Assembly (NCBI GenBank): GCA_965202585.1
Contig: OZ241833.1
Coordinates: 28,954,001-29,018,000 of the forward strand
Direction of reading: 5' to 3'
Length of the DNA stretch: 64,000 bases
From: Thalia democratica
Taxonomy: Eukaryota
Each line of letters starts with the position of its first letter. The stretch's first letter is position 1. Of this stretch, positions 1 to 64,000 are shown one piece after another. The position numbers and the translations under genes were made by a program. The notes beneath the pieces were generated by a model, which saw only the letters and a list, made by a program, of their open reading frames with translations, searched no databases and was not told the origin of the DNA.

Positions 1-1414
1 TAAAATAAACAAAGTAACTTTTACTTCTAAAAACCTGAAATTCAAAAAATCTATGGCTACCATATCTCTAAGTTGAGTACATTTTGCACACTTCAAAACA
101 GTATTTCTTTTTTCATAAATTTTTTGAATTTATTTGTACAAAACTCATGCAGTATTAAATATTTTTATAATATTCAAACTAACTTAAATGAATATTGAAA
201 ACACTTCAGGTTTTCCATTTTCATTAAAACGTTTGAACTTTTTTTCAAATAGTACAAAGTGTTTTTAAATGTTAATTAAACTAAACTAATTAGGAACTTT
301 GATCAGAAATAAAATATAAATTTAACTGTTTAGTAGCAGATGGTTTTTACTTAACCATTTGCAACTAAGAGTGCTAAAAACTTATCATTTAAAACGAAAG
401 TAGAGTTTTATAGATTATTTTGATATCAAGTCTCTGGATAAATTGTTCTATTGGCTTAAACTATTAGTGTGTATGTATTTATAGATAAGTGTATCAGGGA
501 GTAATGCTGCTTTAAATGGCTTATAGTTAAATTGCTTATTATTGTAATATTAATTTTCTACTTTATAATTTCACAACTTTACCAACATTTGAAGAAAAAA
601 ATATAGAATCAGAGGTCAAGATAAAGAATGTTCATCGAGATAGTTAATATATATGACATATGGTATTTTTATTGCTAATGTTTTTTTTTTTCTCGAGTAG
701 TCTTAAATTTTTTAGTAAAGTTAAATGGAATTTATATTCGATTTTGTTTGTATTCCACTTGAAAAATTTTGAAATTTTAGTAAAACCTTCGTTGACTCCT
801 GCTTGTTTGCTGTTTTTTGCAAAACTTCGGTTATTTTCAACATTTTTTCAATGTCTTAAGATTTTTTTTCATTTTAATTTAAGAATGGAGTTATTGGTAG
901 TTGTTGTTGAATTTCAGGGTGCACGAAAAGTACGTTGGTAGTGTACAATTTTTTTTTTTGAAACTTTGTAAACATTCTGACATTTTTTTCGAAATGACAG
1001 TAGATGGTCCGGATTCCGGGGTTTCTGAAAAAAAGCAAAAAAAGAAAATGTTTTAAGTATATTGGAGAGGAGTTTTAAAAATTACACTAGATATACCGGA
1101 AATTATTTGAAACTTACTTTAGATCAGTGGTCTACACAGTGTGCGTGCATCTGTTGCCCCGACCTTTAAATTTTGCTTAGCTTATTTTTTGTATGTGGAA
1201 AATCTTATAAGTAGACATCATTAAAATAACAGCTTCTTAGCTATAACCCTGCTAGAGCAGAACACTTATAAAAATTATGCTCTATGTTGTAGTTTTGTAA
1301 AATGAAAGAGGAAGGTCTTTTTTATAATTTAGGTTTATTTTGTAGAATTTTATACAACTCTTAGCTACTTTTTACAAACTATTTTCTTACTTATGTTTGT
1401 ATTAGTTTGTACTA

Positions 1415-3051
1415 ATTAGTTTGTATTAACACTTGAAAAAAAAATGTTTTAATTCGTTTGAGAAATCTGCTTAAGTATAAAAAATAAAAGAAATGAATTA
1501 TAGAGGGGATGGTTGGGTATCAAACTCGCTGTTGAGTTTGTGACCAACTTGAAAAACTTAAACATAGTTTGAAGCTTTCCTAGTGATGTTTTCCTTGTAC
1601 CTAAAGTATAATGTCTCGTCAATAGAATTAAAAACTATGCATATGTGTATTTAGAGGTAGTTTAAGTTTCGAATTCTTCTTTTCGCCGCTTTTTGGGTTT
1701 TCAAAATTCTTCAACATCTAAAGTTTCATCGTACATTCAAATTTTTTCAATGAACTTTTTTCAAATCTGTTCTTAGTTTCACGGTCTTTATAACAAAACG
1801 ATTATATAGGGCTAGAAATCAACAAAATATGTTATCAAAAAATTTAGTGCGTTACCTGGTAAAACCAAGACGTGGTAAACATTTTTTGTTTCATATAAAA
1901 ATGCAACTTTTTAAACTTCTTGTATAATTTGAATAAAGTATCCAACGGCTTTTGAGAATCTTATTTCAAGTGGCTCGTTTTTTTATTCAAAAGCTATTCT
2001 GAGAAACAGCTGAAGTAGCCTAATTTAGTTTTTTAATAGATAAGTAACTACTGAAACTTTATTTTTTATACCTAATAATGATATAGCCTTACCAAGCTTT
2101 ATTTAATACCTGTAGATGTAGCAAAATTAATTATTTGTATTGTTGAAACTTTGAAATTAAAAACCATACCAGTTAAAATAACAAATATTATTTTTATTTA
2201 TCAAAAATAAACTTTTCTTTTCACTTTTCATTTTTGGAATAAAAATAGAACTATCTACGCATTTTTTCTGGAAATATAATTATTACTATCGAAATTAAAA
2301 TAATTACCTGTTTTATTAGACAGAATTAAAACAAACGTAATTTTCAAGTTTTTTTTTAAAGAAAGCAAACTCAAAATGCTCACAAAATGTTAATTCTGAA
2401 TATTTGCACAATAAAAAATAAATTTATCAAACTTGTTTAATTTAAATATTTTTAACACTAATAGTATTTAAGTAATCTAGTATTTTTCAGTTTTTTTGAA
2501 TAAAGCATAGTAAGTACAGTTTATATACGGAGAGGTAATATGTAGTTATAAAAAAATTGTTTCAGCAAATATTAAACAAAGTTTAAGCCTTGAATTTTAT
2601 AAACAACACAGATGAGTTATCAATTTAATTCAGAAATAACTTTAAAACCTTATTTGGAGTAGTTAACCTTTAAATATAATAACATCCTTCATATCATTCA
2701 TGAACACTTGAAAATTATAATTCTTTTAAAATTTCTTGAACTTATCAATTTAATACTAAACGAGTTATGTCAAAGTAAAAAAAATATTTTGTACAAAACT
2801 TACACTTCTAACTGTTTAAAATATTTTTTTTTTTATCATTTCTAACTCTTGTGTTCCAACTGTTTTCAATTCAGCACTATTAGCTTCTAATTTCTTTTTC
2901 AACATTTGTACTTTTTGAAACTTACTACTCACAAAAATTTATTCTAAATTTATACTCGGGTAGTTAATATTTAGCTAAACATACTGATGTAATGAACGTA
3001 GAAAAAATAGTCTTCAAAAATCTGCATGATAGCATCAACGACGAAAATCTC
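1415..3051 (+). repeat. Segmental duplication block B' (copy of 20130-21752)
   Basis: Direct, colinear match by eye (roughly 90-95% identity with small indels). Confidence 0.92.
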
Positions 3052-3197
3052 GTGACTGAAGCCCGCGCGATATTTTTACTTCATAACAACAAATGGGAAT
3101 TAGACTTTTTACACTTACCAATTCGTCTGTTTTGTTTTCAAAGAGCTTTTAATGCTGGTTATTTCGCGACAAACAAAATCCAACTAACTTTTATATT

Positions 3198-4299
3198 CTG
3201 CTCTGTATTTAGTATTATATTTTGATAGTACTGCTTTGAAAATACAGAATACTTAAAATTGACAAAACTAAGTTTAATCTAATGTAAAAAAAATATCCCT
3301 ATAATAAATATTAAAATATTTAACAAAAAATGTCTGTTTGTAACAAAAATCATCTATACTTGTTTATAAATAAGATGCCAACACAAAAATCTATAAAAAA
3401 AAATACAACTTGTTTCTTAGAGTTATAAAACAAAGCGAAAAGTAAGTTAAGTTTAGAAGTTAATCATTAAATTTTAACGTATCAAGTATAAATTGCTTAC
3501 TACCCAAATCAAATGTTTTACCACACCAATGTGAGTAAAGCTTATTATTCCCCTTTAGTTCAACTTTTCAAACTTTGATTATTTTTTAGAAGTTTAAATA
3601 AAGTTATATTGATTTTATAAAACTTAAATAACTTCTATCAATATTTCTTTATTCATTTTTACCATACAATAACTTAGTAATTTCTGGACTATCGACAGAC
3701 TTTAGTTGCTAATTGTTATTCTTGTGTAACAGCAATTGTAAAATGCACAAAATTATCTGCACAAGTTTATATTAAGTTAGTATTTATGTACTACGGTAAG
3801 TTGTAAATGATTAGGCACTTGAATTCTGTTCCAGTCGACCTTTAAAGCTGCCATGAATATTAAGACTTCGGGTATGACTAATATCAATTTAAAAGTAACA
3901 AACTGCGGGGAACGAATTCTCTGAACTTAAATTTTCTTTAAGTAAAATAGTACTTTCGTTTTCCCAAAGACATTCCACCTGTAAAGCTTTTTTTATTAAT
4001 TTCTATAAAAAATAACTTAAGTTAAATAAACTTCAAACAAGCTTTAAAACTTCATTACTTGTTTTTCTGGGTGTACATCTCCATTTTGTGTGTAGTCAGA
4101 TCCGAGCTATCGACCTTCTGTTATCATAATTAGTAGTTAGTTCACGTCTAACATTGAAAATACAAAAAAAATCACTTCTTAACTTTTATTCTCATTTAAT
4201 GTTTTGGTTTTAAACAACCTACATTAGTTTGTATTAACACTTGAAAAAAAAATGTTAAAATTCGTTTGGGAAATCTGCTTAAGTATAAAAAAATAAAAG
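3198..4299 (+). repeat. Segmental duplication block A' (copy of 19142-20204)
   Basis: Direct, colinear match from ctgctctgtattt to aagtataaaaaaataaaag. Confidence 0.92.
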
Positions 4300-4300
4300 T

Positions 4301-7300
4301 CCACTGGTTTAAATTGGTAGGCGACTCTTGAGTATATTATCGCCATAATGGTCTATTATTGACTAATCGTGTTTTGTCTATAAATATTATGTCACACCTG
4401 TAGTTATATGATTTCAATTTTTTATATTAAAATTTTTAAATATGGTTTATTGTAAACCCTTCAAGAAGAAAATGTTATTGTGTTTGAACTAAAGATAAAT
4501 TTCTAAAAGCTTTTTGAGCTATTTTACAATTATTTTTCTTGTAAGTTAATACTTTCAAAGTTTTAAAAGTAAATTTTCACAAACACTCTTACAAAATTAT
4601 ACTTACTTTTTGAAAAATGTAGACAGACCTATGTGTTTCTTATTAAAAATTTCAACTAAACCAGTTTTTGTTTAAATTTGTTATCATAGTCACACCTAGC
4701 ATTCAAATCTCATGACTTTAGGAACAATAAAAAAAAGATATGTAGTATCAATGAATTTGTCAATCAATCAAAATCTAATGATATTTTATAAACTATTATT
4801 ATTCAAAACATCCGAACCTTGGCACATGTACACAAAAATTAAAGTATGTAACTAAAACTTTAAAGACTTATGGATAATTAAACGTTTTTTTTTTCGGTTT
4901 TATTTTTTTTAGTTAACTTAAAGTTTGTTAATACTATTGAAAATAAACGTTAAAGCAAAAGTTACAAAATGCTCAGTTAAAAAACAAAAGTGTTTGCTTA
5001 CGAAAATATACGCGGGTAGAACCAGCAAAAATCTAGTCAAAATCTACCAAAAAGTTTATAAAACAAGATTTGGGTATCTATCAAGGAAGTTGATAGACTA
5101 CAGAAAACAAATAGTAGTTCAGCGATTGGGGAACATTTGATTTTAATTTGAAACTCTTCGTAAATTATAACGCGGATAACTATATCAAAATAAACCAAGA
5201 ACTCGTAATGACTTTCATTTATATCAGTATATATCTTAAGCCTAAAACCAGAAGTGTTTAAACAAAATTAATCAGTCTATTCGACCATATTGTTTACTTC
5301 GTTGAACTTAAATTGATTGATTTTATAACTGCGTTACATTTTATCACTACTGTGTTAAAGACTCAGTTTTTTTTAGTTCATGATGTTACAAACCACGAAC
5401 TAAATACTGATGAGCGTGGTTGAAAAGTACTTCTACTTGTGTTTATATTCAGTAAAATATTAATGTATTACTTTTTAAGAACAATGACTTAGTGAAGTAC
5501 AATAAATATAACATTATAAAAATCAATGGTAAAGTTGTTGTTAAAAAATCAATTTAAAAAATCAAATAAAGTTGTTAAAAGCAGCATGATAAAAAATAAA
5601 GTAAAATTTACGAGCTAGTACGAAAAAAAATCTAAAAAATTAAAAACAGTCTACAAACTTTAGACAGTTTAAAGTTGGTCACAAATATTTTGTAAATAAA
5701 ACATTCAGATAAAAAAACAACATTTAAAAAATAAGCTTTTTGTGATAATCTCATTAAATTAATTAATTCTATAATAGAATTTCCAGGATAAAACAAGTAA
5801 AATATGCTTCAAACATAGTTAAGAGGTAGAGTTGACTGCTTAATAGAAATTTAACATTTTCAGCTGATACTATCTAACACTGAGTTAATTTCCTTTAAAT
5901 AGCTTTTATTTCTGCGGCTCTTCAGTCTTTTAAAATACAATGAACAATCCAGATTGGAACATTGAACTTCTGTCAGTCGCGTGCAATTCCTACATACCTT
6001 TAAATTAAAAAATAATAATCATTTCTACCAGTTACTTCACAATCTCTCAATTCCTACCAACTATATGAAAATTTGTAATTATAACCAGTATTTATACTTC
6101 ACAGTCATTTCAAAAAGCATTTTTTGTTAAGTTAAAAACAATAGCTAATAATATTTAATGGTTGAGTAAATTATTCAACCATGAAATCATGAAATTCAAT
6201 CATTTTGTTCAATTCAATCATTCAACAAAAAATGACGAAATTTAAACAATGAACACTCTTTTAAGAGTTTTTTCAGTTTTTTTTTTCAACTTTTTGTAGC
6301 TAATTTTATAATTTTTCATCTGAATCATTTCAATAAAAAACTTGATAATTTATCAACGAACCAGGTTCAACACGTGTTCTTTTCGCTGCAAGCTCCTGAT
6401 TGTGCCGTTCAAACTGCTCACCGCGGCTTGCAAAGACCCGGAGTCGCCCGTGCAAACGTGGCACAGCTTCTTCAGCCTCCCCTTCACCACCCGGTGGCAC
6501 GCCAGGCAGTGCTTGGATTGGAAGAATTGCGATATTGTGGACTGAATGAAGGTTGTTGTTTTAAATAAAGCGCACGCGTGAGGACATGCAAGCTTTCAAG
6601 CACCATTACTTTATATTGTTTATTATAAGATTAAAACAAATGCTTAGATTGATCGAAAACTTATATTATTTATAATTAAATAGTTATAAAAATTTTTAAT
6701 AATTTAACTCTAACAAACCATATACAATTTGCAGTTAATATTATTTTAACTTTTTTTATTTTTAGAATTTCTTAAACACCGCACAAACTAGTATTTAAAT
6801 AGTTATCGTAAAAAAATTTTCCCGCCAACCTTGACCGCCTGGCTCTCGGCGTGGTGGAAGTACGTCATAACTCTGGGGGTTTCCCTGAACCAATCGTAAA
6901 CGTCGCATCCGGGTATCAGCGAAAGCATCCTGTGCAATGCGGGCAGCAGCATCTTTGTGACGTAAAAGCGGCCGTTCAAGCGCAGCGCCGGGTCCTTGAT
7001 GACGTTGCGGGGTTCGCGCACCAGCGTGAAAAGGGGAACCCCGGGCGACCCGCACACCACCACGTACGGGACGTGCTGGCCCGGGTGGTACGAGGACCTG
7101 CTGTCCATTGCTTTTCGTTTTCTGTTTCGGGGAATTTATTTTGTGGTAATTTTGTTTGGTACGTTTTTAGGGTGTTTCGCTTATTTTTGATTATTTTAAT
7201 ATGTTAGTTTTTTCACACGGATCTTATTAATTCTTTTTGGTTGCTTTAAACTGCTAAATTTTATTATTTTATAAATTTGATTTTTAAACCTTTTAAAACG

Positions 7301-10300
7301 TGTAAAAACTAGTTCTAGAACCAAAAAATCCGTGCAAATATAAAAAGTAACTGGAGTCACTTAAAAACCCTAATAAATTCTACACATTTTTTTAAATTTT
7401 TTAAGTAAAAATTGTAAACTAACCTTGCCAGCACAAGACCAGGAACAATGGCTCCGGGTTTGTAATTATTTATTCCCCGGAATTCCTTGGAAATTATGTA
7501 TTTTTCAAAGTTCAAATTTTCTTGTAGGACTTTTGAACACTGACTTTGTACATAAGCTTTGACCTGAAAATATTATTGTTTACATTATATCTTTACTATA
7601 AGCAGTAGTTTTCAGTTTTACTTTCAGTTTACTTAAAGCAGGATACTTTAAGAGTTTCATGTTTTTTTAGGTCTATAGGTTGCTGTTTTAAAAGTGCTAT
7701 TATTCTATTTTAATTTAAAAGTTTTAAATATTTTTTTTCACCAGCATTAGCTCATAGTTCCTATTCTAACTCTTATACTGGGAACTGCGAACAAAGCAAT
7801 TGGTCTTAATACAAAGTCAACTTCAGTTTGAACATAGTATTAGAAAATTTAATTAGATGCAAACGACAACTCTCAACAAAGTATTTTCATTCAAGACAAG
7901 CCGATTACAACCGAAGCTAATGAACATTTTTTTCATCAACCAACACAACAACCACCGCACCTCGCCCATGGCCTCCTTGTCGAAGATGAGGCGGAGGACG
8001 CCCTCCAGCGTCTCGCTGACGATCAGGCACCCGTCCCGCCTCACCGTCTCGATCCCCTTCGCGTCGAAGGTGGGCTGCGACTGGTCACGTGACTCGTACG
8101 CGTACCCCGCGTACCTCTTCTTCGTCTGCAGTATGCACGGGCTGTAGATCTGAAAACGCTTTGTTTTTAAGGTTAACATTAGCAGATGAATTTTATTAAA
8201 AGAATTTTGGTAAAGTTGTTCGAAGCTTGAAACTTTTGTTACCAAAAATAACATATCGTTCAGTTGACGTAAGTATTCAATTTTTTTTACTTTTCGATGA
8301 TATATGAAAAAGTATATTTATTTACTTTGCATCACAGTGTATAAAGGTTTGAAAAACTAAACTTAAACTTCAACACTTTGAAAAGTTTTAAATTTCATTT
8401 AGATCACCTTAATCCTCAATTATATCCAAAAGTATATTTTTTAAAGGTTACATCAGTACATAAACTGTTTTTAAAATGGCAAAAACTAATGTACAAAACT
8501 GTTTACTTTTGCAAGTTTGTGCTTATAACTAACTAATTTATTAACTAGTTGTGTGTCATTTTTAGTAGTGGTTGCATCAATTAAAGCTTTTACCGTAATA
8601 AAAAACAAAAAATATTGTTATTCGTTCTTAAATCTTTTTTAAACTTATTTGCCAAGCATTTATACTGTATAAAGACACAACAAAACTTGATAAGTTTTGT
8701 TTTTATTAAAAAGACTATTTTTAAAACTTTATTCATTTATTGTTTTTCTATATAGTATATTTTAACAAGTAAAAAATTAAATTGATAGTTTAAGTGAATA
8801 GATAAAAATAGGTTTACATTAAATTTTATTTATAATAGAAATTATTTTTAAATGTCTCAAGAAGTCGGAATTTAAAATACTACAAAACAGTACTGAAATT
8901 TTAAACAATAAAAATGGTGTTGTAGCTAAAAGCCTAAGTAAGTTATTAAATAATTTTGATTTTTTTTTTAAATATTTTATAATAATAAAGAAAACTTTTA
9001 AATAACTTTATATTCTATATTAAAAAAACAGCTAAAACTTTTATTTAATAATAATTCTTCTAGCATATAACGAGCTAACTGGTGTAAAAGCCCCAACAAA
9101 CGAAAAGGACTTACAAGTTTCAAGTAGTTAGTTAATAACTTTGATATTTTATTAATAAGGTCAATCAGTAAAGATTATTTTGAAACTGATATTATAAAAT
9201 AAATACACTAATCGCTAAGGAAACAGTTAAATATATTTTTAGATAAAAAATGTAAGATTTAAATTCTAATTATTAAAAAAAAAGGTTAATAAGTATAAAA
9301 AGTTTTAAAAACAAATAGTTATTGTTATGTTTTACTTTGATACTAAAAAAAAAGATTGAAAGTAAACTAGTGTATATAACATGTTTTAAACAATAAAGTA
9401 GTCTGTAAAATAAACCAAAATTAGTTTCTATAAAAGCTGATTGAATAAAAAGTGATATAATTAATAAAAACAAAACATGAAAAATCTTACAAATTAAGAG
9501 TCAGTACAATATTTCTTTAATTTAACACACAGATATTTTTTACTTATTAAAAAACTCTAGGAAAGTCAATTGCAAAGCCACAGAAGATTTCATACGCCCA
9601 AACCGAAAGAAAAATTCAAAATACAAAAGAAGACATTAAAAGTTCTTCAAACAGACTCCCACTAAATGCTGACAATTCCACATATTTAAATTCTCAAACA
9701 CAAAACTCGCCAGGTCCCAGCGTCGCCAAAGATACTGACTCAAGGGACGTTTCTACCGACGAGATGAAACCACAGGGATTGTCACCCACCCTGAGCAACG
9801 ACGCTGAGTTCCTGCTGGCTCGTTTCTTTCTCGAAAACACCGACCCAACCCACGCCGACGTCAAGCTCCTGTCCGAAGCGACCGGGACGAGCGAAACGTC
9901 GCTGAGGAGCTGGTTGCGCGAACAAGAGCTGAAGAGGAGCGGCAACTGCGCACTGAGCGCAAACCAGGTCCCGTTGGCCGTTTTGCGCTTCAACTCGAAC
10001 CCGAAACCGACGCTGGCCGAGTACGAGGCTTTGAGCGGCGAGCTGGGAGCGGAAAGGCTGGCGGTCTTTCGGTTTTTCAGGAACAGAAGAAACAACCTCG
10101 GGGTGAGCAGCTCGCACAGGTACTCGTTTGAATGCAGCGGAAAGGAAAGAGAAAAGTTGGAAGAGCCTTATGGAAAGTGCTGCGACGGCAAAAGGCTGTC
10201 AGTTGAAAAACTGATAGAGGTGGCAAAGGAGATCGGTGTTGACGAGCTAAAAGTAGAAAATTATTTTTGCAACAAAATGGTGAACTTTCGTAAAGAAAAA

Positions 10301-10719
10301 AGGCTGCAAAGTAATAGCGGAACAAAGACAGCAAATAAGTACCAAGGTCTTCCAAACACTGCACTTAATTCAAATGTTCAAAGTTTGTTGGGCAATGAAC
10401 CTTCGACTTTAGTAATTACTAGCGCACCCAATCAAATACTTCAAAATCAACCAATTATAAACATTGGACCAAATTACGCTTTAAATCCTTACAACACACA
10501 CGTAACAAATCAAATTTACAGTAACTGGATTGCTAATAACTACTATCATCAAAATTTAAAAAAATATTTTAACTTTTTGAATCAATTGAACCGAGCATCA
10601 TTATACAGTCTGCTGTCTCGAGACAGGTCAAATTCAAACGGCCAGTACTTGCGAAACGTGAGAAATTACCAACAACTCGGTGAAAGTGCCGGTAACAGCC
10701 AAGTGAAAAACAACCGAGC
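4301..10719 (+). repeat. Segmental duplication block C' (copy of 23479-30598; REV3L 3' exons plus homeobox gene)
   Basis: Direct, colinear match, with copy-specific indels in the introns. Confidence 0.95.
5860..8149 (-). pseudogene. REV3L: Partial duplicate of REV3L: last five exons only (thumb plus CysA/CysB C-terminal domain), no catalytic motifs
   Basis: Exons 7961-8149, 7424-7563, 6830-7121, 6362-6541 and 5860-5997 have the same lengths (189/140/292/180/138) as the last five exons of the full gene, with intact GT-AG sites and no stops or frameshifts. The upstream exon carrying YGDTDS is not in the duplicated block. Confidence 0.85.
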
Positions 10720-10759
10720 AGCACACCACTGTTGTAATTTTTCTTCAAAGCTTAGTTAA
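8852..10759 (+). CDS. Second copy of the triple-homeodomain gene (main exon 9561-10759 open; new 16-aa C-terminus; exon 1 has a ~100-bp deletion)
   Basis: Paralog of 28614-30598. Exon 9064-9123 and acceptor TAG|9561 are conserved and the main exon is open from 9561. Homology ends at 10719, then the frame reads into unrelated sequence (..NNRAAHHCCNFSSKLS*). Confidence 0.65.
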
Positions 10760-10954
10760 AAAAGAAGATAATATTTAGTGGCTCACGTAAACTACAGTGT
10801 ATTTTTTTTTTCCGACGGATAAAATGGTAGGACCTCCCTGACCAACGCAAAATTATATTAACAAACTTATCAAAACAGTGCTAACTAACTATTAATTTTG
10901 ATAAAAATATGAAAAAGTTTTAATCAATATTGTTTGTTAATTTTAATTCTCTTT

Positions 10955-12849
10955 AACCTCTTTATTGTCAGTTTCTGAATATTAGCTTTACGAAATCATA
11001 TTACGCTAAAATACAAATTTTATAAGCTTTGTCTAAATACTTGTTTGTCTATTTTCATTTACAAATATTGAGTCATTCTTTACTAATTTACTTAATAAAA
11101 TTTAACGGCAAGAAAAACTTAAAGGCATTTTATTTACTTAATTAAATTATTTTAAAGTACAGTGTATTACTTTACGAACTTAACCAATAACTTATAATAC
11201 TTTAGAAAATTTTATCAAAGTTTAAAACTTACAGTAATAAAATATTTCTATTGAGGCAAGATTTAACAACTAAACAAAATGTATTGTTTTCTCTCCTGAT
11301 ATATAGACTATGTACAGTAAATATATTTACATTTTATTTCAAACTATTATCAATCAGTAACTACACTACAACAAAAATTTATAAATTGTTTTTGTGTTTT
11401 TTAAATTTGCTAGAAATGTTGGTTTAAATGAGGTAATAAGTGTAAGTTTGGTTTATTGTTAAAGCAGTTTATAAAAAGATCATTTTATGTAAAAAAGAAA
11501 TATAAGTATGTTGACTTTCATAGAAATCTAAGTCATTTTAACAAAGTGTTTCTCATCTTTAGTACAATAGCTGATTAATAAAATTAAAGTACTGTTTACT
11601 TTATTATTTCAAAAAAAGGTGGGAGGTTGTTTAGTATAGTCTTGACATAACTGTTTAGTATAACTTTTTTTTTTAATTAAAAAATAAAATATTTCCCGAA
11701 CATTATAACAGTACTAATAAGCATTTCAACAAACTTCCTCTTAATTTCAGCACAGCCTTAAATAGATAAATTAAAAACTAACCGATGCTTTAAAACAAAT
11801 GTTTCTTTCGTAACTAAACATTTTCTATTGAATAATTTTAAAAATCATTTGAAACTTGAAAAACAAGAGTTCAAAAGTACTATAAACTTATTTTACGTTT
11901 CTTAGACTTTTGCTAAAAACTTATGTTAAGATACTTGTGTTGTTTGTATTTAAAGTAAACTACTACTTTTTAAACTAGGGGTAAGACGTGGCCCACGGAG
12001 GTAATTAATTAAAGTTTAATTGTAAATTAAAGTTTAAGCTTGTTTGTGATATATCGCTTACGATTTTTATAAACAACAGAAAATTTTACTCTGCAACTTT
12101 GTTCTTTTACTTGTTGTCTATTTACAATAAATGCTAATAAGAAAATGCTAGAAACTTAAAACAATAATACTTTATGTAAAATAAAAATTCAACTTATGTA
12201 TAAGCTATCGTTATTCTATAAGTTTTTACTTATAACAGAATAAACTTATTTTTTGTCTTTATTAATGTAGCTCCTCTACTTATTATCCCCTCTTGTTGTA
12301 ACTCTTGTAAATAGTCAAAAACGAAACTTTTTTTTTTGACCCAAACTAATAAAAAAAGTTTTAATTATTTTTTATATAATTTAAACCAGCCATTCTTAAC
12401 TAGGGGTAAACTTACCCCTGAGGGTTAATTCACTTGTTTTAAGTGGTAAATTTTATTTAATACGAGGTATGAAAATTAATTCTAATTAGTTGTTTTTTAA
12501 CTTAGAAGTTAGTATCAAACTGTATATTTTTTAAGTTAAATAAAGTCTTTACGTTTTACGATTTTTTATATATAATAAGCTTAAAGTTCAAAAAATCAAT
12601 TCTCAAAATTAAACACTATTTTGTATATTTGGGGTAGATTTGGTAGTCACCATCCAAAAAAGCTAAATTTGTTAATAACCTTCCTAAAAGGAGTAGAAAA
12701 TTAATAAAAGGTTGAGAACCGCTGTTTTAAACAATTTTATTTTTTGATAAGCTAATAAAATGCATTAATTTTTCTTTAAGATAAATTAAAAAATTTAAAA
12801 CGATGCTGCTCTGTATTCAGTATTATATTTTGATAGTACTACTTTGAAA
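10955..12849 (+). repeat. Segmental duplication block X' (copy of 17280-19185)
   Basis: Direct, colinear match from aacctctttattgtcag to gatagtact..tttgaaa. Confidence 0.93.
12387..12724. mobile_element. hAT (Charlie/Buster-like) MITE, copy inside block X'
   Basis: Termini CAGCCATTCTTAAC.. / ..GTTGAGAACCGCTG; 8-bp TSD atttaaac/ttttaaac with central TA. Confidence 0.7.
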
Positions 12850-13924
12850 TTTATATTGAATTATAATTTATATGGATTACTGTAAATTACTTTCTTAGAG
12901 TGGTTTTCAGGTTAAATATATCTATGAAGTAAACCAGTGCTTCTAAACCTTTTTCTAGTGGCGGAACCCTTTTCCAAAGTTCAACTTTTCCGCGGAACCC
13001 CTACTTTAATTTTACATAAAATGTTTATTATGATGTTTCCTGCTAAAACAAACGAATTTCAGTGAAAAGAGACTTTTTTCGACCAGTTACTGGACAGTCT
13101 TTTTCACGTTTCTGACGAAACCAAATGTAAAGGGGGCTGTCCAGCTTGTCAATGTAGCCTCTCCGTATTCTTTTTGACGATTTAAAGGCTCCAACTAGTT
13201 TTAGCTCCTCCTTTGGACTTTAAACTTTTTTAACTTTCCTTGCTTCTCAAAATATTGTTCAAAGTCGGTTCAAAGTTATAATATTTAATTTTTTGTCTTA
13301 AGATTGATTTTCTCGTTTTTGAATTATCAAAAACTATTTAAACTAAAATATTTTAAATTTCGTAATTAAAATTTTTGATTTATATTATAGCCACAAATTT
13401 ATAGTATGCAGTTAATTCTTTCGAAAAATTCATCGTACTAATTTACAACTCTCATTGTGGACAAAGTAAGCCCAAAACAAAACTTATTTTGATGTACTAT
13501 AAATAAGACATTAAAATACTTCTCAAAAATGCTGCTTATAACTTTAATAATTAGTAGAGATGGTAAATCATTTAGTTTGGTTGTACCTTGATGAACTTAA
13601 GTATTTAACTTTTAAAAAATGTTGATACAAAAAAAAAAGATAGCCAATAAAAAATAATGTCGAACAAAAGGTTAAGTTATAGAAGAAAAAAAAATCTACT
13701 TAAAATGCTGTTGTATTCTTTTTATGAAGCTTAAAGCTAAAAAATATTTTAAGAACTTCATTTTTTGTTTTAAAAAAAAATTAAGCTAATATGTAAAATA
13801 GTATTATAAACTGTTTTAATTTTTCAAACAAGGTGTAAAAAAAAAGTACACTATATATTAAAACTCATGTAATTTAACATTATAGTAAATTTATAATAAC
13901 GTCGCATCCGGGTATCAGCGACAG

Positions 13925-14350
13925 TAAATAGTAGAAAATTATTTCCGCAACAAAATGGTGAACTTTCGTAAAGAAAAAATGCTGCAAAATAATAGTGGGA
14001 CAATATCGGCAAAAAAGTCTCAAGGTCTTCCAAACACTGCACTTAATTCAAATGTTCAAAGTTTGTTGGGTAATGAACCTTCGAATTTAGTAATTACTAG
14101 CGCACCCAATCAAACACTTCAAAATCAACCAATTATAAACATTGCACCAAATTACACTTTAAATCCTTACAACACACACATAACAAATCAAATTTACAGT
14201 AACTGGATTGCTAATAACTACTATCATCAAAATTTAAAGAAATACTTTAACTTTTTGAATCAATTGAACCGCGCATCATTGTACAGTCTGCTGTCTCGAG
14301 ACAGGTCAAATTCAAACGGCCAGTACTTGCAAAACGTGAGAAATTACCAA
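13925..14350 (+). pseudogene. Third, 5'-truncated fragment of the homeobox gene (end of HD3 helix 3 plus N/Q-rich region)
   Basis: Matches ~30127-30552 ([21 protein letters not shown]); corresponds to ORF 13955-14398. Confidence 0.85.
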
Positions 14351-15539
14351 AAACTCTATAAAATTATGACTGTAGTAGACAAAAACAATTTATTGTAAAT
14401 TAATGAAAACAACATAAATCAAAATATTATACTTGTAAAATAAAGTTGTTAGTAGTTTTATAACTAAAAGCGCAAGTAAACAAACAAAAGACTTGTAGTG
14501 TATAAGCATTTTATCTAAATTGAAATAACTAATGTTTACGAAAAGCAGCAACTTGTAGTAAAATATTGTTATTTAAAAAATTTAAAGAACTACTTAAAAA
14601 TACACTATTATATAAAAAACATAACTTTCTTCTATAATACAATTTATGATTAAATAAATACTAAAAAATGACTATAGCAGATTATGCAATTCGTTTTGTT
14701 CGTTAAAGATAACTTTATTTGAAAACTTATAAGTGTATAATATAAGACTGTTATTGAAAATCAGATTCCTTAAAAAATAAGAATAAAAGAACAAAATATT
14801 TTTTTTTATAACATAATGTAATATTAAACTACAGCTTTACAGAAAAAACTAACGATTATGGTAGTCAAGTATAGTTTGTTTGTATTAATATTGCAATTTT
14901 TTAAAACTTATAAATATAGCACAAAGAAGTAACCTTTATATAACTAAAAAACAAGTTAATTAAAAAAGTAATGACATACAGAAAAAAAGCATAACTTTAT
15001 TTAACCTAAAACACTAACTAGTTAAAATAGATACTTATACAACAAAAGTTTTAATTATTTATTATCACTACTGCGAGTTTGTTGTCAATACGATGGACCC
15101 AGGCATCAAAACTTAGGCCACTTGAACTTAAAAACAGATAACGAAGAAATGAAGAATACGAATAACACAAAAAGTTAATTTTGATAAAACAAAAAAAAAA
15201 CATAATTTAATTGCAAGTTTATAGATAAACATAAAAATAAAAAAGTTTAACACACAAACTTATACTTTTTAACTTATTTACGCTTTGATGTAGGATGATT
15301 TTGTAAACCTTGTCTTTTCTTCTCCTTAAAAGCAATATCATCATTAACACTTTCAATAATCTGTTATATTAACAAAATTTGTTATTAAAATTACAAATTA
15401 TTGAACGACAGAAAATGGCCCTCAATATGTTTTGTCTTAAGACCTGATGTAAGGAAAAACTTTTCGGGTACAGTTTAATTTCCTTTCCAGGACAGCTTAA
15501 CATAAAAAGTAAACTTTTTTCGAAAAATAATTACAGTAG

Positions 15540-15757
15540 CAGGGGCGTCGCGTAATTTTTTTTTATAATAAAACTTTTTTTTAAGTATTAAACTGTTAAT
15601 AATATTATTTTTAAAACAAAATTTTTTTACTAACGATTTTCTGTAATTGCAGTATATTTACCCTAGTAAATTAATTTTTGAACTATATCAAATCAAGGGG
15701 TTTCTTAAATACTTTTATGTTTTTCGCACCCCTAATAAAACACCACGCGTCGCCATT
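15540..15757. mobile_element. Small MITE-like element with imperfect GC-rich TIRs
   Basis: CAGGGGCGTCGCGT at ~15540 and ACGCGTCGCCATT at ~15745; TSD not clear. Confidence 0.4.
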
Positions 15758-16237
15758 AGACTGTGTAGAAAATTTAGATATGAAATTAATTCTTTATTGA
15801 TAAAGAAAACTAATCCAAAGTTTTGTAACTTTTAAATAGAAGCATAATTTTTTTTTTATTGAAAGAGCACTAAACTGAATTGCCCAAACATAATAGATAA
15901 ATAAGCAAAATTACTAAAATTTAAAGGTTTTGTAAAAATAAAAATTCTCACTTAAAAGGTTAATTTTATACAAAAAATAACTATTTGTAGAATAAAATAG
16001 ACTTTTTTTTATTAAAAGAGCAGCTTTATACAAAAATAATCAGTATAACTTATATATAAGAATAACTTAATGACGAAGCATAGTTAATGATATGACAAAA
16101 TTTACAAAAAATATATGACTGTGGTAGACAATTGTTATAGCGTTTAGTACATGTTTTTTAACAACGTTTTTTATCAGTAAAATACTTAAAATAAGGTAAA
16201 TTAAGAAAACAGAAATACATTTCATCAATTTTCACAG

Positions 16238-16667
16238 TGATAACGCGAGGAAAGCTGTTTTTGTCATTTACAAGTACCGCGCGGAAAAAGGACTGCCTCC
16301 TGGCGGCATCTGGCTTGATGTAACCCTTCGGGATTCGTCATCTACTGGCTCGGATGCCAACCCCTTCGTTTTCTCCAACGGAGCTAAAGTAGAAGATACC
16401 AACGTTGTGATAAGGTGGGATGTAGACCAGCCTTTTTATTCGTTAAATAACCACTGCTCTTACCTGGCTGCCGGGGGACTTAAAGAAAGTGGCTGCATTG
16501 ATTATTATGCCGCACTATGTAAAACAAAAGGAAAATGCGAAGAGGAGGAAGAGTGCCCAATAAACAACGAATCAGGCCGTTCCCGCGCAAACTTGCCGGT
16601 TTTCGCGCTTTTTATGGCGGGCAGCGTCTTTCGAGCCTTCTACGCCCTCGTCGGCCCTGTGGCGTAA
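16238..16667 (+). CDS. Terminal exon of a C-type lectin-like domain protein with hydrophobic C-terminal tail
   Basis: Acceptor TTTTCACAG|16238. Open frame DNARKAVFVIYKY..GGIWLDVT..PFVFSNG..IRWDVDQP..NNHCSYL..GLKESGCIDYYAALCK matches the CTLD WIGL / F.W.DG / W..GEP / C / W.D..C / .C pattern. It ends ..LPVFALFMAGSVFRAFYALVGPVA*. GC-rich island; upstream exons not found. Confidence 0.7.
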
Positions 16668-18722
16668 GCTTGCGCGCGCCTTCGTTCGAGTGGAAACTCT
16701 TCTTTCGAGTTTGCACCTGAAAAACCGTTGTTACTATTTGTAAGTTTAAAACATACACGTTTTATCGTGTACACGAATATTATGTGAGTCTTACTTTGTT
16801 TGTTTCTGTATTCTTTTGAAATTCTTGTTTGCTAATTTTTGTTGATGTAAAGCAATTAACATGTGGCACTTGGGTACTTTAAGCATTATAAGTACATTAA
16901 ATCAACATGTTACTCTTATAAATCAAACAGTTTTTACGTTATGAGTTGTCCATAAAACTTTTTACGACTGCAAATTACCAAATTTTATTATTTGAAACTT
17001 TTATACATTTTATTTGCTTTTACAGCACAGCTTCACAAATAATCAAAAATAAGTGTAATTAGAAGTAAAATGATATTTGTTTTATAAAGTTTAGGCTTAC
17101 ATAGATTTCAACTTTTAAACTTTACTTAAAACTTTTGTTATTCAAGTTAATAAACCATGCTTTTTTTACCTTTTAAGCAAAAAAGATCAAAGCTTAAGGT
17201 TTTTTTTTAACGCAGGTTTACACATAAATTACATTTATTTTCTTTTTTATAATAATACTTTACTACATATTAAACTAAAAACCTCTTTATTGTCAGTTTC
17301 TGAATATTAGCTTTACGAAATCATATTACGCTAAAATACAAATTTTATAAGCTATGTCTAACTACTTGTTTGTCTATTTTCATTTACAAATATTTAGTCA
17401 TTCTCTACTAATTTACTTAATAAAATTTAACGGCAAGAAAAACTTAAAGGCATTTTATTTACTAAATTAAATTATTTTAAAGTACAGTGTATTACTTTAC
17501 GAACTTAACCAATAACTTATAATACTTTAGAAAGTTTTATCAAAGTTTAAAACTTACAGTAATAAAATACTTCTATTGAGGCAAGATTTAACAACTAAAC
17601 AAAATATATTGTTTTCTCTCCTGATATATAGACTTGTAAAGTATATATATTTATATTTTATTTCAAACTATTATCAATCAGTAACTACACTACAACAAAA
17701 AATTATAAATTATTTTTGTCTTTTTTAAATTTGCTAGAAATGTTGGTTTAAATGAGGTAATAAGTGAAAGTTTGGTTTATTGTTAAAGCAGTCTATAAAA
17801 AGATCATTTTATGTGAAAAAGAAATATAAGTATGTTGACTTTCATAGAAATCTAAGTCATTTTAACAAAGTGTTTCTCATCTTTAGTACAATAGCTGATT
17901 AATAAAATTAAAGTACTGTTTACTTTATTATTTCAAAAAAAAGGTGGGAGCTTGTTTAGTATAGTCTTGACATAACTGTTTAGTATAATTTTTTATAAAA
18001 TTAAAAGTAATTAAAAAATAAAATGTTTCCCGAACATTATAACAGTACTAATAAGCATTTCAACAAACTTCCTCTTAATTTCAGCACAACCTTAAATAGA
18101 TAAGTTAAAAACTAACCGATGCTTTAAAACAAATGTTTCTTTCGTAACTAAACATTTTCTATTGAATAATTTAAAAAATCATTTGAAACTTGAAAAACAA
18201 GAGTTCAAAAGTACTATAAAGTTATTTTACGTTTCTTAGATTTTTGCTAAAAACTTATGTTAAGATACTTGTGTTGTTTGTATTTAAAGTAAACTACTAC
18301 TCTTTAAACTAGGGGTAAGACGTGGCCCACGGAGGTAATTAATTAAAGTTTAATTGTAAATTAAAGTTTTAGCTTGTTTATGAAATATCGCTTACGATTT
18401 TTATAAACAAAAGAAAATTTTACTCTGCAACTTTGTTCTTTTACTTGATGTCTATTTACAATAAATGCTAATAAGAAAACGCTAGAAACTTAAAACAATA
18501 ATACTTTATGTAAAATAAAAATTCAACTTATGTATAAGCTATCGTTATTCTAGAAGTTTTTACTTATAACAGAATAAACTTATTTTGTGTCTTTATTAAT
18601 GTGGCTCCTCTACTTATTATCCCCTCTTGTTGTAACTCTTGTAAATAGTCAAAAACGAAACTTTTTTTCTTTTTGAACCAAACTAATAAAAAAGTTTTAA
18701 TTATTTTTTATATAATTTAAAC

Positions 18723-19059
18723 CAGCGATTCTTAACTAGGGGTAAACTTACCCCTGAGGGTTAATTCACTTGTTTTAAGTGGTAAATTTTATTTAATACG
18801 AGGTATGAAAATTAATTCTAATTAGTTGTTTTTTAACTTAGAAGTTAGTATCTAACTGTATATTTTTAAGTTAAATAAAGTCTTTAAGTTTTACGATTTT
18901 TTATATATAATAAGCTTAAAGTTCAAAAAATCAATTCTCAAAATTAAACACTATTTTGTATATTTGGGGTAAATTTGGTAGTCACCATCCAAAAAAGCTA
19001 AATTTGTTAATAACCTTCCTAAAAGGAGTAAAAAATTAATAAAAGGTTGAGAACCGCTG
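18723..19059. mobile_element. hAT (Charlie/Buster-like) MITE, same insertion as 12387-12724 (predates the duplication)
   Basis: CAGCGATTCTTAAC..GTTGAGAACCGCTG; TSD atttaaac/ttttaaac. Confidence 0.72.
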
Positions 19060-19479
19060 TTTTAAACAATTTTATTTTTTGATAAGCTAATAAAAATGCA
19101 TTAATTTTTCTTTAAGATAAATTAAAAAATTTAAAACGATGCTGCTCTGTATTTAGTATTATATTTTGATAGTACTGCTTTGAAAATACAGAATACTTAA
19201 AATTGACAAAACTAAGTTTAATCTAATGTAAAAAAAATATCCCTATAATAAATACTAAAATATTTAAAAAAAATGTCTGTTTGTAACAAAAATCATCTAT
19301 ACTTGTTTATAAATAAGATGCCAACACAAAAATCTATAAAAAAAAATACAACTTGTTTCTTAGAGTTATAAAACAAAGCGAAAAGTAAGTTAAGTTTACA
19401 AGTTAATCATTAAATTTTAACGTATCAAGTATAAATTGCTTACTACCCAAATAAAATGTTTTACAACACCAATGTGAGT

Positions 19480-22400
19480 AAAGCTTACTAATCCCCTTTA
19501 GTTCAACTTTTCAAACTTTGATTTTGTAAAACTTAAATAACTTCTATCAATATTTCTTTATTCATTTTTACCATACAATAACTTAGTAATTTCTGGACTA
19601 TCGACAGACTTTAGTTGCTAATTGTTATTCTTGTGTAACAGCAATTGTAAAATGCACAAAATTATCTGCACAAGTTTATATTAAGTTAGTATTTATGTAC
19701 TACGGTAAGTTGTTAATGATTAGGCACTTAAATTCTGTTCAAGGTGACCTTTAGGCTGCCATGGATATTAAGACTTCGGGTATGACTAATATCAATTTGA
19801 AAGTAACAAACTGCGGGGAACGAATTCTCTGAACTTATATTTTCTTTAAGTAAAATAGTACTTTCGTTTTCCAAAAGACATTCCACCTGTAAAGCTTTTT
19901 TTATTAATTTCTATAAAAAAGAACTTAAGTTAAATCAACTTCAAACAAGCTTTAAAACTTCATTACTTGTTTTTCTGGGTGTACATCTCCATTTTGTGTG
20001 TAGTCAGATCCGAGCTATCGACCTTCTGTTATCATAATTAGTGGTTAGTTCACGTCTAACATTGAAAATACAAAAAAATCACTTCTTAACTTTTATTCTC
20101 ATTTAATGTTTTGGTTTTAAATAACCTACATTAGTTTGTATTAACACTTGAAAAAAAATGATAAAATTCGTTTGGGAAATCTGCTTAAGTATAAAAAATA
20201 AAAGAAATGAGTTATAGAGGGGATGGTTGGGTATCAAACTCGCTGTTGAGCTTGTGACCAACTTGAAAAACGTAAACATAGTTTGAAGCTTTCCTAGGTG
20301 ATGTTTTCCTTGTACCTAAAGTATAATGTCTCGTCAATAGAATTAAAAACTATGCATATGTGTGTTTAGAGGTAGTTTAAGTTTCGATTTCTTCTTTTCG
20401 CCGCTTTTTTGGTTTCCAAACTTCTTCAACATCTAAAGTTTCATCGTACATTCAAATTTTTTTTAATAAACTTTTTTCAAATCTGTTCTTAGTTTCACGG
20501 TCTTTATAACAAAACGATTATATAGGGCTAGAAATCAACAAAATATGTTATCAAAAAATTTAGTACGTTACCTGGTAAAACCAAGACGTGGTAAACATTT
20601 TTTGTTTCATATAAAAATGCAACTTTTTAAACTTCTTGTATATTTTGAACAAAGTATCCAACGGCTTTGGAGAATCTTATTTCAAGTGGCTCGTTTTTTA
20701 TTCAAAAGCTATTCTGAAGTAGCCTAATTTATTTTTTTAATAGATAAGTAACTACTGAAACTTTATTTCTATACCTAATAATGATATAGCCTTACCAAGC
20801 TTTATTTAATACCTGTAGATGTAGCAAAATTAATTATTTGTATAGTTGAAACTTTGAAATTAAAAACCATACAAGTTAAAATAACAAACATTATTTTTAA
20901 TAATCAAATATAAACTTTTCTTTTCACTTTTCATTTTTGTTATAAAAATAGAACTATCTACGCATTTTTTTCTGCAAATATACTATCGAAATTGAAATAA
21001 TTAACTTTTTTATTAGACATAATTAAAACAAACGTAATTTTCAAGTTTTTTTTTAAAGAAAGCAAACTCAAAATGCTCACAAAATGTTAATTCTGAATAT
21101 TTGCACAATAAAAAATAAATTTATCAAACTTGTTTAATTTTAATATTTTTAACACTAATAGTATTTAAGTAATTTGGTATTTTTCAAATTTTTCGAATAA
21201 AGCTTAGTAAGTACAGTTTATATACGGAGAGGTAATATGTAGTTATAAAAAAATTGTTTCAGCAAATATTAAACAAAGTTTAAGCCTTGAATTTTATAAA
21301 CAACACAGATGAGTTACCAACTTAATTCAGAAATAACTTTAAAACCTTATTTGGAGTAGTGAACCTTTAAATATAATAACATTCTCTAAATCATTCATAA
21401 ACACTTGAAAATTATAATTCTTTTAAAATTTCTTGAACTCATCATTTTAATACTAAACGAGTTATGTCAGAGTAAAAAAAAATATTTTGTACAAAGCTTA
21501 CACTTCTAACTGTTTATAATAATTTTTTTTTATCATTTCTAACTCTTGTGTTCCAACTGTTTTCAATTCAACACTATTAGCTTCTAATTTCTTTTTCAAC
21601 ATTCGTACTTTTTGAAATTTACTACTGACAAAAATTTATTCTAAATATATACTTTGGTAGTTAATATTTAGCTAAACATACTGATGTAATGAACGTAGAA
21701 AAAATTAGTCTACTTCAAAAATCTGCATGACAGCATCAACGACGAAAATCTCCGGCCTTTTTTGCGAGAAAATTGGCAATGTGATTTGCTGCAAGGTATA
21801 TATACTTTTTGTTAATTGTCTTTTTTTTAACTTTTTTTTTTGATTTAAAGCTGTAAACAATTCGTTTTTCTCGTAAGTGTTTAAATAACATGCTATATAG
21901 ATAAATTTTTAATAACAAAAAGCTGTTGTTATTACAAAAGACAAAAACTGATTTCACACTTGTTTAAAATTTGGTGCTCATGCCACGAATATTCCTAGGA
22001 ATGAAAATGATTAAAATCAATAATAAAAAGAAAAACTGATTTGAAACATTTCCAATACATACTTTAAAATTTTCACAAACATTAGCTTTCATACCAGGTA
22101 GCAGTGGATTCGAAAAGTTACGCTCTTGTATAATTTCAATCGAAACGTTAAACTGACAAGTGCGTAAAACTGCTACACCATGAAGTTTTAAATGAAAAAT
22201 GCGTGAGTTTTAAATTGAACTTATTAATTTCACAAAAACTGATTTTCTAGATGAAGCTTTAGGTATTTCAGTTTAATTTTCGATTAAAGGGTGAATCTCA
22301 GTATGTAAATAGTTTTATTCAGATGTGTTAAAAAACCGACTAGATTAAATTTACAACATCGGTTCAAAAAGGTTTTTAATTGCCTTGTCGCCTAAAAACA

Positions 22401-23270
22401 AATAACAATTATGTTAAAAGCATTTTAATTAAAATATAAATACTTAACTTGGCTGCAGGAAAATACAAAACAAATGAAAAATCAAAAGAAGAAAAACAAA
22501 AAAAAAAGTCTTTGTTGAATTGGAAGACAAAACAAAGAAAAACTTGAGATCAAACCAATTTTCAATCATTTACAGAGCTTTTATAGTATGAACACAGCAA
22601 AATGGTTGTTAAACATGTTAACAATAGATTTGATATGTTTCCTCGTGGCTGAATAGCAAGTACAACTATATATCTCTTAAATAATCGGTGAGATTGCAAA
22701 ATTGGAAGTTGTGAGAAACGGGCGATGAGTAAAGATAAAGTTATGCCTGAGTTTGCGATGGATGTCATCAGTAGATGCTTTCTTCAACAGGGACTTGAAA
22801 GATGGCACGCTGTACGTTAGTTCGTTATAACAACTCTTTTAATAAAAACTCTAGAGCAACTTTTTATTAGTAGACCAATGCTTTAAAAAAAAATATCTTT
22901 ATTATATGTTTTGATTTTAAGAAAACATATAATTCTACTTCTCTTTGTAAATTAAAGTTTCTGGTTTTTTATTGGTAAAAGAGTGTGTATGTAGAGAATG
23001 ACTCAAGTTATATGTTTTTGTAAATCTAATTGGTTATAACTTTGTTAGTAAATATAGTGCAAAAGTATTCTAATTACTTGAACAATAAGATTTTTCTTAG
23101 AAATACCTTTGGAGCATAAAACACTGTAGGTTTTATTTTTCTTGACTACTTAGAAATTGAAACTTTTTACAATGTTTTAGGACTGAAAATTGTTAGACAT
23201 TAATGAGGAAATTGTTAGTAGTTTTACAATCTCCTTAGCTGCTTCTAGTTTTTTCATTGGTTCTAAAATG
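19480..23270 (-). pseudogene. Decayed AT-rich multi-exon gene or TE-ORF relic of unknown family
   Basis: Several AG..GT-bounded, protein-like but stop- or frameshift-interrupted segments on the minus strand, e.g. VECLLENESTILLKENISSENSFPAVCYFQIDISH (~19750-19888), KNEPLEIRFSKAVGYFVQ..FLYETKNVYHVLVLP (~20572-20700), LCKYSELTFCEHFEFAFF (~21035-21110), MLKKKLEANSVELKTVG (~21510-21610), SFKSLLKKASTDDIHRKLRHNF (~22690-22815). Confidence 0.35.
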
Positions 23271-25050
23271 TTATCCTGTGTTTTTTTTTGCAATAAATTG
23301 GTTTACTAGTAAAATGTCAGTATTTTACTTGCTAGCTAATTGAACTTATATGTTTCTAAGTGTAGTCTAAAAGTTTGAAGTAGAAAGTATTACATAAATT
23401 TTCACAGCTTTTAAAATCTATGTAACCACAAAATAGTTAAACTGTAAGACATATATACATAATTCAGGACGTGTTGTACCATTGGTTTAAATTGAAAGGC
23501 GACTTTTGAGTATACTATCGCCAGAATGGTTTATTATTGACTAATCGTGTTTTGTCTATAGATATTATGTCACACCTGTAGTTATGACATTTCTTTTTTT
23601 TTATATTAAAATTTTTAAATATGGTTTATTGTAAACCCTTCAAGAAAATGTTATTGTGTTTGAACAAAAGATAAATTTCTAAAAGCTTTTTGAGCTATTT
23701 TACAATTATTTTTCTTGCAAATTAATACTTTCAAAGTTTTAAAAGTAAATTTTCACAAACACTTACAAAATTATACTTACTTTTTGAAAAATGTAGACAG
23801 ACCTATGTGTTTCTTATTAAAAATTTCAACTATACCAGTTATTGTTTAAATTTGTTATCATAGTCACACCTAGCATTTAAATCTCATGACTTTAGGAACA
23901 ATAAAAAAAATATGTAGTATCAATAAATTTGTCAATCAATCAAAAACTAATGATATTTTATAAACTATTATTATTCAAAACATCTGAATCTTGGCACATG
24001 TACACAAAAATTAAAGTATGTAATTAAATGTTTTCCAATTAGTTTTTAAGTAACTAAAACTTTAAAGACTTATGGATAATTAAACGTATTTTTTCCGGTT
24101 TTAATTTTTTTAGTTAACTTAAAGTTTGTTAATACTATTGAAAGTAAACGTTAAAGCAAAAGTTACAAAATGCTCAATTAAAAAACAAAAGTGTTTGCTT
24201 ACGAAAATATACGCCGGTAGAACCAGCAAAAATATAATCAAAATCTACCAAAGAGTTTTTAAAACAAGATTTGGGTAATAAGTTTTAAAGAAGTTGATAG
24301 ACTGCAGAAAACAAATAGTAGTTCAGCGATTGGGGAACATTTGATTTTAACTTGAAACTCTTTGTGAATTTTAACGCGGATAACTATACCAAAATAATAC
24401 CAAGAACTCGTGATGACTTTCATTTAAAAACTCTGGAGGCAGTATATATCTTAAGCCTAAAACCAGAAGTGTTTAAACAAAATAAACCAGTCTATTCGAC
24501 CATATTGTTTACTTCGTTGAACTTAAATTGATTGATTTTATAACTGCGTTACATTTTATCACTACTGTGTTAAAGACTCAGTTTTTTTAGTTAATGATGT
24601 TACAAACCACGAACTAGTTACTGATGAGCGTGGTTGAAAAATACTTATACTTGTGTTTATATTCAGTAAAATATTAATGTATTAACAGGATTAAGAACAG
24701 TAAATTAGTGTAGTACAAAAACATTATAAAAATCAATGGTAAATGTGTTGTAAAAAATAAATTTTTAAAAGCAGCATGATAAAAAATAAAGTAAAATTTA
24801 CGAGCTAGTACGAAAAAAAAATCTAAAAAATTAAAAACAGTCTACAAACTTTAAACAGTTTAAAGTTGGTCACAAATATTTTGTAAATAAAACATTCAGA
24901 TAAAAAAACAACATTTAAAAAATAAGCTTTTTGTGATAATCTCATTAAATTAATTTAATCTATAATAGAATTTCCAGGATAAAACAAGTAAATTATGCTT
25001 CAAACATAGTTAAGAGGTAGAGTTGACTGCTTAATAGAAATTTAACATTT

Positions 25051-28000
25051 TCAGCTGATACTATCTAACACTGAGTTAATTTCTTTTATATAGCTTTTAT
25101 TTCTGCGGCTCTTCAGTCTTTTAAAATACAATGAACAATCCAGATTGGAACATTGAACTTCTGTCAGTCGCGTGCAATTCCTACATACCTTTAAATTAAA
25201 AAATTATAATCATTTTTACCAGTTACTTCACAATCTCTCAACTCCTACCAACTATATGAAAATTTGTAATTATAACCAGTATTTATACTTCACAGTCATT
25301 TCAAAAAGCATTTTTTGTTAAATTAAAAACAATAGCTAATAATATTTAATGGTTGAGCACCTTTAAAAAAATAACTTATAAATTTACTTTGAATATCATT
25401 CAACAAAAAATGACGAAATTTAAACAATGAACACTCTTTTAAGAGTTTTTTCAGTTTTTTTTCAACTTTTTGTAGCTGATTTGATAACTTTTCATCTGAA
25501 TCATTTCAACAGAAAACTTGACAATTTATCAACGAACCTGGTTCAACACGTGTTCTTTTCGCTGCAAGCTCCTGATTGTGCCGTTCAAACTGCTCACCGC
25601 GGCTTGCAAAGACCCGGAGTCGCCCGTGCAAACGTGGCACAGCTTCTTCAGCCTCCCCTTCACCACCCGGTGGCACGCCAGGCAGTGCTTGGATTGGAAG
25701 AATTGCGATATCGTGGACTGAATGAAGGTTGTTGTTTTAAACAAAGCGCGCGCGTGAGCACATGCGAGCTTTCAAGCACCATTACTTTATGTTGTTTATT
25801 ATAAAATTAAAAACAAATGATTAAATTCATCTTAAACTTATATTATAAATTATTAATAATTATAAAAAACTTGTAATTTAACTCTAACAAAAAATATACA
25901 ATTTGCAGTTAATATTATTTTAAATTTTTGATTTTTAGAATTTTTAAACACCGCACAAACAAATATTAAAAAAGTTATCACAAACAAATTTTCCCGCCAA
26001 CCTTGACCGCCTGGCTCTCGGCGTGGTGGAAGTACGTCATAACTCGGGGGGTTTCCCTGAACCAATCGTAAACGTCGCATCCGGGTATCAGCGACAGCAT
26101 CCTGTGCAATGCGGGCAGCAGCATCTTTGTGACGTAATAGCGGCCGTTCAAGCGCAGCGTCGGGTCCTTGATCACGTTGCGGGGTTCGCGCACCAGCGTG
26201 AAGAGGGGAACCCCGGGCGACCCGCACACCACCACGTACGGGACGTGCTGGCCCGGGTGGTACGAGGACCTGCTGTCCATTGCTTTTCGTTTTCTGTTTC
26301 GGGGATTTTTTTTGTGGAAAATTTGTTTGGTACGCTTTGAGGGTGTTTTACTTATTTTTGATTTTTTTACATGTTGAATTTTTTTACACGGACCTTGTCA
26401 CTTTTTTTATTTGCTTTAAAATAAGTTTTATTATTTTATAATTTTAATTTATAAACCTTTTAGAACGCTTAAAAACTAGTCCTAAAACCAAAAAATCCTT
26501 GCAAATATAAATAATAACTTGAGTCATTGAAAAACGCTGATAAAGTTTACACATTTTATTTTACTTTTAAGGTAAAAATTGTAATCTAACCTTGCCAGCA
26601 CAAGACCAGGTACAATGGCTCCGGGTTTGTAATTATTTATTCCCCTGAATTCCTTGGAAATTATGTACTTTTCAAAGTTCATATTTTCTTGTAGGACTTT
26701 TGAACACTGACTTTGTACATAAGCTTTGACCTGAAAATATTATTTTTTATATTATAACTACACTATAAGCGGTAATTCTAATTAGTTTCTAGTTTTACTT
26801 TCAGTTTACTTTAAGCAGGATGTTTAAGAGATTTATGTTTTTCAGGCTTAAAGGTTGCTATTCAAAACTATTATCATTATCCTATTTTAATATAAAAATG
26901 TTAAAGATTTTAAGTTTTTTTTATCAGCAATTGCTCATAGTTCTTATTTTAACTCTTATACTGAGAACTGCTAACAAGACAACTGGTCTTGATACAAAGT
27001 AAACTTCAGTTTGAATTGAACATAGTATTATGGTTTCAAAAAAATAATGAGCTTAAAAACTATAAAAGTATACAACACTAATATATATATGTATATAATG
27101 TGGGAACGGGTCAAAATTGCATGGGGGCTCAAAATTGCACATAGATACTTTTGCAAGAAGACAAATTTGCATGAGGACACGAAATTGCACGAGGGGACAA
27201 AATTTCACGAAGACAACTTTGCACTAAGGGTAAACTTTGCACGAGTTACAATTTTGCACGGACGGTCATTTTTGCACAAGAGTATAGAAAAAAACTAAAT
27301 GTTAAATCAAAAAAAAAAAAGAATAGATAAAAAATAATCAAAAAAAATAAAAAGTTACCGATCGAGGGTAAGAGTTAGGAGTATCAGTAATAGTAAAAAC
27401 AATCTAAATTGATAAAAAAATAAAATTAAAATTAATAAAAAAAAAAAAATCAACCCGTGCAAAACTGTCTCCGTGCAAAATTGTCTGCTCGTACAAAAGT
27501 ATGTTCGTGCAATTGTGTGCCCTCGTGCAATTTCGTATGCTTGTGCAAATTAGACACCTACCGATATAATGTAATATTTAACCAAACATAGAACCGCACC
27601 TCGCCCATGGCCTCCTTGTCGAAGATGAGGCGGAGGACGCGCTCCAGCGTCTCGCTGACGATCAGGCACCCGTCCCGCCGCACCGTCTCGATCCCCTTCG
27701 CGTCGAAGGTGGGCTGCGACTGGTCACGTGACTCGTACGCGTACCCCGCGTACCTCTTCTTCGTCTGCAGTATGCACGGGCTGTAGATCTGAAAACAATT
27801 TGTTTTTAAGTGAAAATTTAAAAAAAGTTATTTAAATGATCTTTAACAGTTACACAAGTTTTACTGCACGGGCTGTAGATCTGAAAAACTATACAAGTGA
27901 GTGTAATAATGCTTTGTTTTGAAGTTAACATTAGTAGATAATTAAATTAAAAGCATTTTAATAGTTACACGAGTTTTAGCGTTGTTCAAAACGTTCTTAT

Positions 28001-31000
28001 ATATGTTAAAAAAACATATCATTCAGTTTATCAAAATATTCTTTTTTTTTTACTTTTCGATGATATATGAAAAAGTATATTTATTTACTTTGCATCACAG
28101 TTCATAAAGGTTTGAAAAACTAAACTTAAAATTCAACACTTTGAAGTTTTATATTTTAAATTTAGACTACCTTAATCCTCTAAAATATCTACAAATATTT
28201 TTTAAAGGTTACATAAGTATATAAACTGTTTTTAACATGGCGAAAACTAATGTACAAAACTGTTTACTTTTGCAAGTTTGTGCTTGCAAATTATCTAATT
28301 ATCTAATTGTGTATCATTTTTAGTAGTGTTTGCATCAATTAAAGCTTTTACCGTCATAAAAAACAAAAAATATTGTTATTCGTTCTTAAATCGTTAAATT
28401 TAAACTTATTTGCCAAGCATTTATACTGTATAAAGGTACAACAAAACTTGTTAATTTTTGTTTTTATTAAAAATACTATTTTTAAAATTTTTTTTTATAT
28501 TGTTTTTCTATATGGTATTGCTATTTTCAACAAGAAAAAAATTAAACTGATAGTTTAAGTGAATAGATAAAAATAGGTTTACATTAAATAAGTTATAGTA
28601 GACATTTTTTTTAATGTCTCAAAAAGTCAGAATTCCGCAAACGATTGATGAAAAGCTAACACAAATACATCAACAACTTTTAAAACAGCAAGAATACGTG
28701 GAAAAAATTGCCGGAAATTGTCTGAAATTAAAATACTACAAAGCAGTGGTGAAATTTTAAACAATAAAAATGGTATTGTAGCTAAACGCCTAAGTAAGTT
28801 ATTAAATAACTTAGATATTTGTTTTTTTATATTTTATAATAATAAAGAAAACTTTTAAATAACTTTATATTTTATATTAAGAAAAACAGCTAAAACTTTT
28901 ATTTAATGTTAATTCTTCTAGCATATAACGAGCTAACTGGTGTAAAAGCCCCAACAAACGAAAAGGACTTACAAGTTTCAAGTAGTTAGTTAATAACTTT
29001 GATATTTTATTAATAAGGTCAATCAGTAACTATTATTTTGAAACTAATATTATAAAATAAATACACAAATCTTTAAGGAAACAATTAAATAACTTTTGTA
29101 TAAAAAACGTAAGGTTTAAACTCAAATTATTAAAAAAAAGATTGGTAAGTATAAAAAGTATTGAAAAACAAAATATTATTGTTTTGTTTCATTTTTTAAC
29201 TTTTGAAAAAAGATTAAAAGAATACTAGTTTATATAACATGTTTCAAACAATAAATTAAATTAATCTGTAAAAAAAACAAGATTAGTTTCTATAAAAGCT
29301 GATTTAATAAAAAGTGACATGATTAATAGAAATGAAACAAAAAAAACTTACAATTTAAGAGTCAATAAAATATTTTTTTTTTTGACACATAGATATTTAA
29401 TACTCTATAAAAAAACTCTAGGAAAGTCAATTGCAAAGCCACAGAAGATTTCAAACGCCCAAACCAAAAGAAAAATTCAAAATACAAAAGAAGACAGTAA
29501 AAGTTTTTCTTCAAACAGACTCCCACTAAATGCTGACAACTCAAAACTCACGGACACGCCTCCCACGAGTTCAAATTCTCAAACACAAAACTCGCCAGGT
29601 CCCAGCGTCGCCAAAGATACTGACTCAATGGACGTTTCTACCAACGAGATAAAATCACAGGGATCGTCACTGAGCAACGACGCTGAATTCCTGTTGGCTC
29701 GTTTCTTTCTCGAAAACACCGACCCCACCCACGCCGACGTCAAGCTCTTGTCCGAAGCGACCGGGACGAGCGAAACGTCGGTGAGGAGCTGGTTGCGCGA
29801 ACAAGAGCTGAAGAGGAGCGGCAACTGCGCACTGAGCGCAAACCAGGTTCCGTTGGCCATTTTGCGCTTCAACTCGAACCCGAAACCTGCGCTGGCCGAG
29901 TACGAGGTTTTGAGCGGCGAGCTGGGAGCGGAAAGGCTGGCGGTCTTTCTGTTTTTCAGAACCAGAAGGAACAACCTCGGGATGAGCAGCTCGAGCAGGT
30001 ACTCGTTTGCATGCAGCGGAAAGAAAAGAGAAAAGCTGGAAGAGTCTTATGGAAAGTACTGCAACGGCAAACGGCTGTCAGTTGAAAAACTGATAGAGGT
30101 GGCAAAGGAAATCGGTGTTGACGAGCTAAAAGTAGAAAACTATTTCCGCAACAAAATGGTGAACTTTCGTAAAGAAAAAATGCTGCAAAATAATAGCGGA
30201 ACAAAGACAGCAAATAAGTTTCAAGGTCTTCCAAACACTGCACTTAATTCAAATGTTCAAAGTTTGTTGGGTAATGAACCTTCGACTTTAGTAATTACTA
30301 GCGCACCCAATCAAATACTTCAAAATCAACCAATTATAAATAGTGGACCAAATTACACTTTAAATCCTTACAACACACACATAACAAATCAAATTTACAG
30401 TAACTGGATTGCTAATAACTACTATCATCAAAATTTAAAAAAATACTTTAACTTTTTGAATCAGTTGAACCGAGCATCATTATACAGTCTGCTGTCTCGA
30501 GACAGGTCAAATTCAAACGGCCAGCACTCGCAAAACGTGAGAAATTACCAACAACTCGGTGAAAGTGACGGTAACAGCCAAGTCAAAAGTAACCAAGCGT
30601 CTTCAAGTGGACAAGCCGAGCAAAATCAACCATCTGCACCCAATACTGACGATTGTGGTTCAGGTCACAACAGATCGAATCCAACTAACTCGCACAACAA
30701 AGCGAGAGGAGTTACTTGTGATGGAAATGACATGGAAAATCAAGTGGATGCAGAGTCTAATATTGATAAGCTAAAGCGATTCGTTAAAGATTTTAAGTAT
30801 GCGTGAAGCAGTAAAAAAAAATATGTTTATTTTTTTATAAAAGTATGCTTGTTCTGACATAAACTGTTTTGTATTCTTGCTGCATAGTTGTAACATTGTA
30901 AATATATAACAGTTCTATAAAAAAAAAGAAAATAATAAAAAATATATTATTTAATCATATTCTTATGCATCATTCAATTTATTTTTACGTTAAAAAATAA

Positions 31001-34000
31001 AGTATCTTAACGTTTTTGTGTTCAACTTATAATTAAAAGTATTTTGTTTAGTAAAACAAAAACATTGTAATGTGTTTCAATTTTATTACTGACTAAGTTT
31101 TTTATGCCAGAAAATATTTGTTATGCAAGACTAGTTCCTATAGTATACATTGTTCTAAAAAGTTAAAAGTTATAATACATTTTATTACATTATAGAACTG
31201 TAATTGATATAATTGAGTCTGTTCAAATGACTCATTGCGACAGAAGACAGTTCGAATTATTTTGTGCAAAAGCGTACAATTAAGTTTCTAAAAAATATTG
31301 TATTTAGGCTAAGTTTTATCTAATTTTTATATGGCAAAAGTAAAAAAAAAAGATGTCATTTTAAGCATTTTATACCAACTCGATAAATAAAAACCATAAA
31401 CAAAAAAAATTATTCATTTTAACTAAAAAACAACATGAAACTTTTAAATTATTGATAAGAAAATATTGCTAAAAAATCTTTTTAACTGACTAACTTTTTC
31501 AAACTTGAGCTTCACCGGATGAGGGTTCATTTCGGTTATTTCCCCGATCATCTCCATGGCGACGTCGAACGCCTGCTGCTTGGTGACTCCCGGCTGCATG
31601 GCAACGAACAAGCTGTCGGTGTCGCCGTACACCACTCTCGCTTGCCACCGGTGGTAGTTCTTGTTGACGTGCTCGATGGCGCGCTCCAGTGTCCGACGCG
31701 CCGTCTCGATTATGCTGTCGCCGATCTTTGAAAGTTTTTGTTTCGGGGGATTTAGCAAAATCTTTAAAATCATTAATAGAAAAGTATATGATGTACATGC
31801 GTTAAATTGTTAAGCAACTGTTAAAATTGAAATATTAAACAATTGGAAGCAAACAAAGTAGCTTAAATAACCTCAAGATGTAAAACAGTAAATAAAACAC
31901 AGTAATCAATAGCACAAAATTTTGAAAACAATTTTAATAAACTGTTCCATAACAACTTGAAACAGCTTAAATAAAAAACTTAGCCGACCGCAATCAAATA
32001 CTGAAACAATTATTTTTGTTCACCTCAGCGCAGGGCATTCTTCCCGAGAAGCTGGCAGCAGTGTATCCGAACGTGACGTTGGCAATGAGCTTCAGTCCCA
32101 GCTGCCTGTGATGCAACTGCTTCTTTATGACGTCATCGTCGCCGCACTCTTTCATCACCTTTGTTATTTAATTATCATCAAGTGCTCAACATGTCAGATA
32201 GTTGGAACATTCTCTTTTTTAAAATTTATTGACATTGTGCATTAACACACCAGGAAGAAAAACACTTTTTGATTACTTGTATTAATTAGTTCGGTTGTTT
32301 AAACAACATCTACGTTAAATATGAAAATAATTTATTTTTTATACAAAACTAGGACTGTTTAAAACCATATATCTTTAAAAGCCTGGTGCAGCCTGGTATA
32401 AAGTTCACTGTTTTAAAAATTAAACATTTCTTTTAAACCTTTTTAGTCATGACGCGGGCGTTGAGTATCTCCTTGAGCATTTTCGGCAGTATGCCGCCTC
32501 TGACGCGCTTCGTGACGAAACAGACCCCGTTCGGCGACACCGTGACGTCATCGCTCTCGATCAACTTCAGCAAGTGCTTCTTGTTGACGTATTGCGACGA
32601 GCAACCGAACTGAAAAGTGTCGTTTCTGTTCAGAGAAATGTAAATTAGTCACAATTTATGGGTAAATATTCCGTCTTATTTGAAAATATTAGTATCTGAA
32701 ATTTTTAAATTTGTCCTCTGAAAAAAAACCATTGGATTCGTTGTATTAGCTTTTATTGATTTTTAGTGAAGATTTTTAGTCACAAAAGTATGTAATTTGA
32801 CAGTAGATTGTTACTTTTTTATGTGCATAACTCAGCTTGAAAATATTAAGTCTTTAAACTACTAAACATTCAGTTAAAAACCTCAAGAAAAGTTAACTTT
32901 GTAAAATTTCATATATTAACTACCAAAGCATTTTCTTACAATACAAAAACTTAATTTTCAAATATCAAACAACTGACTGGTACAATTGATCCAGTCTACC
33001 GAGGCATGTCGAGTAGCAGTAGTTGTACGCGATCATTACGGAAGGGTACAAGCTTTGAAAGTCCAAAACAACAACGTTTTCATGGTACAATCTTCAAGTT
33101 GTAATATTTAAGTTTAAAATTTTTGATATATTAATATTTATATAGTATATTTTGTTAAGAAGGAAATGAATTAACAAAACTGATTTGTTGTACTAATTTA
33201 TGTCCTATATTTTCCAATTAATTTTAAAATTGATCTTATCTTTCTTAATCTATCAAGTGTTTAGACTTTGACTCAAATTGTTATGTGTTATTTAATAGAT
33301 TAAATTATACTTAAAGTTTTAACTAAAAGAGCTTAAAATACCAATAAAAGATTTAAATTTGTCAGCTTTTTTTCATATCATGTAACTCGATACCACAGTC
33401 GATTTAATCTTATCGAGCTCATCAAACTTGTTTTAATATCAAACGCACCTCGACTGCGGTTCGAATATCAGAGGCACCGATTCCGGGGCTCGCTGTCCGG
33501 CCCTCTGCAAAGTGCTTGGACTGAGGGCCACGTAGTTGGCCCGCCTCGTGTGCCGCAGCATCATGCTTTCCACCTGGAACAAGTATCAGTGCAATATACA
33601 AAATATATTGAAAGAGTATCAGTGATTCTAAAACACTAAAAATTATAAAGTGTAACAAGCTGGGGGGCTAGTATACTCAACAATTTATAATTATAGTATT
33701 ATATACTGTATTTAATACTCACATTAATTGAGTAACAGCTGTAAAACAGTACTTTAAATACATATTTCACTACCATTTCTTGTAACAAACATTGACCATT
33801 TGCAAACTAATTTGTGCAGTATTTATGCACTTGCTTTTTAGCTTTTCTGAAGTAAAAAACCAGTTTTATATAAAATTAATGAGACTTGAATAATTGTAAC
33901 TTTGACAAAAAAAGCACAACTTGTGTTTTGATGTTTTAAATTAAATTTTTTTATTAAATTTCAACAAACTTTAAACTGGGAGCCTCTGGTGAACACTTCC

Positions 34001-37000
34001 TCGAACTGAATTCCGTAAATCCTGCTGAATTCCGACGCCTTCTTCACAACGTCCAGCCTTTGCATCAGCAGCACGTTTCCTCTGGCGCGCGACTTGTAGT
34101 AATCAATCAACCGCGACAGCTTGCGATCGCTCAACCGCGAACATTTCCCGCCGTTTTGCTGCGAGCGGCGGAACCACGTGTTGAGGACGGGCTGGGAGTA
34201 GTGGGGCGTTTTGGTTCGCAGCAGCGCATTCAGCACCGTCTCGTAATCGTAGCATCGCAACCTCAGATCGCCGTCGTGCTTGTAAACGCGCCACAGGTTC
34301 AAAACGACGCGACCTGATTTGAATAAAATATGTTTGGAGCTTTTGTTGTCTCAAACATTGAGCTAATTTCAACAAAAAACAAACTGAAGTTATGAAAAAC
34401 TTGTTGAAGAGAATGTTTAATAATTTAAAGTATGCATGTTTTTGTCAAAATTGGTTTGAAACTAAAAACTTTATGTATACCGTTGCATTATTTATTTGTT
34501 GCTAGTACAAAAGTTAAAGCAAAATGGTTTAACAAGACTATTACGCGAAAAAGTTATTTTACATTCAATGCCTAAACTAAAACTTCCACTTCACACCAAC
34601 CATTCAACCAGGTTGAACTTAGAAACTTCTTATTCATGAATTTAATTGACCTTAAATTTCAAATCCAAACCAACCGTTCAACCTGGTGGCGACGTTGCCG
34701 CTCAGCTCGTACCTGTTCTCGTAGCTCCGCTTCGCCACCTGGTGGGGAACCCTGGACACCTCCCGCCTCATGTCCAGGTTGTACACCTGACCCCTCGTCA
34801 TCACGTACCCCCACGACCCCCTCTCCACGTCGTGGCCCACCAACAAGTCGGGGTCGTGGTCCTGGACAAGCGTGACAAAGTACCTGATCATCTCCAGCTC
34901 CGTCGCAAAAGCCACGACGCCCTTGATTTGTTTTTAGGTAAGAAGAACTTTGGGGAGAAAATACGAGTTTATGTTTTCTACTTAAAGTTTAAAATTAAAA
35001 GAAAAAACATTTAATTCAACTTTTTTAATTCTTAAAAAATAACTTCTAAAGCTTAACCAAGCACACATTAAACCTCGATGTTGTTCTGGGTGACCATCAG
35101 GACGCTTTCCTCGACTGGCCGGTCGTCCACGTGGACCGAGTAGAAAATTCCTCGTATCTGGTCGACGTCCGGATCGGGCATCAAGTCCTGCCTCGAAGCG
35201 CAGTGCAGTTCCAAAGAGAAGATCTTGATGTAGTTGTCGACGCGGTTGGCTTTCTCCTGCGACAGAATAAGTGAGCTCTCGTTTGAAATTTTCCTTTGGT
35301 TTTCCTTCACTTTCTCCGCGCTGCCGGCCGTTGACTTTTTTTCTTCGAAATACTCTTTCACTTGCCGGTAGCTCGGCGGTTGCTCGATCGGGCCCACAGT
35401 GTACGTTGCGTTGGGGTCGAGCAACATTTCTTCGTTCAGGGGCTTTTTGTACATTTCCGCCGCGCGAACGATCATGTCCGGGTCGTCGGGGAAGTTTCTC
35501 ATCACCTGCAGTTCGCGGTTGCGTTCGATGGCGTCCGGAAAACATTTGGATTTCATTTTTTCAGGTTTCGTCTTGCCGATGACCGTGGACGTGATCGGGT
35601 CGGAATGCAGCAGGATGTTTTTCGTGTACCTGTGTTGAAAGTAATATTTTACACAGAATAATTATAGTCATAGTTTTTGGTTTTTATTTGTTAATTATAG
35701 CTATTTTGAAAATGAGTAAATTATGCCGAAACGCATGAATAGCATTTATTTAAACACAAAAACTGACCTGCACCTGTTAAAGTTTATGTTCAAAGTTAAC
35801 GCACCTCAACCAGTGATATATTATAAAAACAACATGATATTTTTAACTATTTATATCGTCTAACTAACTCTTCGACTTCGTTGTAAGTGGGCGGCCGCAA
35901 ACCAACAACCAGGTCGAATATTTCTTCCTCGTCTTCATCCTTCGAAGTATCCTGCTGCTGGCTGCTTGCGAGAAGAGCCACCTGCTGGCTGTTTTGAACG
36001 GACGATGAACACGACGCGTTGAGCAAGCTGCAGGTGCCAAGTGAACTTTGCAAGTCAAGAGCGTACTCGTGGTTGTCTGCGATTAATACAGATTAATACA
36101 GTTGTCTGCTTGTAAGTCGGTTTAGTTGATAAAAAAATGTTGAGCTAAAACAAATTGTTTATTATCACTTGAGTTTGAATGAAGTCTGCTTAATAAGTAA
36201 AAACAAACTCTTTGTTGTTAAATTTAACAGAAGTTGCAAACAGTTACGAATAGTACGATTAACATAAGGCTTGTAATTGTAATTCAATTTAGTTGATAAA
36301 AATATGTTAAGCTGAAACAAAGTGTTTATTACCACCTGAGTTTGAATGAAATCTACTTGATAAGTAAAATAAACTCTTTGTTGTTAAGTTCAACAGAAGT
36401 TGCAAACAGTCACGAATAGTACGATTAACATAAGGCTTGTAATTGTAATTCAACTTAGTTGATAAAAATATGTTAAGCTGAAACAAAGTGTTTATTACCA
36501 CCTGAGTTTGAAAAAAATCTATCTAATAAGTAAAAATAAACTCTTTGTTGTTAAGTTCAACAGAAGTTGCAAATAGTTACGAATAGTACGATTAATATTT
36601 AGGCTCGTAATTATAAGTCAGTTTAATTGAATATAAAAAACTTGTACGTTATAAAAACTTATTTTTTACCTAAATATACTCAAGCTTTCGGTAGACATAA
36701 GTAAAAACACATTTTTATGGACAATTTCACTTATAGAGTTTGGTATATGTGATCATTGCCTAAGCGAATGAAACACAGTGTTGAGCAATAAACTATGAGT
36801 TTAAAGTTGTCTCATTAATATTAAAATTAACTACAGTTGTAAAAAGTTCCAACTGGTTATCTATGGAAAAATTGAACACAGCTTTTTAATAATGATTGTA
36901 CTGGATTTTGTATTTTAAACTTCCTGTTGAAAAAAATTAACTAGACCAACTGCTAAGATTGTTTTTCAAAAACTAAAAACTTCTAATTTAGAAGTTCTTA

Positions 37001-40000
37001 TAAAACCGAAAGACACTGTAAAGGAAAACTTTTGAAATAAATAGTTTCTAAAAAGACCAAGGCTTTAAATCTTTACAACTACTCTTATACTTTAAGTTTT
37101 ACCAAAAACTAGTTTAACATGATTGTAACAAACATCTTTATGGTATGAAAACTTTACTTTAATACTAGATCCTTTCAAGGCTCAATAAATATTTATAGTT
37201 CAACTATATCTAAAATATTCAATTCNNNNNNNNNNNNNNNNNNNNNNNNNNNNNNNNNNNNNNNNNNNNNNNNNNNNNNNNNNNNNNNNNNNNNNNNNNN
37301 NNNNNNNNNNNNNNNNNNNNNNNNNGGTTAGAAACTTGTGGATCAGAAGAATGGACAATTAGAAAACGTTAGAGTGAAACTTAAATACACTATTCAAAAA
37401 TAACAGTTTCACTTAAAAGATTCCGGTAAGTTTGACAATGACTCACAAACATGTAGTAGTTTTCAATACTAGTCTAATTAAAGGCATATGAGGCGGGGTG
37501 GGTACTTTTTTACATGTTAAAGTTATTTAAAACTAATTACTGATTTAATAGTTGCTCTTTACCGTTTATAAAAATTATGTTGTTTAGATATGAGGGTGCA
37601 AAGTCGGAGAGTTCAATAGAACTCTAATTTAAGGGTAAACTTAAATAGCGAAAAAATACTATTTCACCATAAATATATCTTTTTCTAAAGTTTTCCAGCA
37701 ATGTTTATAAAATTTTACGAGTATATATCTTAGTTAATAATTAACAATTCTATTAAAGCAATTTTAATAAAAAAAAAAGATTTTTTTTTTGGTCATAAAA
37801 TGTTTACTTTTTTTTTCTAGTGGTTAAAATATATTTTTTTCTTATAATACAAGACATTTCTTGAAAATTTGAGGTCAATTGCTTAAAAAAAGAAGAAGAT
37901 AGTTTTTAAGTTTAATTTAGGAGTAGATTGACAATGAAAATACTGCGGTCCATACGTTTGTGTTGGAAACTTAAAAATTAATATACAAAAAAATTAATTA
38001 AAATTTTTGTACACTGCAAAAACTGACTGATAGCTTATACTAAAAGCTTACATATAAAAGCCAACGTTAATTTAATATCAAATCTTATTAAACTATGCCC
38101 TTAACTGTGTTAAAAAAGAACAGATTTTAAGGCAAAATTAAAGTGAACATTTCAAAAATATTCCAAAAAAAATTCTAAGTTTAGTCTATAAGACAAGTGT
38201 TGCATAATTTTTGTCAATGTAAGATAAACCAAAGTTAAAAAATTAGGAATAACTATTCAAAGCTTTATGTTAGTAAATATTACTTAAAACTGAACTTTTT
38301 TAGTAGTATGATTAATTTACACAACATTCCTCTTATAAACAACTAAATGGACTTAAAGTTAAGTTTAGCATAATGCTCAGCTTTGAAACCTTTTTTTTAT
38401 CGATATACATGCCTAACAGAACAGTGAAACAATTGTATGTGTAAAATGTAGTGTTGTATTGATATATGTATATATAAAGAAAGATGACTTGCACGACATT
38501 TTTCACCATTAAAACTATAATTCTTATTAAGCAACACAGCTGTCTGAAGAAGTGAAAGGCTTTATTACACTTATAGGCTGTTGAAAACAAAACTATAATA
38601 AAAACGTTAGGTGTATTTAAATCTTCCAACCTGCAGCCTGTCGCGTTGAAACAGCTGATCGTGAGAAAAGTTTCTGTGCTGGGAAGCCGACTTGTTGAAG
38701 TAGCTGACGTCACTCATGTCGTCTTCTTCCCACAGCGCCGCCAACCCCGGGTTGATCGCGTTCGAATTTTGAAACTCGTTTCTTAAAATACGAAATCAAT
38801 TTTATTCACGCTGACGTTTATTACGTTTTGAGCTTTACGAATGCTTATAAAACCAATTTGCACTCAGCAAATAATTTTGTACTTTAATAAACTTTTTTTA
38901 AAGTAGTCCAATCACATTAGTAAGCACATATATAACAAACTCAATAATGTTCATACAAATACGTCACAAACATGTTGATGATGTCATCCGCGATGACGTC
39001 AACTTCCAGCTGGCAAGAGCTGTGAGGGGGAGCGACTTCGTACGGGATGACCTCGTCCTCGCTGACGCGGGCAAAGTCCCACTTCTTGTTGTACGGGCAC
39101 TGATCGGTGTGAGGTGATGTTTTGCTGGTGCCGCGGTCACACTTGCCGTTTGTGTTGCCTGGTTTTTAAAAAGGTTTATTTTTTGATTTTTGTTTTAAAA
39201 GCTTTAAAACATAACAAATTTTGATTAATTATATTATAGTTTTAATTTTAATCATTGTTGGTAGAAATAGCGCAGAAACTTAATACACGGAGAAGTATAA
39301 TTTATTTGAAATCAAAAATATAAAGTATATACATTCATTTTGTTTAAACAAGTTTTTTCTATTTTATATTTTTTATTATTTTATTCTTAGACTAATATTT
39401 AAAGCATAGAAGTTATAAAACAAGATATATTTTGTTGAAATATAGTAAAATGTTTATCTTTTTCTTTAAATTTTCTAACAAGAACAAAATTTCAATTCAG
39501 TTTCGAACAACAGAAAGTAAATTAATTCAATCAATAACATTTTCAACAACTCAAACCTTCTTTCTGGCGCGCCCAGAAGTGCTTGACGTGAATGAAGTTC
39601 ATGCCGTGGAGGTTGTAATCCATGAAGAACTGCATGATGAAGGTTATGTGGGCTTCGTGCACCTCGAAGCTCGTGTTCAGAACCGTTGCTGACTGCAGCA
39701 CGTCGCAAGCCCTGTGTGTGAAATAATCAGTCTAAATGGTAAAAAAGGTTTGCATGATGGTAACAAAAAATTGTAAAAAATGCCCTAAACTGTGCTATTT
39801 TTTTCTAGAAACTTTTCAGGGTTCCTGTTTCTTAAGACATAAAAGCTAACCTGAGCTGTGTCAAAAGCTGTGTAGCGTGAGTGTATGATGAAATTGAATC
39901 AGCAGAGCTTAAAATTATGGAAAACATTGCGGAATGTTAAAAAGACCTTTGTTTGGAAATTTTTCTCTAAACAATGCTTTTTCACAGGGTTGCCACTTTT

Positions 40001-43000
40001 TTACGCATGAAAGCAAGCCTGAGCTGCGTCAAACCAGCTTGAGTTTGTGATGAATTTGAAAAAAAAGTACTGTGAAGAGCTGAATGTATAACAACTAAAG
40101 TTCTATGTACATCTTATTTAAACAATCAGTTTAAACAAACAACCAGTAAAATGATAGAGAGCAATAAACGATATTAAGAAAAGTCTAAATTAAAAAAAAA
40201 AATCTTGATTTAATTCTATCTCTTTTAATTTAAAGTGAAAAAAATATTTTTAATCGTTAAACTTTTTTTTTTCTCATAACTTTGGTGTTCTTAAGATAAA
40301 TGAAACCAATCAAAAAATATTACTAAATAGTTTTGTTTTCAGACAGTTTTATTTAATTTATAACTTGATTAACAATAAATACTGTTGGTTGCAATCGTTA
40401 GTATTTAAAATTCAAACTATTAAACCCATAAGTACTTTCAATTTATTATAAAACTTAAAATTTTAAGAGTAGACAAATTTTAGAATATTTTTTTTTGGTT
40501 ATACTACAACTTTAAAAAATTAAAAGCTAGATCTCAAACTATTGTAGCATCGGTGTATTATCATATTATGTTATACTATAAGAAAACAGGTAAGCCGTAA
40601 TCCGGGGTCAAAAAACAACTCCAATTAACTATTGTTTCAGACAAAGCTATACTTAAATTTTCAAATACAAAAAAGCTAAACTAATAGCCCTTAAATAGCT
40701 GTCCAATGAAACAATAACCAGAACACTTTAGTTGCAAAGCTTTCGTCTTTTATTAGACATTTTCAATGCAAAAATACGGCTGTAAAAACAAAAATTAAAA
40801 CATAAAATTATATATATAAATGTTTTTAATTGATAAAATGACGTCTATTAAGAGCAAACAAAACACTTTATATATAAAAAAACTTTTTTTAATAAAAAAC
40901 ACATTTACTTTACTCCCATAACATTAAAAAGAGTTTTGCTCCACAAAATTACATATGCAATTAATATATAAATGTATGTTAAGAACTACTAAATAACACA
41001 AAGAAATACAAAAAAATATACAAAACAGATGCATCTATTCCAACTATAGATCAAAGTCAAATTTTAACCCAAACGATAAAACAGATGAAAATGCCTTATA
41101 TAGACACTACTATGTTAAACACAAGAACGATCTACAGAAAGAGTGTTGTTTTGATGACGCGTATGAAGTTGTTTTTTTGGAAGAACCGAATTTTAAGAAC
41201 CTTGACTATAAAGAATATTTTTGGATAAATAAACTCAAATCAAATATTAATTTAGCTAAAACACAATACAGTGATTTATAGGGGTAGAGTAGTTAAAGTA
41301 CATATTGTTAGATGCATCTGTTTTGTATATTTTTTTGTATTTCTTTGTGTTATTTAGTAGTTCTTAACATACATTTATATATTAATTGCATATGTAATTT
41401 TGTGGAGCAAAACTCTTTTTAATGTTATGGGAATAAAGTAAATGTGTTTTTTATTTAAAAAAGTTTTTTTATATATAAAGTGTTTTGTTTGCTGTTAATA
41501 GACGTCATTTTATCAATTAAAAACATTTATATATATATATATATATATTATGTTTTAATTTTTGTTTTTACAGCCGTATTTTTGCATTGAAAATGTCTAA
41601 TAAAAGACGAAAGCTTTGCAACTAAAGTGTTCTGGTTATTGTTTCATTGGACAGCTATTTAAGGGCTATTAGTTTAGCTTTTTTGTATATGTTATACTAT
41701 ACTAGCATAATAAATATCAAAATACCCAGTACTATGCTAATATTATTATTTATTTAAGATAAAAACAAAGTAATAACTTTTGTACTTACTTTTTTATATC
41801 AAATGGATTGTACAAGTAAATCTTTAGAAAAAGTTCATCTTCTTTACTGTACCCATAAAATTTTCTGTAAATATTTAATTTGTGCATTTAGAAATAATTG
41901 TATTGAAAAAAACATCTACAAATACATGCATAAAAGTTTAGACATATTAAAGTTTTTTAAGAAGTTTTAGCTTGATAAGTAGTCTCACAAAATATTTTTA
42001 AACTGTACATGTTTAAAATTAATTCTTTAGTATAGGTTATTAAACTAATTTAACTAAAGAGTTTAGAACAAATAAATAGGACACAGTAATTTATCCACTA
42101 ATAGGAGAATGATAATTAATATTTTTTTATTTTTGAATAAAAACAATTACTCAGTTTCACTGCAGAGCGGATTTTCAAATTATAAATCTGTAGTAAAATA
42201 ATAATGGTAAAAATGACAAATAATCAAAAACTGGTTTGTGTTAAGTTTTTATACAACAAAAAATAATAAATTAATTAAAAATTATGTTGATGCTAAACAA
42301 CCTTTAATTTAAAAACTATTAAATTATAGTCTTTTAGCAAATACAATACCATAGTTTAATTGTATTTGCTTCTAGACTATAATTTAATAGTTTTTAAATT
42401 AAAGGTTGTTTAGCATCAATATAATTTTCAATTTATTTATTATTTTTTTTGTATAAAAACTTAACACAAACCATTTTTTAATCATTTGTCATTTTTACCA
42501 TCATTATTTTACTACAGATTTATAATTTAAAAATCCGCTCTGTCGTGAAACTGAGTAATTGTTTATTCTCAAAAATAATAAATTACTAATTATAAAACTA
42601 ATACCATACAGTGGGCCCGCAACTGGAAAAAGCAAAAATAAAATTAAATTTATTTTTGAAAGTTTGTGGGTAGAAAGCCAAGATTCTTGCGGATTTAGTG
42701 ATTCAGAGTAAACTAAAAAATTCTTTTTATAACTAAAGTTATTCTTTTGGCGCGAGGCGAATTGAAGGGTTTTTGATTAGTTCAAATTTTGATGTCTTTT
42801 ATAAAATCAACGCTTAATTAAGGCCATAGGGGAATAAGCCATGTTTTTTACAAGTTGATCTTATTTTAACGAGTTTTTTCTAAGCTTGAAGATGCTTTTT
42901 ATCGTTTTAAAAAGTTCAAATTATTTTTTGAAATATGACCAGTCAAAGTCAGGCCGCATAATAGGTTCCCTATGGAAAGGGAAAATTAAAACAGCGAAAA

Positions 43001-45504
43001 AAGACTGTTTTATTTAAAATCTATGTCCCCCTACATTTTTCAAGCAATCTTCTTTAAACTTTTACAGTTTAATCTTTATACAATAACAAAAAATGTTACT
43101 TTGGAACTTAAAAAAAAATTGTAAAAACATTATTTTTTTGAAAAAAAAACTTTTTTTTTTAATTTTTGTGATAAAATTTTTATATTTTAACAAAATAAAA
43201 ATTCTAAAGTAACATTTTTTCCTTTTAGTATAAAGAACCTTTCCTAAAAGTTTTAAGAAGATTGCTTGAAAAATGAAGGAGATAGATTTTTAGTGAATTT
43301 TTAAACTTCCAAGAAAATTGACCCCAAAAAATTTGCGGTCCATACGTTAGTATTGGAAAGTTTTTACAAAAAATATATTATCTCAAAAGTTAAATGATAT
43401 TTTTGAATTCTATAAAAACAGGCTTGTAGTTTGTATTTAAAGCTTTCGTATAAAAGCCAAAGTTAATCTTTGTAAAAAAAAATGTCGGACACCCCCTATG
43501 GCCTTAAATAAAAAACTATTAAAAAATACTTTAACATCAAAGTATATTTATATTTTTCAAAGTTTAAAAAAGATACCTCAAAAAATTGTAAAATTTAAAA
43601 AACAATCATTAAAATTTTTAAATTCAGTTTTACAAATGTTGATTTTTTAAGAAAAGTCACTCCCTACTTTCAGTTAAACGCGATTCGGGCCCACTATGTA
43701 CCAGCTTTATAAGCAACGGAAAAACAACTTTATTGTTTAACATCATAACTTCAAGTTTTTCAATTATGCACCTGACTAGCATACAACACCATAAATAAGT
43801 CTGTTTGAAACTATTCCAATCCACAAAACCTTTACAATGAGCTCAGAACATAACAAAATGTCCTAACTCAATGTAAAAGTTATCAAACTTGTGAAAAATC
43901 AAGCATAAAAGTGTAAATTATCATAGTTATTTACAATAAGGTCGTAGGTGATGACACATTTTGCAACTCACTTGGCGCTGACGGGGGAAACTTTGTACAG
44001 CCGGTCGTACTTCGCGGCTTCGTTCGGCTGGTTGTAGTTCATGAACTCGTTCAGGCTGGCCGCGAACTTCTGCACGAACCTCTCGATGCCCTCGGTGGTG
44101 TGCTCGAACAGCCCTATCGGCTTGACCAGGACGTACGGGAAGCAGCCGTGGACGTGCATGCACGCCGTTTGACCTTGGGAAAGTATTTTTATTGTTAGGT
44201 TCTAGTAGGGTAGTTGCTCAATATATTAAGAGAAACATTTTGCAGTTTCATAAAAGATATTTTATTAATTTATACCACATGAAGACATATGATTTTAAGT
44301 AAGTTTGTAAATTTGAAGGAAAATTTTGCAATTTTAGTCTGACAAAAGAATTTATGACTGATTTTTACCATTTGAAGGCTTTGGAAAATAAGAAGTTTTT
44401 TTAATTTAACCTGACATTATCTAACTTTTTTTTTTTTAATTTCCTGAATCTTTTTCAAAACCTTCATTTTATCCTGACTTTTCCTGATTCCCTATCTTTT
44501 TTTGACCTTCTGGCAGCCTTGAGTTAGTCTTTTAAATCTTTTATTTAAGATTTTGTAGTAAATTTGATGTCTACTTGTTTTCTAAATTTATTTTACTTTA
44601 TGAGTAAAACTTCATATTTGCATTTGTATCATTTTTTAAAATAACTTTTAGTCGCTTAAGTTATTAAAAACTTATAAAATGATGAAACTTATTTAAATTA
44701 AAACTTAATTTGTTATAAAGACTTAAGTGTCATTTGATATTTTTTACTCCTTTATAAAATCTGAAGTATAATATTATTCGGGATTAAAGAATTTGATTGT
44801 CTTGAAATGCAGAAATGAACTATACTATAAAAAAAGCTTTTTTATTTGTTTTACCTTAACTAATGATTAACCTAACTATTTGATTAAAAATTTAAGGTTA
44901 ATTACTTTTTTATATAGATAAAATTAATCGAAGCTAATTTTTCTTTAAATATGGTATAGTTTTTGTAACAAGACTTACAAAAGTAAATTTAAAAGTTAGT
45001 CTTTAAAAAAAACTTAAGTATCAGAGCTCTTTTTAGCTTGAAAATTAATATAGACTTCTATACTTTAGTTCATATAACCATAACATTAACGATTATCCTT
45101 AAAATTAATTTATGTACAGCTAAGACAAAACAGCTATATAACAAATTTTTGATTTAACTATACATTTAACTTCTTTATTAAAACAAAATTGTTATAGCTA
45201 AAAACTAAAAACTTAAACATCTCTTCAGTTTGTTTAAAAAATGTTAATCCTTCCATAATTTAAGTACATTCTGTAAACTTTCACAAACAAGAATTTCTAA
45301 TCGCTTTTTTTTTTACTTGACAAACTTTATGACCTAACACAAATATGCGTTTGTACCTGACGGAGTTGATCCAAATATTCTAATGACGGGAACTCTTCCA
45401 ATTTTTTTGTGTGTGATGTCTGACTTCACACAGTCAATTCCATAAATTGGTTTCTGTAAGTACGAGTCTACAGAAAACATTCTCATAATGAAAACGTTTT
45501 CCAT
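25051..45504 (-). CDS. REV3L: DNA polymerase zeta catalytic subunit (REV3/REV3L), multi-exon gene
   Basis: Exons assembled by hand, all GT-AG, phases consistent except at one junction: 45357-45504 ([22 protein letters not shown]), 43972-44173 ([10 protein letters not shown]), 41790-41864 ([15 protein letters not shown]), 39557-39711 ([21 protein letters not shown]), 38972-39158, 38631-38781 ([11 protein letters not shown]), [phase mismatch across the gap], 35869-36076, 35074-35629 ([16 protein letters not shown]), 34675-34921, 33970-34313 (TRGSQF), 33449-33573 (VESMML), 32978-33091 ([11 protein letters not shown]-family region II), 32439-32625, 32024-32158 ([14 protein letters not shown], region III), 31495-31725 ([10 protein letters not shown], region I), 27600-27788 ([16 protein letters not shown]), 26591-26730, 26002-26293 (VPYVV), 25538-25717 (CLAC..CHVC, CysA), 25051-25188 (CRNC..C..DC, CysB, stop). 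About 4.0 kb of CDS is visible. Confidence 0.96.
27102..27563. mobile_element. Mutator-like foldback MITE in a REV3L intron
   Basis: Exact 9-bp TSD atataatgt (27093-27101 and 27564-27572). Left half has repeated aaattgcacga units, right half has the reverse-complement tcgtgcaa units. Confidence 0.7.
28614..30806 (+). CDS. Protein with three tandem divergent homeodomain-like repeats plus N/Q-rich tail; nested antisense in a REV3L intron
   Basis: ORF 29319-30806. Repeats: [45 protein letters not shown]; [46 protein letters not shown]; [47 protein letters not shown]. Each follows the homeodomain L-F/Y...P...LA..LGL....V..WF.N.R spacing. Probable upstream exons: 28922-28981 (phase 1-1) and an exon ending at the GTAAGT donor after 28793. 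Main-exon acceptor TAG|29422. The 5' structure is uncertain. Confidence 0.75.
36110..36625. repeat. Tandem repeat, ~166-167-bp unit x3
   Basis: ttagttgataaa recurs at 36122, 36289 and 36455. Confidence 0.9.
37226..37325. other. Assembly gap (100 N)
   Basis: Run of exactly 100 n inside a REV3L intron. Confidence 1.
37482..38100. mobile_element. TTAA-flanked non-autonomous DNA transposon (Kolobok-like)
   Basis: TTAA|AGGCATAT..CTATGCCC|TTAA. Shares internal motifs (gcggtccatacgtt; ataaaagccaa.gttaat) with 42822-43503. Confidence 0.6.
40581..41688 (+). mobile_element. 5'-truncated Penelope-like retroelement: GIY-YIG C-terminal half plus 3' region, preceded by an inverted copy of that 3' region
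   Basis: 41039-41281 reads ..[43 protein letters not shown]. Inverted arms 40665-41037 / 41309-41688. 13-bp TSD atgttatactata at 40568-40580 and 41689-41701. Confidence 0.75.
42113..42595. repeat. Long near-perfect foldback (~235-bp arms, ~10-nt loop near 42350)
   Basis: aattactcagtttcac..gagcggatttt pairs with aaatccgctc..gtgaaactgagtaatt; the pairing continues inward to agcaaatacaat / attgtatttgct. Confidence 0.9.
42609..43698. mobile_element. TA-flanked (Tc1/mariner-type) MITE hosting a nested TTAA element
   Basis: TA|CAGTGGGCCCG .. CGGGCCCACT(AT)G|TA. Confidence 0.6.
42822..43503. mobile_element. TTAA-flanked non-autonomous DNA transposon (Kolobok-like), nested
   Basis: TTAA|GGCCATAGGGG .. 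CCCCTATGGCC|TTAA (perfect 11-bp TIR). Confidence 0.8.
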
Positions 45505-46040
45505 TGTCCTAATTTAAAGCACCTTGTCCTTAAGTATACATTTTACCATTTAAAATGATGAAACAGGTTTATCTAGAAATATTTAAAGTAGTGCTTTTTT
45601 CTGATAATTTAGTATTTTGTAAAAATTAAACTGATTGTATTTTGTACACATTAATACACTACTTAAGTAATCTTTAAAATCCGCACCAAATTATTGTTAA
45701 ATTATAAAAACTCAAAATATTATAATTAATAAACTAAGAAACTGCAATGATAGCATTTATATTATATTTAGTCGTGAGTCTGATAGCTTATAAAGCCTAG
45801 GTAAAGCTAATCAATTTCATTAAATAGGAAGTTAAAAGTTATAAAATTTATTAAAAACTATTTACGTTCAGTAACAGATTATAAATAACAATAAAAAGTT
45901 TTTTTTTAAACAAAAGAAAACAAAGTTTTTGGTACTTTTTTTGCAGAACTGTCACTAAACTTTTTCAACTTGAGCTTAGCACACTCAATGTGATTAAACA
46001 CACTTTTTAGTCATTGAGCTAGATATTTTTGCTCACTCTA

Positions 46041-48185
46041 TTACCAATTGTAATTGTTTTGGAACCTTAGGGGTTGATTACTAAAAGACGGCTGCCTGCC
46101 GGTGAATATTTCATTGAACCCCACTTCTTCGCAGTTTCCGTACATGTCGAACTGCACCACTGCGAACGGTTCTGTCTGATGAACGTTCACGACAGTCGCT
46201 TCGTAAAACTTGCCGTCCTCCCAATACTTTGCCATCACTTTGTCACCAATAGCGTACCTTGGACTGTTTGGTTTTTCACTGAACCCCTGGGAGTTTTTCA
46301 TTCTGGGAGGAAGGTTTGATCTTTTGTTCAGATTTGAAGAGTTGTAAGCACTTTCTCTTTGATTAAACTTATTCTGTCTAAACTCATTACTGTTTGAATT
46401 AGCATTATTTTGTTTAGCAGAATAGTTTCTATTAGAACTTTTATCGTTGGAATTTTTTGTAAAGTTCTTATCACCACAATCATTATTTCTTTTTATTTGC
46501 TCATTATTAAGACGACGTTCTCTACAATTAGAAAAGTTATCATTTCTTTTAGTAGTATTTGCTGATATTTTTTTGTTTGAATTTGATGTTTTTAATTTTG
46601 CATTCTCTGAAACTGAAGGTCTATCAGACGTTTGCCCATAATGGGTGTTTATTGATTGTTGACCATGCATAAACTGTTGATTTCTGTTTTTTCCTTTATT
46701 TTCGTCTTTGCAATAGCTTTGTTTTTCTTTGAAATTAGAATTTTGGTGGGTCTCGTAGTATTTTTGTCTACTTGAGAAATCTTTATTTATATTCATATTT
46801 TGGAATTGGTTATTAAATGATGTTTTATTTTTCTTATCAAAGTTACTTTCAGACTTTTTATAACTGTTAGTACTGCTGTTTTTATCATACTTGTTAGTAC
46901 TGCTGTTTTTATTATACTTATTAGTATGGTTGTTTTTATTGTATTTGTTAGTACTGTTGTTTTTATTATACTCCTCATCTTTGTTACTAAATTGATCTCT
47001 TTGGTCATTTTTTCCATTCAACAAAGAGTCTAACGCATCTGTTAAACTTCCTTTATGCACACGAAGTTGTTCTGATGCTAACTTATAATTGAAACCCATT
47101 TCCATCAAAGTTTTTATGTTATCTTTATTTTCAACATAGGTGTAATTTTGTGTGCTATTTCTATCTTCATTTTCAAAATAAGTGTTTTTTCTTGTGTTAC
47201 TTCTATCATTATTTTCAAAATAAGTGTTATTCTTTGTATTATTTTTATCTTTATATTCAGAATAAGTGCTATTATTTAAGTTATTTTGGTCTTTATCATC
47301 AAAAGTGTTATTCCTGGTGTTATATCTGTCTTTATTTTCAAAACGAGCATTATTCTTTCTGTTATTTCTACGTGAGAAATTTTGTTCTACTTGAGGTAAT
47401 TTCTTAGTATTGCCAGAATGATCACCTAATGACTCCTCCCCTTTAGATTGGAAGTTTTTATTGTCAAAACGTTTGGTATTTTTTTGGCCAATGTTGTCAA
47501 TCACATTTTTCCTATCAATATCAAACTGACTTTCCTCTTTCTCTTGCTTGTCGTCCTCATCAGCCAACAAGCCTCTTGTAATGGTTCCTTTCTCGTACCG
47601 AGCGTCTATGCACTTTCCAAACGGAACGAACGCCGGGGGAGGATTAGACGAGTTGAACTGCTGAGAGGACTCGTCTCTTTTCATGTTGGCTTTCCATTTC
47701 GTGATCAGAGCGTCAACTTTTCCGCCAAGAATTTTAGCGCGGTTCTTTTCGAGCAAGAAAACTCCTTGCTTGGTGACCCTGGTGCCGCTCAACAGTTTTA
47801 TTTTGGTGCCGGGCGGGGTGTCCACGCTCACACCGAGCAACTTTTCATGCTCGACGCACTGCAGGTTCTTCTTGCCGTCCGTCAGAAACAAGGTGAGCAT
47901 CCTGGGCGCGTGCTCCGACGTCTGGTTGTAGGTCGGGGCCGAGACGTTTCGCACTTTGCTCACCTGCAGTACCATGTCCTCTGACAGCTCGGAAACGGGT
48001 TCTTTTTTCAGGTCGGGGATGCACGCCTCGCCAAACTTGTACAAGTCCAAGTTGAGAGCAGCGCCTTCAACTGATGCTTTCTTCTGCACTGGTGTGGCAG
48101 CTTTGTTTGCACTTGCCAAGCAAACGTTTAAACCTCTTTCGTTGAGGTGCCATCCAGAATTTTTGATAAATTCATTCACAACCAT
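46041..48185 (-). CDS. TDRD3: Tudor domain-containing protein 3 (DUF1767/OB-fold, UBA, Tudor), single coding exon
   Basis: 714-aa ORF. N-terminal GWHL..LNLDLYKFG..VLQVSKVRNVSAP..APRMLTLFLTDG..TPPGTKIKL (RMI1/TDRD3 OB-fold); UBA IKTLMEMGFNYKLASEQLRVHKGSLTDALDSLL; Tudor GDKVMAKYWEDGKFYEATV..VQFDMYGNCEEV. Confidence 0.93.
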   Translation of the reverse strand: MVVNEFIKNSGWHLNERGLNVCLASANKAATPVQKKASVEGAALNLDLYKFGEACIPDLKKEPVSELSEDMVLQVSKVRNVSAPTYNQTSEHAPRMLTLFLTDGKKNLQCVEHEKLLGVSVDTPPGTKIKLLSGTRVTKQGVFLLEKNRAKILGGKVDALITKWKANMKRDESSQQFNSSNPPPAFVPFGKCIDARYEKGTITRGLLADEDDKQEKEESQFDIDRKNVIDNIGQKNTKRFDNKNFQSKGEESLGDHSGNTKKLPQVEQNFSRRNNRKNNARFENKDRYNTRNNTFDDKDQNNLNNSTYSEYKDKNNTKNNTYFENNDRSNTRKNTYFENEDRNSTQNYTYVENKDNIKTLMEMGFNYKLASEQLRVHKGSLTDALDSLLNGKNDQRDQFSNKDEEYNKNNSTNKYNKNNHTNKYNKNSSTNKYDKNSSTNSYKKSESNFDKKNKTSFNNQFQNMNINKDFSSRQKYYETHQNSNFKEKQSYCKDENKGKNRNQQFMHGQQSINTHYGQTSDRPSVSENAKLKTSNSNKKISANTTKRNDNFSNCRERRLNNEQIKRNNDCGDKNFTKNSNDKSSNRNYSAKQNNANSNSNEFRQNKFNQRESAYNSSNLNKRSNLPPRMKNSQGFSEKPNSPRYAIGDKVMAKYWEDGKFYEATVVNVHQTEPFAVVQFDMYGNCEEVGFNEIFTGRQPSFSNQPLRFQNNYNW

Positions 48186-49147
48186 TTGATTGCATAGACT
48201 TGGTAGTTTAAAATAACAAATCTAAAATAAACTTTAGTACAATATTTTTTGTCATAAACAAACTTATTAAACTATAAAAACTTAACAGAAAACTAAATTG
48301 AGTTAGCTTAAACATTAATTTTTTAAAGTTCTTATAAATGCACCAGAGTGTTATAAAAGTAATAATACTGCACACTAAAGTTTAATAAGTAAAATAATAA
48401 TCATATATGCAATTACTACCCACTTTCAAGTTCATTAATCTTTTGTAACTTCTACTTTAATTTATTTTTATACAAAATCTACTTCTGGTTCACCAATTTC
48501 ATAGAGGAACAAGAACTTATATCAAATAAGTCAAAAGTTAAATGAATTTGAATTAACTAATTCTACAATACATTCATCATTAGTTGAATTAATTTCAAAC
48601 ACTAAAAGTTTTCAATAATCTAGAATTAAACTGTATTCAATTTTATAATTAAAAACATTTAGGTTTATAATTTGCAACTTTAGTAAAAAACTTCAATGCG
48701 CAAATAGAAATAAATGTAAATAACAAAAATACTAGCAATGTTAACCATTAAAACTAATTTGTTTTTTTTTCTAAAAACAACACTGTTTTATATATCATAA
48801 AACCTTCACCTTAGTACAACTTTTAATAAAAATAATGATAACCACATATTTTTGTTAAAATATTTTTTAGAAAATTCAAAAAACTAGTTTATACAAATGG
48901 CGCCAGTTATTCCAAATTACTTTTATTTCAAGTTGGTAACAAACATCTTAATTAACTAAAGTAAAATGTATTTTAGAAAAAAACATAAATAATTAACACT
49001 TATATACCTCAGATTTGTTTACATACATAAAAACTTAAATTCTATAATTTTTTTTATTCATTATTTATTTTTTATCAACATAAAACATATTAACTAAAAT
49101 TGTGTATTGCTACTAATTTGTGTTGAAGAAAAAATGTTGTCCATGTT

Positions 49148-50059
49148 CTACAAATATAAGTTCATCAGCTCCTCAGTAACAGTGGATGGAGTCAAAACGC
49201 CCAAGTCGGTTATGAGAACGTCAATCAGATCAGGAGGAGTGTAATCAACGCGGGGATGCTCAAACGAAGTGTCTTTCAGCGAAGGTTTGTACCTGAACAC
49301 TTTCGGTATGTCATCTTGCTTCAAAGGGAAAACTTTGCTGAACTTGATGCTTTCGCTGACAACATAAACAGGCTTCTTCAAATATTTTGCGGCCATACAC
49401 ACTTGGTAGCTGCCTATCTTGTTGATGATTCCACCATTAGCAGTTATGCCCTCTGCTCCTAATAGCACAATGTCTACTTGCTCCATCACGTATGCCACTG
49501 CAGAATCTAAAATCAAGGTTGCGGAAATATTATTCTGCTTGAGTTTCTCCATCATTTTGTTACCACTTTCGTCTGGCATTGATTGGGTGACAAAAACTTT
49601 AAAGTTTTTATTCAAACTTTTAGCATAACTCAAAACTTGTTCAACGTTTGTGGACATTGAATGGGTTAAAATAGTGACACCTTCATTGACAAACGGAGAA
49701 CTGTAATGCAGTATTTTTTTGCTAGAAGCTAACACGTTTTCAAGAAACTTTTCTCCTTTTGCAACTAAAGCACTCCTCACATTTTCAAAGTTTGACACCT
49801 CTAGAACTTTCAAGCTCTCAAGAGTAATGTGTCTTTGAAACAGCTCACTGCTTGAAGAAATACATGTAGTTGCTAGAACATCGTCACTTTGTAAAATAGT
49901 CCTGCTAGTCTTTTTTAAATTTTGACTCAGGTCAGCCATTGTACTCGCTTTGTAGGTTTTCAGTTGATTGAGTAAGGTGCATATGGTTGCTAAACCAGGG
50001 CTCATATCATGTTTAAAGAGAAACTCTTTGAAAACTGTGGCTATTTCGTTCTCAGACAT
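49148..50059 (-). CDS. EIF2B1: Translation initiation factor eIF2B alpha subunit, single coding exon
   Basis: 303-aa ORF with IF-2B family motifs TILTHSMS, VFVTQSMPDESG, LILDSAVAYVMEQVDIVLLGAEG, GGIINKIGSYQV, KPVYVVSES.KF, HPRVDYTPP.LI..LITDLGVLTPS. Length is typical of the alpha subunit. Confidence 0.93.
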   Translation of the reverse strand: MSENEIATVFKEFLFKHDMSPGLATICTLLNQLKTYKASTMADLSQNLKKTSRTILQSDDVLATTCISSSSELFQRHITLESLKVLEVSNFENVRSALVAKGEKFLENVLASSKKILHYSSPFVNEGVTILTHSMSTNVEQVLSYAKSLNKNFKVFVTQSMPDESGNKMMEKLKQNNISATLILDSAVAYVMEQVDIVLLGAEGITANGGIINKIGSYQVCMAAKYLKKPVYVVSESIKFSKVFPLKQDDIPKVFRYKPSLKDTSFEHPRVDYTPPDLIDVLITDLGVLTPSTVTEELMNLYL

Positions 50060-51285
50060 TATCAGTTTATTATGTATTCTGTAAAAAAAAGGTTAACTAT
50101 TTAAACAACATTAATACAAAATATTAAATTTTAGTAGTACAAAAATTATATACTATATTTTAAAAAACTTTTATTTTAATTATTAAGTTTCTACCCAAAC
50201 TTGTAATTTCTTCCAGGTATTTTAAAAACAATTTTTTAGGACAATTTTAGTACAAAATTAAACTAAAGTTAACAAACAGTCTTCAATAGTATAACAAATT
50301 GAAAGATCCTGTAAACCTACTTCAAATGTGTTTTATAATGGAAAAAAATCAAATGATACAATTTTTTTAATAGATTTTTTGTATCTTATTGAAATTTTGT
50401 TACTTTACATGTAAATAGTTAAAAGTTCAAGGTTTTTCGTGACTTTTCTTCAAAATTTCAGGTTTTTTCTAAATTTCTCAAATTTAAAAACTGTATTCTT
50501 TAACTAAAGTTGTCGAATTTCTGGATTTTCCAGGATTCCAGATTTTTGGTAACCCTTATAGATGTACTTAATACATTGATAAACTTATTACTTGGATATG
50601 TATATTTAATTTTAATTTTATAGTTTTTATTTTTAAAGTAATTATTCAAACTTACTTAGAAATTAATGATACGGTTTATTTTTTTAAATACTATTTATTA
50701 ACTCATAACTATTATGTTATCACCATGGTTTGTACAAAACTTTTGCAATTTAAACCTGACGTATTTCCTAATCATTGTTAGTTAGCATCAAGTTTGGCTT
50801 GTAACTAAATAATGGGTTCCAACTACAAGTTCAAAAAATCAATGTTGAAAGACAAACCTGCAGAGATTTTGAATTTTTTAAACAATTGAAATAATTTTGT
50901 CTGCTAGAAGGTCTGGATTTGTTTTTGAAAAATATCAATATCCGAACTTTTTTCACTTTTTATTGTTTACAGATTTTAAAAAAATTAAACTTTATATATT
51001 CAACATTCTAAAAATATATATTTAACGCATTTGCTTATAATATTGAAACTATCAGAGGCAAAAATACTAGCCTGAATTACCAAAGCTAACATGGGTGAAT
51101 TTAAATTAGCTTGAGTTAGCCTGAATTTATATGAACAACTTTGTCAATTTTTCATGATAAGAACATCTTAATTCATAATTCATTTTTAGTAAGTGCTAAA
51201 ATAAACACAATACTGTCTATCAAGCTTGAATACTTGAAAAATAAAATATAAAACAATTTTTTTTGTATTTATAACGAATATATGT

Positions 51286-51460
51286 ATGAATTTATTCTTT
51301 CAAGATTTTATCTTACAAAATAAGTTTTGGAAAAATCTTGTCAGTACTTAAATAAATCTTATTCAAGTAGAATTCTATTTGAATAAGATTTATTTTAGCA
51401 TTGACAAGGTCTTTAACCAAAACTTAATTTGTAAGATAAGTATTAAAAGAATAAATTCAT
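51286..51460. repeat. Short foldback / palindromic MITE
   Basis: Centre aaataaatcttattcaagtagaa|ttctatttgaataagatttattt; outer ends atgaatttattcttt / aaaagaataaattcat. Confidence 0.8.
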
Positions 51461-51961
51461 TATTTCTCCTCTAGTAGTTAAGATCTCTTTGTTTTCTAAA
51501 AATCAAAACATATAAAAAGTATATGTATAATAAAGCAATAAAATTTTAAAACTAAGATGAGATTTATAAATTACCTAATATAACCTGAATTTTGCACAAA
51601 TTATTCAAACAAACTTTAAATTGGCATGAAAAATATTTTAACATGCACTGCACAAGTTGACTTGTAATCTCATCAAAACAATAGTTCCTGTGAGTTCTTT
51701 TTTGACAGACCTTTTTTCAGAGTTTTACAGTTCAGTAAGAACCAACCACAATGATTAATTTTTAATGAAGGAATTTCAATATTTTTCTAACAGAAAAACA
51801 ATAAAGTAATGATGTTTTTTATTTAAGTATCTAAACGCCACCAAACTATCAAAAAATCTTACAACTTTAAATTTTAAAACTACATTTGATCAACAAGTTT
51901 ACAAAGGTATATCAAGTATTTCCAAATAAAAGTTTTTTTTTACTTAATAATTTCATATAGA

Positions 51962-52496
51962 CAGGCTTCCGACTAAAATTTCAAAAAGTTTTTAGGGAAA
52001 TCCATAAAATATAGCTAATTCTAGAAAAATTATCAAAAAAAAACAATGAGTTTTAAACGTTACATACATATTTTTAAGATACAAAATTAAAATATGTCTT
52101 TACCGTTTATAAGCACAGTCTTGATAAATAATTTCTGAAAGTTAGAGCGTTTTTGAGCTCTAATTTTTGTTAAACTAGAAAACTTTAGATAAAATGTATG
52201 TATTATAAATAAGGGGGAATTATCCGCTAGGTGGTGCCAAGGAGTCTAAGTTTAGTGTTGAGATTGCAAATATTTAGATTCAAAAAAATAATTAAAATTT
52301 TTTGATGTGTTATTCACCAATTGGTGTCACTGTTTTAGCTTTCAAACTTCAATTACCAACCATAAAAAAAAATAATCTATAGGATTTTCTAGAGATTTTC
52401 ACATACTTTTCAATCTTTTTAAGGATTTAAAGGAATTTTTCAGAATATTGAAATTTCTAGACATTTATAGGGATTTGTAGGGAAGTGGGAACCCTG
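51962..52496. mobile_element. Non-autonomous DNA transposon, CAGG(G/C)TT termini, 6-bp TSD
   Basis: CAGGCTTCCGAC..GTGGGAACCCTG; flanks tataga/tacaga. Confidence 0.65.
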
Positions 52497-52660
52497 TACA
52501 GAGTTTACATATAATAATAGTAATGAGAAGTGAATAACTAGACTTCTAGTGCTTAAGCTTAAATGAATAAAACATACCAAAGATTTTAATTAAATTAAGT
52601 AAAAAAATGCAATACAATATCAATTAAATTAAAACTTATGTTTTTTTTGTCATACTCTTA

Positions 52661-55233
52661 CAGGCTTGCCACTCTTGAGGAAAAAAGCCTGAGCAACCAA
52701 AAATTAGTCTGATTGAATATAAATTAATTTAAAATACAACCCTCTATTTAGCTCAACTTTAAAAACTAAAGTAGGAAAAGAATTTCTAAAGTTAGTCGAC
52801 AAACACTTCCCTAAAAACGGACCCCTCAATGAAATTCTGAACAGAAATACGATCAAAATTAGCTACTCATGTTTGCACAACATAAAATCCAAAATTAGCA
52901 AATCAAATCTTAATATCATAAAGGAAAGCAAAAACCAGGAGAAAAAAGAAACAACTTGCAATTGCAGAGTTAAAACATCATGCCCAGTGGAAGGCAAATG
53001 CCTTTCCAGAAGTGTTATATACAAAGCCACGGTAACACACAATAACAAAGAACACCATTATATTGTATCTACCGCATGAAACTTTAAAATAAGATACAAC
53101 AAGCATATATGCATAGGTTTAGAAACAAAAATCTGAGAGAATTGACAAAACTGAGCTCTTTCATTCAGGCTGCCAAATTCAACAAAGAAATGACCAAGAA
53201 AAACGTCAAGTGGAAGATAATGCATAAAATTAATCAACGCAAACCGAGCAAAATTTGCTCCCTGTGCAATGTAGAAAGCCTAGAAATAGCATTTGCCGAC
53301 AAAAAATCATCCCTCAATTCCAAAACTGAATTAATTGGCAAATGCAGACACTTCGCTAAATTTTATTTAAAATCATAACATTGCCATGTCTGTATTTACA
53401 AATTTTATAAGTATATTACATTTTTGCTAGCATTTTATTTTACTTCATTTTTATATTTATTGTATTATTGTTGTATTTGTTTTAGTTATTTGTTTATCTA
53501 TTTTGTACTTATCCAATAGGTTTTTTACTTAATTGGCCATTAAGCATTTTGGAATCTTTTTGTCAATTTAGCAAGCTCATTTAATTTAATCAGTTGTAAT
53601 AGGAATATAATTAGTGTTGATTAGTAGAATCTAATAATAGTTTATATGGCTTTATACTTTATAGAGTTGTTTAATTTTGATCATTGTGTTTGCATAAAAC
53701 ACTATGTTGAATAAAACTCTCAATCTGAAATTGTCTAATTAATGAATATAAATTAGCCATTTTGCATTAGAGTGCTTAGAAAAAATGAAACCTTTGAGTT
53801 TTCAGCTGAAAATTGTTCTATATGTGGCAATTATCTAAGAAATATACTGTGCAAAATTTTAGCTGAGATATGAAACACGTTCATAGAGGGTATTTTTGAT
53901 TTTCCAAAAACGATCCCAGTATAAAATGTATGGGATCAAAAAATGCAACCTTGAGAATTTTAACTGAATATTGTTTTACATTTTGCAATTATCACAAAAA
54001 CACATTGTGCTATTTGAAGAAAGGTGCATGTAGGCATTTCTTTATTTTTTTCAAAAATACTTAATATTAATGGAAACTATAAAACGTTACAGAAAAACAA
54101 AAAAAAAAGCCTCAATAAAGCTTTCATAATTTTTTATATAACTCTATCAATTTTGTTTTATTCTTCATAAATAGTAAGAGTTTTAATATGTCATGTAACT
54201 ATTAAGACAACTGAAACCAAAAAATAACTATTTTTCATATTAAAATGTTTAAATTAAAATATGCAATGTGCACAAAAACTCAAGATGTTGAGAACCACTG
54301 CTTTTGCCTTATATTTCAAGGTGACCACTCTTTTAGATAAAAAAAAAGGTCGAGTGACTAAAAACTAGACTTAATTTCATCAAGCAAAGCTGAGTTAGTC
54401 TTAGTTAATGACAAAATTTTTAAAAATATTGATAAAACTTAAATATCTAAAAATATCAAATTAATAACAAAAGGACTTTGGGCCATAGGAAAGGTGAAGC
54501 ACTTTTTTAGATATTGATTTTATTTTAAAGATCTTTAATTTAGCTAACAATTTTAAAAATAAAAGAAAGGAAAGTTTTTTTTTCAGAATTTAAAGAAAAT
54601 CTGCAAGAAATAATTTATTCACCATACGTTTGTATAAGAAATTTTTTTAAATAATTGGTATTTTAAAACATATAATTTTAGCTTTAATATTTAATGTAAA
54701 TTTTAGGAAAAATAACATCAGACTTCTCCTTTTGGCTTAAGTAAAAACTCAATCTATAAGAAAATAAAGATTTCAAGCCAAAAAACTAGCATGAAATTTT
54801 GAAAAATATCTAACGTGTTTGAATTTTGCAAAAAAAATAAAACTAGCCTTAAATGACTGTCCACCTATGAGTTATCCTGAGTGCCTGAAAGTGTGGAAAC
54901 TTTGATATATACTTGTCCTTAGTTTTTAAATAACCAAGAACAGAACTGTAAATAGATTATTTCCTAATTTTTTGTTACCAAAAGATTATAAAAAATACCT
55001 TAGTTATATTTGAATATAACAAGCCCCAAGTTAAACATTTTAACCTAAAAATTACAAAAATTTTGTATTATAAATCTTTCAACCATAAAATATCACAATA
55101 TTCAAAACTCAATTATCACAATACCATTTAAAACATAAAAAACTAGACTGAGTTTTTTAAAAAACCCAAGCTAGCCTAAAACGGCCTGGAATTATCAAAA
55201 AGTTCAAACTAGCCTGAGTGTGTGGCAACCCTG
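52661..55233. mobile_element. Non-autonomous DNA transposon, CAGG(G/C)TTGCCAC termini, 6-bp TSD; contains a nested PLE and other debris
   Basis: CAGGCTTGCCAC..GTGGCAACCCTG; flanks ctctta/ctcata; subterminal (t)agcctga repeats at both ends. Confidence 0.55.
52723..53740 (+). mobile_element. 5'-truncated Penelope-like retroelement (RT thumb/linker plus Cys-rich GIY-YIG), disrupted
   Basis: YNPLFS..KTKVGKEFLKLVDKHFP..ILNRNTIKISYSC..CNCR..CPVEGKC..VIYKATV..HYIVSTA*NFKIRY(frameshift)..TKLSSFI..KWKI..CSLC..LNSKTELIGKCRH. Confidence 0.85.
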
Positions 55234-57502
55234 CTCATACCAACTCAACACTACATACAATACAGACTCCTCTTTACATGATTTACTTTACACACTATTG
55301 TCTGAATGTTTTTTAAAAAAAAAAATTTTAATTAATTCAGATGAAATATAGAAATAAAGTAATACTTTAATTAAAACATCTTTTATAATTAGTTCTATAT
55401 TATTTGAATACTTTATTTTTATATGCAAGTAATGAAGGCAAAATTTAAACTTGACATGTTGGTATAAATCATGGTTTTATAATGAGGGCAATATTGCCTT
55501 TTTTTGGGCAACTTAATTAAATTAGGGGCAATTTTGAAAGTTTTTGCAGCCATTGAACTTTTATATTGTAGCTTACTATTCAACTAATATTAGCTTTCTA
55601 TTTAATACTTTACCTTGAGGTAATATTAAAACCAGGTATTACTAAAATGGGCAATATAAAGGGGCAATTACCCTTATCTCAAACACTTTACTCAACCATA
55701 AAAAATTGTTCAAAAATTAATTTTTAATAACTAAAATAAAATAAAGTATGAATTTAGTTTTGTTGAGTCCCAAATATAAAAGCGACTGGCCTTTAAGTAT
55801 ATTAGCCCTAAAGTTAGACTGATTGTTTTCTAATTGAAATAGACCAGGAATTTTCAAATATATTTTCGTTTTGTTAACACTTAAAAAATATATAACAACT
55901 TTTATTTGATATCTCCCCTTAGTAGTATGTTACTCATTTACTTTTTATTCTTCAAAGTTTCCTAATTTCAGAGTTGCCACTGGCCTTGGAGAAATTTCTT
56001 CCATATTTTTGTTTTTTTTCTAATTTAAAGTTAAACAATTAAGTGACTCCAAGTTTATTTCAAAACTAGAGTTATGCACAAGTATTACTACCAGTGCTCT
56101 TCAGTCAAAATAAACTTGCAAAATCAATACATATAGCTATATTTATATTTAAAAAACCTAATTGGGCTGTTATTTGTTTCTAAGTAAAGTTAATTATTTT
56201 GCTTTTGCTTAACTAGGTATAAGTTAAATAAATTAGTAGATTACGTAAACAAAATTTCATGGTAAAAACTTAATGAAAAAAAATTTAACAAAAAAGACAT
56301 TATAAAATAAAAAAAAGTAACGTTTGTTACAAAAACATACAAAACAACATACTTTACAAATCATATGGAGAACTTTGTTTATGATTTTTCCAGCTTTTAA
56401 GTATGTATTTTACTTGATGTCTACAGGAGTTCAAAAGTTTGTATTTTCTGTAGATTCCGTTTCTTCTTTAAAATTGTTTGGGCCTTTTTTATACAAAGTT
56501 TGCAGGTTTCTTTTCCTTGTCTCTTTTTTTGGATTTGTTTGATTTTTTCAGAGAGTCCCATACTCTTGGTTTTTTATTTATTTATAGATTTCTTTAGATA
56601 GGTCAGTTGAGTTCTTATATTTTAGATGGTTCTTGCGATCTGGGTTAATCTTAGATGTTGTTTTATGCAGTGCAATTATTTTTCAGATTTTGTTTTCTGT
56701 TAGACCTATATATACTTTGTTGTTGTTTTTAGACTTTATTTTGGCTTCATATATGACATTTTCTTCTCTACAGTCATTATTTTTCAATAGAAAATTGTGT
56801 ATTTTTTTGCAGTTGCACTTTTTTGAACTATTTTAATTGGCTAGGAGGATCTTGGAGTTGTGACATTTTATAATTTTGTAATCAATGGCAATCATGCAGG
56901 AGTAGCTGACTTTTACATTATTTTTGTTGATAAAATACTTAATTTTACTCTTTTCACCAAAATGTTTGTTGATTATGTTGATGAAATTTCTTCCAATGTT
57001 TGTTTTCATTGCCTTGTTATATGGTGAATTGAACCACAATACTTTTTGTTTTCTATTTTTGTATTTTTTGGTTGTGGTATTATTCTTATCCATGTATTTA
57101 ATCTCTTTGTTGTATCCACTTCTTTTTAGTGCTTCATTGTGTACGTGCTTTGAAGAGTCAAATAGTTCATTATTGCTCAAATTTGAGTTTGTTACTTTTT
57201 GATCATACTTGGTTTTTGCCTGATTCTAAGGTTTGAGTTAACATCTATATATTAGATTTTGTTGTTTGGCTTTCTATATGAATGCAATGTTTAATTTCTT
57301 GAATTTAGGTTTAGATCTAAGTAATTTATTTCATGCTGGGTTTTCCAATTCAATTTTGATCCCTATTTTGTTTGCATATTTGGGCATTTTCTTCTTAATT
57401 TTTGTGATATCTGATCCACTTGTGTTTTTTTCAAGCACCTAAAACCCATCATCTCTATAAATACCGACTTTTATTCTATTTAATTTATTTTTAAGCCATT
57501 TA

Positions 57503-58772
57503 CAGGGTTCGTGCGCGAAATTCCTTTTCATTTAGCCTGACAGAGACCTATTTAGCCTGACATTTTTTCAAAGTAGAAAAAATCACCTTCAGAAGGCATT
57601 TTGGGTATCGGGGGGTCTTAATTAGCAAATTAACGCAATAAAAGTATTCACAAAACTACTTTTAAAGAAAATAAAAATTTAAATGAATTATTTTTCAACA
57701 TCTATCAATCGCTTACCAAGCAACTTGAATATTTTTAACTGGTCATTATAATTTCTGCTTCAATGAATTCATACCTTTATTAAATTTTGGGGCTTAGTTA
57801 CATCCACCACTTATCACTTATATACAGGGTTCGTGTCAATTAGTACTTGAATTCGTCAATTATAAGTTACATGACTTGACCAGAAGCTTTTATTAAAACA
57901 GAAATGTGAATAAGTCTGTAAAAGAAAAACAAAATGTAATTAAACACATCTCTCAAAAACTTTATGTTATCATTAAAGCATCTTAATTTTTTAAATAACT
58001 AATTAAACTAATCATGATATAACATAAGTTATTTCAAAGAATCCTATTAAACGAATACATAAAGATAAGTATTAAACACATGATCTGGACTCTAAAACTT
58101 ATCTTTTCATTAACAACAAAATTTTTAAAATAACTACTCAAACTAAAAAAACAGTTTAAGCTCTTTATGTTATAAACTTGCAAAATATGATTCTACTAAT
58201 TATGAAACTTATATTTTTAAGCTATGTTTTAGTCTTGTGCTAATAACTTTGAATAAACAGAAAATAAAATATATGAACAAACTGCTAAGAGTATTAATCT
58301 AAAAAGTATTTGGTATAAAGTCTTTATATTAGAAAACAGTTTAACCAACTAAGCTCTGAAAAACAAAGCTGATGTAAACAAATTCAAACAAACAGCTAAG
58401 TAGTTCAACTAAACTGTAATGTTTAAACTGTACTTTTTTATGAACTTTTATAATTATGACGTATATAACCTACTAAAAACAAAATAATGAAGATTCTTAA
58501 AATTATTTTAGAGATTCAACAAAAGGTTTTAAGCACTTATTTTTACAAATACTGACTGATTTTGTCTTTAATAACTAAATGTTTATTTAGAAATAAATTC
58601 ACATCTCAATTTGATCTTAATTAAAAAAAATTCATGCATTTGAACTGACAAAAACTGAGATTCTCAAATTTTTAAACATAAAAACTGATTTAGCCTGACG
58701 TTTTTCAACTTTTTTCAAAAAAACTGATTTAGCCTGATTTAGCCTGACTTAGCCTGACGCGCACGAACCCTG
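57503..58772. mobile_element. Non-autonomous DNA transposon, CAGGGTTCGTGCG termini, exact 6-bp TSD, inserted in the PLE
   Basis: CAGGGTTCGTGCGCG..CGCGCACGAACCCTG; TSD cattta/cattta; subterminal ttagcctga repeats. Confidence 0.85.
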
Positions 58773-59038
58773 CATTTAGTATGTATAAGCCTACTATTTT
58801 ACAAATTTTTGCACCATGCTTTCCTTCCATGGTTACTACAAATAGTTTATTGTTGTTGTTTGTTTTGATCCAAATCTGCTGTTGATGATTAAGTACGGGT
58901 TTGTTGCATTGATTAGTATTTTGATTTCATGATCTTCTATTTTTCATATAATTGTCCAAAGGTTAAAGTTTTTCTTAGTAGGCCACTGATGCTAAGATAA
59001 AAATAGATGATGTCGAATTTAAGCAATAAATAAATTAA

Positions 59039-60157
59039 GGGCATGGGGAGGGGGGGTAAACACCCTTTTTTGGTTTTTGATTCTATTTTATATAGTTTTT
59101 ACTAAGCTAAAAAATGCTTTTTACAGATTTAAAAACTTCAAAATAGTTTTTAAGATATAGCCGGTCAAACTCGGAGCCAACAACAGGTTCCTTATAAGAG
59201 GCGCAAACTAAAACGGCAAAAATAGACTATTTCACTAAAAATCTATCTTCTACATTTTTTGAGATAACTACCTCAAACTTTCAGGAAATGTTCCTTGATA
59301 TATTTAGAAAATTCTGTCAGAAGGAATTTTGAAAAAAATTAAAAATAAAAATTTTATATAAAAAATAAACAAAAAAAACAGTTTTTTTTTGTTTTTTTCT
59401 TGTAAAATTTTTATTTTTTAATTTTTTTTAATTCTGTTCTAAAGACATTTTTATTTACCTTTATCACTTTGAAATAATATTGTAGAGCAGTATATTGAAA
59501 ATTGCTTGATAGCTACTTAAAGTTATTTTTTTAGAAAAAAAGAGTGAGCAGTTAAGTTGACCACCTTCCAGCACACTTGTCATTGTGTCATTTAAGTTTT
59601 GATGAACAATTCTTTGTAGCTAAAACGTTATGAAGATCTTAGAATTAAGGGCATAGGGGAGTTAAACATTTTTTACAATTTGATCTTACTTTATATAGTT
59701 TTTACTAAGCTACAAGATGCATTTTATAGATTTAAAAAATTCAAAACAGTTTTTGAGATATAGCTGGTCAAAGTCCGAGTCAACAATAGATTCCTTATGG
59801 GAGGTGCAAAATAAAACTGCAATCAACTAGAAATCACTAAAAATATATCTCCTCCTATGTTTTTTGAGATAACTACCTGAAATTTTGAGGAAATGTTCCT
59901 TGCAATATTAAGAAATTCTGTCATAAGAAAATTTTAAAAAATAAAAATTTTATAAAAAAAAAAAACAGTTTTTTTTTTTTTGTTATAAAATTTTTATTTT
60001 TTAAAATTTAAAAAAAAAAAACAGTTTTTTTTTTGTTTTTTTTTTTATAAATTTTTTATTTTTAATTAAAAAAAACTTTCAACAGAATTTTATAAATCTA
60101 TCAAGGAACACTTCCTTAAATTTTGAGGTATCTATCTACCCCCTCCCCCCTATGTTC
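59039..60157. mobile_element. TTAA-flanked element (Kolobok-like); dimer or nested copy with a second left end at 59649
   Basis: TTAA|GGGCATGGGGAGGGG .. CCCCTCCCCCCTATGTTC|TTAA; 59039-59400 and 59649-60000 are similar to each other. Confidence 0.7.
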
Positions 60158-60944
60158 TTAATTGTACATTGAAGAGTAATCTAGTTGTTTCAACTACTAG
60201 TTTTTTTCAATAAATACTAAAGTGACACTTCAATCTTTGTATAATAATTTTTGTTTTAACTAGAAATTTTTGTTTAATTTTTTTGAATAATGATAATAGT
60301 TAAAATTACCTAATCAGTGTGCAATAAAACATTGACAGTTCAGCAATGGATGCGTTCAGAGAACTTCAAATAAAAAACATGCATTTATTAATTGATATTT
60401 AAACATTTACAGAAAAATTGAAATGACACTTTGAAACAACTTTTGGTAATATCATGTTGAATATAACATTAATACTCTAAATAAATTTATTAGTTTTTAT
60501 ACTTTAAATTTTTAAAACAAAAAAGATCAAAATAGAAAACAATGAATTGATAAATTACCAGAAATATTTTCTAAAATAACAACGTGAGCTTATAATAAAA
60601 AACCTTAAACTAAAAAATGATAAATATTTTAGATAGCATAAGTGTAGTTTTGCAATAATATTTTACCAACAAGTTATACTTTTTTATAATAAAATTAAAC
60701 TACTCCCTTCTTATTTATTATTGATTTCTATGTTGCTTTTTTTGTTGTTGATTTTTCAGAAAAGGCAACAAGAAAAATATGAATGAAAAAGAGCAAAAAA
60801 ATAATCTTAAGGAAAGAGATTAAGTGGTTCCTGTGGTCAGTAATGGCAGTAATGGGTAAGAAAATAATACAGTTTTTTAAACATCTTTACTAAATAATTT
60901 ATTATAAAACATTAAAGTTAGTACAAAATGTTTATTCTTTTTTA

Positions 60945-61045
60945 GTTTGTTTATTTATTTAATATCTATTTTATTTATTATACTTACTTATTTATTTGTT
61001 TATTTATTTATTTATTTTATTTTATTTTATTTATTTTTTTTTTTT
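60945..61045. repeat. (TTTA)n/(TTTTA)n microsatellite
   Basis: Direct reading of the sequence. Confidence 0.8.
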
Positions 61046-64000
61046 TGAGTTTTGAACCAAGTTAATACTAAAAAAAGTTGTAGAACACTTATTATTTTAT
61101 TGATTTTAGTGTTAATGTATACGTATATTTTATTTTTTTTTAATACAAATAGTTACTTTTTTTCCTACTTACAGTTTTTCTTTAGTCTAGCTTTTTTTTT
61201 CTAGAACTAAATACTTTAAATTAGATATCGGTTTATCTGATTTTGCAACAGCTGATTGTGAGTTCACACTGGTGGCAGTGATCACATGATTGGATTGTTG
61301 ATGTGTTTTTTGTTGTAGCGCCGGTGGACACTTACTTGGGGATTTGAGCTTCATCGTTTTTCCCACACTTTGTGGTTTTTGATGTTGAGATTTTAGCCTT
61401 GTGAGTGTTTGCCAAATGGCGTGTCACCAAGGGTTTTGTTTTTTGAATAAAGGGTTAGGATTAGTTTTTTATTTTTGGTTAGTTAAACATTTTTGTTTTG
61501 TTTTTTTTTTTTTTGTTTTTAGACAGATTTAGTTTTATTTTTAATTAAAAAGTAATTTTTTTTCTTAGTAAATTTAAAAGATAGGGCAGGTGGAATAACA
61601 CGTGATGAGCTGAAACTCACTTGCATGACCTTCAGAAAACGTTTATCGTTGTAGAGGGGAGAGTGGGTTCTTCTGATGTTTTTCTACCTTTAAAAAAAAA
61701 AAAAAAAAAAAACATAATCTATAAGTTTTTATTTTCTTTACTAAAAAAACTAAAACAGTTCAAAACAGTTTTTAAAAGCAAATGGTGTGTAACTGAAAGC
61801 CTTATGTCAAACTAATTCAAAAGCCAAAGATGTGAGCCTCTACATTTCTGTTTATTTATAAAAGACAAATTTATAAATTGAACCAAGCATGCAAAGCTTA
61901 CTTTATTTTAAGTTTCTAGATAGGGAAACTTATTTTCATACAATGGTATATTAAATATGATAAAGTTTGTTATCTGGGACCTGAGTTTAACATGTTACGT
62001 CGTTACCTTCCATTACAGGAGTTAGATAACGTTAAATAATATTTGAGTTCAAGTAGTTTAATTAGTAAACTTGTAAGTATAAAACGAATATTATACAAGT
62101 AAACTAGCTTATTGCAAAAAAAAAAAAAAAACAGAACAACATCAAATAAAAAATACAAAAACGAAAACTTAAAAAATAACTAGTATCAGCTCAAGAGGGA
62201 AATGAGTTCCTAACAGTTTTCTTATGAATTTCTAACATGTTCAGTCACAAAACATCATAAATGTTTCAATATGTAAGTAGTCCAGAAGAAAAAAAACTAT
62301 AACGTTCAATGTTCAAAAGTTTTCGCTAAAAAATAATTTATAATTTAAGTAGTTTTAAAAGTATGTTTTACTACATTTACAAAAAAAAAGCAGTATAGAT
62401 ATTTCTTAAAGAAATTTTACTAAAAGAGAATCAGAAATTTACAAAAACTTTAAATTATAAACAGATATAGACTTTAAAAATTTTGATGCATTAATAAATA
62501 GTTGCTATAGAGTTTCTTATAATACAATTGCTATAACGAACCTTTCAACTTGTCATCTTTCAAGTCTCTTCTAAAGAAAGCATCTACTTAGAATATCTAC
62601 CGCAAACTCCAGCACAACTTTGTCCACCTTTAATCTTTGCCCATTTCTCACAACTTCCAATTTTGTAACCTCACCAAATTCCTAAAAAAAAAAAAAGGCC
62701 TTGCTTTTCATTAAGTTGCTAAAATTACCAAGATTAAGATGAATAAGTAGTTATTTTAACAATACTAAAACAAACGTAATGGACTTAATTGTTTTAAATA
62801 AAATCCCAACTCAAAATTTTTACAAAACGTAAGTTCTGAACATTCATTGCAGAATAAAACACCATTTTTTCCAGTTAAATTTTCCTATTTGTTGGCTAGA
62901 CAGATAAACTAATAATATGTCACACAATTTCTAATGACTTTTCACATTCATTAACTACCACTCACTTAAGAAAAATGCTAGTTAATGAACTATACGTTGT
63001 ACAACTGTCTTAATTAAACGAATGTAAATGTCATAATTTTTATGTGTGGAACAACTGAACAACAGTTTTTAATACATATGTAAAAAAGTGTGATTCTATA
63101 AAATGTTTATTTTTTATAAATTTAAAGTATCATTTAAGTTATTACTATTTGTCTGTCAATTTTAACGATTTTTAAAATTTCAATGTTTTATCAAAACCTG
63201 TATTTATATCCACTTATATAATCGATTTTATAAAGCTGACTTATTCAAATAATAAAACTTAAAAACAATTTTTTTGAACTAATCACAGTTTTCGAAATTA
63301 ACGTAGTTCAAAATAATATGGAGTCAAAAATCATTTTAAAACTTTATTTGAAACTTTTCTTAAAATTAAACAAGTTTAAGCGCACCCTCTTACAATTTTA
63401 ACTTATTCATAAATAAATATCTCTCTATTGAGGATTTTTACGGTTGAATTAACTATAAAGTAAAAGGAACTATAGAACAAAAATTTTTAGGACTGTGGAA
63501 ATAACATAAGAAAAATGTAATTAGCTATTTGTGGTGAAAAAGCTGTACGATATTGCTTTGAAATAGGATATGACTATTAGTTTGTTAGGGTCCCAGTCTA
63601 CCAAAAGCTTGTGGTCTGATGATCTAAGTGACATTATAAGAGCTTTATGTTAACTCTTAGCTTTTCCTTACTAAAACTTTGAAACTTAAATTAAAAATTA
63701 TGTAATTCAACCAATAATGAAGTTTTATTTTATATATATACTATACTTAAAAGAGCATGCAAATCATTTTCAACAACATCTTAAGCTAAAAGTATTAATT
63801 AGTATAGAAGTTGTAGCAAAATATACAAACTACTGAAGTTACAAAGAAAAGGTCTTTTTGCAATCGAACTTTTTTGTTTAAAACTAGCTAGTATTTATTT
63901 TTGCTCTAACTAGAACAAGTAAGTCAGCTATTTATGTAACGAAACTATCCAATTGATATAAATTATATGTACATTTGTACTGAAAAAATATTGTTAAAAA

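What the first reader, a model, noticed from the sequence alone, without database searches (positions are those of the whole stretch)
1415..12849. Shuffled ~11-kb segmental duplication with overlapping block ends
The source order at 17.3-30.6 kb is X-A-B-D-C, but the copy reads B'-A'-C'-X' with D missing. Block ends overlap in source coordinates: X' runs 44 bp into A (19142-19185) and A' runs 75 bp into B (20130-20204). Short foreign fillers lie at 3052-3197 and 10720-10954, and a micro-duplication (attagtttgta twice) lies at 1400-1425. A'-C'-X' is a circular permutation of the source with B-D removed. Inference: replication template switching (FoSTeS/MMBIR) or a circular DNA intermediate, rather than simple unequal crossing-over.
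Basis: partly seen in the sequence, partly recalled or inferred. Interest (0 to 1): 0.7.

Follow-up and report, generated by a model that had tools for sequence, protein, structure and literature searches.

The report
Edge of a 470-kb mosaic duplication array
The "shuffled 11-kb duplicate" is real, but it is only the right-hand edge of a 470-kb patchwork of repeatedly re-copied and re-joined fragments of a ~45-kb stretch between two genes, so it records many ordinary duplication, deletion and gene-conversion events, not one exotic event.

Summary
Window 1415-12849 is B'-filler-A'-C'-filler-X' relative to X-A-B-D-C at 17280-30598.

The source/copy reading does not hold. Every block belongs to a local array at C9:28,513,137-28,985,887 (about 473 kb). 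X and its upstream partner W have 20 or more copies. Full-length copies occur nowhere else in the 802-Mb assembly.

The 270 kb of array I could read is tiled by 192 pieces of only about 51 kb of non-redundant sequence. That sequence holds the convergent 3' ends of a PAQR/HlyIII-like gene and the DNA polymerase zeta (REV3) gene.
- 94% of the tiled bases are in direct orientation.
- About 30 of about 111 junction types recur in 2-7 copies.
- Microhomology of 4 bp or more occurs at 53% of insert-free junctions, against 4% by chance.

In the finding itself:
- The A'->C' junction is identical in a copy 405 kb away, so it was inherited.
- The two 47-bp "overlapping ends" carry different array haplotypes.
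- Block trees place B', C' and X' with different relatives.
- Gene-conversion patches are evident.

Microhomology-mediated joining is supported as a class of event. A single event, or a circle from the in-window source, is not.

The scan had noted other tandem gene arrays in this genome, but not this one.

The parts
910..1374 (-). Left flank: inverted fragment of the array's left-hand parent sequence (L:10715-10282)
   Evidence: Tiling; five further copies at 87-94%.
1375..1429 (+). Junction J1: about 40 bp of junction sequence. It ends in a stuttered ATTAGTTTGTA / GTTTGTA motif that sits on imperfect homology between the two parents. Private to this copy.
   Evidence: TRF; alignment; tiling.
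1415..3051 (+). Block B' (= source 20130-21752): the tail of a truncated unit
   Evidence: The tree puts the in-window B with three other copies to the exclusion of B' (100/99).
3052..3194 (+). Junction J2 filler: 143 bp with no match in the array. It is made of a 56-bp piece (95% to C10:26437999-26438054, minus strand) and a 91-bp piece (86% to C5:14296254-14296344, minus strand).
   Evidence: A 189-bp short-read unitig over 2984-3172, with 0 differences and depth about 45-50, bridges B' into the filler.
3195..4299 (+). Block A' (= source 19139-20204)
   Evidence: The best relatives are other copies at 97.4-97.9%, against 94.4% to the in-window A.
4299..4301 (+). Junction J3: deletion of source 20205-23478. 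Inherited, because the identical junction stands at C9:28552425|28552427.
   Evidence: 3195-5032 ~ left 57324-59152 at 97.4%, across the junction; base-level alignment.
4301..10719 (+). Block C' (= source 23479-30598). It carries orphan 3' exons of Pol zeta/REV3 on the minus strand (e.g. 7856-8317; the equivalent of source 25981-26397 lies at 6806-7135). It also carries a homeodomain ORF, 9764-10759 (+), whose 3' end is cut by junction J4a.
   Evidence: Pfam; PDB Pol zeta hits; trees; conversion mosaic.
10716..10965 (+). Second filler F: a fragment of the left-hand parent (L:13837-14087), with at least 8 other copies in the array. Junction J4a has 3-4 bp of microhomology; J4b lies in imperfect homeology.
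10955..12849 (+). Block X' (= source 17280-19185): the start of another truncated unit, from a different haplotype group than A'
12850..14356 (+). Patch of small array fragments: a 55-bp piece of module m30773 (12861-12915), a high-copy ~160-bp SINE-like element (12913-13079), module M1 (13078-13900), and a 430-bp homeobox fragment C'' (13927-14356)
14357..17279 (+). Module W: continuous with X in at least 9 other copies at 98-99.5%. In those copies it is preceded by the end of L; here it is preceded by C''.
17280..31887 (+). The colinear right-most unit, X-A-B-D-C. This is the true 3' end of the Pol zeta gene (minus strand) with the nested homeodomain ORF 29319-30806 (+). Position 31887 is the right limit of anything amplified.
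27031..27592 (.). A ~560-bp MITE/foldback-like dispersed repeat. It is present only in this right-most unit and is absent from C' and two other copies.

Best explanation
The 11.4-kb stretch is the right-hand margin of a large, real, multi-generation local amplification.

Origin and growth (steps 1 and 2 are inferred from the anatomy; step 3 is shown). An ancestral segment of about 40-50 kb held the tail-to-tail 3' ends of a PAQR/HlyIII-like gene and the Pol zeta (REV3) gene, plus the spacer between them. It has grown to about 473 kb.
1. Head-to-tail duplication occurred.
2. Microhomology-mediated non-homologous joins created new junctions. These could be replication slippage or template switching, or alt-end-joining; sequence alone cannot separate them. 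They produced truncations, internal deletions and small templated inserts.
3. Homologous unequal exchange and gene conversion between paralogous units re-copied the already rearranged structures and patched the units with each other's sequence.

Reading of the finding. It is at least three truncated units in series:
- [...B'], then filler.
- [A' with an inherited B-D deletion, then C'], then fragment F of the left parent.
- [X'...].

The 'source' at 17280-30598 is simply the one unit that stayed colinear, because it is the working end of the Pol zeta gene.
For: Local multi-copy nature:
- X has at least 28 matches and W at least 25. A-B-D and C pieces all lie within C9:28.536-28.985 Mb. Elsewhere there are only 300-450-bp dispersed repeats at 65-84%.
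- The edges are sharp and there are no intra-region repeats outside them.
- The edges lie inside the PAQR-like gene and the Pol zeta gene.

Mosaic structure:
- 192 tiles (median 601 bp) come from about 51 kb of library sequence.
- 165 tiles are + and 27 are -; 94% of the bases are direct.
- Copy depth peaks at W/X.

Re-copied junctions:
- About 30 of about 111 junction types occur 2-7 times.
- J3 is shared base for base with a copy 405 kb away.

Microhomology: at least 2 bp in 79% and at least 4 bp in 53% of 43 insert-free junctions, against 23% and 4% by chance. J1, J4a and J4b are shown in detail.

Different lineages in one stretch:
- The block trees disagree.
- The 47-bp overlap carries two different standing haplotypes.
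- The X of the J3-sharing copy falls in the other X clade.

Homologous exchange: identity between the same three copies switches from 86% to 99-100% in adjacent 300-bp windows.

Independent data: a short-read unitig with no differences bridges B' into the unique filler.
Against: - No long read spanning all junctions could be examined. Only one half of one private junction (B'->filler) is bridged by independent short-read contigs.
- The middle 200 kb of the array (C9:28.554-28.754 Mb) was seen only as hit coordinates, not as sequence.
- Some 'junction types' in the tiling are ordinary indels or TE insertions relative to the library copy. BLAST tile ends may also inflate overlap lengths slightly.
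- Two close breakpoint pairs (47 and 75 bp), and the coincidence of the B' start with the edge of a 66-bp deletion in three other copies, are somewhat more than chance and remain unexplained.
Confidence: 0.75

Rival explanations
1. One complex replicative event (FoSTeS/MMBIR), or a circular DNA intermediate, copied the in-window source X-A-B-D-C and laid it down as B'-A'-C'-X' with overlapping block ends.
For: - There are multiple clustered breakpoints.
- Microhomology or stutter occurs at J1, J4a and J4b, and inserted segments at J2 and J4. These are the junction features listed for FoSTeS/MMBIR in PMC9199198.
- A'-C'-X' is formally a circular permutation.
- Two breakpoint pairs lie within 47 and 75 bp.
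Against: - J3 is inherited from an ancestor shared with a copy 405 kb away.
- The X' and A' copies of the 47-bp overlap differ at two sites, and both variants are standing haplotypes in other copies.
- The in-window B and C are closer to other copies than to B' and C'.
- Block identities to the 'source' range from 84% to 98%.
- At least 20 further copies exist.
Confidence: 0.07
2. Assembly artefact. The order of blocks, or part of the array, comes from mis-joined or over-expanded near-identical repeats, or from uncollapsed haplotigs.
For: - Repeats of 95-100% identity are hard to assemble.
- Only short unitigs were available as independent data, and most of them stop at repeat branch points.
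- A 100-N gap lies at 37226-37325.
Against: - No other copy is more than 98% identical to any block of this stretch, so reads of HiFi quality are placeable.
- The unique filler junction is reproduced without a difference in two short-read runs.
- Junctions recur in copies that have since diverged by 2-10%. Mis-assembly would not produce that.
- With 20 or more copies, the pattern cannot be two haplotypes.
Confidence: 0.08
3. Transposon-driven. The blocks are parts of a mobile element (Helitron-like capture, a composite transposon or a retro-copy) that inserted repeatedly.
For: - Module m30773 (its 3' 1.35 kb) also occurs at 97% at C9:27.37 Mb, C9:34.73-34.76 Mb, C5:16.63 Mb and C5:63.01-63.05 Mb.
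- A DDE_1 transposase remnant lies in the left parent.
- W-X has 70-75% relatives on C2 and C5.
Against: - The blocks of the finding (X, A, B, D, C) have no full copies outside the array.
- No terminal inverted repeats were found. There is no ORF of 90 aa or more between 14398 and 25427, and no RNA family or tRNA.
- The copies contain introns and keep genomic colinearity.
- Truncation points vary on both sides.
Confidence: 0.04

Closest known systems
Complex (mosaic) segmental-duplication hubs and ampliconic arrays, as in primate pericentromeric/interspersed SDs
   Same: It is a local pile-up of re-duplicated fragments and 'duplicates of duplicates'. Rearranged junctions are themselves re-copied. 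Partial gene copies are stranded inside. Gene conversion acts between paralogues.
   Different: Here almost all material comes from one segment of about 45 kb and stays at its place of origin, 94% in direct orientation. Pieces are very small (median 0.6 kb). The host appears to be a pelagic tunicate (other agents' notes; not tested here).
FoSTeS/MMBIR complex rearrangements and chromoanasynthesis (review PMC9199198)
   Same: There are localized copy-number gains, many breakpoints, microhomology, and short or templated inserts at junctions.
   Different: The defining single-event origin fails. Junctions are of different ages, and one is inherited. Copy identities span 84-100%. Inversions are rare.
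Tandem gene arrays evolving by unequal crossing-over and concerted evolution
   Same: Units lie head to tail. Copy number peaks in the middle of the unit. Conversion tracts are present. The centre of the array shows regular 9.3/11.6-kb periodicity.
   Different: Most unit boundaries are non-homologous joins between different points of the unit, so there is no constant repeat unit at the array's margins.
Layered higher-order-repeat arrays of centromeres
   Same: By hit spacing, the core is regular and young and the flanks are older and scrambled. The midpoint of the 57.77-Mb scaffold (28.884 Mb) falls inside the array.
   Different: There is no evidence of kinetochore function. The units are kilobases of former unique, genic DNA, not a short satellite.

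Membership tests
Single-event FoSTeS/MMBIR rearrangement | Microhomology at breakpoint junctions | tested here: met
   J4a has 3-4 bp. J4b and J1 show imperfect 10-25-nt homeology with stutter. Array-wide, microhomology of 4 bp or more occurs at 53% of junctions against 4% by chance.
Single-event FoSTeS/MMBIR rearrangement | Inserted or templated segments at junctions | tested here: met
   The 143-bp two-part filler has matches only on C10/C22 and C5. The 229-250-bp fragment F comes from the left parent.
Single-event FoSTeS/MMBIR rearrangement | All junctions formed together from one template set | tested here: not met
   J3 is shared with a distant copy. The overlap haplotypes differ. The block trees disagree.
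Circular (eccDNA/rolling-circle) intermediate | The two ends of the permuted insert are copies of the same stretch of one molecule | tested here: not met
   The 47-bp overlap differs at 2 sites, each matching a different set of array copies. The C'->X' join goes through a fragment of another region.
Local tandem/segmental duplication array | Many copies confined to one locus, mostly in direct orientation | tested here: met
Local tandem/segmental duplication array | Secondary duplication of rearranged structures, and exchange between paralogues | tested here: met
   About 30 junction types are present 2-7 times. The conversion mosaic is shown.
Dispersed transposable element | Copies at unlinked sites, defined termini/TSD, coding or structural hallmarks | tested here: not met
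   There are no full copies outside the array, no TIRs and no ORFs. Only short embedded repeats are dispersed.
Haplotig / mis-assembly | Two copies only, half depth, and junctions unsupported by reads | tested here: inconclusive
   There are 20 or more copies, and one junction half is bridged by unitigs. Depth could not be calibrated and no long reads were available.
Centromeric higher-order repeat | Binding of centromeric histone / kinetochore function | not testable with these tools
   Only the position (the scaffold midpoint lies inside the array) and the layered regularity were seen.

The most novel reading that the evidence does not exclude
The 473-kb array is a satellite-in-the-making, or even the centromere region of this chromosome. 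On this reading a higher-order repeat was born from unique genic DNA between two convergent genes. It has a young regular core (9.3/11.6-kb periods at 28.585-28.71 Mb) and older scrambled flanks, and the finding is the outermost layer. A milder variant is a persistent replication-termination or fork-stalling hot spot between convergent genes, which keeps generating microhomology-mediated template switches.
Probability: 0.1. Interest if true: 0.65.

Novelty: new member of a known kind. Interest (0 to 1): 0.35.

Why it matters
The finding changes how the neighbouring findings should be read.
- The 'orphan' Pol zeta C-terminal exons and the extra homeobox genes are by-products of a large amplification, not targeted duplications.
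- Percent identity between 'copy' and 'source' cannot be used as a clock here, because gene conversion has patched the copies.

The array is also a compact natural record: more than 100 junctions from one ~45-kb template. It shows how microhomology-mediated joining and homologous exchange together turn unique genic DNA into a repeat array in a non-model chordate genome that seems prone to local amplification.

Tried and rejected
- **Genome without c-NHEJ (as in Oikopleura) to explain the microhomology:** rejected. Ku-domain exons are present on C2 and C5.
- **B-D as a DNA transposon with internal-deletion derivatives:** no terminal inverted repeats or coding capacity were found.
- **Functional RNA in the most amplified modules:** no Rfam family and no tRNA.
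- **Homologues of the 495-aa homeodomain ORF:** none found at E<=1e-3 among the 8000 candidates scored.
- **Independent assemblies holding the junctions:** no contig encodes the exact copy-specific ORF, and there is no metagenome contig with the B'->filler 31-mer.
- **Fetching the middle 200 kb of the array:** That part is known only from hit coordinates.
- **Breakpoint hot spot at 20128-20440:** 7 distinct breakpoints against 1.5 expected. This is only marginal after correcting for about 50 windows and for the higher copy depth there.
- **A regex scan timed out** and was replaced by BLAST.
- **Read laying:** the runs are short unitigs, so they cannot span more than one junction. J1, J3 and the filler->A' side were not bridged in the rows shown. 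That is not evidence against those junctions.
Full report
**1. Observation**

- B' 1415-3051 matches 20130-21752.
- A' 3195-4299 matches 19139-20204.
- C' 4301-10719 matches 23479-30598, in four pieces at 84.5-98.2%.
- X' 10955-12849 matches 17280-19185.

All matches are on the same strand, and D (21753-23478) is missing. The overlaps are 47 bp and 75 bp. The fillers lie at 3052-3194 and about 10720-10954. TRF finds the micro-duplication at 1401-1429. The window is AT-rich (about 28% GC) and has one 100-N gap at 37226-37325, which I left alone.

**2. The blocks are not a pair**

The window is C9:28,954,001-29,018,000 of an 802-Mb assembly. Searching that assembly gives many further copies.
- X has at least 28 matches at 96-99%.
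- The 2.9 kb directly left of X (W, 14357-17279) has at least 25 matches at 98-99%.
- A-B-D has about 29 pieces and C about 17 pieces.
- All of these lie on C9 between 28.536 and 28.985 Mb.

Elsewhere in the genome only short embedded repeats of 300-450 bp match, at 65-84%.

I fetched 200 kb to the left of the window, 60 kb at the far left and 20 kb to the right.
- Coverage by intra-region repeats is close to total from C9:28,513,137 to window 31887 (= 28,985,887).
- It drops to zero outside both edges.

**3. What was amplified**

On the minus strand the window carries a family-B polymerase gene. Its exons run from the POL3_N domain at 43971-44201 to the C-terminal exons at 25.5-26.4 kb. The best solved relatives are the yeast Pol zeta catalytic subunit. 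The right edge of the array (31887) lies in an intron of this gene.

The left edge lies in an intron of a HlyIII/PAQR-like gene on the plus strand.

The ancestral unit therefore held the convergent 3' ends of two genes and their spacer. The left-most copy completes the PAQR-like gene.

Several other copies keep the order W-X-A-B-D-C, so that order is ancestral.

**4. Anatomy of the array**

A greedy library shows that all 270 kb of array in hand is tiled by about 51 kb of non-redundant sequence.
- There are 192 tiles with a median length of 601 bp.
- 165 tiles are direct and 27 inverted; 94% of the tiled bases are direct.
- Copy depth peaks over the end of W and X (14-16 extra copies). It falls to 1-5 toward both genes.

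The tiling contains about 111 junction types, and about 30 of them occur 2-7 times. These include composite 2.1-2.2-kb units repeated six times.

Of 89 junctions that are not artefacts of library boundaries, 43 have no inserted bases.

| Microhomology | Observed among the 43 | Random joins of the same sequences |
|---|---|---|
| at least 2 bp | 79% | 23% |
| at least 4 bp | 53% | 4% |
| at least 6 bp | 37% | 0.6% |

The other 46 junctions carry 1 to more than 200 unaligned bases. Some of these are plain indels or TE insertions.

In the unfetched centre, hit spacings of 9,297-9,307 and 11,573 bp point to a regular higher-order repeat.

**5. The finding's own junctions**

- **J3 (A'->C', 20204|23479).** It is identical to the base, with shared derived substitutions, in the copy at C9:28,552,425. 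The B-D deletion is therefore inherited. The 75-bp 'overlap' joins an old deletion edge to an unrelated B' start.
- **J1.** It lies on imperfect homology between an inverted piece of the left parent and source position 20130. The GTTTGTA motif is stuttered there.
- **J2.** It holds a 143-bp insert absent from the array. Its two halves match only C10/C22 (56 bp, 95% and 89%) and C5 (91 bp, 86%).
- **J4a and J4b.** J4a has AGC/GAGC microhomology. J4b lies in imperfect homeology. The 'filler' between them is L:13837-14087 of the left parent, present at least 8 more times.
- **J5.** After X' come 55 bp of module m30773, then a high-copy SINE-like element.

J1, J2, J4 and J5 were found nowhere else.

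**6. Lineages**

- X and A give star-like trees.
- The in-window B groups with three other copies, excluding B' (100/99).
- In the 3' half of C, C' is sister to the copy just left of the window (100/100), and the source is sister to a copy 160 kb away. In the 5' half the same neighbour groups with the source.
- Sliding windows show identities flipping between 86% and 99-100% over 300 bp. This is gene conversion or recombination between paralogues.
- The 47-bp X'/A' overlap carries haplotype C...A in X' and T...G in A'. Each haplotype is shared with a different set of copies.
- The X of the J3-sharing copy falls in the other X clade.

The stretch therefore combines at least three unit lineages.

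**7. Independent data**

Four public runs hold parts of the stretch, and all of them are short unitigs. In two runs of 'organism A', a 189-bp contig at 2984-3172 bridges B' into the unique filler. It has no differences and a depth of about 45-50. Paralogous contigs show the normal X->A and A->B continuity. Other junctions were not bridged in the rows shown, as expected for unitigs in repeats.

**8. Mechanism**

Shown:
- The copies are local, multiple and direct.
- Junctions have been re-copied.
- Microhomology is enriched.
- One insert is templated from elsewhere.
- Conversion mosaics are present.

Inferred: head-to-tail duplication, plus microhomology-mediated joining, created the junctions over a long period. 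The joining could be slippage or template switching, or alt-EJ; junction sequence cannot separate these (PMC9199198). The long period is indicated by copy identities of 84-100%. Unequal exchange and conversion then multiplied and patched the units.

A catastrophic random re-ligation is unlikely given the orientation bias. A single FoSTeS/MMBIR event or a circle from the in-window source is contradicted by sections 5 and 6.

**9. Standing**

This is a complex segmental-duplication array, which is a known kind of structure, and a well-resolved new example of it. Other agents' notes on this genome report further ordinary tandem gene arrays and call the organism a pelagic tunicate. I did not test those claims.

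The midpoint of the 57.77-Mb scaffold lies inside the array. I record this as a lead only.

Noticed in passing
window 27031-27592: A ~560-bp MITE/foldback-like repeat with internal inverted arms (27164-27273 / 27445-27551) and thousands of genomic candidates. It sits only in the working Pol zeta intron; C' and two other copies have about 111-121 bp there. It is therefore an insertion (or replacement) that post-dates the copies.
   Followed up: partly
window 7954-8171 vs 27593-27810: The orphan Pol zeta exon (DNA_pol_B profile 264-329) is 98.2% identical between copy and source, while the flanks are 84-90%. With the conversion mosaic, this may be gene conversion and not purifying selection.
   Followed up: partly
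window 1415 / 20128-20195: The start of B' coincides within 1-2 bp with the left edge of a 66-bp deletion (20129-20194). That deletion is shared by three other copies, which form a clade in the A tree. Several other deletions start within the next 300 bp. This may be a local fragile motif; it is unexplained.
   Followed up: partly
L004:773-2744 (C9:28784773-28786744) and C9:34.73-34.76 Mb, C5:63.01-63.05 Mb: Module m30773 is the most repeated piece of the array. Its 3' 1.35 kb also occurs at 97% in two other local clusters and two single sites. Its 5' ends vary and it has internal ~100-bp subrepeats. It is probably a non-autonomous mobile element that itself tends to sit in local arrays.
   Followed up: partly
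C9:28,872,231-28,885,238 (L012-L014) and C9:28,782,006-28,795,686 (L003-L005): Two young sub-arrays. The first is a 2,113-bp composite unit stitched from four unrelated fragments of the ancestral segment, repeated about 6 times. The second is a ~2,217-bp unit repeated about 6 times at 99.8-100%.
   Followed up: no
L021:4108-4398 (-), about 15 kb left of the array edge: An ORF for a divergent histone H3-like histone fold (Pfam Histone, 5.6e-25). It lies next to an array that contains the scaffold midpoint. This is probably coincidental.
   Followed up: no
window 12913-13079: A high-copy ~160-bp SINE-like element, with more than 1,390 first-look candidates at 88-95% across all chromosomes.
   Followed up: no
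window 46044-48221 (-) and 49151-50092 (-): Two long uninterrupted ORFs in the unique part of the window. One is a 726-aa RMI1_N-plus-Tudor protein. The other is a 314-aa eIF2B-alpha-like protein (IF-2B, 3e-67). Both look intronless, unlike the neighbouring Pol zeta gene.
   Followed up: no
window 40662-41037 / 41309-41691 and 36110-36639: A 383-bp inverted repeat pair (96.9%) lies inside a Pol zeta intron. A ~167-bp tandem repeat lies next to the N gap.
   Followed up: no
window 9764-10759 (+): The copy's homeodomain ORF is cut by junction J4a, 208 nt before the source ORF's stop. It ends after about 13 codons read from the inserted fragment F, so its C-terminus is a duplication-breakpoint product.
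   Followed up: partly

Follow-up and report, generated by a model that had tools for sequence, protein, structure and literature searches.

A spliced gene nested in a REV3L intron

The window, a 64,000-nt stretch of a Thalia democratica contig (OZ241833.1), carries on its reverse strand exons of REV3L, the catalytic subunit of Pol zeta. The exon encoding polymerase motif C (YGDTDS; 31495–31773, reverse strand, 5′ boundary approximate) matches yeast Rev3 (7lxd, 6v8p) with an E value of 4e-17, versus 3.5e-4 for Pol delta, and the next exon (27593–27788, reverse strand, 3′ boundary approximate), which contains a KKRY motif in an open frame, is 99% identical to a duplicate at 7954–8149. The host intron between them (27789–31494, reverse strand) could be read directly from its donor GT, which follows ...KLKFEK at 31495, to its acceptor AG before the exon at 27788, and the exons joined across it are contiguous with yeast Rev3. 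Within this single intron, on the opposite strand, lie both a mini-exon and the main exon of a triple-homeodomain gene (28922–30806, forward strand), hereafter copy B, and the antisense nesting described in an earlier note on this DNA holds with exact boundaries.

The main coding exon of copy B (29422–30806, forward strand, stop codon included) follows an acceptor ag at 29420–29421 and encodes a disordered N-terminal part, three homeodomains, an N/Q-rich region and a terminal helix. It falls within a listed open reading frame of 495 aa (29319–30806, forward strand) that spans the triple-homeodomain region, the exact product of which returned no record in an exact-product look-up. Because roughly 8% of codons are expected to be stops in DNA of about 30% GC, the run of at least 460 open codons in the main exon is not due to chance. 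The exon starts with a motif, (R)K-x-I-A/T-K-P, that is kept in the metagenome relatives L001 and L003. Upstream lies a 60-nt coding mini-exon (28922–28981, forward strand; ag/CA...A/gtagtt), absent from the gene model of the earlier note, which is in phase 1 at both ends and contributes to an AGA (Arg) codon at the join to exon 3. Homologues of this mini-exon occur in L003, where it is also 60 nt, and in L001, and since both of these distant relatives retain the splice sites, the phase and the AGA codon at the junction, we conclude that the triple-homeodomain gene is spliced.

The 5′ end is less clearly defined. Enumeration of all frames running from an ATG to a phase-1 donor, in the stretch that separates the REV3L exon from the mini-exon, gave no convincing ATG exon. 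The candidate first exon at 28614–28719 (forward strand), the position at which the earlier note had started the gene, is the sole ATG-started frame nearby that reaches a phase-1 GT donor, and it would work only with a weak one (ATT/GTCTGA at 28719/20). This stretch has no Pfam match, and its equivalent in the neighboring copy A carries a 94-nt frame-breaking deletion. We propose a gene model in which copy B would comprise a putative upstream ATG exon, the mini-exon at 28922–28981 and the main exon at 29422–30806.

Three abutting homeodomains with variable contact residues

Searched as a whole protein, the product of copy B matches the Pfam Homeodomain profile (PF00046, cutoff 22.9 bits) at 39.8–40.3 bits (E 2.9e-10 to 3.9e-10) in three stretches, in agreement with the earlier description of three abutting homeodomain-like repeats in one exon. 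Taken alone, HD1 (18.2 bits), HD2 (15.7 bits) and HD3 (19.8 bits) each fall under the cutoff. AF2 prediction with the family alignment (pLDDT 86, pTM 0.80) gave nine helices arranged as three 3-helix homeodomain bundles, the fold whose absence the earlier note would have taken as a refutation. In Foldseek comparisons, the module matched the DUX4 double homeodomain, tandem engrailed, BARHL2, CRX and En with TM scores by target of 0.5–0.78 (0.67–0.78 for single homeodomains), and further models that it matched were DUXA, the top Swiss-Prot model, and ZHX.

The helix-3 endings are those given by the earlier note (WLREQ, FFRTRR and YFRNK), to be compared with the canonical W48/F49/N51/R53 set of DNA-contact residues. 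HD1 (29670–29822, forward strand; modelled helices 15–27, 33–43 and 47–59) is acidic, with a net charge of −3, and keeps only W48 of this set, lacking N51 and R53 (WLREQE). Its closest solved homeodomains are the Oct-1 POU homeodomain (E 1.1e-4) and ZHX2 (6e-4), with ZHX matches spanning 6e-4 to 8e-3. HD2 (29823–29984, forward strand), with a net charge of +2 and the helix-3 sequence F-F-R-T-R-R, has R53 and a threonine at position 51, where copy A has asparagine. It is the most conserved domain of the family, with 11 invariant columns and a mean column identity of 65%; R52 and R53 are kept, and in most relatives its net charge is +7 to +10. Searched against the PDB, the HD2 profile has POU homeodomains as its top six matches, led by POU6F1 (4.9e-7) and including POU2F3 and POU5F1, with E values reaching 7e-5, and they score about 8–18 bits above ANTP and PRD homeodomains. 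HD3 (30000–30182, forward strand; net charge +5) ends in Y-F-R-N-K-M, keeping N51 and lacking R53. Its 48 residues on 45 profile positions correspond to a 3-residue loop extension between helices 1 and 2, in line with the insertion of about 3 aa reported before, and this extension measures 0, 3 or 11 residues across relatives, one subfamily having no extra residues. HD3 is not POU-like; its best PDB matches are goosecoid (2.5e-5), MATa1 and NKX3.1.

Across the family, Asn51 varies in all three homeodomains, and canonical DNA-binding homeodomains have higher net charges than the −3, +2 and +5 of copy B. Because of this variability at position 51 and these low charges, DNA binding by the module is uncertain. 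In several relatives, nevertheless, helix 3 ends in the fully canonical sequences YFQNRR (HD2) and WFKNKR (HD3).

The homeodomains are followed, as the earlier note had read from the translation, by an N/Q-rich, predicted-disordered region (30183–30743, forward strand) with conserved motifs such as APNQ..QNQPIIN..PN, which aligns with the relatives P0034 and P0001 at 36–40% identity. In the full-length model, residues 262–440 have pLDDT below 50, with low-confidence helices at 319–358, where there is also a hydrophobic stretch. The protein closes with a C-terminal helix motif (30744–30803, forward strand), modelled as a helix over residues 441–459 with pLDDT of about 55, which is common to the GIHEINxLLEKYK ends of distant relatives (alignment columns 660–682) and is absent from copy A.

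Local copies from a segmental duplication, and constraint on copies A and B

The main exon has a second copy, copy A, at 9561–10759 (forward strand), with an open frame and three homeodomains. Copy A shares 88% protein identity with copy B over residues 1–393, but its homology ends at the equivalent of position 30598, where the tail is replaced and about 70 C-terminal residues are missing. A third element, fragment C (13931–14356, forward strand, 426 nt), covers only the N/Q-rich residues 237–378 and contains no homeobox (92% identity to copy B by tblastn, 94.5% by blastn). These copies belong to a shuffled segmental duplication of about 11–13 kb, with identities of 88–98%, that also copies the REV3L 3′ exons. 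The gene had been reported to be present three times in 64 kb and to be locally amplifying: one complete copy is indeed there, but the others are a 3′-truncated copy and a fragment without a homeobox, and amplification overstates what are passengers of a duplication that carried REV3L 3′ exons along.

Comparison of copies A and B points to constraint on the protein. The mini-exon of copy A (9064–9123) is identical to that of copy B at 60/60 positions, against a divergence of 13% of aligned positions in the surrounding intron and of 5.3% in exon 3. The ratio dN/dS is 0.31 in the homeodomains, 0.43 overall and about 1 in the N-terminal part, nonsynonymous changes are fewer than the neutral expectation (binomial p = 0.003), and no indel in the coding part breaks the frame. 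Judged from these substitutions, the two copies are under purifying selection, not adaptive evolution, and the term fast-evolving applied to the gene earlier is apt only in a relative sense.

A family known from marine plankton

A HMMER search among 1.84 billion representative proteins returned at least ten relatives with the same architecture, at 27–47% identity, all of them from marine plankton metagenomes (ENA marine metagenomes, including Tara Oceans PRJEB4352). Ten of these (P0001–7, P0009, P0012 and P0022) are collinear over the three homeodomains, with E values of 3e-37 to 9e-5, and the same search found no relative in named ascidian, vertebrate or other proteomes, which bears out the suggestion of a lineage-restricted multi-homeobox family. 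Pfam Homeodomain is matched by 14/14 aligned members, an N-terminal PSTS motif and the C-terminal helix are common to the family, and intron positions are conserved among members at 30–47% identity. Seven other proteins with 5–9 tandem homeodomains (P0008, P0014, P0017, P0018, P0020, P0021 and P0023) were not counted as members because they have neither the NQxPLA signature nor three-domain collinearity. A word-indexed protein search gave no match with the whole protein and only two known members with the family profile, and scans of JGI metagenome contigs yielded no related loci. On this sequence evidence, the family is a previously undescribed one, known to date from marine plankton DNA alone; its lineage is probably that of the pelagic tunicates, and it appears to be restricted to planktonic tunicates.

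No REV3L exon lies within the 0.4–3 kb flanks of the four relatives L001–L004, and a special meaning of the antisense nesting is unsupported. The nested position and the nearby copies alike reflect ordinary genome dynamics and no special mechanism.

Discussion

Multi-homeobox genes are rare in animals, with Hdx, Zfhx, Zhx/Homez, Dux, dve and Mux as the cases known (PMC6118893). Pfam matches to zinc finger, CUT, POU or paired domains were absent from the ORF even at E values up to 10, as the earlier note had held. That note had left the gene without a class, and it does fit none of ZHX/HOMEZ, ZFHX, CUT and PRD/DUX; in comparison with solved structures, however, HD2, and HD1 less strongly, look most like POU-class homeodomains, with which the protein shares the signatures F-L-E-N-x-x-P-T and K-P-S/T-x-x-E-I/Y. 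Unlike in POU-class proteins, no POU-specific domain was found in its known coding exons (nor, by eye, an obvious candidate in the open frames 14 kb upstream), and its HD3 is not of POU type. A POU-type homeodomain can stand alone: HDX belongs to the POU class although it has no POU-specific domain (PMC2211742), and it is counted among the multi-homeobox genes (PMC6118893). This is the extent of the likeness to HDX, which was compared by description only.

HOMEZ has three homeodomains and no zinc fingers (PMC2211742), and the vertebrate HOMEZ/ZHX proteins of the ZF class resemble the present family in having several highly divergent homeodomains and in being lineage-restricted orphans. Foldseek also pairs ZHX1-3 with the triple module, at low TM scores of 0.24–0.37. 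The homeodomains here, in contrast, abut with linkers of about 8–14 residues, there are no zinc fingers and no sequence-level orthology, and Pfam Homez matches only 1/14 family members (E 0.035), so that membership in ZHX/HOMEZ was ruled out. DUX genes (PRD class, mammals) likewise encode neighboring homeodomains within a single exon, are confined to one lineage and change in copy number through duplication, and in the structure comparison the double homeodomain of DUX4 ranks first (TM by target 0.52–0.60). DUX proteins, however, have two canonical PRD-type homeodomains, whereas this protein has three, with 18–20% identity to DUX4; it is encoded by a gene with introns, and its copies were made by segmental duplication; neither a repeat array nor retrotransposition gave rise to them. 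DUX/PRD membership was ruled out on that low identity and on the greater proximity of HD1 and HD2 to POU than to PRD homeodomains. The TALE class was also ruled out, given an HD3 loop extension of 0, 3 or 11 residues in the family and a weak Homeobox_KN match (E ~0.1) that falls on HD1 and not on HD3. Zfhx and dve/Compass share the multi-homeobox state, but the present protein has neither zinc fingers nor a Compass domain, and amphioxus Muxa/Muxb, compared by description only, are similarly lineage-specific orphans of an invertebrate chordate.

Our preferred reading, to which we give a probability of about 0.68, is that copy B is an intact, constrained gene of a lineage-restricted family, that its protein contains a three-homeodomain module, and that its position within REV3L is incidental. 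The encoded protein would probably be nuclear, with a disordered N terminus, a compact module, an N/Q-rich tail and a short C-terminal helix. HD2, which is basic, the best conserved and retains R52 and R53, and HD3, which has N51 in copy B, may touch DNA, the acidic HD1, lacking N51 and R53, may serve as a scaffold or partner-binding domain, and the tail and terminal helix could bring in co-factors. One family member presumably landed or stayed in the REV3L intron, and a later segmental duplication, taking in the REV3L 3′ exons as well, would have produced the truncated copy A and fragment C.

The alternative that we weigh most seriously, though we think it less likely than not, is that the family, like HOPX or the dimerization domains of ZHX/HOMEZ, does not bind DNA, and that the three bundles form a rigid protein-interaction module in a co-factor instead of a sequence-specific factor. 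None of the homeodomains has a conserved N51, HD1 is acidic and without R53, no N-terminal arm is basic, and the pTM of 0.80 obtained for the module suggests that its domains are packed together in a fixed way. In a protein atlas, the closest cluster with a name is Homeodomain-only protein, which does not bind DNA, but its score of 0.80 is below 0.9 and therefore only a lead. The R52 and R53 of HD2, its strongly basic charge in most relatives and the canonical endings noted above speak against this alternative. A second alternative concerns copy B itself, which could be a young pseudogene, a recent duplicate that is unexpressed or decaying with its frame still unbroken, functional members being elsewhere in the genome. 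The three sequencing runs containing the locus behave as genomic DNA, with evenly covered introns, and Tara metatranscriptome runs in which 34–39% of eIF2B-alpha words were present did not bring up the triple-homeodomain gene. The failure to find an ATG exon among the enumerated frames, T51 in HD2 against N51 in copy A, the N-terminal dN/dS of about 1 and the clear damage to both neighboring copies would fit decay as well. A decaying copy, however, would not readily account for 460 open codons in AT-rich DNA, a perfectly conserved mini-exon and a significant depletion of nonsynonymous changes, nor for the fact that copy B alone keeps the C-terminal motif common to relatives at about 30% identity, and we consider a pseudogene unlikely.

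Two further alternatives concern how the locus came about. A mobile element could have carried the gene or left it behind as a remnant, which would explain both its dispersal and its place in the intron; the lack of flanking REV3L at L001–L004 and the very high-copy repeat nearby at 27400–27550 would fit this. We nevertheless find it very improbable: apart from AT-rich low complexity, the intron contains neither terminal inverted repeats nor long direct repeats, Rfam gave no match, no transposase, integrase or reverse transcriptase was matched, and the conservation of intron positions among members at 30–47% identity is typical of host genes. It is also quite improbable, if not to the same degree, that the extra copies are assembly artefacts, for instance uncollapsed haplotypes placed in tandem, and not real paralogues. 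Exact unitigs of copy B have a depth of about 48, equal to the haplotype level of about 55 in the adjacent unique region, where homozygous depth is about 105–120; at positions where A and B can be told apart, however, the depths add up to 140–255, exceeding the single-copy diploid value of about 110. The blocks are, in addition, shuffled and range from 88% to 98% in identity, copy A has a different 3′ junction, and A-like variants also occur in a run of a second organism.

Read as an intact and constrained gene, copy B adds to the multi-homeobox genes a family with three directly abutting homeodomains, no accessory DNA-binding domain and an unusually variable Asn51, and it bears on the rise of orphan homeobox families near the vertebrate base. 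If expressed, it could offer a natural system for how tandem homeodomains jointly read DNA, or cease to do so. We can also imagine, as a bold and rather unlikely extension, that pelagic tunicates evolved a new class of regulator in which a POU/Hdx-type homeodomain, minus its POU-specific partner, was multiplied to form a rigid triple module in which the DNA-reading position 51 can vary, so that paralogues could diversify their targets or shift from DNA to protein binding. Were this true, it could help to explain where the vertebrate ‘orphan’ families Hdx or Zhx/Homez came from.

Elsewhere in the window, a GC-rich frame at 16200–16664, considered as a C-type lectin exon, had no Pfam support. 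In line with a tunicate host lineage, the neighboring eIF2B-alpha gene has its best named matches in Clavelina, Styela and Ciona, at about 50% identity, and matches unnamed marine-metagenome sequences at 55–97%.

A newly recognised family of triple-homeodomain proteins

The window is AT-rich (about 25–30% GC) with GC-richer exons, and its plus strand holds an ATG-to-stop frame of 495 codons (29319–30806) in whose protein the Pfam Homeodomain model matches three stretches, called HD1, HD2 and HD3 from N- to C-terminus. The whole-protein match scores 39.8 bits (E = 3.9e-10; cutoff 22.9), whereas the repeats scanned singly reach 18.2, 15.7 and 19.8 bits, all below that cutoff, so that the three combined, the family and the fold are what carry the homeodomain call. 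An earlier note, made from the sequence alone, had read the helix-3 endings as WLREQ, FFRTRR and YFRNK, which agree with the translation, and had suspected an insertion of about 3 residues in HD3, where three additional residues indeed separate helices 1 and 2. It also saw no zinc finger, CUT, POU or paired domain, and the frame's protein has no Pfam match to any of these up to E 10 (for POU, the POU-specific domain).

HMMER searches of 1.84 billion representative proteins gave 31 matches, 10 of which (P0001-7, P0009, P0012 and P0022), with their cluster mates, are collinear across the three homeodomains at 27–47% identity. An N-terminal D-x-PSTS motif, a terminal helix and several conserved stretches of the N/Q-rich region are common to them. 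Every one was assembled from marine metagenomes in ENA, Tara Oceans PRJEB4352 among them, on short, AT-rich, genomic contigs; among the named proteins of ascidians, vertebrates and all other taxa, this search revealed no family member. The multi-homeobox family that had been a lineage-specific candidate is real, newly recognised and lineage-restricted. The remaining matches were rejected, being either multi-homeodomain proteins unrelated to the family or generic matches to homeodomains; seven (P0008, P0014, P0017, P0018, P0020, P0021 and P0023, on ENA marine contigs of at most 59 kb) form a separate family with 5–9 tandem homeodomains, whose units resemble LE.AYQKN..P...E...LA...G....QV..WF and several of whose proteins end VKVEPMDV. 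In P0034, the relative encoded at metagenome locus L003 (about 700–950), the N-terminal part of the main exon carries about four tandem D-I-P-S-T-S-K-F-A-D-E-R-P repeats, a motif present in the window gene as a single, degenerate copy.

From an alignment of 13 family sequences, AlphaFold2 predicted nine helices in residues 15–188 of the homeodomain region, arranged as three helix-loop-helix-turn-helix units (mean pLDDT 86, pTM 0.80), the homeodomain fold on which the earlier proposal had been made to depend. Foldseek matched this model in the PDB to the DUX4 double homeodomain (TM by target 0.52–0.60), tandem engrailed, and single homeodomains such as those of BARHL2, CRX and engrailed (0.67–0.78), and among Swiss-Prot models to DUXA and ZHX1-3. 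In the full-length model, residues 1–81 and 262–440 are disordered and a terminal helix spans 441–459.

Gene structure and position within REV3L

The first 34 codons of the frame are intron-like, with a polypyrimidine run and then ag at 29420–21, which places the start of the main exon (exon 3) at 29422. Comparison with the metagenome relatives by tblastx showed a small conserved block upstream, a 60-nt mini-exon at 28922–28981 (+), preceded by ...ttctag and followed by gtagtt, with both ends in phase 1. An AGA codon spans the junction, its first base supplied by the mini-exon and the other two by the main exon; this junction and the main-exon start (R)K-x-I-A/T-K-P recur at L003 and at a second metagenome locus, L001, and the mini-exon is likewise 60 nt in L003. 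Since it has no in-frame ATG, one or more further 5′ exons must exist. The start previously proposed at 28614 is workable only via a weak donor at 28719/20, and is lost in the second gene copy through a 94-nt deletion.

Open frames extending along the minus strand between about 39700 and 25500 encode a B-family polymerase. YGDTDS lies in the exon ending at 31495, which matches yeast Rev3 at E = 4e-17, vs 3.5e-4 for Pol delta. The donor GT (31494–93) and acceptor AG (27790–89), read directly, set the REV3L intron at exactly 27789–31494 (−), and both known homeobox-gene exons lie inside it on the opposite strand, in keeping with the antisense nesting described before. No REV3L exon was found in the 0.4–3 kb flanks of four relatives; as far as these flanks show, nesting is therefore no family trait. 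The antisense intronic position is probably incidental. The next REV3L intron contains, at 27400–27550, an extremely high-copy repeat with GTGCAAAA-like units, whose summed unitig depth is about 170,000–230,000 vs about 100 elsewhere.

Segmental duplication and selective constraint

Self-comparison identified 1412–12849 as a rearranged duplicate of 17280–30598 (88–98% identity) that takes in the greater part of the homeobox gene together with three 3′ exons of REV3L. Copy A, the duplicate gene (9561–10759, +), retains the three homeodomains in an uninterrupted frame, and its homology to copy B, the gene in the intron, stops at the equivalent of 30598, so that the last ~70 residues, conserved terminal helix included, are gone. 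A third piece (13931–14356, +) covers residues 237–378 only, without homeobox. Of the three copies counted earlier, then, only one is an intact gene, the others being a truncated paralogue and a fragment; what had been taken for local amplification is a segmental duplication that carried the gene along, with decay. Summed read depth at A/B-diagnostic sites is 140–255 vs about 110 for single-copy diploid sequence, which argues, roughly, for a real duplication rather than a haplotype artefact. The last three REV3L exons, encoding the KKRY motif, C-terminal and Cys-rich parts, occur at both 5860–8170 (−) and 25500–27810 (−); the former set, though 98–99% identical in exons, is cut off from the remainder of the gene.

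Copies A and B, aligned over 383 codons, are separated by 61 changes, 23 of them synonymous and 38 nonsynonymous, which is a nonsynonymous deficit (binomial test, p = 0.003). The overall dN/dS is 0.43, with 0.31 for the homeodomains and about 1.0 for the N-terminal region. Every coding indel is a multiple of three, and the mini-exon is identical at 60/60 positions. Divergence is 5.3% in exon 3, 13% over aligned positions of the intron following the mini-exon, and 1% in the co-duplicated REV3L exon; the gene evolves faster than REV3L, but under purifying selection.

Homeodomain class and possible function

We compared profiles of the individual homeodomains with the full set of PDB sequences. 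HD2 matched POU6F1 best (4.9e-7), the next five also being POU homeodomains, with ANTP and PRD 8–18 bits lower; HD1 matched the Oct-1 POU homeodomain (1.1e-4), then ZHX2 and ZFHX1b near 1e-3; HD3 gave generic matches (goosecoid at 2.5e-5, MATa1, NKX3.1, GBX1). HD1 and HD2 are the closest pair within the protein (hhalign probability 94%). HDX is assigned to the POU class by its homeodomain alone, the POU-specific domain being absent (PMC2211742), and is counted among the rare multi-homeobox genes (PMC6118893). With HDX compared through its literature description only, these similarities make a POU/Hdx-type origin of HD1-HD2 a reasonable lead. Membership in ZHX/HOMEZ, DUX or TALE was rejected, the protein lacking a defining feature of each.

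The hydrophobic core and W48/F49 are preserved family-wide, and position 51 is variable in all three domains (E/K/R in HD1, N/T/V/K in HD2, N/S/K in HD3). HD1 ranges from acidic to neutral; HD2, basic in most members (+7 to +10), has a charge of only +2 in copy B; and HD3 varies in charge (+5 in copy B). We infer that the protein is a nuclear regulator whose HD2 and HD3 would touch DNA, while HD1 would act as a scaffold; the serious alternative is that the whole three-homeodomain module has turned into a protein-interaction unit. The sequencing runs that contain the homeobox locus are genomic, and the gene was not registered in Tara metatranscriptomes in which a third of the neighbouring eIF2B-alpha gene is present. 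As negative evidence this is weak, since such a regulator is probably of low abundance.

Neighbouring genes

The intronless eIF2B-alpha gene (49148–50059, −; Pfam IF-2B, E = 3e-67) has its best named matches in the ascidians Clavelina, Styela and Ciona (about 50% identity) and matches unnamed marine-metagenome proteins at 55–97%, supporting a planktonic tunicate genome. Tara Oceans and other marine metagenomes contain near-identical versions (89–97%), and part of the gene is present in Tara metatranscriptome runs. A single-exon frame at 46041–48185 (−; 714 aa) is TDRD3-like, with an RMI1-type N-terminal OB fold, a C-terminal Tudor domain and a weak, sub-threshold UBA-like match (E = 0.13), its domains spaced by long N-rich low-complexity repeats. 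An inverted repeat of ~380 nt (97% identity) lies at 40665–41037 and 41309–41688, with a spacing of ~270 nt. At 16200–16664 (+), the AT-rich surroundings are interrupted by a 155-codon open frame of 48% GC, where GC-rich frames overlap on both strands. It has no Pfam match and may belong, as an exon, to a gene not yet recognised.
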